From Chiloscyllium plagiosum (lineage: Eukaryota), in NCBI RefSeq assembly GCF_004010195.1, contig NC_057734.1, positions 44,291,606 to 44,355,605 on the forward strand: a stretch of DNA of 64,000 nucleotides, read 5' to 3'. This document shows, piece by piece, positions 1-64,000 of the stretch (positions are counted from its first letter, which is position 1; each line of letters begins with the position of its first letter). A model generated the notes under the pieces. The model saw only the letters and a list, made by a program, of their open reading frames with translations. It did no database searches and was not told the DNA's origin. The position numbers and the translations under genes were made by a program.

Positions 1-785
1 CAATCGAATAACGAACGTTTGGTTTAATTGCTATAACAGGATAATGGTGCATTCTATATAGTGCCAATAATCTGTGTTGATCTGACTTGAAATGTGTGCG
101 TCCTCGAAATGCGAATATTGCTTTCAATCACAACAAACTATATTGTATTAAAGCAATAGGCTGAGGTCATGGGCTCGAGTTCCACCGCTGCATATGGTGG
201 AATTTGAATTCGATTAGTAATGAAAATCTGGAAATGAAAGCAGGCTAATCTAATGACATCAATGTAGTCGTCACCGATATTTTTTAAAAAATTACTTCAT
301 TCATTAATGTCCTTTATGGATGGCAGCTCTGCTATCCTGAACAGGTCTGGGCCACATGTGATTCCACATCTACATAAATAGTTAACTTTTAAATGCCATC
401 TAAAATGTTCTAATAAGCAATTCGGATGCAAATGATCCCTACAAAGTCTGCTAAAAGGAATGAAACTGGACTGAGCTCCCAGCAATTACCTAGGCACGAG
501 AACCGGTAACAACGTACACCACAAAATTCCTTAATAATATGTTTTATTCATTCACGTGCATAGGCGTTGCTGATTGGGCCAGCATTCCTCGCCCATCCCT
601 AGTGGCTCTCATAAAGGTCTTAATGAGCTGTCTTCTTGAACTGCTGTAGCCCATCAATTGTTTGTAGACCACGATGTTATTCGGGAGGGACTTCCAGGAT
701 TTTGAACCAGTTACAGTGAATGAATAGCAGTGGTTTTCCAAGTCAGGTTTGTGGGTTACTTTGAGAAGAGCTTGCAGGTGGTGGT

Positions 786-1014
786 TGAAATGACTCCACT
801 AAAGCCGATATCCTGTCACTAAGCCACCTTTTATTTATACGTACATGATACTGACCTAGCTAGCTCAAAGCCGGCACCAGGAGTAACCAGAACACTTGAC
901 GCTCCTGTTAATATCTGTCAACCAGGATTCCCTGATTAGACTAGGATAACAGCCCCAGTCAGGGAACTCAAATTCTATGAGGTTCACCTGGCTTACCTCG
1001 TTCCAATCACTACA
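786..1014 (-). mobile_element. Short solo LTR, also present at 48137-48372
   Basis: TG...CA ends, 5-bp TSD GTGGT/ATGGT, interrupts an old LINE fragment at the same site in both duplicate copies. Confidence 0.6.
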
Positions 1015-2038
1015 ATGGTATTCTCATGCATTTGCAGTCCTTGTTCTTCTGAATGGAAGTGATAAAACCAGAAGTTGGACGAAAAGCCGTACAGGCCCAG
1101 GTTCTGAGGAAACGTCACCAGACCTGAGACGTTAACTCTGATTTCTCTTCACACATGCCGCCAGACCTGCTGAGCTTTTCCAGCAATTTCTGCTTTTGTT
1201 TCTGTTTTGCATCATCTGCAGTTCTTTTGGTTTTTAGATCCTGGATTTGGAAACTGCTGTCATAGGATCTTTGGCGAATTTGTCCAGTGCATCTTGTAGA
1301 TAGTGGACACTGCTGCTACTAATCGTTGGTTGTGGAGGGAATGTTGGTTTTGGACGTGGTACAAATCAATCGGATTGTTTTGATCTGGTTGGTATTAAGA
1401 CATTTGAATGTTGTTGGAGCTGCACTCGTCCAGGCAAATGTTAAGTACTTTTTATCACATTTCTGGTTTATACCTTGCAGAAGGTGAGCGTCAGGAGGCG
1501 AGTTCTGCCACGGTATTCCTGGACTCTGACCTTTTCTTACAACCATTGCATTTATATTACAACTCCAAATGTATTTCTGGTCAATAGTAACCACGAGGAT
1601 GTTGAAAGTGTGGGATTCTATGATGATAACGCCATTGAATGTTAAGGGGTGATGGTTGTAACTTCTCATTTTGGAGATGGTCACTGCCTACTACTTGCCA
1701 GCCAAGAATTAACAAAATTTTACAGCCAGTTTAATTATAGCTAACAAATATTTCCCCGGTCTTATTGCATTTGGACATGGAATGCTGCAATATCTGTAGA
1801 ACTGTAAATGGTGCTGAATGTTGTTTAATAGTCAGTGAACATTCTGACATCTGATTTTAATGAAGTGGGAGGATCATTGATGAAGCAGTTGAGAATGGTT
1901 AGGCCTCGGGCACTTCCCTAAATAACTCCTTCAGAGATGTCCCGGATATGTGATAAATGACCTTTAACAAACACAACCACTTTCCTGTGTGCTAGGTCAG
2001 ATTCCAACCAGCGATGCAAATTTTCCTCTAATTCCCAT

Positions 2039-5000
2039 TGTGATAATGCTGCTCCTTCAACAAGGCTATGTTGTCCTTTTTATCAGGAGGTCGTAAAAGC
2101 ATAGGTTCCAAAAAGTAGAGTTTTACAGCCACTTTGATTATAGCAAACCAATACTGTCTCAGGCTTTCAAATTTTTGAAAAAAACTTATACATGAAAGAG
2201 GAGTGGCCTGTTCTCCTGGCTCACCTTTACTCTAGTATGGGTTGTCAGCAAGCAGTAGAATTGAAAACGCTGCTGGACCCAAAGAAGGAGCTACAAGCTG
2301 GCCCTCCTCTCTCTCGGACATCTCTCCTGTAAGACCGTGTGTTTGATTTTACATGTTGTGTCAAGGGCTGTTTATGGGGATTGTTGCAAATGTTTGAAGC
2401 AACAGCATTATGTTGGGCTAGTCTGCTGGGTTTTCCAGTATGTTAAATTATTCGGTATTCTGTTCTCTTCTGTTTGTGTTTCATTTGGTAATCTTGAAGT
2501 GGAATTAACAGACAACCTGTTTGATCAGATCGTGTTGACAAACCAGGAGCAAATAAATGACACACCAGGTATCTTTAGCTCAGAAAACTTTACTGAGTCA
2601 CAGCAGAAAGATGAAAATTTAAAGCAAATGCATCAAATGTCACACACAGAAAAATAATCTGAATGTATCCCTGAATGTCATGCTCTTAAAAATGATGTCG
2701 TAATGAGGAAATGGAGACCATCACATATTCAGGCAGATGGGAAATGGGCAGACGTTCATCAAGTTGTATTACCAATGGGTTATAGAACAGAGATGTCTCG
2801 AGTTGTGCATGAGCTAACACTAGGGGGCCATTTACGAGTGAGCAAAGCTCAAGCTACAATGCAAACGCATTTTTGCTGGCCTGGACTGAACAATGATTAA
2901 GTGGAGCGGGGGATTTGGCTAGACAGCATTTAAAAGTATCACAGCATACAATGAAACAGGAAGCAGACAGAAAACAAAAACTCACAATTTTGCTATCGTG
3001 AATGAGGTGTTAATGTTACTTCCAGTGATAGGTGAACCTTTACAAGCAAAGTTTAATTGATCTTATCAAGTCGAAAGGAAAGTCAGTGACATGAGCTACC
3101 TGATAAGGACTCCGGGCAGAACGAAATCTCAGAGAGTGTACCGTGTGATTGTGCTCAAAAGGTATTATGGCAGGGAAGGAAAGCCAAAAGAAACTGTTAT
3201 TGGTTACAACACGGAGAGAAGAACCAAATTCAAAGGATTCTGAATAGGACATTCCTCAAATTTGACAATGAAGAAGTTGTCAAAAATTGGGATAAATTAT
3301 TGAGTTACCTTCCACAGGAAAATCGGAATGACCTAAAAGAGTTATTACTATCACATGAGGAGGCATGTGGAAATTAGCTGGGATACACTTACCTAATTAT
3401 GCATGATATAGATATAGGAGATGCTGTCCCGATTAAGCATCATCCTTATAGACATAATCTTTAAAGTTAGCACAAGTTCAAAAGGAGATTGAACGCATGC
3501 TCCAAGACAACATAATCAATGTGAGTTACAGTGACTGGAGCTCACCCATAGCAATGATGCTGAACCCAGATGGTACCTAACGGTTCTGTGTGGACTATTG
3601 CAAAATGAACTAAGTTACAAAAGCTGATGTCTGTCAGATTCCACGTTTGGAAGACTGTGTTGAAAAGGACAAGCAACTAAGTTGGACTTACCCAAAGGAT
3701 ACTGGCAGGCACTTTTGTTTGAAAAAGTGAAGGCAAGTTTGGCTTTCATAACGCTGAATGGATTGTATCAGTTTAAAGTCATGCCTTTTGGCGTGAAAAG
3801 ATGTGCCAGCCACATTTCGGAGACTAACCAATAAGGTCATTGTTGGATTACCCTACATATTGATGACCTGGTGATTTTTAATCACGCATGGAAGGAACAA
3901 TTGCAACATTTATCATCGTTGTTCGATGGACTTTGGAAGGCAGGCTTGGTGATAAACCTGGCTAAAAGTGAATTTGCCAAGCTCAAGTCACCTTCCTGTG
4001 TGGTGTTATTGGATAAATGGCTCCCTGGTATGCCAAAACAATGGTAATTGGGGAGTTTCCCATGTCATCGACAATAAAAGCAGTACTACAATTCCTGGGA
4101 TTGAATGGATTTTATCGAATAGTTATGCCAAGTTTTAGCAGTGTTGCTGCTCCATTCACTGAATTGCTAAGGAAAGACAAGAAGTTCCAATTGCCAGCAT
4201 ACTGACAGAGGCCTATTGACACATTTGAAAGCTGTGTTAACCACTGCCGCAGTATTAGCCACACAGAATTACACAAAGCCATTCAAGGTGGCTATTGATG
4301 CAAGTGATGTGGGTGTCAGTGCTGTTCTCTTGCAAGGAGATGACGAGAAGATGGAAAGATCTATTGGGTGTGTCTCCAGGAAATTGAATATTCATCAGCA
4401 GAAATATTCGACAGTTGAGAAGGAGTATTTGAGCTTAGTGTTAGTGTTATGACATTTCGATGTTTATGTTATCAGCAACATATCTGAGACAATCATATAC
4501 ACTGATCATAACCCATTGAAGTTTGTGGAGAAATTTAAGAACAAAAATTCCAGACTGTTTAGATGGGGCTTGTTGTTACAGCCATTCAATTTGAAAGTTG
4601 TACATATAGCAGGACAAGAAAATGTGATTGCTGATGCATTTTCAAGACTTGAATTAGAAACAGAGACGTTTGGTGGCAGGAGTAAAACAGACTGAAACAG
4701 AATGTAATAGTGCATGTTTGCATGTTTATAGTCAATGACATGTATGCATACGTTATAGAGTACTAACAGTTTAGGACTAACGGGATTTAAAATGAAGCCA
4801 TCTTTGGGTATTGATGGCCCATTTTTTAAAGGGGGGAGATGTGATGATGATGGCGCTCCTTTAAAATGGTGGCCAGTTATCCTATTTTAGCTTTGCCCTG
4901 GTTAGGGTGGTTAGCAAGAAGTAGAGTTGGAAGAGCTGTTGGACCGAAAAAAGCAGGTCCAAGCCGATCCTCCTCTCTCTGACATCTCCTCTGTAAGGCC

Positions 5001-7003
5001 CTGTACTTGATTTTACCTTTTGTGCAAAGGCGTGTTTATGGGGATTGTTGTAAGTCTTGGGAACAACATCATTAAATTGGGATAGTCTGCTGGATTTTTG
5101 GATAGGTTATGTTAGTCAGTATTATGTTCTCTTTTGTTTGGTTTCATTCGGTAAACTTAGAATAGCTTACTTTTTATTTGTCATTTCTACCATGTACAAC
5201 TGACACAGTAAAACGGGGCAGCTACATGGACAGCACAAACTATACATTCGTACGTGGCATGAAGTGCATAAGAAGTGCAAAACACGTAATGTACAGTGTA
5301 ATAGTAGAATGATAAATAATAGACATTTTTCTTGCAGCAGTTCGAAGTCGTGCAAAGAATTTTAGATGGGAAAGAGTCCGATTATACCGTGTTAAGGAGC
5401 CTGATGGCTTGGGGGAAGAAACTGCTGCACAGTCTGGCTGTGAGAGACTGAATGTTCTGGTATTTTCTGTCAGACGGCAGGAGAGGGAAGAGTTTGGATG
5501 AGGAGTGTGTGAGGTCTTCCACAATGCTCTTAGCCTTTTGGATGCAGGATTTGGTGTAAATGTCTGCAATGGAGGAAGAGAGATCCCAATGATCTTCTCA
5601 GCTGTCCTCACTATCTGTTGTAGAGTCTTATGATTTGAAATGGTGCAATTCCCGAATCAGGCAGTCATGCAGTAGCTCAAGAGTCTCTCAATGAAGTCTC
5701 TGTAGAATGTAATGAGGATGGGGGTTTGGGAACTGGGCTTTCCTCAGCCTGTATAGAAAGCAGAGACGCTGCTGGGATTTTTTGGTTGTGGAGCTGCTGT
5801 TAAGAGTCCAGGTGAGATTCTCCGCCAGATGTACACCAAGGAATTTCGTGCTCTTCATGATCTCCACGGGAGAGTCATCGATGTCTAGCAGAGAGTAGTT
5901 TCGCTGTGCACTCCTGTCAACAACCATGTCTTTCGTCTTTCAGTGGTTGCTGGCTGTGCACCAGTCCATTAGCGACTGCACCTCCTCGGTTTGCTGACTC
6001 ATCATTCATGCTGATGAGACCCTCCACAGTGACATTATCAGCGAACTTGATGATGTGATTCGACCTGTGCATCATTGCAAAGTCTTGTGTCAGCAGGGTG
6101 AACAGCAGTGGACTGAGCTGGAGGGCCCCGTGCTCAGTGTGATGATATTGGAGATGGTGTTCCCAATCCGGTCCGACTGTGGTCTCCCAATAAGGAAGTC
6201 CAGTTACAAAGGGAGGTATATAGGCCCAGCAGACTCAGCTTTCCAATCAGGTGCTGAAGAATGATGCAGAACTGAAGTCTCTGCTCTGACATCTCCTCTG
6301 TAAGGCCCTGTACTTGATTTTACCTTTTGTGCAAAGGCGTGTTTATGGGGATTGTTGTAAGTCTTGGGAACAACATCATTAAATTGGGATAGTCTGCTGG
6401 ATTTTTGGATAGGTTATGTTATCTGTAATGCACCTCCTCGGTTTGCTGACTCATCATTCATGCTGATGAGACCCTCCACAGTGACATCATCAGCGAACTT
6501 GATGATGTGATTCGACCTGTGCATCATTGCACAGTCTTGTGTCAGCAGGGTGAACAGCAGTGGACTGAGCACCCAGCCCTGGAGGGCCCCGTGCTCAGTG
6601 TGATGATATTGGAAATGGTGTTCCCAATCCGGTCCGACTGTGGTCTCCCAATAAGGAAGTCCAGGATCCAGTTACAAAGGGAGGTATATAGGCCCAGCAG
6701 ACTCAGCTTTCCAATCAGGTGCTGAAGAATGATGCAGAACTGAAGTCTCTGAATAGTAGCCTGATGTTCCTGTTCTTCTTCTCCAAGTGGGCGAGGGCCG
6801 AATGGAGGGTGGTGGAAATAGCATCTTCAGTTGAGCGGTTTAGCCGACACACGAACTGCAAGGTGTTCAGTTTTGTTTAAAAATTTGGTTTTGTTTAAAA
6901 ATAGGTGGTTTTACCAGCTGCATCACTCCTGGATATCCGTGTTACACCTGCATAACCCAACTCGCAAAGTTAGGGTCTGGGCTACTTTTTGAGAGGGTTA
7001 ACA
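2039..7003 (+). mobile_element. Degenerate Gmr1-like (Gypsy group) LTR retrotransposon, domain order IN-RT-RH
   Basis: LTRs 2039-~2495 and 4840-7003 (interrupted); TG..CA ends, TSD CCAT, PPT AAAGGGGGGAGA before 4840; integrase Zn-binding region GGHL..HFCWPGL at 2703-2900 precedes RT motifs (WSSPI, RFCVDY, KGYWQ, MPFG, IDDLV) and RNase H (DASDVGV, YSTVEKE, NVIADAFSR). Confidence 0.88.
5168..6870 (-). mobile_element. Rex1/Babar-type LINE 3' part inserted in the 3' LTR, with internal rearrangement
   Basis: Minus-strand peptides KFLGVHLAENLTW..KKSQQRL..RLRKA and RTAEKIIGISLP. Confidence 0.75.
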
Positions 7004-8892
7004 CCATTAACTCCAGTTTTGCTACAGCTCATTGGCAAGAAACTCAATGAAATGCGGCCTTGATGTTAATAGCTGTCATTCTCACCTCAATTTTGAAATT
7101 CGGCTTCTTGTCCATATTTGAACCAAAGTTGTAATGAGGTCAGGAGCTGAGTTAATCTGGCAATTAAACAGGGCGTGTTCGTGAGCAGCTTATTGCTAAG
7201 CAAGTGCTGCCTGATAGCACTGTTGGTGACACCTTCTATCATTTCACTGATGATCAATAGGAAACTGATGAAGTGGTAATTGACCAGGATAGTATTCGTC
7301 CTGATTTTTATGTAGAGGACATACCTGGGCAATTGTCCACATTGCTGAGTAAAAGCTACTCTTGTAGCTGTACTGTAATAGGTTGACTAAAGGTACGACA
7401 AGTTCTGGAGTACAAGTCTTCAGCACAATTGCCTGAATGATCTCAGGGCCAATTGCCTTTGCAGTACCCAGTGTCTCCATCAGTTTCATGATATCACGTG
7501 GAGTGAATCAAATTGGCTGAAATCTGGCATCTGTGATTCTGTGACCTCGAAAGAAGGCCGAGATAGATAATCCACTTAGCACTCTCAGATGAAGGTTGTT
7601 ACGAATGCTTCAGCATAATGAATTACACTAATGTGTTGGACTGTTCAATAAGTGAAGATGGGATAGTTGTTGAGTCTCCACCTCAATGAGTTATTTAATT
7701 GTCTACTATTATTGACAACTGGATGTGGCTTGAGTGCACAGCTTACACCTGAACCATTGATTGTGAGATCACTTAGCTCTGTCTATCACTTGCAGCTTAT
7801 GCTGTTTGTCAATCAATTAGTCCTGACTTGGAGCATCATTGGGTTGACACCTCATTTTGAGGTATTGTGATTTGCTCCTGCCATGCCGTACTGCAATCTT
7901 CATTGAGTGGAGGCTCGTGCCAAATGTAAGAGATCTGAAGTACTTCGGTAAAACAACAGCCTGGCCAGGTCAGTCTCATGGATCATATTAATCAGATAAC
8001 ATCCTGCATACTACCATTTTCTGGTATGTCATGTCCTACCAATAATTGCAGCCGAGGTGATGGTACCACATAGTATCCAGTCAGGAGGGAGTTGCTCTTA
8101 ACAATATTAACAGTTGTTTAAGTCTTTAACAGTTAGTTCTAATTCCATGAAATCTCATGACATCATGTAAACGATGTGCAAGGCAATCTCCTGTTAATTC
8201 TCTTGTAGCCTTTCTCATCTATCCCCACCATGAATCAATTAGCCCCCATTTTGACTTCATTTAGATGATGTATTGAATGTGGCAAAGGCACAGAATGGAC
8301 TCATGCTGGGCTGCTTTAATATTACTAACCAGAAGTGGATCTGTGGCTCCACTGTTGCTTCAGCTGGCCAAGTCCTATAGGATGTAACTGGTAGACTAGG
8401 TCTGTTGCAGGTGGTCAGGGAACTAAGAAGAGAGAAACACGTATAGATCCCATTGTCAACACTTTACCTTTAACTGATATCAGTCCGCAACAACTTTTAT
8501 AAGAGATGCAGTCCTTGTGAAATCGATGCAACCCTTTATGCTAAGGATACCATTTACCCTGTTATATGAACCAACAAATGTGATTAAATGGTATTAGTTT
8601 TGATTTACTAACTCAAGACTGAGCATCCGTGTGTCTGTATGTGCCATGAGAAGCAGCAGAATTATATTCAATCAGAATCAGTAATGTGATTGATAGCAGT
8701 TTGACTCAGCATATCTCCTTTACTCCGAACAATATCAAGTCAGGAGATCAACTCTCACATAATCAGAATTCAACAGAGCCAAAGCAAGCACCTTACCTAA
8801 AGAAAAGGTATCAACGTAACCAAACCACTGCACAAGACGGCGTTCATGCCACGTATTGTAGGAAACACGTGATTGACAGAACTAAACAATAT

Positions 8893-9100
8893 AGGCGAAA
8901 GTGAGGACTGCAGATGTTGGAGATCAGAGCTAAAAGTGTGTTGCTGGAAAAGCGCAGCAGGTCAGGCAGCATCCAAGGAGCAGGAGAATCGACGTTTCGG
9001 GCATGAGCCCTTCTTCAGGAAGGGCTCATGCCCGAAACGTCGATTCTCCTGCTCCTTGGATGCTGCCTGACCTGCTGCGCTTTTCCAGCAACACATTTTT
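8893..9100. mobile_element. Penelope-derived fold-back mini-element
   Basis: 77-bp perfect inverted repeat (8937-9013/9019-9095); 15-bp TSD AGAACTAAACAATAT; empty site in the paralog near 57700. Confidence 0.85.
8989..9020 (-). ncRNA. Minimal hammerhead ribozyme motif at the hairpin apex
   Basis: TC-CTGAAGA-A-GGGC-TCAT-GCCC-GAA-ACGT-C-GA. Confidence 0.55.
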
Positions 9101-10398
9101 AGAACTAAACAATATCCCAACTAACTGAGCAAATCTAAGCTCTGAAATCCAGACATATCTAGTCCTGAATGATTTTCGACAGCTAAACAACTAACTGGAG
9201 GATGTCAGACCATAAATAGCCCCACCTTTAGCCGAGGCTGATCAGTGTAAATTAATATGGCAATGCATCTCTCATCAAAAGTATTAAGTTGACAGTCAAT
9301 CTCAGTCTCATTCTGAGGCTCTTAGCGTCACAGATGATAGTCATCCGTCAATTTTATTTACTTTGCGTGAGATCAAATAATCGATCATTGTCACATGTCC
9401 CCAAAGGGTTAACTGAAAAGTTTATAAGTGGCCACTTACAACGCTATGTCAGGTACAAGGATACATAGTTACAATCCCCATTTACAGATTAGAGAAGAAA
9501 ACAAAGTTACATTATAGCTGTACAGTGTGATAATAGGCCAGGAAAAAAAAGCAAGAGAAAAAGTTCGAAAGACAAACATCACAGTTGCCCTTCGAAGGCT
9601 CTCCGCAGCAGTCCAATGCAGGGGGCCTCCAAGTGGTTTGACTGCTGGCTGCTGACAGGCTCCACACTGGGCCACTATCTCCACTCGGCACTGAGCCGCT
9701 GGTCACTAGCGTCCCCATTCTGCCTGCTGGTCGCCGGCGTTCCCGTTCCTTCCGCTGGAGTCTCAGCTGCCCCCGCTTTGTAAGCAGGGAGTCGGAGGCC
9801 GAGTGACCAAGACTGAGAGAAGGGAGAACAGGGGGAGAAAAAATGAAAAAGAATGTGTGGAGCGGGAGAGCTCCGGCTGGAGATTCCTACTCCTCCGCTA
9901 TTTTACTGTTTGGCTGAAAGAACTGGATACAGGAAAGTCAATTGGCTTTGAGAATATTCCGACAATAGTATGTTTTTAAAACTAATACCGACCCTATCCC
10001 AGGGCACGCTGTTCTAGTATAGCTGGAACAACGGAATTTACCGCACAATGTGCCCAACTGTAGCTTGCGTGCTCAAAGTAGACATATACAACATGGGCAA
10101 TTAGAGTCCATCAATAAACTCTTAGCCATTGGCAAACTGATGGAATGTGCCTAGATAAAGCCATGAAGAAACATTTTTTTCAAGATGAACCAGGTGACTG
10201 ACGTTCATTTTGGGTTCCAGCAGGCCAACCCAGTACGTAAAGTCATTTACAGCCTTTGTCCAAGCGTTGACGTTTTGTGAACACAACATCACAGAGAATG
10301 ATTGTGCTTGACATTAAAGCGAAATCTGACCAAGTGAGGCTTGAGGAACACAAACTCAGGGTCAATCAGAGTCAGGATAAAAGGCTGGATAAACTATG

Positions 10399-10854
10399 CT
10401 GTGGTTCTGTTCGCCGAGCTGGAAGTTTTTGTTGCAAACGTTTCGTCCCCTGTCTAGGTGACATCCTCAGTGCTTGGGAGCCTCCTGTGAAGCGCTTCTG
10501 TGGTGTTTCCTCCGGCATTTATAGTGGCCTGTCCCTGCCGCTTCCGGTTGTCAGTTTCAGCTGTCCGCTGTAGTGGCCGGTATATTGGGTCCAGGTCGAT
10601 GTGTTTGTTGATGGAGTTTGTGCATGAGTGCCATGCTTCTAGGAATTCCCTGGCTGTTCTTTGTTTCGCTTGCCCTATAATGGTAGTGTTGTCCCTGTCA
10701 AATTCATGTTGCTTGTCGTCTGCGTGTGTGGCTACTAGGGATAGCTGGTCGTGTCGTTTCGTGGCTAGTTAATGTTCGTGGATGCGGATCCTTAGCTGTC
10801 TTCCTGTTTGTCCTATATAGTGTTTTGTGCAGTCCTTGCATGGGATTTTGTACA
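10399..10854 (-). mobile_element. Penelope-like element 3' fragment (GIY-YIG endonuclease plus hammerhead-bearing terminus)
   Basis: YKIPCKDCTKHYIGQTGRQLRIRIHEH; 14-bp TSD CTGGATAAACTATG (10385-98, 10855-68). Confidence 0.88.
10434..10473 (-). ncRNA. Minimal type-I hammerhead ribozyme motif
   Basis: GCA-CTGAGGA-T-GTCACCT-AGAC-AGGGGAC-GAA-ACGT-T-TGC: intact core, 6 of 7 bp stem II, palindromic helix III, 3-bp stem I. Confidence 0.7.
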
Positions 10855-10880
10855 CTGGATAAACTATGTTAAATGACAGA

Positions 10881-11293
10881 GGAGAAAGTGAGGGCTGCAG
10901 ACGCTGGCGAGTCAGAAGCAAAAAGTGTGGTGCTGGAAAAGCACAACAGGTCAGACACCATCCGAGGAGAAGGACAGTCAATGTTTCTGGCATAAACCTT
11001 TCCTCAGGAATGTTGAAGGTGTGAGGGAAGGGTGTTGAGACATATATGGTGGTGGGAGGAGGCTGAGAAATGGAGGAGGATAACTTCTTCATAGTGGGAA
11101 TCCTTGGAAGAGGCTTCGCAGTCAGGTTTTCAGCAACTAGGAGGAAGTGAGGACTGCAGATGCTGGAGAGTTAAAGTCAAAAACGCACTTGTCCCTCCAC
11201 ATTCCTGATGAAGGGCTTATGCCCGAACCGTCGACTCACCTGCTTTCTGGATGCTGCCTGACCAGCTATGCTTTTCCAGCACCACACGTTTTG
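10881..11293. mobile_element. Internally deleted Penelope-type element with inverted termini and a degenerate hammerhead (11205-11232)
   Basis: GAAAGTGAGG(G/A)CTGCAGA termini; CTGATGAAGGGCTTATGCCCGAAC; about 17-bp TSD at 10863-79 and 11294-310. Confidence 0.7.
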
Positions 11294-12319
11294 ACTATGT
11301 TAACTAACAGAATCAACAGATCGAGTCCAAGGTATGAGTTGTGCTCCTCCTGTGCAGCCATAACCCTGTCTGCCTCCCTGTGACTGAGCACACTATGACC
11401 TACATACCACTGTTTGCTATGATCTGCCTGTACTGATCGCAGAACAAAAGATTTTCACTGCGCTAGGTGCCTGTGTCGACAAAAAAAATCAAAGCAAATC
11501 AAATATTTTAACTAATGCATGCAAGGAGGTGTTCAATTACACTCCCATGACTCGCAAATAGTTGTGGCTTTGGTTCACAAAATACCGTTACACGTGCCAT
11601 TCAGGACGAAAAATCTACCTTTCATTAGCTTCGTATACTTCACATGTTCTAACTGCCAACTAAATGCTTAATGTTAGTTGTTCATGAACCCAAACAGTTT
11701 TAAAAAATACAACCTTGTTATAGTTAAGCGCGGTAGATTTATTTAAAGCTAAATTCTACCTAAAAACATTGGAAAGTTAACATATTTTCCTAATGAAATT
11801 ACATTGCACTTAAAATGACTAAATTTATAATTAGCTATTCCTAAAAGGTATGTAATGTTCTGACTGGTCCGAAAGTACAAGTGTAACCAGTTTTCGGGAC
11901 TTAAACTAAGATTTAGCTCAGATATATCCTGATCCTTTGCTAAAGGTTTATTGGCTCGTACTGACATGGTTTCGAGTTGTGTCATGAAATCATTCAGGGA
12001 CTCCCGCTATCTTTGGGAGTCCGACGTACCTGAATTGCACCTCATCTTAACAAATTACAGACTTAGAGTGGGTTTTCCTTTTTTGCTGACAGGTTATCAA
12101 AGAGGAAATAAGGTTATTCTTTCTGCCTTCCATTTCCTGCTTTCAGACATATGTCCGAGATGATATTCAGTGTTTCTCTCAACAAGTTTCCACACTGCCA
12201 CTATTCTTATTCACCCTTTTCATCCATGTTGTCCCTTATATAGTGGGCTGTTTTTGTCTTTCATTTTATTTCACCCTTCAAGGGGAAACATCTCCACTGG
12301 CTGTAATTATGCTGAGCAT

Positions 12320-12530
12320 AACGAAGATAGTCGCAGTTGTTGAAGGTCAGTCATCTCAACCATAGGATGTCATTGCAGGAGTACCTGAGGATTCTGTCCT
12401 GGGTCCATTCATCCTCAGCTACTTGATAAATGATCTGCCCTCCATCATAATGATCAAATAATGTGCAACGTCATTCCAGTCAATATCAAAACAGACTACA
12501 CACATACACAGTAAGCCGGATAACATTCCA
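12320..12530 (+). mobile_element. Old CR1-type RT fragment at the expected position of the psi1 leader/promoter
   Basis: AGVPEDSVLGP..INDLPS motif. Confidence 0.7.
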
Positions 12531-12669
12531 ACTGCAATGTTAAGCTCTATTACTGCATTCTTACATTCCTCTGTATTTTATAATGTTTATGCTAGGGTTT
12601 AACGTCATGAATTGGAAATAAACTTCGCAATTGCAAAGTGAGATTGACCAAATATCTTTATTTCATCAG

Positions 12670-12927
12670 GTTCGAACGGAGTCCGCGTCCTGACTCAGCC
12701 AGGATCCATCTCAATATCCCCAGGGAAGGCCACCTGCACCATGTCGGGAGGCAGCGTCGGTAGCGATGAGGTTCAGTCAGGTATTCCAAATCGTTTCAGT
12801 GGGTCCGCGCACTCATCGAGTAATAAGATGCACTTAACCATAACAATCTGCAATCAGAGGACGCCGCCGATTATTATTGTTATGGGGAAGGACTTTCGAG
12901 AGAGGAACTAAGCTGAGAACCTGGGCA
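12670..12927 (+). pseudogene. Germline-joined IgL lambda VJ pseudogene (psi1)
   Basis: Acceptor TTTCATCAG; [53 protein letters not shown], frameshift, [16 protein letters not shown], donor A|GTAAGT; 9-nt and 63-nt deletions plus 3 frameshifting indels relative to the intact gene. Confidence 0.93.
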
Positions 12928-14664
12928 GTAAGTGAATTATTGATCATCTGAAAATTGGAATTCGGAATTGACCAACGTTCGATCTGTGATTATTTGTTTT
13001 CAGTCGCAAATCTCTGAATCCATAAGCACGAGTGTGGAGTCATTCTCAGTCATCCCGCGATTATTTTTCTTATTCAAATCATTTTATTTCCTCGGTGCAG
13101 AGGCGCACATCAAAAATGTTTTACAGACACTTGGCAAATTGACATTTTGTAAATCAGAAGGATTTCTCTCAATTGCATTCATTGAGAACTTATGAATCGC
13201 TGATGTTCAGGTGACAGCAAGATACCTGCAGTCCAAGTTACTGCGCATGTCCTGACCCTGCATTGACAATGTATTAAGATGACATTGGCGCTGCGAGCTT
13301 TGCGTTGTGAGACGACCTAAAGGAATCCAATTCCACTCGAACCTTATATCATACTGAAAATGTTCGGAACGACAAGCCATTCCTGCGCAGGGAGATGAAA
13401 ACCAACATTATTGCTGACGGAGTCAGTGTTTTGAGGCAAGTGTTTTACGTCAGGAATTGTTCGGTCCGCATTGTCGTCGCAGTAAGAGTACTATCAACAA
13501 ACTACGATAGTGCTGTGAAAGGACGCTGTTTCTTTAAAACAGCGGAAGAGAGTGTCGGAAAAATTGATCCAAAGGATACAATCAGACTTCTTTGATGAAT
13601 ACAAATTCTGTGGTTCAACCCCATGGGGCCTTATAGGTGTTACATCTGTGGCTTTCATAGTCCCACTCTAAAAACTGAAAACATTTCTGAAAATGTTCGC
13701 GCGATGCGTTTCCATTCCACTCCGAGATGGAAGCGCCGTTCTAAGTGTGAGCCTCAGGAAGGACAATATGACGCTTTGCTGCAACTCCCTCTCGCTCGTC
13801 TCTACGCAGTGAAAGCTGTTTAGTCCAAGAATTGCAATCTTACCTTTCACAACAATCTCCATTTCTACAGAGAACTTTTTTTTGCGCTGGACTCAGTCAC
13901 TAATGATCAACGGAGATCCAATTCTGTACTGACGTAGCCACAGCCAGGGTAGTTATTTCTTAGTCAATCATCGGACCTGTCCGTCCAATTGCTCGTTTGT
14001 GTCTGAGAATAGGTTCTTAAACCATTGCCGCGGTACCTGCACTCTCTCAAGTGTTGCTAAATGCGTAATCTGTGTCGCAGAAACTCGATAATCTAACATT
14101 GTGTGTAATAATCATTTTTTGGCTGTACAGGGTGAAACAGGCGAAGGTGCACTGTATAAACGAAATCTCCCTTTGTCATAGTTGTTCTTTTTCTCAATGC
14201 ATCTCTAGCACATATTTCAAGAGAAAAACGATTTACTGTAAATTACTTCGCATTTTTACAATACTGTGAACAGATGATTTATAATTTTGCTGAATAGTCT
14301 CGCGGGTCTCCTATTTCGGTGTCAGAATATTCAGTTAAACACCAATTGTACAGTGACTGTGGCAATTGAAACTGGCGACACTTACCTAATCACTCGCAGT
14401 TTCAACTCGTACATTTTCACGTTGTACATGTCAAGGTGAATCGTTCAGAATGCGAATAGATTGCTCATGTGAGACGGGCAAATTTGGTGTTGTGATGTAA
14501 CTGGCATCAGAACTCAGTGTCAGAACCAGTTGTAGCGGTTCCGGGTCTAGATTAACAATTAGAAAACGTGTTTTAATTCTTGCTTCAGATTAAGTAAACC
14601 ACTTCACTCCATGTTTGTCGCTGGCCTTAGTCGGCGCTAAGGGAAATTTATAAATACAGGATAT

Positions 14665-16150
14665 AAGATCATAAGACATAGGAGTGGAANNNNNNNNNNN
14701 NNNNNNNNNNNNNNNNNNNNNNNNNNNNNCTTCTAAACTCCAATGAGTACAATCCCAGGATCCTCAGCCGCTCCTCGTATGTTAGACCTACCACGGATCA
14801 TCCTGCGAATCTCCGCTGGACACGCTCCAGTGCCAGTATGTCCCTCCTGAGGTGTGAGGCCGAAAACTGGACACAGTACTCCAAATGGGGCCTAACCAGA
14901 GCTTTATAAAGTCTCAGTAGCACATCGCTGCTTTTATATTCCAACCCTCTTGAGATAAATGACAACATTGCATTTGCTTTCTTTATCACGAATTCAACCT
15001 GCATGTTTACCTTTAGAGAATCCTCGACTAGCACTTCCAGATCCCTTTGTACTTTGGATTTAAGAATTTTCTCACCGTTTAGAAAGTAGTCCATGCTTGT
15101 ATTCTTTTTTCCAAAGTGCAAGACCTCGCATTTGCTCACATTGAACTTCATCAGCCATTTCCTGGACCACTCTCCCAAACTGTCTAGATCCTTCTGCAGC
15201 CTCCCCACTTCCTCAGTACTACCTGCCTGTCCACCTATCTTCGTATCATTAGCAAACTTCGCTAGAATGCCCACAGTCCCTTCATCCAGATCATTAATAT
15301 ATAACATGAACAGCTGCGGCCCCAACACTGAACGCTGTGGGACACCGCTTGTCACTGGCTGCCATTCCGAAAAAGAACGTCTTATCCCAACTCTCTGCCT
15401 TGTGTCAGACAGCCAATCCTCAATCCATGCCAGTAGGTCACCTCGAACACCATGGCCCTCACCTTACTCAGCAGCCTCCCGTGTGACACCTTATCAAAGG
15501 CCTTTTGGAAGTCTAGATAGACCACATCCACTGGGTTTCCCTGGTCTAACCTACTTGTCACCTCTTCAAAGAATTCTAACAGGTTTGTCAGGCACAACCT
15601 CCCCTTACTAAATCCATGTTGACTTGTTTTAATCCGACCCGGCTCTTCCAATAATTTAGAAACCTCATCCTTAACGATGGATTCTAGAATTTTACCAACA
15701 ACTGAGGTTAGGCTAATTGGCCTATAATTTTCCATCTTTTGTCTTGATCCTTTCTTGAACAATGGGGTTACAACAGTGGTCTTCCAATCATCCCGAACTT
15801 TCCCTGACTCCAGTGACTTTTGAAAGATCTCAACCAACGCCTCCACTATTTCCTCAGCGACCTCCCTCAAAACTCTAGGATGTAGCCCATCGGGACCAGG
15901 AGATTTGTCAATTTTAAGACCTTTTAGCTTTTCTAGCACTATCTCTTTTGTAATGGCAACCATACTCAACTCAGCCTCCTAACTCCCTTTAATTGTTGGG
16001 ATATTACTCATGTCTTCCACTGTGAAGACTGACGCAAAGTACTTATTAAGTTCAACAGCTATTTCCTTATCTCCCATCACTAGCCTTCCAGCATCAGTTT
16101 GAAGTGGCCCAATGTCTACTTTTGCCTGTCATTTGTTTCTTATGTATTGA
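14665..16150 (-). mobile_element. CR1 LINE ORF2 (RT), 5'-truncated; contains an assembly gap
   Basis: ORFs 14798-15355 and 15382-15969: KSPGPDGLHPRVL, YRPISLTS, YLDFQKAFDKV, GVPQRSVLGP, FANDTK. Confidence 0.95.
14690..14729. other. Assembly gap (40 N)
   Basis: Run of N. Confidence 1.
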
Positions 16151-17035
16151 AAGAAAGAAACATTCTTGATGTGTGGCTTTTCTAACGGGCCGCATTTAAT
16201 TGTCATAATCATGAGAATAATTTTGTGTAACGAGAAAAAAATGAAAGTAACAGTGAACATTGATGTAATCTGAAACATGACCTTAGGACAATCAATGCAA
16301 TCAAAGTTAATAAATGACTCCTGAGCAGCAATGCATACCATCTACAAGATGTACTGTAGATATTCACCAAGGCTCCATGTGCATTGATTTCGAAACCCTC
16401 CAATGCTACTAATAAAGATAAGAACAGCAAGGGAATACCACCACTTGTAAGATCCCCTTCAAGTCATTCACTATCCTGACTTGGAAATATACCGCCGTTC
16501 CTTGACTGCCACTGGGTTAATACCCTGGATCTCCCTCCCTAAGCATGTTATGAGACATAGCACGAGAACTGCAGTGGTTCAAAAGGCCGTTCACCACCAC
16601 CTTGTCAGGGGCAACTAGGAAAGACCAATAAATGCTTGCCAGCCAGAGACAGCACATTTCTCACCGAGTTCACAAAAAGTACTTCAGAAGAGCAGACTCC
16701 GCTGTAAAGTAAGAATGCGGCAGGCCAGTTGAACACAGTAAGGATCACTAAACAACCACATTATAATGAGCAGTTTGTTTTATCGATGTTGATTGGCAGA
16801 TCGATTTTACCAGTGCAGATATGAACTTACTATTTGCAAATTAAAGTTAGATCGGGGATATTAATATCCAAGGTAGATGTAATCGGTTAAAATGACAGAA
16901 GTTATTTGTTGGAAAATATTTTCTTTTAGTGAAATATTATCTTTTGACACTCTGGTATCAAAAGATGTATTTGATTCTGGTACCTCAAATGCTTTAGGAC
17001 AGCCCTGTGCAATGTGCCAGGGTATTCTCGATAAC

Positions 17036-17375
17036 AGGCGAAAGTGAGGACTGCAGATGCTGGAGATCCGAGTCTGGATTAGTGTGGTGCTGGAAAAGGC
17101 AGCATCCAAGGAGCAGGAAAATAGACGTTTCGGGCAAAAGCACTTCATCAGGAATGCTAACTCTGATTTCTTCTCACAGATGCTGCCAGATCTGCTGTGT
17201 TTTTCCAGCAATTTCTGTTTTTGTTCCATTTCGATTCCAGTGCTGAAGAAGGATTATAGGACCTGAAACGTTAGCCCTGTTTTGTCTCCAGAGGTCTATC
17301 AGTCTTTCTGTGCTTCTCAGGCAATTTCTGCTTTAGTTTGTTTCAGATTTTCAGCATTCGCACTTCATTCCTTTC
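17036..17375. mobile_element. Cluster of Penelope-type terminal fragments with hammerhead-like motifs (17122-17152 minus; 17243-17272 plus)
   Basis: Reverse complement CTGATGAAGTGCTTTTGCCCGAAACGTC; plus-strand CTGAAGAAGGATTATAGGACCTGAAACGTT. Confidence 0.65.
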
Positions 17376-17377
17376 GA

Positions 17378-19285
17378 CCATAAGACCAGAAGTCTTATGA
17401 GCAGAAATTAGCCCATTCAGCCCATCGAGTCTGCTCCACGATTCAATCATGGTTGATAAGTTTCTCAACCCCATTCCCCCGCTTTCACCCAGTAACCCTT
17501 GATCCCATTAACAATCAAGAACCTATCTATCTCAGTCTCAAATATACTTAATAATTTGGCCTCCACAGTGTTCTGTGGCAATGAATTCCATAGATTCGCC
17601 AATGTCTGGCTGAAGACGTTTATCCTTACCACAATTCTAAATGGTCTTCCCTTTACTCCATGGCTGTGCCCTTGGGTCCTAGTCTTTCCTACCAATGGAA
17701 ACATCTTCTCCACATCTACTCTGTCTAGGCCATTCAGTATTCTTTATGTCTCGATTAGTCCTCTCCTCATCCTTCTAGAATCCATTGAGTATAAACACAG
17801 AATCCTCAAATGTTTCCCATATGCTAAGCTTTTCATTCCTGGGACAATTCTCATGAAGCTTCTCTGAACGAACTCCAGAGGAATACATCCTTCCTGAGAT
17901 ATGGGGCCGAAAACTGCATCTTACAGAGCCTACGAAGTACATCCCTGCTTTTATATTCAAGTTGTCTCAAAATAAATGCCATCATTGCATTTGCTTTCCG
18001 AACTACTGACTCAACCTGCAAATTTACCTTGAGAGAATCCTGGACTAGAACTCCCAAGTCTCTTTGCACTTGAGACTTCTGAATTTCCTCCCCATTTAGA
18101 AAATAGTCCACGTCTGTATTCTTCGTACCGAAATGCATTACCTCAAGTTTCCCACGTTGTACTCCATTTGCCATTTCTTTGCCCACTCTCCTAACCTATC
18201 TAAATACATCTGTGGCCTCCCCACCTCCTTAATGTTACCTCTCCCTCTATCTATCTTTGCATAATCTGAAAACTTAACCAGAATGCTCTCAGTTGCTTTA
18301 TCTCGATTATTAATGTATAAAGTGACAAGTTGTGATTCCAACACTGAGCCTTGCAGAACATGCATTGTCACTGCCAGTCAACCTGAGAAGGAACCATTTC
18401 GCCCCACTCTCTGCTTTCTGCCAGACGGCCAAGCTTCCATACATGCTACACCTTGCCTTTAATATCATGAGCCCTTGTCTTACTCAGTAGTCTTCTGTGC
18501 AGCACCTTGTCAAAGGCTTTCTTGAAGTCCAGATAGATGCCATTCATTGGCTCTCATGGGGCTAATTTCTTCATTACTTCCTCAACGATTTGTCAGTCAT
18601 GACTTCCCTTTGATGAAACCATGTTGACGTTGCCGTATTTTGCCATATATTTCCAAATATTCAGAAATCCAGATGTTTATCCACCTTCAGGCCATTCAGT
18701 TTTTGTAGCACCTTCTCCTCAGCTCTGCCCGCTCACTCGCTTGAATTTTTGGAATATTACTAGTGTCTTACACCGTGGAGATTGCCACAAAGTAATTGTT
18801 CAGTTACTTCGTCATTTCCTTGTTCCCCACAATATCTCTCCAGCGTCATTTTCTAGCGGTCCAATGTCCTCTTTTGCCTCTCCTCTGCCCTTTATACATC
18901 TAAGGAAAATCTTCCAGTCTTTCTTTATATTACTGGCTCTCTTACACTCATATTTAATCTTCTCTCTCCTTTTGTTTTGCTGCTCTCTTGCTGGCCTTTG
19001 TAATCTTCACAATTATTTGGTTTCCCACTGCCCTTCACCGCGTTATGTCCTCTCTCTTTTGCTTTCATGCGATCCCTGTCGTCCCTAGTCAGCCATGGTT
19101 GCCTCATTCTCGTTGTACCAGGCTTCTTTTCCCTCGGGATGCATCTCTGCTGTGTTTCCTGAATTACTCCCAGAAACTCCTGCCATTGCTGTTCCAATGT
19201 CTTTCCTGCAAGGTTCCTCTCCCAGTCTATTCTACCCAGCTGCTCCCTCATGCCTCTGTTGTTGACTTTATTCCGCTATAATACA
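17378..19285 (-). mobile_element. Degenerate CR1 LINE ORF2
   Basis: RDLGVLVQDSLKVNLQV, NLWNSLPQ, QPWLTR motifs in fragmented ORFs. Confidence 0.9.
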
Positions 19286-21869
19286 TTTATGTGAATGTGA
19301 GTGACTCCAAATAAGGAGTGCAGACTTGTGTGTATAAGTTTGCTGCCCGAAGAGTCGTTGAAAGTTGCCTGACTCTGTGATGGATATCCTATCAGTAGAC
19401 TAAATGTAAAAAAATAAAGAAGACGGAGTTCAATGGAAAAAACATGACTTATCCATTTTGAACCTAAGAGTAATGTAAACTAAACATTTACTTAATGTTG
19501 TCTCATGAGGAGCTGTGTACTAATGAATTGATGTAATTGTCCATGAAACAAAAACGCTGAAATAAGGTGTACGAATGAAAATAGTGTGAATGCACTGCTG
19601 GTGTTGATCACAAGAGGATTGGAAAAAAATGTAGAAATATTACATCCCCAACACAGAAATTTAATCAGACCATATCTGGAATTACACTTTCAGAATTCGG
19701 CAACAACATGTTTTAACTTGTGAAAGGATACAGCACAAATTTGTCATGATTATACTTTTATTTTGAGTGTTAAATTGTGCGCAAATATTTTGAAAGACTA
19801 TTAAGTTAGATGACTGTTTATATCAAAGTATTGCAAAGACGTTTTTGTTTTATCCTTCCGTTTTCAAATGGAGGAGTAACCTATTTAAGTATTTCAAATG
19901 TTCAATGAATGTCAGGCACAGAATTTCTACCTCAAATCGGATGCAAACCATTAAAAAAATATATTTTTAAGGTGCTGTTAGGTCATCAAAGATATCTAAT
20001 TATAGGACATTTTCAAAAGGTCATTTGATATAGCTATTATAGGTGAAAACGTGAAGAAATATAGAGCCACGATGAAATAAAAAATGAAAACTCAGGATCA
20101 AATATGCTTTGATTGACCAGCGAAAACAAACTGCCTATTTGCATGCTATTGTTTCTGTACAATTATTAGCAGTGAGAATCTATCAATACACCAGAATATG
20201 GTTGCACTGTATTCACTGCCAATAATATGTATTAATCTAATTTTAAATGCAGGTGGATGCAAAGTTTGAGAGGCATTTTCAATCACAATTATTCTGTCCT
20301 CTTTTGAAAAAAAAACTGTTAATGCATAAATCAGACTTTTTTTGCAGCCCACAAGCCACTCTCCATTGTTTCAGTAGTAGTCAAGAATTTAATCAGACCA
20401 ACATGAGACCATTTCTGAAGTACAGCATTTACAATTGTGGTCTCATTGCTGACGGAAAGATACCCATGATTTACAGGAACTAAGATGAAGATTCAAAATA
20501 CTTATTCTCCTTGAAAGAAGGGTGATGTAGAAATGGAATAAAATGGCCCTGCTTCCTAGCATTATAATAATGAGAGATTATCGCGCCGAAGTACGTAAAA
20601 TTCTCAAGTTGCTTGAAAGGTAGATGGCATGATGCTGCCTTAGGTGACAGTTGGATCTAGAAAAACGAGGGCGGAACCTGGTCATGTATAATCGGTATGA
20701 TGATATAGTTATTCATCCGACAGCTTTGAATCTTTGGATGTTTACCCAACAGTGATAGGAATATTTAGAACTTCACGTACATTCAAAACAGAAGTTTTGT
20801 ATCCAGAAGGATTCATGAGATTTGGGATAGGAATGAAAATAGAATTGAGTAAAAGAATATCATTATCATGTTCAAATGTGGACCAGTCTCGAGGTTTTGA
20901 ATTGCCCACTTCTATTCATTCTTATTTCTCATGTTAATTTTAAATTGAAATAAATCAGCCCTTTCTCGCTGTCAGATGGTGCCACTGTTGATCAGTCTTA
21001 ACTAAACAGCAGAGAGCATCTCTCACAGTTAAGAGCTGGTCCAAGGTTACACTTGCGAAAATAAACTCAACATAAGACTGGCAAACATGTCTTTTAGGAT
21101 GGATTCAGTCACGTTTCCAAAATGACACCATTTTCAGCTACAGGCATTGAGTCAACATTTCTTTTTCATCAACATGTGAAAATTGAATCAGATTTAGTGT
21201 TACAGATGTTCTGAGTATTAATTCTGACTTGAATTCTATTACGTTAGGGGTCAGTCCATAACAGTGACTCACTGCGAAGCAAAATACTTAAAAAGAGAAG
21301 TAGATATTGCAATAAATAATTTAAATATTTTTCACACCACATTGTTCGTGCTGGTATTTCCCTGTTAATGAAGCCGAATGATGTTGCTGGGACAGAATGA
21401 CGATTAATTTTCAGTGCTCGACAGAATGCACATCATTACATAAACATAAAACAAAGAACTGTGGATGCTGAAAATCTGAAACAAAAGAATGCTGATGAAA
21501 CTCAGCACGTCCAACAGCATCTGGGGAGAGAAAGCAGGGTTAACTTTTCAGATTCTTTAGTTCTCCACTCCAATTATCTTAGCAGCAATGTCGTCTCTGC
21601 TTTTATTGATATTTGTCTTCCATGGAAAACACAGAAAGAAGGTATGGTTTAACTATTTTAATTGTATTCTGCGCCTCTGATGGTGTATTCTGACACAGTG
21701 GCAGTGTCACAACCTCTGGGTCAGAAGTTCCCGGCTCAAGTTCAAAAGGCCCCGGAGTATTTCATAAAATGGCTAAACAGGTTGATTAAAATACATTCAT
21801 TACATAATATGTTATATCCTGTCATCTTTCCTGATGGCCAGGAAAATTCCACTGGAATAGAGGATAGGT

Positions 21870-23300
21870 AAATTAACTCCACTATTTAAAAAGAGGTAGA
21901 AAGGAACAGAGGTTTATAGACTGAATGGCCTAGCATTGGGGGTGGGAACATTTCTAGAGCGCATTATCAAATATTTAACACCAGAGGACTTGGAAAATAG
22001 GTGAAGTACCAGAAAGAGTAAACGTGAATTTACGAAAGGGAAGCCATGCTTCACAAATCTTTTGGGAGTTTTTGAGAATGTAACTCGTAATGTTGATTTG
22101 GTTTGGAGGTAGGCAACTGATATTAAACTTTCAGTAGTATTTTGATAAGGTTCCAGAGAAAATATAAACATAGAAAGCGAATGTACTTGGGATTGGGTTA
22201 GTCTACTGACGTGGATGGAGAGCTGGTCCGCAGGCATAAAGCAAAGAGGAATAAGTCGGCTATTTCCTGAGTGGCAAGCAGTAACTACGAGAGCACCATA
22301 GGGATCAGTGCCCATTCTGCAGCTCTATCCGCAATTTAATCATGATTTAAATCAGAGAAATGAAGGTAATCTCCAGAGGTTCACAGATGACACAAATCTG
22401 TGTGGGAGGATGAACTGTCAGGAGGTTGCCAAGATGCTTCGAAACAACTTGAACAAGTTGCGTCTGTGGGAAAATGCATGGCAGGTAACGTTTGTTGTGG
22501 ATAAATGTGAGGCTATCGACTTTTGTAACAAAAACAGGAAGGCAAACTATTACCTGATCGGCTACAGACTGTAAAAGGAGGAAGGTGTACAAGACCTGGA
22601 CGCTCTTGTAAACATTCACTGAAAATAAGAATGCAGATGTGACAGCTAGTGAAGAAAGCAAATAGCATGTTGGCCTTCACAGCAACAGGTTTGGAGTACA
22701 GGAGCATGGATGTTTTACTGCCAGTGTACAGGGCCTTAGTAAGACCATAACTGGAGTATTGTGTATAGTTTTTTTCTCCTTTTCTGAGGAATGATGTACT
22801 GACAATTGGAGGAGAGGATGAAGGTTTACCAGACGGAGTCCTGAGACAGCAGGACTGCTGTTTGAAGAGAATGGATCAGTTAGGACGATATTGACTGGAG
22901 GTGGGAGAAATGAGGCATGATCTCATCCAAATATATAAATTTCTAACAGGAATAAAAATTGAACACAGAAAAGATGTTCTCGATATCTGGGGAGTCCAGT
23001 ACCATGGGGTACAGCTTTTGGACATGGAAAAGGTCATTTAGAATGGAGGACTAAATAAATTGCTTCATCTAGAGAATGATGAGCCTGTTGAATTCTCTCC
23101 CACAGAAAGCAGTTGAAGTTTATTAATTAAATGATGTCAAGAGGAGATAGATATCGTTCTTTGGGAAGTTGATAGTTCTTAAAGGGATCTGGCTGCATGG
23201 AGAAGAAGTGAGAAAAAGGTGCTAAGATGGTTGATAAGCCATGATCAGATTGAATGGTAGGGCAGTTTCGAAGAACTTACACCTGTTCCTATTTTCAATG
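21870..23300 (+). mobile_element. Degenerate CR1 LINE RT/3' end
   Basis: KGKPCFTNLL, FTDDTNL, ALVRP*LEYC-like motifs. Confidence 0.8.
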
Positions 23301-24634
23301 ATTTATGTCAATTATTATTTGCATGGGGTAGAGTGATTCTTGGGGTGCATTTTATATCAAAAGCCATTCTATTCTCATATCCACTCCTTGCCTGCCTTAC
23401 TACACTTTTCATCTCTATACTCAGCTTGCTGTATTTGACATGATGTTTGGTTGAAGACTTTAATGACCTGTATTCTGCATCCCCTTTTAATCTATCTGTG
23501 GAAGCTAATGCTGCATTCTAATTTCTCCCTCTGGGTAAAGATATTGACCCTAAAATCCTTTCTGTCTTGATTAATAACGGCATTAGATTTAAGGCCAATA
23601 GAATTGGCCTCTTGCACTGATGCAAATGTTCGTTCGAATAGTATTTCAAATTTCAACAATCATTTTAACTGATTGAAAGTGAATATGTTTTTATTAATGA
23701 TTCTATTAAGACCAGCAAATGATTGCTGTTGAAACCAATTTTATTAATCAATTTAGTTACACTTGGAAGATAAATATATGCTCACTGGTTACCAGAGTAA
23801 ATGTTGCAAAGTCCGAAATCCCGAATGCCGATTTGCTTCTTGTAGAATGGTCATCGATGTTTTCAGTAAGAAATACCAAATAATTTCCAGAAATGAACTA
23901 ATAGCAACTACGTTCAGAACCCAAGAAGGCACTCCTGAAATTATCAATGCTGACGCAATTGCTACGTGATCTTTATGTGCAAGGGGCACATTTTCTTTAC
24001 AAAATGTTTTTCTTTATGGAAATAACAAACTAAAATTGTTGCATTTTAAATCACAGTGAAGCAATTTAAATCGGGCATGTTGGCTGAAAACTCGCTATAA
24101 TTCCTACAAAAATGCTTCGATTTATCTGAAAATGTACGTGACCTTCATTCCCTGCCACTTTCAAATACTCCCGACCTGATCTAAAACGTGCATTTTCCCT
24201 AACTGTACAGAATACTCTCTGAATATAGAATATTCGTGCTGACATGCATTAGTAAACTAATTTTGGATTAAATGGAACACTAACCTACAGTTAGGATGTA
24301 AAACTTACTCCTGTACACATGGCTCATGATACTCATGAGTGCAGAATTTGAATTTGTATTAAGCATTACTCTGAAGACTGGTTCTGGGAAATGTACTGCA
24401 GAGACTATTTTGTGAGGATTAGGGTTCTCAAGCCTGTTCAAACTGCTGGATCAGATAACTTTATACAATTGTGCTGAAGGCATTGGAAAGAATATTAGCA
24501 CAGAAGATCACTGCGGATGCTGAAAATGACGAACTGGAGTTGTAAAATTCACATTTCTAATTTTGCACACTAAAACTATACCCTTCAATATGTGATTAGT
24601 TAAAATCCCCTGACACTATTGCCTTATTATTCTG

Positions 24635-24725
24635 ACAAGGTCAGAAGTAACTCGATACCAGATTATAGTCCAACACGTTTATTTGAATTCACAAGCTTTC
24701 TGAGCAGTGCTCCTTGATCAGGTGC
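24635..24725 (-). mobile_element. Penelope-type terminal fragment with a degenerate AGCT-type hammerhead (24690-24724)
   Basis: Reverse complement CAC-CTGATCA-A-GGAGC-ACT-GCTCA-GAA-AGCT-T-GTG; flanking sequence related to 43198-43307. Confidence 0.5.
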
Positions 24726-26559
24726 CTATTAACTCCCATTACTCAAGAATCCCCAATTCGTATTACCTTTCTATAGTTCATCGTCCTTGATCAGTTGCAA
24801 ACGAAGAGAACATTGAAGTAACATTGACCAAGATGTCAGAAGGTCCAGGTTCGCCATGGAAAATGGTAAGAAGCAATGGAGAGAAAGGAATTAATTGTTG
24901 AAAAGCAAATTTCAGTGAGTTGAGAAGGCTTCAGACTTTGATAAATTGGAATTCGTTGGCACAGGATAAGTATGGATAGGAAATGCAGAGTCACTGTCCA
25001 TAAACGTGTGTACCTCATTTGGTGTAGTGTTTATCAGAGGGTGGGTGAATTGAAAAGTTAGTCGAAAAAAGGTGTGAGGATAAGTCTAGTAACGACAGAT
25101 CAGAGTTTCACTTCAATTTGAAAAGGTTGTTGAAACACTGAAGTAGCATGATAGTGACAGTTACTTGAATAGATTTAGCTTAATTAAGCAGGACAAGAGG
25201 TGATCTTTTTAATAGACCTGGTAAACTAACTTTGTTGTTTTTGTTTACTAGTTTATATAGTGTTGTGTGGTGCTCATGAAATTCAAAATGACGTTCCATG
25301 AAGAGACTCACACAAGAGATTTGTTCACAAACCTAACGCTCATGGAATGGAAATTTGGTTAATCAAAGTTGGTTAAGTAAGAAGAGAGAGAATCGTGGTG
25401 ACTGGTTGGACGTAAGGATTGCCGAGAGGTCGTTAGTAGGATCATTGCATCGGTTGATCCCTTTCATTGGCCTGAACATGGGAGCATAATTGACAAAATA
25501 CTGAGGTGTTTGGAATTGTGAAAAGTATATGATGGATTTCAAGAAAATAGGTTATTCCAGAAAATAGTTGACCATGGCAAGTAACATTCGTGCCGTGCAA
25601 AGTCTAAGCAATGATGATTTCCAGAAGGAGGGAGTCTAAAAATCGCCCCTTGACATCAATGGTATTGCCACTACTGAATCACTCACTATTAACATCGCGT
25701 AGATTTTCTTTGAACAGAAATTGAACTGGATTAATGACATTAATACTATGGCTTCAGCGATGCTATGAATCCTGCATCCAGTGACTCATCACCTAACTAC
25801 CCAAAGCATGTTTGTGATCTACAAGACACAAGTCACGAGTGTGGGGGAAGGCTGTCCCTTTGCCTGGAGAATTTCAGCTATTGGAAAATGACGAGCATGA
25901 AAGCTTGGGAAGGATTAAAGTATGAAGACCACTGGCGATCTGTTGCAAGGGGTCTGTGGAATGCTACACTAGTCAAAGGACCACTGTGGCAGCATGGGAT
26001 AAGGATAGTGGAATGTTCCTACACCAATTAGCAGACTACGGTTGAGGCTGAAAGGTCATTATGGCGGTGTGAGATAACAACAATTAGCAAAGTCTGCCTC
26101 GCCTGCTAAATGTCATCATGGCAGGTTGGGACAGGTCGTGACAATATTTATTTAGGACATGGCATTAAATATTTAATTAATAGTTAGTCGAGTCAGCCTG
26201 CTTGAGACCCTTGACAGTAAAATATCTAATCCTGACATTAGAATAACATTAAGTAGGGTCTGGGATGGAAGACCATTGTTGCAGAGGTGTCAGTAAAATA
26301 TCTAATCATGACATTAGACTAATATTAAGTAGAATGTAGGAAAAACCATAGTGGCAGAAGTAGAGCAACATTGGTTTACTGTGTAGCTGGAGTGAGGTAA
26401 TTCTAACTAACACAGTTAGGCATGCTGATAAGCTAAAAAAAAAACATTCAAAAATGGTGTAAAGAGCCAAAGACCTTGAGGTTTGGGGGCATTCAAGAAT
26501 TTGCTTTCTGAGTGCAATGGTTTTTTGTTTGCAAATAAAAGACCTCATCCTTGAAGAAC

Positions 26560-27637
26560 TTTCGACGTCAAACGTCCAATATGATCGTATCATCTCTACG
26601 CTTGTTCGTTCATCATTACTCCTTCATTTATAAGCGCAATAATACACTTCAATGGGAGTCAACTGGTGGATTTTGATATTAAACGTTGCCCCATATTGCT
26701 AACTCCATCCACAGGTATCAGTTAATGTTTTAAAGAGAGCACATTTGGCAACTGCACATTCATAACGGAAGCGTTGATCCATCTTCATTACCACCACCGT
26801 GCTTGGGATGGATTTTGATTACTTTCAGTAACCCAAGACTGAGCAGTCGTGAGACATTATGTCCTTTCGTCAGCAGCAAAATTGTATTCAACAAAAATCT
26901 TTAACTTCTGATCCACCATATCCCTAACTCAGCCATTACCATTAATTCTGTTGCAATGCAGAACGTGGAAGACCATGCCCAGAACAGCACCATACATATT
27001 TAAAATTAAAACATCAACCTGGTGAAATTACAACACAGAATTACTTGCATACCAACTAACTGAAACGCATGTGATGAACCAACAATGGATCAGATGCAAA
27101 TTCTGCTGTCCTGCCACAATCAATTGTGAATGGTAGTGGACTGTTAAACAATTCAGTGGATGGAAAGGCTGATCATCTACTCCCAATGTTCTGGATGTAA
27201 GTTTCATCACTGCGCTGGAAGGTTAGCTTTCAGACCTTTCGCCACCATACTTGATAACATCATCAGTGAGCCCCCGATGAAGCGCTGGTTTTATGTCCCG
27301 CTTTCTTTTTATGTGTTTAGGTTTGCATGAGTTGGTGATGTCATTTCCTGTATTGAAATCAAACCTTCCTGCTCAGTGAGCAAACTTACATCCAGAACCT
27401 CAACCTCAGCTACAAATCTACTTAGAACTCACTAATCTTACTGTTAAAAGAGCCCAGTGTAACAGGGAAGGCTGAAGCATTTGCAACAATCTTCAGTCAA
27501 AAGTGCCATGTTGGCAATCCAACTTGGCCTCCTTCAAAGGTTCCCAACATCACAGATCCCATGTCTTCAGCCTCTTCAATTCACCCTACGTGATTTTAAG
27601 AAACGATTGATGACACTAGATACTGAAAAGGCACTGT
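26560..27637 (+). repeat. Near-identical copy of 37719-38803 flanked by a 45-bp direct repeat
   Basis: Direct comparison; flanks 26516-26560 and 27638-27682 differ at 1 position. Confidence 0.95.
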
Positions 27638-28116
27638 AATGGTTTTTTGTTTGCAAATAAAAGACCTAATCCTTGAAGAACTCTCTGCGTCTCTTGGTGA
27701 TTCTCTACATTTTGTCTACGACAAGCTCCAGCATCACTCAAGAAGGTCGACACCATCCAAAGCAAAGCAACCCGCTCACCTGCCACCATATCCTCAAACA
27801 TGCACTCCCTGTATGATTGAAGCACAGTTACGTTTGGATAGTATCTTCCAAACTGACAACCATTTGCTCTAGAAACAGAAGGATAGCAGGCACACCAACA
27901 CATCAACAAATGAAAGCTTCCCCCTGAACCACCCACCATGCTGACCGAGGAATATTTTACCTTTGTTTCACTGTTACTAAGTTGAACGCCTGGAATTTCC
28001 CTGCCAACACATTGCAGGTGTAATTCACACTTGGACTGCAAGATGCCAACTCACCACTACCTTCTCAAAGGCAATGAGGAATAGATGATAACTGCCAGTC
28101 AGCAACATACACATAC

Positions 28117-29180
28117 TAGATTAGAGTGGCGCTGGAAAAGCACAGCAAGTCAGACAGCATCCGAGGAGCAGGAAAATCAACGTTTTGGCCAAAAGCCCTT
28201 CAGCTGGAATGGAGGCAGGAAGCCTCCAAGGTGGAGACATAATGCTGAGCTGGAAGTTTGGAACTGGGGTAAGGTGGAGGGAGGGGAAATGAGGAAACTG
28301 GTCCACAATGATGCCCTGCGGTTGAAGTGTTCCGAGGTGGTAGATGAGGCATTCTTCCTCTAGGTGGTGAGGGAGTGGTGGTGGAGGAGGCCCAGGACTT
28401 GCATGTCCCTGGCAGAGTGGGAGGAGGAGTTGAAATGTTAGCCCACAGGGAGATGGGGTTGATTGGTGCGGGTGTCCCAGTGATGTTCCCCAAAGCACTC
28501 TGTGAGGAGGCAACCATCTCCCCAATGTAGAGGAGACTGTGTCAGGAGAAACTGATACAATAAATGACATTGGTGGATGTGCAGGTGAAATTTTTATGGA
28601 TGTGGAAGGATCCTTTGGGGCCTTGGCTGGAGGTGAGGAAGGAGGTGTGGGCGCAGGTTTGCAATTCCTGCTGTGGCAGGGGAAGGTGCCAGGACAGAAG
28701 GGTAGGTTGTTTGGGGGCACGTGGACCTAACCAGGTAGTTTTTTGCGGAAAGTGGAAAGGGGTGGTGAGGGAAATATGTCTCTGGTGGTGGGGTCCGTTT
28801 GGAGGTGACGGAAATGTCAGCGGATGATGCGGTTTATGCAAAGGTTGGTAAGGTGAAAGGTGAGGGCGGGGGGTGCTGTCCTTGTTACGTTTGGAGAGGC
28901 GGGGTTTGAGGGCAGAGGTGCGGGATGTGGATGAGATGCATTGGAGGGCATCTTCAACCATGCGGTCTCTAAAGTAGGAGGCCATCTGGTGTGTTCTGTG
29001 GTGGAAATGGTCCTCCTGTGAGCAGATGCGGCAGAGGCAGAGGAATTGGGAATACTGGATGGCATTTTTGCAGGAGGTAGGGTGGGAAGAAGTGTAATCC
29101 AGGTAGCTGTGGGAGTCAGTGGGTTTGTAAAAAATGTCAGTGTCAAGTCGGTCATCATAAATGGAGATGGAGAGGTCCAG
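28117..29180 (-). mobile_element. Penelope-like element (RT C-terminus, GIY-YIG, terminal repeat)
   Basis: KGSFHIHKNFTCTSTNVIYCIS, EEECLIYHLGTLQPQGI; same terminus family as 8893-9100. Confidence 0.85.
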
Positions 29181-29544
29181 GATAGCGTCTTTCCCCCCTG
29201 GTTACATCCCCTTTCACCTCACTGAAATTGACACTGACAATTCTTGCCTTTTGTCCCTTGCCATTTTTCATAAATAAACAAAACATGATAGTATGATTAA
29301 TGATCCTTTAAAGGTCCCCTTATTTCTCAGAATTAGATATTGCATGGCTCCTCTTCCTTTGCCCACGGATGCAGGCTGGTGGAATTGGCAAACACGTGGC
29401 AAGTGTAAATTGAGGGAAAAATGTCAACTGGGGTTCTCTAGTAGCAAAAAGAAAGAAGGCCCATGTCGGAGCAGATCTACCTGGTGGAGCATTTAGGCAA
29501 CTCGTTGAAGGCAGAAGAGCAGTGTGGGAAAGTAATTATTAAAC

Positions 29545-29825
29545 TACAGGGCATAGGTTTGGGGTGAGAAGAGAAAGATTTAAAAGGGACCTAATTGGCA
29601 ATTTTGTAATGTAGAGTGTGGTGCGTGTACCAAAAGAGCTGGCAGAGGAAGTGGTGGAGGCTGGGACAATTATAATATTTTAAGCACATCTGGATGGGTA
29701 TTTGAATAGGAAGGGTTTCGGGGGATATTGTTCAAGTGGCGACAAAGGGGATTAGATTAACTCAGGATATCTGGACGACTTTGACAGAAGGGTCTGTATC
29801 CATGCTGCACATCTCTATGACTGTA
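29545..29825 (+). mobile_element. CR1 3' end fragment
   Basis: GGGCATAGGTTT..GAGGAAGTGGTGGAGGCTGG..CTCTATGACT tail like 60325-60650. Confidence 0.75.
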
Positions 29826-30659
29826 AGACAAAAATATTAATAACAAGGTATCCTGGGCTCCATAGACAGATGCACAAAGTGCAACATAAAGGTGTCACAG
29901 CGAATTTTCAAAAAACAGAACTTCATGCTCAACTAGCATTGTGTCCAGTTCTGAGTACCACGACTTTGGAAGAATCTCAATTCACTCTGGATTGTACAGA
30001 AAACTTTATATGAATGGTTCTAGTGATGTGTGACTTCTGTTACGGGAATGGATTTAAGAAGCTGGAGTTTTTCAATGAATAGAAAAATTTCAAAGGAGAT
30101 TGCTTTGACGTATTCGAAATGATGAGGAAATCAAAAGGGTAGCTATGGAGAAATATTGCTGCCATGAGTTAAAATCTGAAATACTATTTTAATGTGAATT
30201 GAAAAGAAGCAAAGGTGATATAAGAAACACTGTATTTTAATCTCAGACTTATTAAGATATCTGCTGCAATGTTTGATATTGTGATCGATACAAATTTAAT
30301 CCTGGATCTCAATAGGGAATTGGGTAACTTTTAAAGAGATGTATTTGCAAGGCTACTGGGCAAGAATGGTGCAGTCAATCCTCGCCGAGTTATTCTTGTG
30401 GACGACCTGATGGATACGATGGTCCAAATGGCCTTGTTCTGTTCTGTTATTATTCAATGATACTCTAACATCATTGACATTGGTTACACCTGGACCCAGT
30501 TAGACATGCAACAAATGTTATGTATGCACAGAGACAGGGAAGGGGATTTTGTGGGACGAAATACAAATGAAGAACGCCTATGGCACAAGAGGGTAAATGT
30601 AAACTGACCAAGAGAAAGGAATTGATCCAAGGCAGCAGTAAATGGCAGCTGTAAAGTTA

Positions 30660-30915
30660 GGGAGGCTCGGTGGCTAGCACTGTTGTCTCAGAGTGCCAGG
30701 GACACAGGTTAGATTCCAATCTTGGGCGACAGTTTGGGGTTTTAGCATTCTTCCAATGTCTGCGTGGCTTTCTTCCGTGTGCTCTAAAGATGTGCAGGCT
30801 CAGCGGATTAGCCGCGGGAAATACAAGGTTGCAAGGATAGTGTGGGATGCTCTTCTGAGGGTTAGTGTGGACTCGATGGGACGAATGGACCGTTTCCACA
30901 CTAATGGATTCCAAG
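30660..30915 (+). mobile_element. HE1/V-SINE-like tRNA-derived SINE
   Basis: GGTGGCTAGCACTGTTGTCTCAGAGTGCCAGGGACACAGGTTAGATTCC head; homologous to 59121-59405. Confidence 0.75.
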
Positions 30916-31639
30916 ATTCCACATATGGTTATACAATACAGATGAGGCCGTTGGGCTTATCAAGTCGACATCACCAAAAATTACCTCCTCCTCCTCACCT
31001 GCACAAGTTCATGTGCTTTAATGTTATGATGATTCATCTGGGTAATTCAAGATAGAGGACAGGAAAAAGTTGTGGCTATAAGAGCTGTTCCTTTTTTGAG
31101 GTATTTTATGCATTTGAGGTGATTTCTTGGAATTCCTGGTGCAGCAATTACTGTTTTATATGCTGTTGCATTGTTTTGAAACGTTGCGGGACAAAAGATC
31201 AAAGCAACAGCACTTTAAAAAGGAGGAAGACAGGCAAAGCCTTGATCTGACCACATGATCAGAGAAAGAAACTTATACTGCTATCTGACACAGCAGTGAA
31301 TCTGCATAGTTACTGTCTTTGCTGCTCGAGTTCAAGTATCTCTGGACGTTGGAGTGCATCCAGGAAACATTAACATACAGCAAAATTCACAGCTGATTAT
31401 GGAGGAATCATGGTGGGAGAGCTCACAGCACAGGAACTGGTAAGTGCATAGTTTATAAGGATAGCCTTGCTGTAAATCTACAATAGTGAGTAGAATGGCT
31501 TCTTTCTTGATTATGTGTTTTATTTCGATCTGTGTCTCATTTAACTTTTAGAAATATAATCCAGAAGTATGAAGTTAGGCTGGAGCACTTTTTTTTAGAG
31601 CAATAAGATGATGTCATTTTCTGGGTCTGTAGATTGTAA

Positions 31640-34205
31640 AGGTGGTCTTTTAGGATAGCGATGTGCTCTTGCTATCAGATATGGGAATTTAGGGGAGTTG
31701 CTAACGATTATTTATGCAGAAGTATCTTTGGTTGCAAATATTATCACATTGCATGGATCAGGTGAAGCAGCAGTTAGAGGCAATAAGGAATTTACTAGAG
31801 CTAGGAGGTTACTGGATGGCAGTTATAGGAAAGGAGAAAAGCCGCAGACACAATCAGGCAGATGGGTTAACTCCAGGAAAGGTAGGAGGGAGTGAGAGGC
31901 AGTGCAGGAGTCTGTAGGGGTGATCCACATCTCAAACAAGTATGCTGTTTTGGAAAATGCGGGGGGGTGGGGGTGGAGGTGATGGACTCTCAGTGGAATG
32001 TAACATGAACAGCTAAGTTTCTGGTCCTGAGAATGGATCTAATTTAATGAGGGAATGTCGGGTTCCAAGCAATCGATTATGGTAGGGGATTGGCTAGTCA
32101 GAGGCACAGACAGATGTCTCTTCGGTCAGCAGTGAAAAATCAGAGTGTTGTGTTACCTCGCTGTTGTCATGATCAAGGATATCTCAGAGAGGGTACAGGA
32201 CGTTCTCAACCGGCAGAGGGACCAGCAGGTGGTCGCTATACACATTGGAGTTAACAACATAGGAAGGGAGAAGGATGAGATTTTGAAGGGAGAATGTAGA
32301 AAGTTTGGCTGGAATTTAAAAAGGATGTTCTCGAGTGTAGTAATATCTGGATAACTCATGGTTTATGAGCAAGTGAGGGTAAGAATAGGATGATAGAGCA
32401 GATGAATTCATGTCTGAGGCAGTGGTGCAGGGAAGAAGGGTTCACGTTTTTGGAACACTGGAATTTCTTCTGGACAGAAGTGACCTGAAGAAGAATGGAT
32501 TGCATCTGAATTACCAGGGGAGTAATGTATACTGGTAGGGAGAATTGGTAGAGCTGCTCTGGAGGATGTAAACCAGTAAGTTGGGGGTAGGGTGTGGCAG
32601 GAAAATAGTGAGGAAAGACATCAATTTCAGACTGGGACAGTTGGGAAAAGGAGTGAGTCAAACAGTCAGGGCAGGCAGCAACAAAGCAGAGAGCAAGGTA
32701 TGACAGATAAATTAAACTGCATTTATTTCAATGCAAGAAGCCTAACAGGGAATACAGATGAACTCAGGGAATGGTTAGGAACATGGGACTAGGATATCAT
32801 AGCAATTACAGAGACGTGGCTCAGGGATGGACAGGGCTGGCAGCTGAATGTTCCAGAATACAAATGCTATAGCAATGATAGAAAAGGGGACGGGTGATAA
32901 TATTTTTGTTAAGGGATAGCATTTGGGTGGAACTGAGAAATACGAAAGGAATAGTCACATTATTTGGATTATATTATAGACTCCCCCCCCTCCCCCCTCC
33001 CCCCCCCCCCCCCACAGTAGTCAGCAAAACATTGAGAAACAAATTTTTAAGGAGATGTCATTTATCAGTTCGAACAATAGGGTGGTTATGGTAGGCGATT
33101 TTAACTTTCCAAATATAGACTGGGACTGCCACAGTGTTTAGGGTTTAGATGGAGAACAATTTATTAAATGTGTACAAGAAAACGTTTTGATTCAGTATGT
33201 GGATGTACCTAGGAGAGAAACTGCAAAACCTGACATACTCTTGGGAAATAAGTCAGGGCAGGTGACTGAGGTGTCAGATGTGGAGCACTTTGGGGTCAGC
33301 GACCATAATTCTATTAGTTTTCAAATAGCAATGGAAAAGCATGGACCGGATTAAAAAGTTGAAGCTCTAAATTGGAGGAACGCCAATTTTAGTGATATTG
33401 GGTTCGAACTTTCAAACCTTGACTGGGAGCCGATGTTCACAGGTATTCAGGATAAAATGGTAACTAGGGAGTGAATATGGCCGTTCAAAGGCCAGCAAGG
33501 CAGCCTTTGTGTGGAACCACAGGAGATGAGGTTGTTACTAAACGAGTATTTTGCATCAGTGTTTACTACAGAGAAGATACAGAATGTGGGGCAACAGATT
33601 ATGATATCTTGAGAAATGTCCATTTTACGAGAAAGAGGTGTTGGATGTCTTACAATGCATAAAAGTTGACAAATGTCCAGGACCTAATCAGGCATACCCT
33701 AGAACTCTGTGGGAAGCTAGTGAAGTGATTGCTGGGTCCCTTGCTGCGATATTTGCTTCATCGATAGTCACAGGTGAGGTGCCAGAAAACAGGAGGTTGG
33801 CTTACATGGTGCCACTATTTAAGAAAGGTAGAAAGCCTTACTACTGAAATCGGTGGTGGGCAAGTTGTTGGAGGAATCCTGAGGGACAGTGGTGGGCAAG
33901 ATGTTGGAGGGAATCCTGAGGGACAGGATTTACATGCATTTGGAAAGGCAAAGACTGATTAGGGATAGTCAACATGGCTTTGTGCATAGGAAATCATGTC
34001 TCACGAACTTGATTGAGGTTTTTGAACAGGTAACAAAGATTGATGACGGCAGAGTGGTGGACATGATCTGTATGGATTTCAGTAAGGTGTTCCTCATGGT
34101 ACACTGATTAACAAGTTAGGTCATATAGAATACAGAGAGAACTAGCCATTTAAATACAAAACTGGCTTGAAGGTAGAAGACAGAGATTGGTGGTGGATGG
34201 TTCCT
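31640..34205 (+). mobile_element. Degenerate CR1 LINE (ORF1 esterase region, ORF2 endonuclease and start of RT)
   Basis: GDWLVRGTDR, IHIGVNNIG, CIYFNARSL, GDFNFPNIDW, SQHGFV..SCLTNL. Confidence 0.9.
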
Positions 34206-34419
34206 TTTTAGCATCAGACACCGAAAAACAAGGATAAATCTCACCATCCTGAGCATGGCATTTCCTGTGAACATGCCACTATATCCAGGTAACTAAGTGA
34301 AGAGTGAGAATCGATGCAAATGAAGCAAAACAGCCTCATGCCTCACATCAAAAAGTTGCAGCATATAATTCATATGCACGAATTTATAGGCAGTTCTGCA
34401 TAAGTTAAAACTTCATCAA

Positions 34420-34800
34420 AGAACCATTAGGCGATCTGTGTGTACAGGCAGATAGCCACGATCATCCATTTTACAGAGGCTGTGTGGATAATCACCAACC
34501 CTCAGGGTTCACATCAGAGGATGAGCCTAGGTTTTCAGGAGGTATCAACAATATCAAGCATGTCATATTGCTGACTTTTTGAAGTGTATTTCATTTGTTA
34601 TGTTACGGGAAACAGGCAAATAATTATTCTAAATTTCAGAGCAAAGTTCAAGCAAGGAAGGGTCTGTAATTTTCCAAGACTGTCGATTCCCTAAATGTGG
34701 CAATTGATCGCTTGCATGTTGCTTTGCAAATTCTGATCTAACAAAAAACAACCTCAACGATCTCAGCAGGTGGACCTTCCAATCTCAAAATGTTCGCATT
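34420..34800 (+). mobile_element. Possible PIF/Harbinger transposase relic
   Basis: FPK..AIDRLHVALQ (34700-29) and FQSQNV resemble the GAIDCTHV and FHSINVQ motifs. Confidence 0.4.
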
Positions 34801-37718
34801 AGAGATGCTCCACCATTTTCTTTGACAGGGTGAATGCTGTGTGGTGATTTGATAAAAGTTTTCAAAATCATGAAGTGTCGGACAGAACTAATAACGCGAA
34901 ACACTCTCACTTGCAAAAATGTCGAAAACCACAGGGCACCATCTTAAAGTGTTTTGCCAAAGAAAGAAATGAGATGCAAAGAAACTAAAATCCATTCACA
35001 CAGCAAATGGTCATAGAGTCATAAACATCTACAGCACAGAAAAGGTCCTTCAGCCGATTGAGTCTCTACCAGTGAAATGATCTAACTGTTCTTATCTCAT
35101 TTACCAGCATATGACCTGTAGCCTTATATGCCTTGGTATCACTAGTGTGCCATCTAAATACTTAAATGATACGAGGTTTTCGGTTTCTGGCATCCTTACA
35201 GGCAATGAGTTCCAGATTCTCACCGACCTCAGAATGAAACAAAATATTTTCTCAGATTTCCTCTAAACCTCCTGCCTCTTACCGTGTTTGAGATGTACTG
35301 TCTGCAATTTTGTGGAAACAGGCTTGACTGAAACAGTCAAGAGGACATTGTTTGATAATTTAAGTAGAAGGAACGAGCAGGGAAAACGTGGTAAGGAAAT
35401 AGCAAGCACTAAGTCAAAATACCCAGACAGCCAAAGGCGGACACCATTGGTTGAATGGGCTTCCTCCTACACCATTCCTGTGCTGCAGTCTATAGTATAT
35501 GAAATATCATTCAGATAATTGTTCATGATAATACACAACGTGGTGAAAATTGTTGCAATACTTCGTGATTTTTTGCAACAAGCCTCACACAACTCATTTA
35601 CTCTTTACGTTTGGCATTAGGCATTTGAGTGACAAAGTCTGTTTTATGCATTCCTATTTTATTGTATCAAAACCAGCAATGCATCGTGGTGGTAATGCAT
35701 TCTCTTTCAAGATGCACTACAGGAACTCTTAAAGGTTCCAGCAATAGCAGCTCCCAAGTCCCATAGTGCTCTCATTAGAACAAAACAAAAGGAAGGCGTG
35801 AAGGAACAGCATCATCTGCAAGTTTTCCTCCAAGTCCCGGTTGTGATTTTAGAGCTACACATGCAGGTTAAAGGAAAATGTGATCGACATTGTGCAATGC
35901 CCTAAGTTAGACTTTGCTCGAAAATCTGCAAAAGTAGTTGACCAATAAGTTTACCAAGAGCCAGTCTAAGATGGCAGAGCGTTTTAGTGCCCGATGCTAT
36001 CTTGATTCCGCTGGCAAGGGCAAGTGAGTACCTTCTGGTAATTTTGGACAGACCTGTGTAAGTCAAAATCAGCAATCAGTGGCAGTGTTCCACCCCCACT
36101 CCACTTCAGCTGACAGTCCTATTCGAATGACATAAATGAATAGTTTTGATGATGATGCTCGCACAAACATTTGTATTTCTATGCTATTGAATGCTATCAC
36201 TCAATGCTATCACTCCGTGTTTCTTATGATCTTGAGTGCGATCTCATTTTTCTGCCGGCTGCTTAATTTGTTGGGGCTGTCAATTAATTGAATCATGCAT
36301 TGCCTTTTTACCTGGATTCCTCCATATGATGCTGAGGTATAAAGACATTACTGTCGTTACAACGCTCTGCACTCTAATTCCTAACTGGGCCAGCATCCTT
36401 CACTGTTTTCATTGGATTCACGTTGTTGATCACTTCTCTGCGTACACAACGATCGAGGAAACCTTTGTGGTCCAATCACCAGGAATTTCCAGGAGCTACT
36501 CCTACTCCACGGATGTAACTTTTAAGGATGTTCCAAGAAGCTGGATTATAAAGGATTAATGTAATCCTGTCGGTTACACACGATTATCGGGCAATTTATG
36601 AAAGAGTATTTAGGACCCAGAGAAATTCACGAACTACGTTACATAGTCTTGTCAGGACGTCAGGTCTGTTGCTACAACTCCTGTGCACTTTCCCAATTTG
36701 ACAAGCAGACACTTAATTGTCAGTGTCAATACAATAAGCTAAAAAAAAACAGCATTTTCTGGATTCCAAAGTACTATGCCCATTGTGCAGGGGCAATGGT
36801 GACAGAATCTTAACGCTATTGATTTAACAATCCATCGGCCCAAGGCACGTTTCTGCCAACAGAGTTCAAATCCCGACAACGTACCTTCTTGTGGAATTAC
36901 AACTCAATTGGTAAACTCTGGAATTGAAAATATCATTGATAGTTGGCAACACATATCTATTACAGTAATATCCTCCAGAGAAGGAAAACCTATCTGGTTT
37001 GGCCTACTCGTGAAACCAGATCTATGGAAATGCGCTGTGTTCTCAGCAACCGAATGAAATAGCTGAACAATCGATTAGGGATGGACAAAAACTATTAGCT
37101 TTGCTAGTGATGTTCTCTTCCCAATAAAGAATAAGTAAATAAAATGTACAAAATTGTCATCAGGTTCACGATAGCCTTGAATGCCCGTTCTTTCTGAAGT
37201 TCACAGTCTATTAAATAGTTGGCTTACATCTCAAACGTAGGAGCACATCACCTTCTCCTCATCTATCAGCTGGTAGGCGCTGACGATCTCTAGCTGTAAT
37301 ATGTTATCAGGCCACTAGGTGGTAATATTGTATCATATATGTTTTAGATTAGATTAGATTCCCTACAGTGCGGAAACAAGCCTTCGGCCCAACCAGTCCA
37401 TACCGATCCTCCATGTTTGTCAAGTAAGGCTATGTGAAAGATTTCTTTGGAAATCCTGCTGTAAGATACATACCATTTACTATGTACAAACCAGGAAAGT
37501 AGCATTTATATTAAGACTAGCTATAATTCTTTACTTAAACTCTTTGATGCTTCATGAATTGTCCACAGCTCCGTTGCTTAAATTTGGTCCATAAAATCTC
37601 AAGGACAACTAAAACATGTGTTCGACCGCATGACATTGAATCAATAAGTAACGATGGGACATTAGTACCACCTTGCATGTTCAACAATTCATCATTACAT
37701 TGTATCGGAAGTTCCAGA

Positions 37719-38803
37719 TTTCGACGTCAAACGTCCAATATGATCGTATCATCTCTACGCTTGCTCGTTAATTATTACTCCTTCATTTATAAGCGCAATA
37801 ATACACTTCAATGGGAGTCAACTGGTCGATTTTGATATTAAACGTTGCCCCATATTGCTAATTCCATCCACAGGTATCAGTTAATGTTTTAAAGAGAGCA
37901 CATTTGGCAACTGCACATTCATAACGGAAGCGTTGATCCATCTCCATTACCACCGTGCTAAGTGGGATGGATTTTGATTACTTTCAGTAACCCAAGGCTG
38001 AGCAGTCGTGAGACATTATGTCCTTTCGTCAGCAGCAAAATTGTATTCAACAAAAATCTTTAACTTCTGGTCCACCATATCCCTAACTCAGCCATTACCA
38101 TTAATTCTGTTTCAATGCAGAAGGTAGAAGACCATGCCCAGAACAGCACCATACATATTTAAAATTAAAACATCAGCCTGGTGAAGTTACAGCACAGAAT
38201 TACTTGCATACCAACTAACTGAAACGGCATGTGATGAACCAACAATGGATCAGATGCAAATTCTGCTGTCCTGCCACAATCAATTGTGAATGGTAGTGGA
38301 CTGTTAAACAATTCAGTGGACGGAAAGGCTGATCAACTACTCCAATGTTCTGGATGTAAGTTTCATCACTGCGTTGGAAGGTTAGCTTTCAGACCTTTCG
38401 CCACCATACTTGATAACATCATCAGTGAGCCCCCGATGAAGCGCTGGTTTTATGTCCCGCTTTCTTTTTATGTGTTTAGGTTTGCATGAGTTGGTGATGT
38501 CATTTCCTGTATTGAAATCAAACCTTCCTGCTCAGTGAGCAAACTTACATCCAGAACCTCAACCTCAGCTACAAATCTACTTAGAACTCACTAATTTCCA
38601 ATCTTACTGTTAAAAGAGCCCAGTGTAACAGGGAAGGCTGAAGCATTTGCAACAATCTTCAGTCAAAAGTGCCATGTTGGCAATCCAACTTGGCCTCCTT
38701 CAAAGGTTCCCAACATCACAGATCCCATGTCTTCAGCCTCTTCAATTCACCCTACGTGATTTTAAGAAACGATTGATGGCACTAGATACTGAAAAGGCAC
38801 TGT
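37719..38803 (+). repeat. Donor segment for the 26560-27637 copy
   Basis: The old LINE sequence continues naturally past 38803 here but is cut off in the other copy. Confidence 0.9.
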
Positions 38804-40287
38804 CAACATTTCTGCGATAGGACAGGAGACTTGTGCTCCAGAGCTGGCGGTACACCGACGCAAGCAATTCCCGAACAGTTGCAGTTCTGGCATCCAGTTA
38901 ACAACGTGGAAAATCACCTGATCCACAGGGATAAGTGCAGAACGAATCCAACACAGTCAAAGCCCAAGCAATTTATTCTCAGTCATCGGAAAAGTGATGG
39001 AAAGAGTCATCGACAGTATTAGCAAAGGATACCTGATTCGCATTAAGCTGCATATTGACACTTGGTTTCTGTAGGATACTTTCAGCACAATGTTGTGCCA
39101 GGAGGCCTGGGTTCAAGTTCCATTTGCTCCAGACCTGTATAATAACATCTAAGGAGAGATTAATTAGAATGCATTTTAAAAATCGGTTTCAGTTCGACCA
39201 CGTGGACACTGATCTTATTGCAACCGAGTCATAAACATGGCCAGAAAACAAGAACTCGAGAGGGGGAGTGAAAGTATCTCTGATATCGAGACAGCATTTG
39301 GTCCATTCGTCCAATAAATCTAGAAATGGGCAGAAAACTCTCAGTCATTTTAGGTCATATCTAACACAAAGACCAACGTTTGTGCTGCTGGGCAATCAAT
39401 AGTCTCTATTCCAGACATCTCTGAGGAGTTCCTCAGGAGTTCCTCCAAGTCCTGCTGTAGGCCCAAACATCTTCCATTGCTTCATTAATGACCTTACTTC
39501 CAGCGTGAAGCTAGAAATGTGGATGTTCAATGATAATTTCACAATGTTCAACACCCAACTCACAACGTCTCAAATACTGATACGTGTCCATATGCACCAA
39601 GATCCAAACGACAAGCAAGCAAATGATAATTGGCAAGAGACATTCACAGAGCAGCAATGCCAGGAAGTGACATTTCCCACTTACTCAACAGTCTGTTGAA
39701 TGCCGTTAACCATAGACTGAACTGGACAAACTGTGGCTATAAGAGTAACTCAGAACCTCGGAAATTTGCAGCAATTAACTCATCTCCTAACTCCCAAAAT
39801 CTGCCAACCATTCACGAAGCACGAGGCAGGCATTTATGGGATGCTCTCGATTTGCATGGATAGGTGAAGGCTCAATAACACTCAAGAAGCTCCATGCCAT
39901 CCAGGAAAAGCGACCTGTTTGACTGGCACTTCATTCAGTATCTCCAACTTGCACAAATCTAACCACAGATGATGAGGGACAGCATTGTCCATCATCTACC
40001 AGATGCACTGCAGTGACCCATCAAGGCTCCATTGTCAGCACCTTGCAGAACAGATATCTCAATCACTTAGAAGACCTAGAAGATTAAGGCCAGCATGGGA
40101 ATATCACCACCTGCAAGATTTCCTCTATGTCAAACCAATCCTAAATTGGAACTACCTATCGCTGTATCAAAGTCCTGAACTCCCTTCCCAATAACACTGT
40201 GAGTGCACCCACATCCCCAGCTCCCTTTATCCAACTTCACAACCACATAAAGAACATTGTTTGAAGGAGATGACTCACCAACCCCTC

Positions 40288-40400
40288 GGCGAAAATGAGC
40301 ACTGCAGATGCTGGAGATTAGAGTCAAGAGTGTGGTGCTGGAAAAGCACAAGTCAGGCAGCATCCGAGGAGCAGGAAAATCGAGGTTTCAGGCCTTTAAT
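40288..40400. mobile_element. Penelope-type terminal fragment
   Basis: GGCGAAAATGAGCACTGCAGATGCTGGAGATTAGAGTC, same family as 8893. Confidence 0.7.
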
Positions 40401-41564
40401 CACCATCACCTTGTCAAGAGAAATTGGGGACATGCGATATTGCTTGGCTTATTCATTAGTGCATATCTCCCCACGAATGTGTGTATATGTTTGTTTTATA
40501 TGTGTGTGTGTTTGTTTATGAGTATACACACATAATAAAGATTTATCAAGTACACACGAAGAACTGCAGAAATTTATCCTTGTTCAGCAAAACATTTATC
40601 CCTGTTTAGCAAAAAAAATGTATCTGACATCTACAGGCTAAACAGCTAAACGTCAGCAGTTGGAAAACATTTGGTAACACCAGTTTGGCATAGCATTCTT
40701 AGGCACGTGGCAAAATCGGGATTTATGGATGAAAACCAACAAGGACTTATTAAAGCGAAATTGTGTTTAATAAGCTTGATTTAGTGAAACGCTAAAGAAA
40801 GTTTCTGAATAGTGTGCATTTGATGATTGTGACTGGAGTTATAAACACACCGTTTCACAGAGTACTGTGTAATAAACATGTTAGCTAAAATGAACTGAAT
40901 TCGCTTACAGGGGCGCTATTCAATATTTAACTAAACGACAGAAATCAGAGAACCATGGTAAGTGTTTTTTCTCAGGCTTGCGTCAGCATGTGCTGCTCTA
41001 ACTCCAGAAATGAGTGATGAAGTAATTGTTCTCCTGTCTTAATGGACCGTTGGCGTGGATATGCAGGCATTTTAAAAAAGAAATTATTTACAGACGACAA
41101 TAACTCAGAATTAGTGAAAATCTTGAGGAAAATGATCACACTTTTCCACAAGACAGACAAACGACCAGGCACATGGCAAATGAAATTTAACAACGTGAGG
41201 TAAGAATTAATTTTGGTAGAAATTATGAAAACAAAATAAATGCAAATGTAACTGAATTATTTCCATCCATTCATCCTTTAGGACAATCAGTCCTGAACCA
41301 ACTTCGCCTTCCTGCATATGTATAAATAAAACCTATTTAAGTAACTTGTTCTTCGCCTGGACTTCATTGCTAATTTCCCGGTTAACACTTTTTTTGCTTT
41401 CCTTTATGTTCTTCGGGCTTCTGAAATACAAGCATAAGACCATCTAATCTTCGTTCCTAACTGTGCCGCATCTTTTGTTTCGCTGGATTCAATCATTCTT
41501 GTGTAATAATCTATGGCTTTGACAAATTGTTTCTCTTTTCTAAAAATAAGACTGCAATGCGCTT

Positions 41565-41670
41565 ATGCAAATCCAATCTGAGGCTTGGTTCCTGTTGGCC
41601 GATATCACGTGGTTGTAGATTTGCATGAATCATTAAAATTCAGTAATTTTCCTGATTTGCAGGTACTTAA
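41565..41670 (+). promoter_or_regulatory. Ig V promoter: ATGCAAAT (41565-72), CCAAT (41573-77), E-box CACGTG (41606-11), ATTTGCAT (41619-26), near-octamer TGATTTGCAG (41653-62), AT-rich TACTTAA (41664-70)
   Basis: Exact octamer motifs about 105-165 nt upstream of the leader ATG, the canonical position for Ig promoters. Confidence 0.85.
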
Positions 41671-41729
41671 TTGAGGGATTGGAAAGATCCCAGCAACACG
41701 TTCTTGCCCTAAGCACTAGAACCTTCACC

Positions 41730-41778
41730 ATGACTGAACGGGTTGGATTTCTCGCCGCACTGATGTTCTGTCTCCACA
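41730..41778 (+). CDS. IGL: Ig light chain (lambda/type II) exon 1, leader peptide MTERVGFLAALMFCLH
   Basis: ATG in ACCATG context, hydrophobic 16-codon leader, phase-1 donor A|GTAAGT at 41779; 137-nt intron ending TTCACCAG at 41915. Confidence 0.93.
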
Positions 41779-41915
41779 GTAAGTAAACATGCTAATGTGC
41801 CTTATGGTTATTTTTACGTTGTTTTTTGTGTTGTCACGCTTGAGTTTAACGGCCGTAAACGAAAAACAATTGTAATTGCAACAAATGATTGATCTCTGAC
41901 TTGCTGCTTCACCAG

Positions 41916-42257
41916 GTACATACGGGGATCCTACACTGACTCAGCCAGGATCCATCTCAACATCCCCGGGGCAAACTGTGAAGGTCACCTGTACCATGTC
42001 CGGTGGAAGTATCGGCAGCTACTATACCAGCTGGTACTGGCAGAAACCCGGCAGTGCCCCGGTGTTAGTTTGGGACGAAGATGACGAAACGGCTTCGGGA
42101 ATCCCAGACCGATTTACCGGGTCTGTGGACTCATCGAGTAACAAGATGCATTTAACCATCACCAACGTGCAATCGGAGGATGCCGCCGATTATTACTGCG
42201 CGGTAGCAAGTAGTGGAATAGTGACATTCGGGAAAGGAACCAAACTGAACCTGAGCG
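41916..42257 (+). CDS. IGL: Ig light chain exon 2, germline-joined in-frame VJ (..[59 protein letters not shown])
   Basis: Both V-domain Cys, conserved Trp, D-x-A-D-Y-Y-C and the FGxGT J motif in one uninterrupted frame with no RSS between V and J; donor G|GTAAGT at 42258; in phase with leader and C. Confidence 0.97.
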
Positions 42258-43197
42258 GTAAGTAAACTGTGGGCCACCTCAACACTAGGTCTCGATTTGA
42301 GTTCGACATTTTCGTGGAAAATCACCGAATCGGAAACACCAGTCTGGCCTAGCGATTGTATCCTGACCCTCAAAGCCCCGCTCCAAGCTTTCAGTTTTAC
42401 TTAATTACAATTTTCGCGCGATGCCGTTTTCATTCCACTGAAAGCAGCACCGCGATATAAACGCGGCGGAAGGGCAGTGTGGCGTTTTGCTGCAACTCCC
42501 TCTCATTTGTCTTTAAGCAGCGAAAACCACTCAGTCCAAGATTTTCAGTTCTACCTTTCACATTAATCCAGATGACTGGAGTGAACGTATTTTTTTGCGC
42601 CGGGCTCAGCCAGTTTGATCAACGCTGATCCAATTTCTGCGGCGCAGTCACAGGCAGGATGGTTATTTTATTTATAAATCACCGGACTTGTTACTCCCGT
42701 TCTCTCAATCGTTCGGGCATGTCTTAGGATGTTCCCCCCCCCCCCCCTCCCAGATCATTGTCCCTGTAATTGTGCTGCTGAATGTGTGGTTAGTTTCAGT
42801 GAGTGGTTATATACAGAATATGCAGATATTCCAACGGAGTGTAATATCATTATTTGGCTGCACAGGGTGAAATGGGTTAAGGCGCAATATAAAACAGAAA
42901 GGCATCATTTCAGTATATTTATTCTTTCTTCAAACAAATGTCTCTGGTACACATCTCAGGAGAAGGAAAATTTACCGGAAAATACTTCGCACTTTGATAT
43001 TAAGTCAATTAATGCCTTAGAATATTGTTGAATAATCCCGCGGGACGCCGTCTATTACAGTGTTAGAATATTCACCTATACTGGGGGTGGTACAGCAGCT
43101 GTGGTAGAAGGAACTGGTTACACTTAACTGATTTTCCTCTCAATTTCAACCTGCACGTTTTAACAATGTAGAGGTCAAAGCGAACCTCTCAGAATGC

Positions 43198-43307
43198 TTT
43201 TGCAGGAGCTGGTGTTGGACTGGGCGTACAAAGTTAAAAATCACACACACCAGGGTATACTCCAAATAAACCTGTTGGATTATAATCTGGAGTTTTGTGA
43301 TTTTTAA
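43198..43307. mobile_element. Small fold-back insertion in the J-C intron of the intact gene
   Basis: TSD CTCAGAATGC (43188-97, 43308-17); AGTTAAAAATCAC..GTGATTTTTAACT inverted ends; empty site in the psi1 intron near 14445. Confidence 0.8.
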
Positions 43308-44131
43308 CTCAGAATGCGGCTACACTGTTTAATTGAGAGGGGCAACACTGGTGCTGGTTAGAAGCGCTGATGTGCCTGACTTTGGAACTCGGTGCCAGAA
43401 CGAATTGCTTCAGCTTCTAGATCAAGTTTTGAAAAAAAAAATCTTTTAATCTTCGAATTACATAAACCGTTTCGCTCAGTGTTTGCAGCTCACTCTAGTT
43501 AAAGCGCGAATGGCTATATATTTATTATAGTACCATGAGAATAATCCTGTTTAATCAGAAGAAAGAGAACAAAAAAGTTGCTAAACACGACAACATATAC
43601 AAGCTTGAACGAAGGAGTGGTGTAGGGCGGGGGAGACAGGAAGGCGGTGCTGCGGGGGTGAGGGCGAGTGTAGTGGTAGTGATCAGATGAGCGCAGATGG
43701 TGCCCAAAGAGAGAGCAGCTCAATGAATTAAGATTGGTACAGCATGTAACAGAACCTCAGAACAGGCCAGTGGCTGTCAGTGTATACTGTTGAAGTGCAA
43801 TCATTTCTGTAGTGTAAAAACCGTGAGGCCCTTCACCGGTAAATAGCGCTGTGATAACGAGCTGTTGTCTTTCGCGACATTGAGAGATTGATACTGGCCA
43901 GGAGCATTTGTGTTTGCATTTCCACGACAGTGATGGATTCCGCTTATTCAAAAAGGACGCAATTAGTTACAATGTTGGCAAATATGTTTTAGGAAACTCA
44001 GTCGTTTTGTTGAAATAGTATCTTTTAACCCTCTGACGCCACGGATGCCTCCGATTCTGGTACTTCGAACGCGATGGGAGAGCCCTCTGCGATTTTCCAG
44101 TGTTTTCACTGATAGGGCTGGGAGCGGGAAG

Positions 44132-44141
44132 ATGCAAATCA
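44132..44141 (+). promoter_or_regulatory. Decamer/octamer ATGCAAATCA in the J-C intron, candidate intronic enhancer element
   Basis: Exact ATGCAAATNA match about 760 nt upstream of the C exon; function is inferred only. Confidence 0.35.
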
Positions 44142-44897
44142 ATAAACGATCTGAGCCTTAGGAATATGAACTATATAGAAATACAAATATCAATGTAAAA
44201 ATCCCATCCCCAATCATCGGCAAAGGAAGGGAAATAAGTAAGAATTAAGAATAAGATCAGATTGATGACAATGGAATAAATGTCGCAAAATGTTGTTTTC
44301 ACAGCAGTAGTCCCAGGTTTTATACCAAATTCGGATTTGCCAGTTTTACTTTGTGTCTAATCCTCGGTTCCTGGGACACTATGACAGGCTGCATAAGATC
44401 AATATTTTGAACGGATTATTGAGATCCCGTCTCATTTCAAACACGCACAAAAATTGCAGATGCAGAAAATCTGAAATAAAAAGCAGAGAGTGTTGGAGAG
44501 ACTCAGCAGGTCTGGCAGTATCTGTAAAGAGAAAAGCAGAATTGACGTTTGGAGTCCAGTGACTTCGCGGGATTTTCTCTCTACAGACAATGTCAGACAA
44601 TGCCGTGTTTCCCAAATATTCTGCTATGTCCAGATTTATATATTTTTTCGTTTTAAATGTTCTCACGTTGGAGAATCTTCATTTGTTACCTCACAGTTGT
44701 CAAAAATCAAAACATGTTCTCAGGTTATATCGTCCCTAGAGCTGTAGACCTCAGGTTCCAGTTTAATTTACATCAAGCTACGCGTTTCTATTATGCACCT
44801 CGTAGCTTTAAGAAGTGACTTCGAATTTAAAGAGATTTGAAGGAAGTAAAATATTAATTCCAGTTTTATTACAGTTTCATTTATTTCTACTTTACAG

Positions 44898-45220
44898 AAC
44901 CGCGGAGACCCACAGTTTCCCTCCTTCCGCCTTCATCGGTTCAAATCACGGAAAAGAACACGGCGACTCTGGTGTGTTTGGTGAGCGGTTTTAACCCGGG
45001 CGCTGTGGAGATTGAGTGGACGGTAGATGGCAGTGTCAGGGGAGATAATGTTGAGACGAGTCGGATCCAGCAGGAGACGGACAACACGTTCAGTGTGAGC
45101 AGTTATCTGACCCTGTCAGCCTCAGAATGGAACTTACACGAGCTTTACTCCTGTGGGGTTAAACATGAGACTCTAACAAATCCACTCCAGGGAACTATTG
45201 CGAGATCCAACTGTATCTGA
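44898..45220 (+). CDS. IGL: Ig light chain exon 3, constant domain (EPRRPTVSLLPPSS..ATLVCLVSGFNPG..W..YSCGVKHE..SNCI*)
   Basis: Pyrimidine tract and TTTACAG acceptor ending 44897; C1-set motifs; penultimate Cys for the H-L disulfide; TGA at 45218-45220. Confidence 0.96.
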
Positions 45221-45434
45221 GCGAAGACTCTTGTACATTTATTTCCCACCTTAATAGAGAAGCTTCTTGAAAGTTAAGTTCGACAATTAGCTATTAGACA
45301 TTCAATTTTAAACTGAACATTGAAAACAACCGCAATAGTTTAAAATGTCAGCTGTGTCCTACTTTCTGTAGTTTATTGCGTGTTCAACATGAAATGATCA
45401 AAGTTTCAATGTAATGTTGCTAATATCGCTTTGT

Positions 45435-45440
45435 ATTAAA
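45435..45440 (+). terminator. Probable polyadenylation signal (ATTAAA) of the IgL gene
   Basis: First A(A/T)TAAA hexamer I found after the stop codon, followed by T/GT-rich sequence. Confidence 0.55.
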
Positions 45441-48400
45441 ATCTGTGTACCCTGATCTCAGATTCGGTTATTCATTTCTGCCCGATATCTCTGAAGCTGC
45501 TTACAACATCATTCTGAGTATAAAAAAGTCAAGTTTAATGTTTTACGCTTATTTGCACACATACTATAGGTTAGTTGGAATACAGAAATTGTATGCAAGC
45601 ATGGGGCGTTGTCTGAGTGTAACATTTCACGAAATTAATCTTACGACATTTTAGTTTTCGGAAATAGACCTAACCAACTCATGTCGGTATGGGAATGTGC
45701 TTCATGCACATGTTAACGTCAAAACCACATTGTAAACGTGCTAACGCGTCTGGGTTTACAGATTCAAACTAACGCCATGCCTGCCTTTTCTTTTGGGGAC
45801 CTAATTCCATAGCGCAGTTACTGACAATGCACGACAACTTTACCCCGAAATAATCCAACAACGTTAATCCTTGCTCATCATAGTTATTTTGACATGGGTG
45901 TCAAAATAATTTGCAAAACATGGCTGCAGATTTCGTGGGGCCTTTATCAGAAACTAACTGACTTAAGAACCATGCTTTTAAAGTCCTACTTCAGAGTATT
46001 CATGAACTCGATGAAGCATCTTTTTACTACATATTGTCTTACTTTAGACTGACTGATCATTTTAACATATCACTAAATGTAGAAATATAAATTGTTCAAA
46101 CGATCTGAAGTTTATTTTTAAAAGTATTGTTTACCACGCACATTTTGTCAGATTGACTGCATATGCCCTCATTTACGATACCGTGAAACAAACATTATAA
46201 TAAGAACCTGGGAACTGATAGACCTGGAACATCAAAAATTAATTTGCACAGTGGGTACGTGCGGGGAAGAACATATAAATGAACTTCGCCATTCTCGAAT
46301 ATATAAAGAAAGCTGTTGGCAATTGGTTGGGAGGCAGGAGAGATCAAACAGGGAGCAAGGATTCCTCATCGCCTGAATGGGGAACTGGATTCTGGAAGCA
46401 ATAAGTTCCAGCGCAACGGCTTTTTATAACGTATAGTAATGACTTGGATGAAAGGGTAGAGAGATGTATAAGCAAGTTTGCAGATAATATTAAGTGTCAC
46501 AATGAGCTACATGACATCCTTAATGAAATCCGGTAGAAAACGCAAATGTTCAAAATACTGACAGAAAAAAGTTCGCCAGTGACAAATGATGCGTCCACAC
46601 TGAATTTAAGAATAACATAAACGGAAATCTTGCTCAATCCTCAGACGTTCGGCACTGTGGATTAGTGAATAGATTTTGGTGCCCATCTGAAAACACACAG
46701 GAAACTAGTGCACAGGTGTAATACGAATTGGAAAAGGCGTGTATAATGTTTGCCCCGCGAAGGTTGGAATTAATATTATGAAATAATGATCCCCAAATAC
46801 AGAGTCTCAGTCAGACCATGTTTGTGGTAGCACACTTAGTCTTTGGCATCAAAATGTGTAACGGATACATTGGCCTTTGAAAGGGTAGAGTGCAAGTTCT
46901 TCAAGGTGTTTCCTTTATTTTAAACCTTTAGTTGTACTATCAAATTTCAAAATATGCTTCGTGTTCCTTAAGTTTCAAGATGGAGAATTCATGTTTTGGA
47001 AAACGATTAACAAAAGATAAATGCGGACAAGAAATACTGTTGCAATCCATGAGGCGAAAGAAAACCATCGCAGTTTTAAAAGTAAACACAATTACGAGTG
47101 GAATTGGGAAGAATCCCTTCACAAACTTGGACACTGCTTTCAACTCTGGTGTATATCCTTCAAAGGAAAACGGTGAATAGAAATTATCAAGATTGCCATT
47201 CACGTATCTTTGTTACCTAAGGGTGGCCAGAAGGCCCGGGTTCAACTTCAACCTGCCTCAGAACACCTCTGAACAGATTAGTTCGAAAATACCTATCAAG
47301 ACATATAGAGCAAAGATGAACCCAGGAAGGAAAGCTACAAATTAAACATTATCTAATCGAATAACGAACGCTTGGTTGAATTGTTATAATAGGATAGCGG
47401 TACATTCAACAGTGCCAATAATCTGCATTGATCTGACTTGAAATGTGTGTGTCCTCAAAATGTGAATATTGTTTTCAATCACAACACAATCATATTTATA
47501 TTAAAATAATAGTCTGCAGTCATGGTTTAGAATTCCAGTGTCGCATATGGTGGAATTTGAATAAAATTAATGATGAAAATCTGGAATTAAAAGCAGGCTA
47601 GTCTAATAACGTTAATGAAATCGTTACCAACTAAAGTAAACAAAACATCTGTTTCATTCACTAATATTCTTTATGGATGGAAGCTCTGCCATTCTCAATA
47701 GGTCTGGGCCACAAGTGATTCCACATCTATAATAATATTTAACTGTTAAATGCCAACTGACATTTCCTAACAAGTGATTCGATGCAAATGAATATTACAA
47801 AGTGTGGCAAAAGGAATGAAACTAGACTGAACACCCAGCAATGATCAAGCCACTAGAACCAATAACATCGTAGACCACAAACTTTCTCACAAATAAGCTT
47901 TATTCATTCACGAGACATAAGCATCGGTGATTAGGCCAGCATTTCTTACCCATTCCCAGCTGCTTTCATGAAAATCTTAGTGAGCTGCCTTGTTGAACTA
48001 TTGTAGTCCACCAGCTGTTTGTAGACCACGATATCATTTGGGAGGGATTTCCAGAATTTTGTGACAGTAAAGGAATGGCGATGTACTTCCAAGTCAGGTT
48101 TGTGAGTTGCTTTCAGAAGAGCTTGCAGGTGGCAATTGAAAAGACTCCTCGAAAGCTGATATCCTGTCACCAAGTCGCCCTTTATTTATACATGCATAGT
48201 AAATGATACTGATTCAGCTCGTTAAAACCCGGCTCCTGGTGTAACCAGAACACCTGACACTCCTGTTAATATCTGTCAGCCAGGATTCCCTGATTAGACT
48301 AGGTAAACAGCCCCAGTCAGGGATCACATATTCTCTGAGGTGTCCCTGGCTGACCTCGTTCCAATCACTAAAGTGGTATCATCATGTATCTGCTGCCCTT

Positions 48401-49339
48401 ATCCTTCCACATGGAAGTGGTAAAACCAGACATTGCACGAAAAGCTTATCAGCCCCGGGTTCTGAGGAAGGGTAATCAGACGTGGGACATTAACTCTAAT
48501 TTCTCTTCACAAATGCTACCAGAACTGCTGAGATTTTCCAGGAACTTGTTTTTGTTTCTGGTTTACAGCAACCACAGTTCTTTTGGTTTTTAGATCCTGG
48601 GTTTGGAAGCTGCTCTGTTAGGATCATTGGCGAATTTGCAGTGCATCTTTTAGATAGTGAACACTGCTGTTACTACATTATTGGTCGTAGAGAGAATTAA
48701 TGTTTTGGATGTGTGACAATGAATTGGACTGCTTTGGTCTGGTTGTCGTCAAGACGTTTGAATATTGTTGGAGCTGCACTCATCCAGGCAAGTGGGAAGT
48801 GTTTTTTGTCACATTGCTGGTTTATACCTAGCAGCAGATGAACAGATTTTGGGGCGTCATGAGATATATTACTCGCCGCGGCATTCCTACACTCTGACCT
48901 GCTCTGACAACCATTGCATTTGGAGAATATGAGAAGTACAAATATCTTTCTGGTCAATTGTAACCCCCAGGGCATTAATATCGTCGGATTCACTGATAGT
49001 ATCGCCATTGAATGGTAAGGGACGATGATTTCAATTTCCGGTTTTGTAGCGTGTCACTGCCTGATAATCTGCCAACCAACGTTTAAATATTGTCCAGGTC
49101 TTATTGCATTTGGACATGGATTGCTGCAATATCTGTAGAACTGCAAATGTTGCTGAATGTTGTGCAATAGTGATTGAACATTCCGAACTTCTGATTTTAT
49201 GATGGAGGGAGGATCACTGATGAAGCAGCTGAGAATGATGTCCTTGAGATGTGTTAGCTGCAGTGTAGCAACCACACCGACTTTCCTATGTGTCAGGTAG
49301 GACTCCAACCAGCGATGTGAATTTTCCTCTGATCCGCAT

Positions 49340-50129
49340 TGTGAGATGCTGTTCTTTCAAAAATGTTATGCTGACTTTGTTTTTTCTTTCCTGTTTTGTT
49401 ATATAATCACAGGTTCAGAAACGTCTGGGGTTGAAGGGATTTAGTGCCTGTTTCATTATAACTAATCAATACTGCCTGAAGCAAATGGCTTTCAAGATTT
49501 TGAAAAAAAAAGCACTTGCTTAATGAATGAAGAGTGGCCAGTTCTCCCGGCTCAGCTGCGCTCTGAAAAAGGTGCTGGACCCAAAGAAACAGGTCCAGGC
49601 TGAACCTCCTCTCTCTCTGACATTTCTCCTGGAAGACACTGTGTTTTATGTTACCGTTTGTGCCAATTGCTTTTTATGGGGATTGTTGCAAGTATTGGGG
49701 ACAGCATGGATAAAGTGAGGACTGCAGATGCTGGAAATCAGAGTCGTACAGTGTGGTGCTGGAACAGCACAGTCGGTCAGGCAGCATCAGGGTGAAGAGC
49801 TTATGCTCGTAATGTCAATTCTCCTGATTATCACTTTCTGCCTGACTGGCTGTGCTTTTCAAGCACCACACTCTTCGACTTGGGAACAGCATCATTAAGT
49901 TGGGATAGTCTGCTGGCTTTTCGGAAAGGTTAGGTTATTTGGTATTCAATTCTCTTTGTGCTTCATTCAGTAATCTTGTAAGTAAGTTCTGTTTTGTTTA
50001 AAATTAAGTGGTTTGACAATCGGCATCACTCCTGGCTATCCATGTTACACGTGCTTCAATCTCCTCACATTGTTAGCGCCTTGGCTACTTTCTTGAAATG
50101 CTTCGAGGGGTCTGGCCTGGTCCAGAGCA
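49340..50129 (+). mobile_element. Solo LTR of the Gmr1-like element, with a Penelope-type insert at about 49711-49880
   Basis: TG..CA ends, degenerate TSD GCAT/TCAT, same insertion site as 2039-7003. Confidence 0.85.
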
Positions 50130-50427
50130 TCATTAACTTCAGTTTAGCTAGGGCCCATTGACGACAAACGCAATGAAATATACCCTTGATGTCAAGGGCT
50201 GCCATTCTCACCTCATTTCTGAAATTTGGCGTCTTGCTCATGTTTGAACCAAGATTGCAATGAGCTCGGAAGTTGGGTTAGTCTGACAAAACCCAAACTG
50301 GGCGTGTTAGTCCGCAGTTTATTGCTAAGCAAGTGCTGCTTGATAGCACTGTTGAGGACACCTTCTATCATTTTACTGTTGATCAATAGGAAATTATGAA
50401 GTGGTAGTTGGCCAGGGTATTATTGCT

Positions 50428-53400
50428 TAGAACATAGAACAGAGAAAATTACAGCACAGTACAGGGCCTTCGTCCCTCGATGTTGCATCGACCTGTGAAA
50501 CCAATCTGAAGCCAATCTAACCTATATTATTCCATTATCATTCATATACTTATCCAATCACCGTTTCAAAGCTGTTCAAGTTGGCGAGTCTACTACTGTT
50601 ACAGGCAGGGTGTTACGTTCTGAGTAAAGAACTTACTCCTTACATCTGTCCTGTGTCTATCACCCCTCCATTTAAAGCCATGCCCCCCTTGTGCTAGCCA
50701 TCACCATCAGAGGAAAAAGGCTTTCACTGTTGACCCGATCTAATCTTCTGATCATCTTGTATGACTCTATGAAGTCACCTCCCAACCTCCTTCTCTCTAA
50801 TGGAAACAGCCTCAAATCCCTCAGCCTTTCCCCTTAAAATACTCCCTCCATACCAGGCAACATCTTGATAAATCTCTTCTGCGCCCTTTCCAATGCTTCC
50901 AAGTCCTTCCTACAATACAGCGACCAGAAATGCACAATACTCCAAGTGTTGCTGCACCAGAAGTTTTGACTGCAATATGACTTCATGCCTCTGAAACACA
51001 ATCCCTGTACCAAAACAGCTAACACACTGTATGCCTTCTTAACAACCCTATCAACCTGGGTGTCAATTTTCAAAAAATTATATACATAGACACCAACATC
51101 ACTCTGCTCATCCACATACAAAGAACCTTACCAATAGCCCAGTGCTCTGCATTCGTGTTGTTCCTTCCAAAGTGAATGGCCTCACACATTTCTGCATTAA
51201 ACAATGTTTGCGCCGCTCAGCCCAACTCTGCAGCTTATCTATGTCTCTCTGTAACGTGCAGCCTTGCATTCGTGTTGTTCCTTCCAAAGTGAATGGCCTC
51301 ACACATTTCTGCATTAAACTATGTTTGCCACCGCTCAGCCCAACTCTGCAGCTTATCTATGTCTCTCTGTAACGTGCAGCCTTCTTCTGCATTGTCCACA
51401 ACTCCACTGACCTTAGTGTCATTCACAAACCCTTCCTTCTGCACCCTCCTCCAGGTCATTTATAAAAATGACAGACAGCAGTGGTCCCAAAATGCATCCT
51501 TGTGGTACACCACGAGTAACTGAACTCCAGGATGAACTTTTCACATCAACCACCATTCTCTGTGGTCTTTCAGCTAGCCAATTCCTGATCCAAACTGCTA
51601 AGGCACACTTCAATCCCACGCCTACATGTTTTCTGCAATAGATTACCGTGGGGAATCTTATCAAACACTTTATTGAAATCCATATGCACCAAATCAATCG
51701 CTTTAGCCTCATTCACCTTCGTTCACCTTCTCAAGGAACTCAAAATGTTTTGTGAGACATAACTTACCCCTTCACAAAACCGTGTTGACTATACCTAATC
51801 AAATTATTCCTTTATAGATTATTATAAGTCCTACCTCTTATAATTCTTTCCAACACTTTACCCACAAATCATGTAAGGCTCACTAGTCTACTCCCCTTCT
51901 TGAATGAAGCGGGCAACATTTGCTGTCCTTCAGTCTTCTGGCACTATTCCTGTAGAAAATGACGACATAAAAATCAAAACCAAAGGTTCTGAAATATCCT
52001 CCCTGGTTTCCCAGAGAATCCTACGATAAGTTCCATCCAGTCCAGAGGACTCAAATTTTTTCACACTTTCCAGAATTGCTAACAACCCCTCCTTATGAAC
52101 CTCAATCCCGTCTAGTCTAATACTCTGTATCTCAGTATTATCCTCGACAATATTGTCTTTTTCCTGTGTAAATACTGCTGAAAAATATTCATTTAGCACC
52201 TCTCCTATCTCCTCGGACTCCATATACAACTTCCCACGACTGTCCTTGAGTGGCCCTAATCTTACTCTACTCATTCTTTTATCTCTGGCGTACCAATATA
52301 AAGCTTTAGGGGTTATCCTTGACCCTACCTGTCAAAGACTTCTCATGTCCCCCCATGGCTCTTCTTAGTTCTCTTTTTAGGCTCTTCCTGGCTAACTTTT
52401 AATACTTAAGCACCCTAACTGGGTCTTCACGTCATATCTTTACATAAGCCTCCTTCCTCCCCTCGCTCGACCACTTCCTCCCTGCCTGACAGATGCATAC
52501 TTATCAAGGACACGCAGTAGCTGTTCTTTGAATAAGCTACACATTTCAATTATGCCCATTCCCAAGTTTCCTTCCCCATCCTATGCATTCTAAATCTTGC
52601 TTAGTCACATCATAATTGCCTTTCACCAGCTATAAACCTTGCCCTTTTGTATATAAGTATCTCTTTCCACCATTAAAGTAAATGTTAGCAAACTGTGGTC
52701 ACCATCACCAAAGTGCTCAAATCTAACTCTTGGCCTGGCTTGCCCTTTTGTATATAAGTATCCCTTTCCATCATTAAAGTAAATGTTAGCAAACTGTGGT
52801 CACCATCACCAAAGTGCTCACCTACCCCCAAATCTAACTCTTGGCCTGGCTCATTACCCAGTACCAAATCCAATGTGGCCTCGCTTCTTGTTGTCCTATT
52901 TCCATATTAGTGAGGAGAAAGTGAGGAGAACTTTCCTTCCCACATGGTTGATGATGCCCTCCAGTGCATCTCCTCCACTTCTCGCATCTGCACTATTGAA
53001 ACATCCCCCCTCCTCCCAACAATCGCAACGAGGGCAGAACACCTCTGGTACTCATCTTCCACCCCACCAACCTCATTCACTGCCATTCTCACCACCTGAG
53101 ACATATTTCCCTCGCCGGCCCTATCTATGATTCAGAGAGACCATTCTCTCCATGACTCCCTTGTCAGGTCCGCGGACCCCACCAACCCAAACTCCCCTCC
53201 CGGCATCTTCCACTGCCATTACAAAAAGTGCAAAAACCTGCACCGACACCTCCCGCCTCCCTCCATCCAAGTCCCCAAAGGATCCTTCCACATCAATCAG
53301 AAGTTGACCTGTTCTTCCACACACATCATTTACTGCATGCATTGCACCTCATGTGGTCTCTTCTACATTGGGAAGACAGGACGCCAACTTGTGGAATATT

Positions 53401-55555
53401 TCAGAGAACATCTCTGGGACACCCGCACTAACCATCCCCATCAGCCTGTGGCTGAACACTTTAACTTTCCCTCCCACTCTGCCAAGGACTTGTAGGTCCT
53501 GGGCCTCCACCATTGTCAAACCCTAACCAACCAACATATGGAGGAAGAATGCCTCATATTCCACCTTGGGACCCCTCAACCACACAGAATCACTGTGGAT
53601 TTCACCAGTTTCCCTATTCCCCTCCTTCTATCTTATCCCAATCTCCCAACTCAGCACTGTTCTCTTGAATGGTCCTACCAGCCTATCTTCCTTCCAATCT
53701 ATCTGCCCCACATTCCTGTCTAACCTATCACTTTCAACTCCCATCGTCCTCTACCTATCCCTTTCCCAGCTACCTTCCCCACAGCCCGTCCCCCTCCCTT
53801 TATCTCTCAACGCCCTTGGCCAACTAGCCTCATTCATGATGAAAGGCTTATGCCTGAACCGTCGATTCATCTGCTCCTCAGATGCTGCCTGACCAGTTGC
53901 GCCTTCCCAGGACCACACTCTTCGACGAGCTACATACTGTGTCAGGAAATCCTCCTGCACACATTGGACAAAAACTGACCCATCTATAGTACTCGTACTG
54001 TAACATTTCCAACCAATATTTGGAAACTTAAAGTCACCTATAACAACTACCCTATTACTTTCGCTCCTATCCAGAATCATCTTTGCAATCCTTTATTCTA
54101 CATCTCTAGAGCATTTCAGAGGGCTATAGAAAATTCCCAACAGGGTGATCTCTCCTTTCTTGTTTCTAATTTCATCCTATACTACCTCAGTACACGAGTC
54201 CTCATTAAACATTCTTTCTGCCACCGTGATATGGTCCTTGACTAACAATGCCACACCTCCCCCTCTTTTACCACATTCCCTGTTCTTACTAAAACATCTA
54301 AATCGCGGAACCTGCAACAACCGTTCCTGTCCCTGCTTGATTCGTGTCTTTGAAATGGCCACAACATCGAAGTCCCGGGTACCAACCATGCTGCAAGTTC
54401 ACCCACCTTATTCCGGACATTCCTAGCATGAAAGTAGACACACTTCAAACCACCTTCTGGCCTGCCGGTACACTCTTGCGACCTTTAAACCTTATTTATG
54501 ATCTCACTAGTCTCAACTTCCTGTCAGTGGAGCTCCAATTCAGGTTACCATTCCCCTGCAGAATTAGTTTAAACCCTCCTGGAGATCATTGCCAAATCCC
54601 AATCTTGCGCCCCCTCCCCCCCCCCCGCCCTCACTACCAGGGTATTGGTACCTCTCTGGTTCAGGTGTAGACCATCCCGTTTGTAGAGGTCCCACCTATG
54701 CCAGCTTAAGCCCCAATTATTCAGATATCCGAATCCCTCCCTCCTGCACCATCCATGTAGCCTCTTGTTCAACTGGTCGCTTTCACCATTCCTCACCTCG
54801 TTTGCACGTGGCATGCATAACAAATCAGGCATAACAACAAACCAGAGATAATAACTCCCCCACCTTAGCTCGCTGAATGTCTGTCTTATGTCCACATCCC
54901 CATTTCTACTTATGCCTTAGTGCCTATCTGGACCATGATCAAGTGTGCTCTCCCTCTTCCTTAAAAATTTCAAAAACATGATCTGAAACATCATGAATCC
55001 TGGAACCTGGGAGTGAAGACACCAACCGCCAGTTTCTCTCGTTCCCACAGAATCTCCTATCTGTCTCCCTAACTGTGGTGTCCACAATGACTAATGCTCT
55101 ATTCCTCTTCCCCCTTTCCTTCTGAGCAACAGGGACAGATTCTGCACCAGAGACCTGTACCCCATAGTTTACCCCTGGTAAGTCATCCCTCCAACAGTAT
55201 CCAAAATGGAATACCTATTATTGAGGGGAACGGCCACAGAGGATCCCTGCATTGTCTGCCAGTTCCCTTTCTGTCCAGTGATTGTAACCCATCCACCGTT
55301 TTTCCTGTGCCTGAGGCCTGACTACCTCCCTGTAAGTCCTCTCAATTGCCCTCTCAGCCTCCCAAATTATCCAAACTTCATCTAGCTCCAGCTCTAATTC
55401 CCTAATGCGGTTTTTGAGGAGCTGGAGTTGGGTGCACTTCTCACAGATTAAGTCAGTGGGGACACTAGTGGTGAACATTATCTCCCTTAGTCTACAGGAG
55501 GCGCATTCAATTGCCCTACCATCCAAACCCACTGTTCTGAATTCCCGAAGAGAAT
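50428..55555 (-). mobile_element. Near full-length degenerate CR1 LINE (ORF1 Zn-finger/coiled-coil/esterase; ORF2 EN-RT)
   Basis: [58 protein letters not shown]; absent from duplicate copy A. Confidence 0.92.
52910..53925 (+). mobile_element. Penelope-like element nested in the CR1
   Basis: TCSSTHIIYCMHCTSCGLFYIGKTGRQL..FREH GIY-YIG; degenerate hammerhead at about 53835-53862. Confidence 0.88.
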
Positions 55556-56513
55556 ACTGAAAAAAAATCTAGTAACTATTCGTTCTGCATTTTATGTACA
55601 GGAAATACCTGGACAATTGTCCACACTGTTGGGTAGAAGCTCGTTTGGTACTCCCAGATGAAAGTTGTTACGAATCCTTCAACATTGATTTGCCCAACTG
55701 TGTCAGACTGTTCAATCATTGAAGATGGGATATTTGTGGAGTCTCCACCTCAAATGAGTTATATAATTGTCCACTATTACTCACAACTGGATGTGGCAAC
55801 AGTGCACAGCTTCCACCTGAACTATTGATTGTGAGATCACTTAGCTCTGTCTATCACTTGCAACTTGTACTGTTTGTCACTCAGGTAGTCCTGATTTGGA
55901 ACTTCATCATTTTGACACGTCAATTTTAGGTATTCTGGAGTTGCTACTGCAAACTTCATTGAATGGAGGACCGTGCCAAACGTGGGAGATCTTAAATAGT
56001 TTGGTAAAACAACGGCCTGACCAGGCCAGCCTCACGGATCATGCTAATCAGATAACATCCTGAATGCCACCATCTTCCAGTATGGGTCCTGTCCTACCAA
56101 TAATTGCAGCCAAGTCGATGGTACCACATAGTAGGCAATCAGGAGGGGGTTGCTTGACGAGTATGTAACAGTGATTTCTAATTCCATGAAACTTCATAGC
56201 ATCATGTGAACCATTTGCAAACCATGTGTAATCTACTGCTAATTTTTGTGTAGCCTTTCCTATCTATCCCCACCATGAATCAATTAGCTCCTATTTTGAC
56301 ACCACTTAGATGACACATTGAATGTGGCAAGGCACAAAGTTTACTCATGCTGGGCTGCTTTAATATTAACAACCAGAAGTGGATTTGTGAAGCCAACATT
56401 GCTTGAGCTGGCCAAGTCTTAAAGGATATAACTGGTAGACTGGGTGTTTGGCAGGTGGTCAGGGAATTAAGAAGAGTGAAATATGTTAGATCCCATCCTC
56501 AACACTATACCTT

Positions 56514-57300
56514 TGTCACAACCTGGTTCGAGTGAACCCTTCTGTTAATGAAACCGAACATCCAGAAAAGCTCACCTCACCTCTGTCACTCATCTGTTAA
56601 AATTTGAGTGACAAAGATATCCCAAATTCCACTATGTACAGAAAATAATATCAATTTATTCATTTACTCTGAAAATTAACATTAGACAACAACTATTCAG
56701 AACTCTAATCTGCCATTCTCTTAACTGCTTGTTATCTGCCTCCAACTCTGTAACAAGATACTGCTCCTATTTAAAAAATCACTTATTAAATTTACAACAA
56801 CTTAATTTCAAAACCATACAGCAGCTGTCATCTCTGGCATCTTTCTTCGTTTCATTGAAGATCTCCCTGGGTCATTTTTTTTTTACTGTGAAGATGTTTC
56901 ATATGAAAAAGGTACTCTTAATAGAGTGTGTTTTCAAATGGCAGTCTTTCTTGATGGTAGTTACTCTCTCGATGGCAATTACTCTGTCTGACTTTCAAAT
57001 GTCTTTTTTAGACCCCAAACAATGGATTGTCTCATTGGCTCGATGTTGGCAAAAACAATAAATTCAAACTTGACTGGGTTTTAGTATCCTGAGGCATAAT
57101 TTAAACTGATTGGTTAAATTCCAATTGTTGTCAAATTAGCAACCATTCACGTATCTATTTCACAGCCAAGTGTTACACATTTTCATTTTCCAGTACACTC
57201 TGAGACTTCTAGCTATTCACATGACAGGTGCTTGTAAGTTCACAATGCAAAACAGCATTCATTCCCTTTTAAAGGTGCATTACACGTCTTCATCTTCACA
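56514..57300. mobile_element. Solo LTR specific to duplicate copy B
   Basis: TGTCAC...TTCACA ends, TSD ACCTT/ACATT, empty site near 8468. Confidence 0.7.
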
Positions 57301-58409
57301 ACATTGTTAACTGACATCTGTCCACAACAACGTTTATAAGAGACAGAGTCTTTATGGAGTCGATGCTTCCCTTTACACTAAGGATACCATCCACCATGTT
57401 ATATAACACAACAAATGTGATGAAATAGCATTTGTACTGATATACTAACTCAAGACTGAGCATTCATGACCATGTGAACAACAGAATTGTATTCAATCAG
57501 AGTCTGTAATGTGATTGAGGGTAATATGACCCAGTATATCCCCAGTTGTACGAATAATATCAACTCTCATATGATCTAGAATGCAACAGGCTCTCCAGGG
57601 CCAGCACCTTGCATACCTAAATAAAAGGTTTCAACATAGCGAAACCACTGCACTGGACTAAGTTCATGCCACCTATTGTAGGAAACACATAACTGACAGA
57701 GGTAAATGTTACCCCAAATAACTGAGCAGATCTACCCTCTGAAATCCAAACATATCTCATCCTGAATGACTGTCCATAGTTTGCAGAAGATTGAGAGGTG
57801 ATCTCACTGAAACATAAACAATTGATAAGTTGCTTGAAGGGTAGATAGAGTGTTGTTTCTCGGACATCTTAGTTGAGAGAGAGTAGGAATTATCCCAGGT
57901 TGAACCATTTGGGAATGAGATATGAAAAGACAGTTTCTTTGTGGGTATATGGTTTGCATGGCCAATTTAAATGAACAATTTGCAATCGAGAATGTTGGAG
58001 GCAGATTGCTTTTGCATATTGAATGATTTATGGGAGTTAGAATAAGATGGAAAAGTGGAATTGCAGGAGAGAATATCCATGAGTTTATTCACTAGTTGAC
58101 AAGGCCAAGGGGTCTAAGGGCCCAGTACTGCTCATATGTATTTCTCATGTTTTACATTTTACTTTGATTGAAATGAAAGAGACCATTTTTCTTTGAAATA
58201 TAATGGCGCTTTCGAGCAGACTTAGTTCAACTGCAGTGTGACTCAAACATTCTGGCGTAATGTGACACTAACTAAACTAAATTCAACCTGTAAATAAACG
58301 ATAATGAAATAAGCATGTATGACTGAAATGTCTGCCCTATGAGCAAAAGTCAAGCCATATGTCCAGTATGCATCCGTTTACACTGAGGAATTTCAGACTG
58401 TCTTAGATC

Positions 58410-60243
58410 CACAGAGTCAGAGATATATACAGCATAGAAATAGACCTTTCAGTCCAACCTGTCCATGCCGACCAGATATCCCAACCCAATCTAGTCCAAC
58501 CTGCCAGGACCCGGCACATACCCCTCCAAACCCTTCCTATTCATATACCCATCCAAATGCCTCTTAAATGTTGCAATTGTACCAGCCTCCACCACTTCCT
58601 GTGGCAGCTCATTCCATACACGTACCACCCTCTCTTTTATATCTTTCCCCTCTCACCCTAAACCTATGCCCTCTAGTTCTGGACTCCCCGACCTCAGGGA
58701 AAAGACTTTGCCTATTTACATATCCATGTCCCTCATAATTTTGTAAACCTCTATAAGGTCACCCCTCAGCCTCCGACGCTTCAGGGAAAACAGCCCCAGC
58801 CTGTTCATCCCCTCCCTGTAGCTCAGATCCTCCAACCCTGGCAACATCCTTGTAAACCTTTTCTGAACCCTTTCAGGTTTCACAACATCTTGACTTGTTG
58901 GGCCGAAGGGCCTGTTTCCACACTGTAATGTAATCTAAAAAAAAAGTGGCCTAACCAATGTTCTGTACAGCCACAACATGATCTCCCAACTCCTGTACTC
59001 AATACTCTGACCAATAAAGGAAAGCATACCAAACGCCTTCTTCACTATCCTATCTATCTGCAACTCCACTTCCTAGGAACTATGAACCTGCACTCCAAGG
59101 TCTTTGTTCAGCAACACTCCCTAGCACTGCTGCCTCACAGCGCCAGAGACCCAGGTTCAATTCCCGCCTCTGGCAACTCTCTGTGTGGAGTTTGCACATT
59201 CTTCCTGTGTCTGCGTGGATTTCCTCCGGGTACTCCGGTTTCCTCCCACAATCCAAAAATGTGCAGGTTAGGTGAATTGGCCATGCTAAGTAGTGTTAGG
59301 TGAAGAGGTAAATGTAGGGGAATGGGTCTGGGTGGGTTGCGCTTCGGCGGGTTGGTGTGGACTTGTTGGGCGGAAGGGCCTGTTTCCACACTGTAAGTAA
59401 TCTAAACTATCCCAAGTGTATAAGTCCTGCAAAGATTTGCTTTCCCAAAATGCAGCACCTCGCATTTATCTGAATTAAACTCCATCTGCCACTTCTCAGC
59501 CCATTGGCCCACCTGGTCCTATCCTGTTGTAATCTGAGGTAACCCTCTTCGCTGTCCACTACACCTCCAATTTTGGTGTCATCTGCAAACTTACTAACTG
59601 GACCTATTATGCTCGCATCCAAATCATTTATGTAAATGACAAAAGATAGAGGGCCCAGCACCGATCCTTGTGGCACTCCACTGGTCACATGCCTACAGTC
59701 TGAAAAACAACCCTCCACCACCACCCTCTGTCTTCTACCTTTGAGCTAGTTCTGTATCCAAATGGCTAGTTCTCCTTGTGTTCCATGAGATCTAACCTTG
59801 CTAATCATTCTCCCATGGGGAACCTTGCCGAACGCCTTACTGAAGTCCATATAGATCACATCTACTGCTCTGCCCTCATCAATCTTCTTTGTTACTTCTT
59901 AAAAAAACTCAATCAAGTTTGTGAGACATGATTTCCCATGCACAAAGCCATGTTGACTATCCCGAATCAGTCCTTGCCTTTCCAAATACATGCACATCCT
60001 GTCTCTCAGGATTCCCTCCAACAACTTGCCCACCACTGAGGTCAGGTTCACCCGTCAAAATTCCCTAGCTTGTCTTTACAGCCCTTCTTAAGCAGTGGCA
60101 CCACGTTTGCCAATCTCCAGTCTTCCGGCACCTCACCTGTGGCTATCGATGATACATATATCTCAGCAAGAGACCCAGCAATCACTTCTCTAGCTTCCCA
60201 CAGAGTTCTCGGGTACACCTGATCAGATCCTGGGGATTTATCT
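58410..60243 (-). mobile_element. CR1 LINE RT/3' end with nested SINE
   Basis: GVPQGSVLGP..FADDTK, KSPGSDQVYPRTLWE. Confidence 0.92.
59121..59405 (+). mobile_element. HE1/V-SINE-like SINE
   Basis: TAGCACTGCTGCCTCACAGCGCCAGAGACCCAGGTTCAATTCC head with B-box, central TGTGTGGAGTTTGCAC domain, CR1-like tail. Confidence 0.85.
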
Positions 60244-60324
60244 GTGATCCTGCAAGCCTCAGGAGGAGGCTGCCATGAATCATCCACTCAGCACTCCTGG
60301 ACGAAGCAAGGGATAAATGCTTCT

Positions 60325-60650
60325 GCCTAGACAAAGTCTTTTCCCTGGGGTGGAGGAATCCAGAACGAAACGGCATAGGTTTAGGGTGAGAGGGGAAAAA
60401 TGTAAAAGAGAACTAAGGGGCAACCTTTCGCTCAGAGGGTGGTGTGTGTATGGAATGAGCTGCCAGAGGAAGTGTGGAGGCTGGTACAATTATAACATTT
60501 AAAAGGCATCTGGATGGGTATATGAATAAGAAGGTTTAAGTGATAGGGGTCGGGTACTGGCAGGTGGGACTAGATGGGTTGGGATATCTTGTCAGCATGG
60601 ACGGGTTGGACCGAAGGTCTGTTTCCGTGCTATACATCTCTATGACTCTA
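60325..60650 (+). mobile_element. CR1 3' end fragment
   Basis: SLFPGVEESRTKRHRFRVRG and CTCTATGACTCTA tail. Confidence 0.85.
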
Positions 60651-62777
60651 AGTGATCACTATATAATCAGGGTTAGTGTAATTATAGAAAAGACAAATGT
60701 AATTAAAACTGCAACCAACCAAATTTCAGTAATTTGTACTTTAAACCCTCGAAAAAATACTTTGTTTTTGTCCCATTTTTGCATTATGTTTGATTCTCAT
60801 GATCTTTGTCGCCTCTTTCTTCAAAACACCTTTTTCTCTTCTCCGAAGTTCCATTCTTGATCTATCCTCCTCCCTCAGTTCTAATTGGCCACGCTCAGAT
60901 GCCTTGAACAACTCGCTGATACTTAAGTATTTCTCCAGATAATTAGTAATCTAAAACCCTTCTTTTTGCACCATTTATCCAGTCCACAGTAAATATACTT
61001 TGTCTTTATATTTATGCTCATATTACCGTCTGATACTCAGAGTTTGGGAATCTTTATACCTTGGGTGCTCAAACGTTTTTAACTGTTTTACATAAGGCAA
61101 ACGCTTTGCTTGCTAGGGGATTCGTATTGTTCTTAACCATCACATTGCTATATTCTTCTGTGCAATTGTTTATCCTTTGGGACAATGGGTGTACTCTGGA
61201 ATAAGAGCAGCTTCTTCCCCGCTCTAATCAGACATTTGAACTGACTTCTCAAATATTAAAGTTGATCTCTCGCTGCACCTTTTCTGTAACCGTGACACTG
61301 TATTCTGCATTCTGTTCTATTATCCAATGTACTTTGGTATGGCTTGATCTGCCTGCATAGCACGCAAATCAATACTTTTCACTGTATCTTAGCACATGTG
61401 ACAATAATAAATCAAATCAATTTGCTTGTTCGTCTTTACCAGTATTTAGTGCTTTAAAAAAAAGGTTTGTGATTTCCAGTCGACTGCCCCGTCCACTGAT
61501 CTTGCCACATCGCCACGCACTCCTGTCCTGCTGAATTCTCAAGAGTTGTTGTAGAAGACATCAACCTCCCCGATGTAACTTTCCGTGTTAATCAAGTAAA
61601 TACTAGGTCCCCGGACTGTGATTGACAATGAGCGAAGCCTAGAGTATATTTCTGGATAGGTTCAGAGTACCTTGCCTTGGTGTTCAGCACCAACATCAAT
61701 TTCCTACAATGTTAGAGACTTGCCCTGAATTACTAGGGCAGAGTATTTCTGCCCTTAGGAAATTTAAACTTCAGCTGGATATACTTCGTCTGTTCGCATG
61801 TCCGAATTTCCTTTACTTCCCGAACAACTGCGGCGAACATTATAATGATTTCTGGTTCTTGGACCTGGATTTCATGAAACCTTTTTTCAGTTCGTCATCT
61901 CAGTTGCGCACAACCATGTCAGCGACCCTGCTTTTTTTTGTTCTACCGTTCTCTCCCTACGACAGGTTGCAAAAAGAACCTGCCATATTTCAGTTCTGAT
62001 GAAGATAAATCAGCCTGAATGGTTTGCTCTTTTGAGCTTTTCCAGTATTTTCCGTTCTTACTTCAAAATTGCCACTTTTCCTTCCTGCAGCAGCCGATGA
62101 TGCATCACTTCTGGACACAGTAGCACGTCATTTAATGGTGGAGTACTTGCCTGGTCAAAGCTTGGACGCTGCAGCAGGTCTGGTGATGTGCATGTATGTG
62201 TGTGAGGGACCAAGGAGGGGGGAGCGCTCAGGATTTTATGTTGGTGAAGTGTGCTTTGAAAGGGTGGTTTTGAGAGCGAAAGGAGGCGTACAAGGCTGGT
62301 ATGTTCAATTGTGTGAGCAGAGAATGTGGCACTTGCCCGGTATGTGTATGTGTGTGTGTGTGTGTTCAGTGGGAGCAGATGGGTGTAGCGGGGAGTAGGG
62401 AAGTGGAAGAGATTTGTTCATATGTGCGGGATGTGCGCATGCTCGCGTTTGGCTATGTGTTGGAGGCGCAGTCGTTCTGGTTGGCGATAGGGTGAGGTTG
62501 AGTGAAGTGAGTAGGTCTGTGATTAAATGTCCTAATGACAACATATCCTGAGCATCTCACATTCGGACACTGCCCATCTCCCTTTCCCTACCTAGCCTGC
62601 CTAGATCCTACAACAGGGCGACTGAGAGTAATACTTGGGACTTGTCGCCCGGTTAAGAAAGGCTTGTGGAGTTCACAATAATGTTTAAGCAATGGAAGAC
62701 TGACCGTTATATGGAAATGTTTTCACTTTGTTTCCTGCAAAAAATGAAGAGCAACATAGAATGGAGTGCAATCGTGC

Positions 62778-63228
62778 TATTGTTGCTGGGAACAGAGGGT
62801 TTGAGATAAATAGGAAGGTTGGTTACGCCGGAGAGTAGGAGGTTGAGAGGTGACCTTATAGAGGTTTATGAAAGAATGAGAGGTATAGGTAAAGTGAATG
62901 GCAGGTGACTTTTACCTAGGGTGGGCGATTTCAAGACTGGCGGTGGGTCTGGGCATATTTTAAGGCGAGAAGAGAAAGATTTTTAAACAGACACAAGAGG
63001 CAACCTTTTTTAAACAGGGACTGGTTCGTGAGTGGAATGAACTTCCAGAAGATTTGGTGTATGCAGATACAGTTATAATGTTTAAAAGACAATTAAGTGA
63101 CTACAAAAGATGTTTGGAGGGATATGGGCCAAGTGGAGGCAGATGAGATTAGTTTAGTTGTAATTATGGTCGGCATCGACTGGTTTGACTGAAGGGATTG
63201 TTTCCATGCTGTATGACACCATGACTCT
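62778..63228 (+). mobile_element. CR1 3' end lying just upstream of the psi2 leader-intron remnant
   Basis: RRLRGDLIEVY motif, WNELPE, ATGACTCTA tail. Confidence 0.85.
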
Positions 63229-63377
63229 AATTGCCCCAAATCATGATCATTTACTTTTAATTCTCTTTGTATTGCCGCTCTTTGCATGATCCTGATGAGT
63301 TGCAATAATTGATATGGTTGAAACTGAATTACAGTCATTCCTTATGGCCGTTTAACACTAACGTTTTATTTCGCCAG

Positions 63378-63724
63378 ATACTGACGCTGGACCAGTGCTG
63401 GCTCAGTCAGGGTCCGTTTCAATCTCACTGGGGAAAATGATCACAACCATCTGTACCATGTCCGGAGGCAGCATGGGCGGCTATCGCGCGAGCTGGTTCT
63501 GGCTTAAACCCGATAGTGCCCCGGTTTTTGTTTGGAACGACTATGATTCCAGCAGAGGACCGGGGATTCCTGATCGATTCACCGCGTCCAGGGGCACGCC
63601 GAAGAAAGTTACGCCTCAATTTCCAATGTGCAGACCCAGGATGTCACTGATTATTATTGCGGTGCCTGGGATTCCACCAGTGGTGAATTCACTTTCGGGA
63701 AAGGAACGAAACTGAGTGTGGGCA
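63378..63724 (+). pseudogene. Germline-joined IgL lambda VJ pseudogene (psi2), single frameshift in FR3
   Basis: Acceptor TTTCGCCAG; GPVLAQSGSVSISLGK..CTMSGGSMGGYRASWFWLKPDSAPVFVW..GIPDRFTAS, about 4-nt deletion near 63600, then [36 protein letters not shown]; donor A|GTAAGT. Confidence 0.92.
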
Positions 63725-64000
63725 GTAAGTACAATCTTCACTGTTTAAATCTGAATTTCGAGTTCAGAAGATTTGAATGCATTCGTTTGTAAACACAAAA
63801 TTTGCTTTAGAGTTTACATTGATCATTCCTTCGTTAGCTTTTGCTATTAAGATGAAAATGCATTTCTATTTTGTTAGCTAATTGTTCAGAAAATGTCCAA
63901 CTAAAATAGTAATGTTAGTGATATCAATGTAAACCCCTCTGAACAATTATTTTTGGTGGAGGTCGTGTGTAATTCACTTCCTTCCTAGTTAATTACATTT

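What the first reader, a model, noticed from the sequence alone, without database searches (positions are those of the whole stretch)
10434..10473. Several unrelated repeat families share a minimal hammerhead ribozyme with an extra core nucleotide and a palindromic helix III
Seen: CTGANGA + one extra nt + stem II + GAA + 4-nt palindrome + H, closed by a 2-3 bp stem I, at 10434-73 (ACGT, stem I GCA/TGC), 8989-9020 and 17122-52 (ACGT, GGGC/GCCC-type stem II), 27230-69 and 38389-428 (stem I TCA/TGA, AGGT variant) and 24690-724 (AGCT, stem I CAC/GTG). More decayed copies lie near 1104, 11205, 17243, 28180, 48462 and 53835. Stems change sequence between families while pairing is kept. Established: Penelope-like elements carry minimal hammerheads thought to cleave as dimers. 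Inference: this locus holds more than 10 ribozyme relics from 3-4 families, and 10434-73 is the best candidate for activity.
Basis: partly seen in the sequence, partly recalled or inferred. Interest (0 to 1): 0.7.

Follow-up and report, generated by a model that had tools for sequence, protein, structure and literature searches.

The report
Shark Penelope hammerheads, with cut record
The motifs are real copies of a tiny self-cutting RNA already described at the ends of Penelope-type jumping genes, most of them decayed here, and six U6 RNA copies elsewhere in the genome are joined exactly at its predicted cut, which likely means it sometimes does cut in living cells.

Summary
The motifs are real (mostly minus strand) but of a known kind: minimal type I hammerheads of Penelope-like elements (PLEs). 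The "extra core nucleotide" and palindromic helix III are both listed in Cervera and De la Pena 2014. 10434-73 is an intact copy at the 3' end of a solo, 5'-truncated Poseidon insertion with a 14-bp target duplication. There the extra base is the middle letter of the ORF's start codon. The other sites are Poseidon or Neptune-type ends, not unrelated families. Three patterns give 126,633 exact matches genome-wide (controls 0), and this window is no richer than random DNA. About 2% or fewer family A copies start at the cut, so templates were mostly uncut. However, 6 of 29 U6 3' ends examined join three of these families, all 6 at the predicted scissile bond, indirect evidence of cleavage in vivo. 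That lead came from earlier notes of this scan on other DNA of this genome; I re-tested it. Activity of the 10434 copy itself is not shown; it has no tandem partner.

The parts
10399..10854 (-). 5'-truncated Poseidon-clade PLE insertion (family A): end of the GIY-YIG endonuclease coding region, hammerhead, short tail
   Evidence: Translation; ORF list; weak Pfam GIY-YIG hit E 0.047, below cut-off; same C-terminus in family loci
10434..10473 (-). Intact minimal type I hammerhead: stem I 10473-71 with 10436-34, core C3-A9 10470-64, extra U 10463, stem II 10462-45, G12-A14 10444-42, helix III palindrome 10441-38, H17 10437; predicted cut between 10437 and 10436
10462..10464 (-). Start codon of the PLE ORF, formed by A9, the extra base and G10.1; here it runs only into the tail and flank
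   Evidence: Frame continues into the Poseidon N-terminal domain in partial tandem L074, through one in-frame stop in that copy; Met19 of P0001 aligns with Met1 of full-length trematode homologue P0002
10399..10436 (-). Tail downstream of the cut site (short 3'-end class, about 40 nt; the other class is about 80 nt)
   Evidence: Two 3'-end classes among 30 loci; matches the two RT start sites described in PMC11167929
10385..10398 (.). Target-site duplication, left copy (14 bp)
10855..10868 (.). Target-site duplication, right copy (14 bp)
8893..9100 (.). Family B (Neptune-type) fold-back insertion; intact core at 8988-9021(-), second arm lacks the 5' core; 15-bp target duplication 8878-92 and 9101-15
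10880..11019 (-).
11182..11296 (+). Family B end, A15.1 mutated
17036..17156 (-). Family B end, stem II mismatch and broken stem I
17236..17370 (+). Older family E/F end, core present, stem I decayed; Neptune-type by tail likeness only
24641..24730 (-). Family D (Neptune-type) end, G-C inner helix III pair, G8 changed to C
27185..27300 (-). Family C (Poseidon sister family) end, helix III palindrome mutated
38344..38459 (-). Duplicate of the 27185-27300 copy (1089-bp duplication)
28121..29218 (-). Longer decayed Neptune-type copy: RT and GIY-YIG remnants, then family B hammerhead relic near 28180
52783..53926 (+). Longer decayed Neptune-type copy: cysteine linker and GIY-YIG remnant, C-rich 3' region, family B relic at 53835
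   Evidence: (GIY-YIG E 0.0055, below cut-off)
1100..1244 (+). Decayed family E end, inside a 2.4-kb segment 75% like 47355-49691
48456..48600 (+). Decayed family E end

Best explanation
These motifs are the minimal hammerheads carried at the ends of Penelope-like retrotransposons, left behind as truncated and mostly decayed insertions, and the parent ribozymes likely cut only rarely, as protein-assisted RNA dimers. Shown: the 10434 copy ends a Poseidon insertion with target duplication and tail; its extra core base is the middle letter of the ORF start codon; stems covary across families; nearly all family A copies keep the sequence on both sides of the cut; six U6 copies join three families at the predicted bond. 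Inferred: an element RNA starting upstream of the ribozyme is reverse-transcribed from an internal tail site, usually uncut, giving these stubs. Occasionally two element RNAs pair through the palindromic helix III and crossed stem I, probably held by the element's protein, and cut after H17. The 5'-OH product can then be ligated to U6 (RtcB-type) and retrotransposed. The solo copy at 10434 is predicted to be sequence-competent but idle unless paired in trans.
For: PLE context. Published hallmarks. Copy numbers against 0 controls: 12,252 (A and part of C), 94,973 (B), 19,408 (D, G8 and inner helix III left free). Covariation on 7 hand-picked copies from four families: 97.6% of cells paired, 4 of 6 pairs with two-sided change, slid controls 14-34%. 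Start codon overlap; same layout reported for Anolis Poseidon. Uncut templates: 0 of 30 family B loci anchored downstream begin at the cut, 23 of 30 begin within about 10 nt of the core or inside it (by eye); 100 family A matches with foreign sequence at the cut, roughly 2% after filter correction. U6 junctions: 6 of 29 ends, offsets all zero, 5-T runs; U6 reaches the Rfam gathering score in 3 of the 6. RtcB needs a 5'-OH partner (PMC6789731 passages). Anolis ribozyme cut only with its protein.
Against: No cleavage assay. The 10434 motif has no favoured fold alone (z 0.06), and the double-hammerhead scores -12.7 against -19.3 kcal/mol for the best dimer fold. Ordinary junctions show no clear excess at the cut: about 76 loci against 45 at a site 12 nt downstream and 19 upstream; the surplus is fold-backs on a local palindrome. 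RNA reads cross the site with no pile-up of ends (poly(A) single-cell library, ill suited). The U6 set is small: three loci hold only short U6 ends, four are one B subfamily, one arm of L205 differs at 3 of its first 4 bases, and 41 further U6 ends were fetched but not classified. The covariation set was chosen by me from intact-looking copies.
Confidence: 0.8

Rival explanations
1. The motif is kept as a protein-binding or start-codon/N-terminal coding signal and no longer cuts RNA in vivo.
For: In Poseidon families the core overlaps the first codons, conserved to a trematode homologue. Most templates were uncut. Anolis insertions did not need cleavage and no RNA-seq ends lay at the cut. Naiads lack hammerheads and thrive.
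Against: Neptune-type families keep core and stems with a different extra base and no start codon there. Stem I covaries on both sides of the pairs. U6 joins fall at the scissile bond in three families with different local sequence.
Confidence: 0.12
2. The U6 junctions come from reverse-transcriptase template switching or a protein nuclease, not from ribozyme cut plus ligation.
For: 8 of the 29 U6 ends join the head of a SINE-like repeat (label by eye), so U6 is captured at RNA 5' ends by more than one route.
Against: A switch at an RNA end still needs an RNA that begins at +1. There is no T-run homology before the cut. The PLE joins all have 5 T, the SINE joins 2 to 6.
Confidence: 0.15
3. The 10434-73 copy is an active ribozyme with a local role in the immunoglobulin light-chain locus around it.
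For: Its sequence equals a family majority form; family RNA is present in one run.
Against: Solo copy, no same-family partner in 104 kb; neighbours on its strand have other stem I sequences; window density is ordinary; intactness fits a young insertion.
Confidence: 0.04

Closest known systems
Minimal hammerheads (min-HHR) in pLTRs of metazoan PLEs; Cervera and De la Pena 2014, PMC4209133 (parts 1-2 of 4 read; supplement file 2 searched, file 1 not available)
   Same: Type I, no loop 3, base between 9 and 10.1, G10.1-C11.1, palindromic 15.2-16.2, many covarying families, mostly solo truncated copies, close pairs on opposite strands.
   Different: Shorter stem I (2-4 bp against 4-5). Count here over 126,000 exact matches against about 9,000 (Xenopus) and 4,000 (coelacanth), by different search methods. 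No shark named in the parts I saw.
Poseidon element of Anolis (PAc); Frangieh et al. 2024, PMC11167929 (parts 1-2 of 4 read)
   Same: ORF starts at the base of stem II; two 3' ends 30-40 nt apart; tail is the start of the next ORF; uncut RNA is the main template.
   Different: They found no RNA ends at the cut in vivo; here U6 junctions mark it. In family A the upstream ORF reads on to a stop inside loop II; in family C that frame shows earlier stops.
U6/LINE-1 chimeric pseudogenes made by RtcB ligation; Moldovan et al. 2019, PMC6789731 (abstract and passages)
   Same: U6 3' end with about five T joined to a retroelement and inserted with a target duplication.
   Different: L1 junctions are scattered; here all six fall at one predicted ribozyme bond.
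Metazoan non-LTR retrozymes; bioRxiv 10.64898/2026.07.22.740005 (parts 1-2 of 5 and passages)
   Same: Type I hammerheads derived from PLE pLTRs, reported in one chondrichthyan.
   Different: The window's copies are dispersed or fold-back ends, not tandem arrays with a hammerhead in each unit.

Membership tests
PLE minimal hammerhead | Conserved core C3-A9 and G12-A14 with U16.1-H17 | tested here: met
   Invariant in alignment A2; met at 10434 and 8989, broken in most other window copies
PLE minimal hammerhead | One unpaired base between 9 and 10.1; G10.1-C11.1 | tested here: met
   117 distinct motifs in fetched loci: extra base T 57, A 56, other 4; closing pair G-C 87, G-T 28, other 2; the scan itself required the extra base
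PLE minimal hammerhead | Palindromic 15.2-16.2 without loop 3 | tested here: met
   G-C form in 95 of first 100 family D matches with these positions free; family C 20 intact, about 72 CpG-decayed of 100 (by eye)
PLE minimal hammerhead | Stem covariation between families | tested here: met
   hand-picked 7 copies
PLE minimal hammerhead | Self-cleavage as a dimer | not testable with these tools
   Indirect only: U6 junctions at +1
Penelope/Poseidon clade (families A, C) | Single ORF, RT with DKG motif then C-terminal GIY-YIG, no CX2-5CxxC linker | tested here: met
   L073, L074, L077 frames; RVT_1 E 1.4e-9; 50% identity over 610 aa between P0001 and P0002; clade marks from PMC8557442 passages; family C by endonuclease remnants only; no tree built
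Penelope/Poseidon clade (families A, C) | Partial tandems, inverted 5' copies, 30-40 nt tail | tested here: met
   15 divergent inverted pairs and 1 same-strand pair among the first 100 matches; partial tandem L074; two tail ends
Neptune clade (families B, D, E/F) | CX2-5CxxC linker before GIY-YIG | tested here: inconclusive
   Linker-like cysteines upstream of family B; family D shows a GIY-YIG remnant in 1 of 12 loci, linker not seen; E/F not traced; Neptune and Nematis not told apart
Non-LTR retrozyme | Tandem non-coding units each with a hammerhead | tested here: not met
   No direct tandem in the window

The most novel reading that the evidence does not exclude
Shark genomes hold a fossil record that PLE minimal hammerheads cut in the germ line: U6 snRNA was ligated to the 5'-OH product at the exact scissile bond in at least three families of two PLE clades, including the family of 10434-73, and copied back by the PLE machinery. 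In Poseidon elements the cut would also remove the start codon, which lies inside the ribozyme core, so cleavage would switch the RNA off as a message.
Probability: 0.65. Interest if true: 0.65.

Novelty: new member of a known kind. Interest (0 to 1): 0.4.

Why it matters
As reported, the finding re-finds a 2014 motif. What matters lies outside the window. Whether these weak ribozymes cut in animals is open: the 2014 paper had no in vivo evidence, the 2021 paper calls their function unclear, and the 2024 paper saw no RNA ends at the cut. U6 junctions at the predicted bond give a base-exact, testable sign that they do, and tie PLEs to RtcB ligation. The genome also holds well over 100,000 intact-looking cores, about one per 28 kb, with young families that supply ready constructs.

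Tried and rejected
Rfam scan of the window: no hammerhead family among 11 weak matches; the models expect longer stems. DNA search of the own genome with the element found nothing because common words are skipped. Read-through of the endonuclease ORF into loop II as a conserved feature: holds in family A; the same frame carries earlier stops in the decayed family C copies, so set aside as probably incidental. Excess of ordinary 5' junctions at the cut: not shown; 16 fold-back pairs centred at the cut against 6 on a downstream 4-bp palindrome can be microhomology. That filter also excluded T-rich upstream sequence, so it could not see U6 joins. A U6-plus-family-A pattern found 0; a shorter one found the L205 arm. 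No RNA holder listed on record. Run X20 laid no reads; X19 laid 450 family reads, none on the unique downstream flank, 32 at 99% or more: no evidence either way for this copy. Cross-family dimers between 10470 and 9018 rejected: stem I is crossed in a double hammerhead and the two differ. Lunse et al. 2017 was not held; seen only as a title and one review passage. The 41 further U6 ends were not classified, so the U6 count rests on 29 ends.

Full report
Observation. The six main sites read as hammerheads on the minus strand. A strict descriptor (core, optional extra base, stem II of 3 bp or more, 4-nt palindrome, stem I of 2 bp or more) passes 10470 and 9018; 17243 passes without stem I; Markov shuffles give 0.025 per window. 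Rfam finds no hammerhead. 27230 and 38389 are one copy in a 1089-bp duplication, and its non-palindromic helix III occurs in 0 of the first 100 listed of 3,055 family matches. 24690 has G8C, against G in 98 of the first 100 of 19,408. 17122 has broken stems. 8989 is intact but locked in a fold-back hairpin.

What 10434-73 is. It lies at the 3' end of a 456-bp insertion, 10399-10854, flanked by a 14-bp target duplication. Upstream on its strand is the C-terminal part of a GIY-YIG endonuclease with one in-frame stop. The family has 12,252 exact matches to a 24-letter pattern, control 0 (this includes part of sister family C). Longer loci show RT with the DKG motif and no cysteine linker, the marks of the Penelope/Poseidon clade (PMC8557442 passages); no tree was built. 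The nearest named protein is from a bamboo shark at 91%, and the window holds immunoglobulin light-chain segments, so the host is likely a shark. Among the first 100 matches there are 15 divergent inverted pairs and one same-strand pair. Copies end about 40 or about 80 nt after the cut, as in the two RT start sites of Anolis Poseidon.

The extra nucleotide. Cervera and De la Pena 2014 list a base between 9 and 10.1, the G10.1-C11.1 pair and palindromic 15.2-16.2 as features of PLE minimal hammerheads. In families A and C that base is the middle letter of a start codon made of A9, the extra U and G10.1. In the partial tandem L074 this frame runs on, through one in-frame stop in that copy, into the Poseidon N-terminal domain, and a full-length trematode homologue starts at the aligned methionine. 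Frangieh 2024 reports the same layout in Anolis. Families B and D have A there and no start codon.

The other families. Family B ends follow GIY-YIG remnants with a cysteine linker at 28121-29218 and 52783-53926; family D follows a GIY-YIG remnant in 1 of 12 loci; E/F were not traced. Intact family B cores number 94,973, control 0. Six seeds give 24 hits in the window, 12 in 40 kb of flank and 44 in 150 kb of 15 random stretches, so the locus is not special. On 7 intact-looking copies that I chose from four families, 97.6% of cells pair and all three stem I pairs and the inner helix III pair show two-sided changes; slid controls pair 14-34%. An earlier alignment with two other family D rows was out of register and was not counted.

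Were templates cut? Mostly not. None of 30 family B loci anchored downstream starts at the cut; 23 start near or inside the core (by eye), as expected if they copy the uncut front of an RNA. A filter for foreign sequence before the cut gives 100 family A matches (about 76 loci) against 45 and 19 at control sites, about 2% of copies after correction; the surplus is fold-backs on a palindrome. Family B gives 236, and many of the 30 loci read are internal deletions or inversions. RNA reads of one run cross the site without an end pile-up, in a library unfit to see such ends.

U6 junctions. Earlier notes of this scan claimed U6 copies joined at the cut. I tested this with a recalled U6 end motif: 29 matches, control 1. 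Six loci join these families: L206, L208, L213, L228 (B), L230 (D) and L205 (A, the family of 10434). All six are at the predicted bond with five T; L230 fits the longer of two family D forms seen; in L205 the left arm is exact and the right arm differs at 3 of its first 4 bases, inside a 13-bp target duplication. Rfam confirms U6 in L205, L213 and L228; the other three hold short U6 ends (20 of the 29 loci were scanned). My references covered only about 60 nt before to 110 nt after each cut, so joins deep inside PLE coding DNA would be missed. Eight other ends join a SINE-like head with 2 to 6 T (by eye). RtcB joins U6 cyclic phosphate only to 5'-OH ends (PMC6789731 passages), which a hammerhead leaves (established knowledge). 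A wider pattern gave 68 ends; the 41 new loci were fetched, many confirmed as U6, but not classified. Searches for U6 with Penelope and for in vivo cleavage listed no paper whose title or abstract start concerns such junctions; subscription papers and unseen supplements may hold one.

Activity of this copy. Its sequence equals a family majority form, but no same-family partner lies in 104 kb, the monomer fold is no better than shuffles, and the double-hammerhead is 6.6 kcal/mol above the best dimer fold. The Anolis ribozyme cut only with its protein, which is predicted to dimerise. I infer rare, protein-assisted dimer cleavage for the family and no role for this insertion.

Verdict. A correct catch of a known motif, with overstated variants. 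The value is the family-level record of cleavage, found earlier by this scan on other DNA and supported here on 29 ends.

Noticed in passing
window 41900-42265(+), 44858-45220(+), 63362-63715(+): Immunoglobulin light-chain cluster: a V segment apparently joined to J in one germline frame (V-set E 1.9e-19), a C1-set exon, and a second V-like relic.
   Followed up: partly
L143 (G000:C94233, about 7000-7630, minus strand): Array of nine 69-nt units, each running from the first base after the predicted family A cut to the long tail end; units nearly identical, so perhaps one junction amplified; unplaced contig.
   Followed up: partly
L210, L212, L214, L225, L226, L227, L229, L233 near 1500: Eight U6 3' ends joined to the head of a tRNA-type SINE-like repeat (label by eye) with variable T runs.
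   Followed up: no
L211, L216, L217 near 1500: U6 ends joined to what looks like LINE coding DNA (by eye).
   Followed up: no
window 10454-10464(-): In family A the endonuclease ORF stops 8 nt after the start codon of the next unit, both inside stem II, so tandem ORFs would overlap; not evident in family C.
   Followed up: partly
window 10399-10436(-) and family loci: The long tail of families A and C holds a 7-bp inverted repeat around an A/C-rich stretch that spans the short 3' end, like the stem-loop at the Anolis RT start.
   Followed up: no
window 2-2389 and 47355-49691; 26560-27637 and 37719-38803: Two segmental repeats (75% and 97%) that duplicate hammerhead relics.
   Followed up: partly
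P0002: An 824-aa trematode Poseidon protein is 50% identical over 610 aa to the shark protein P0001, high for that distance; horizontal transfer not tested.
   Followed up: no
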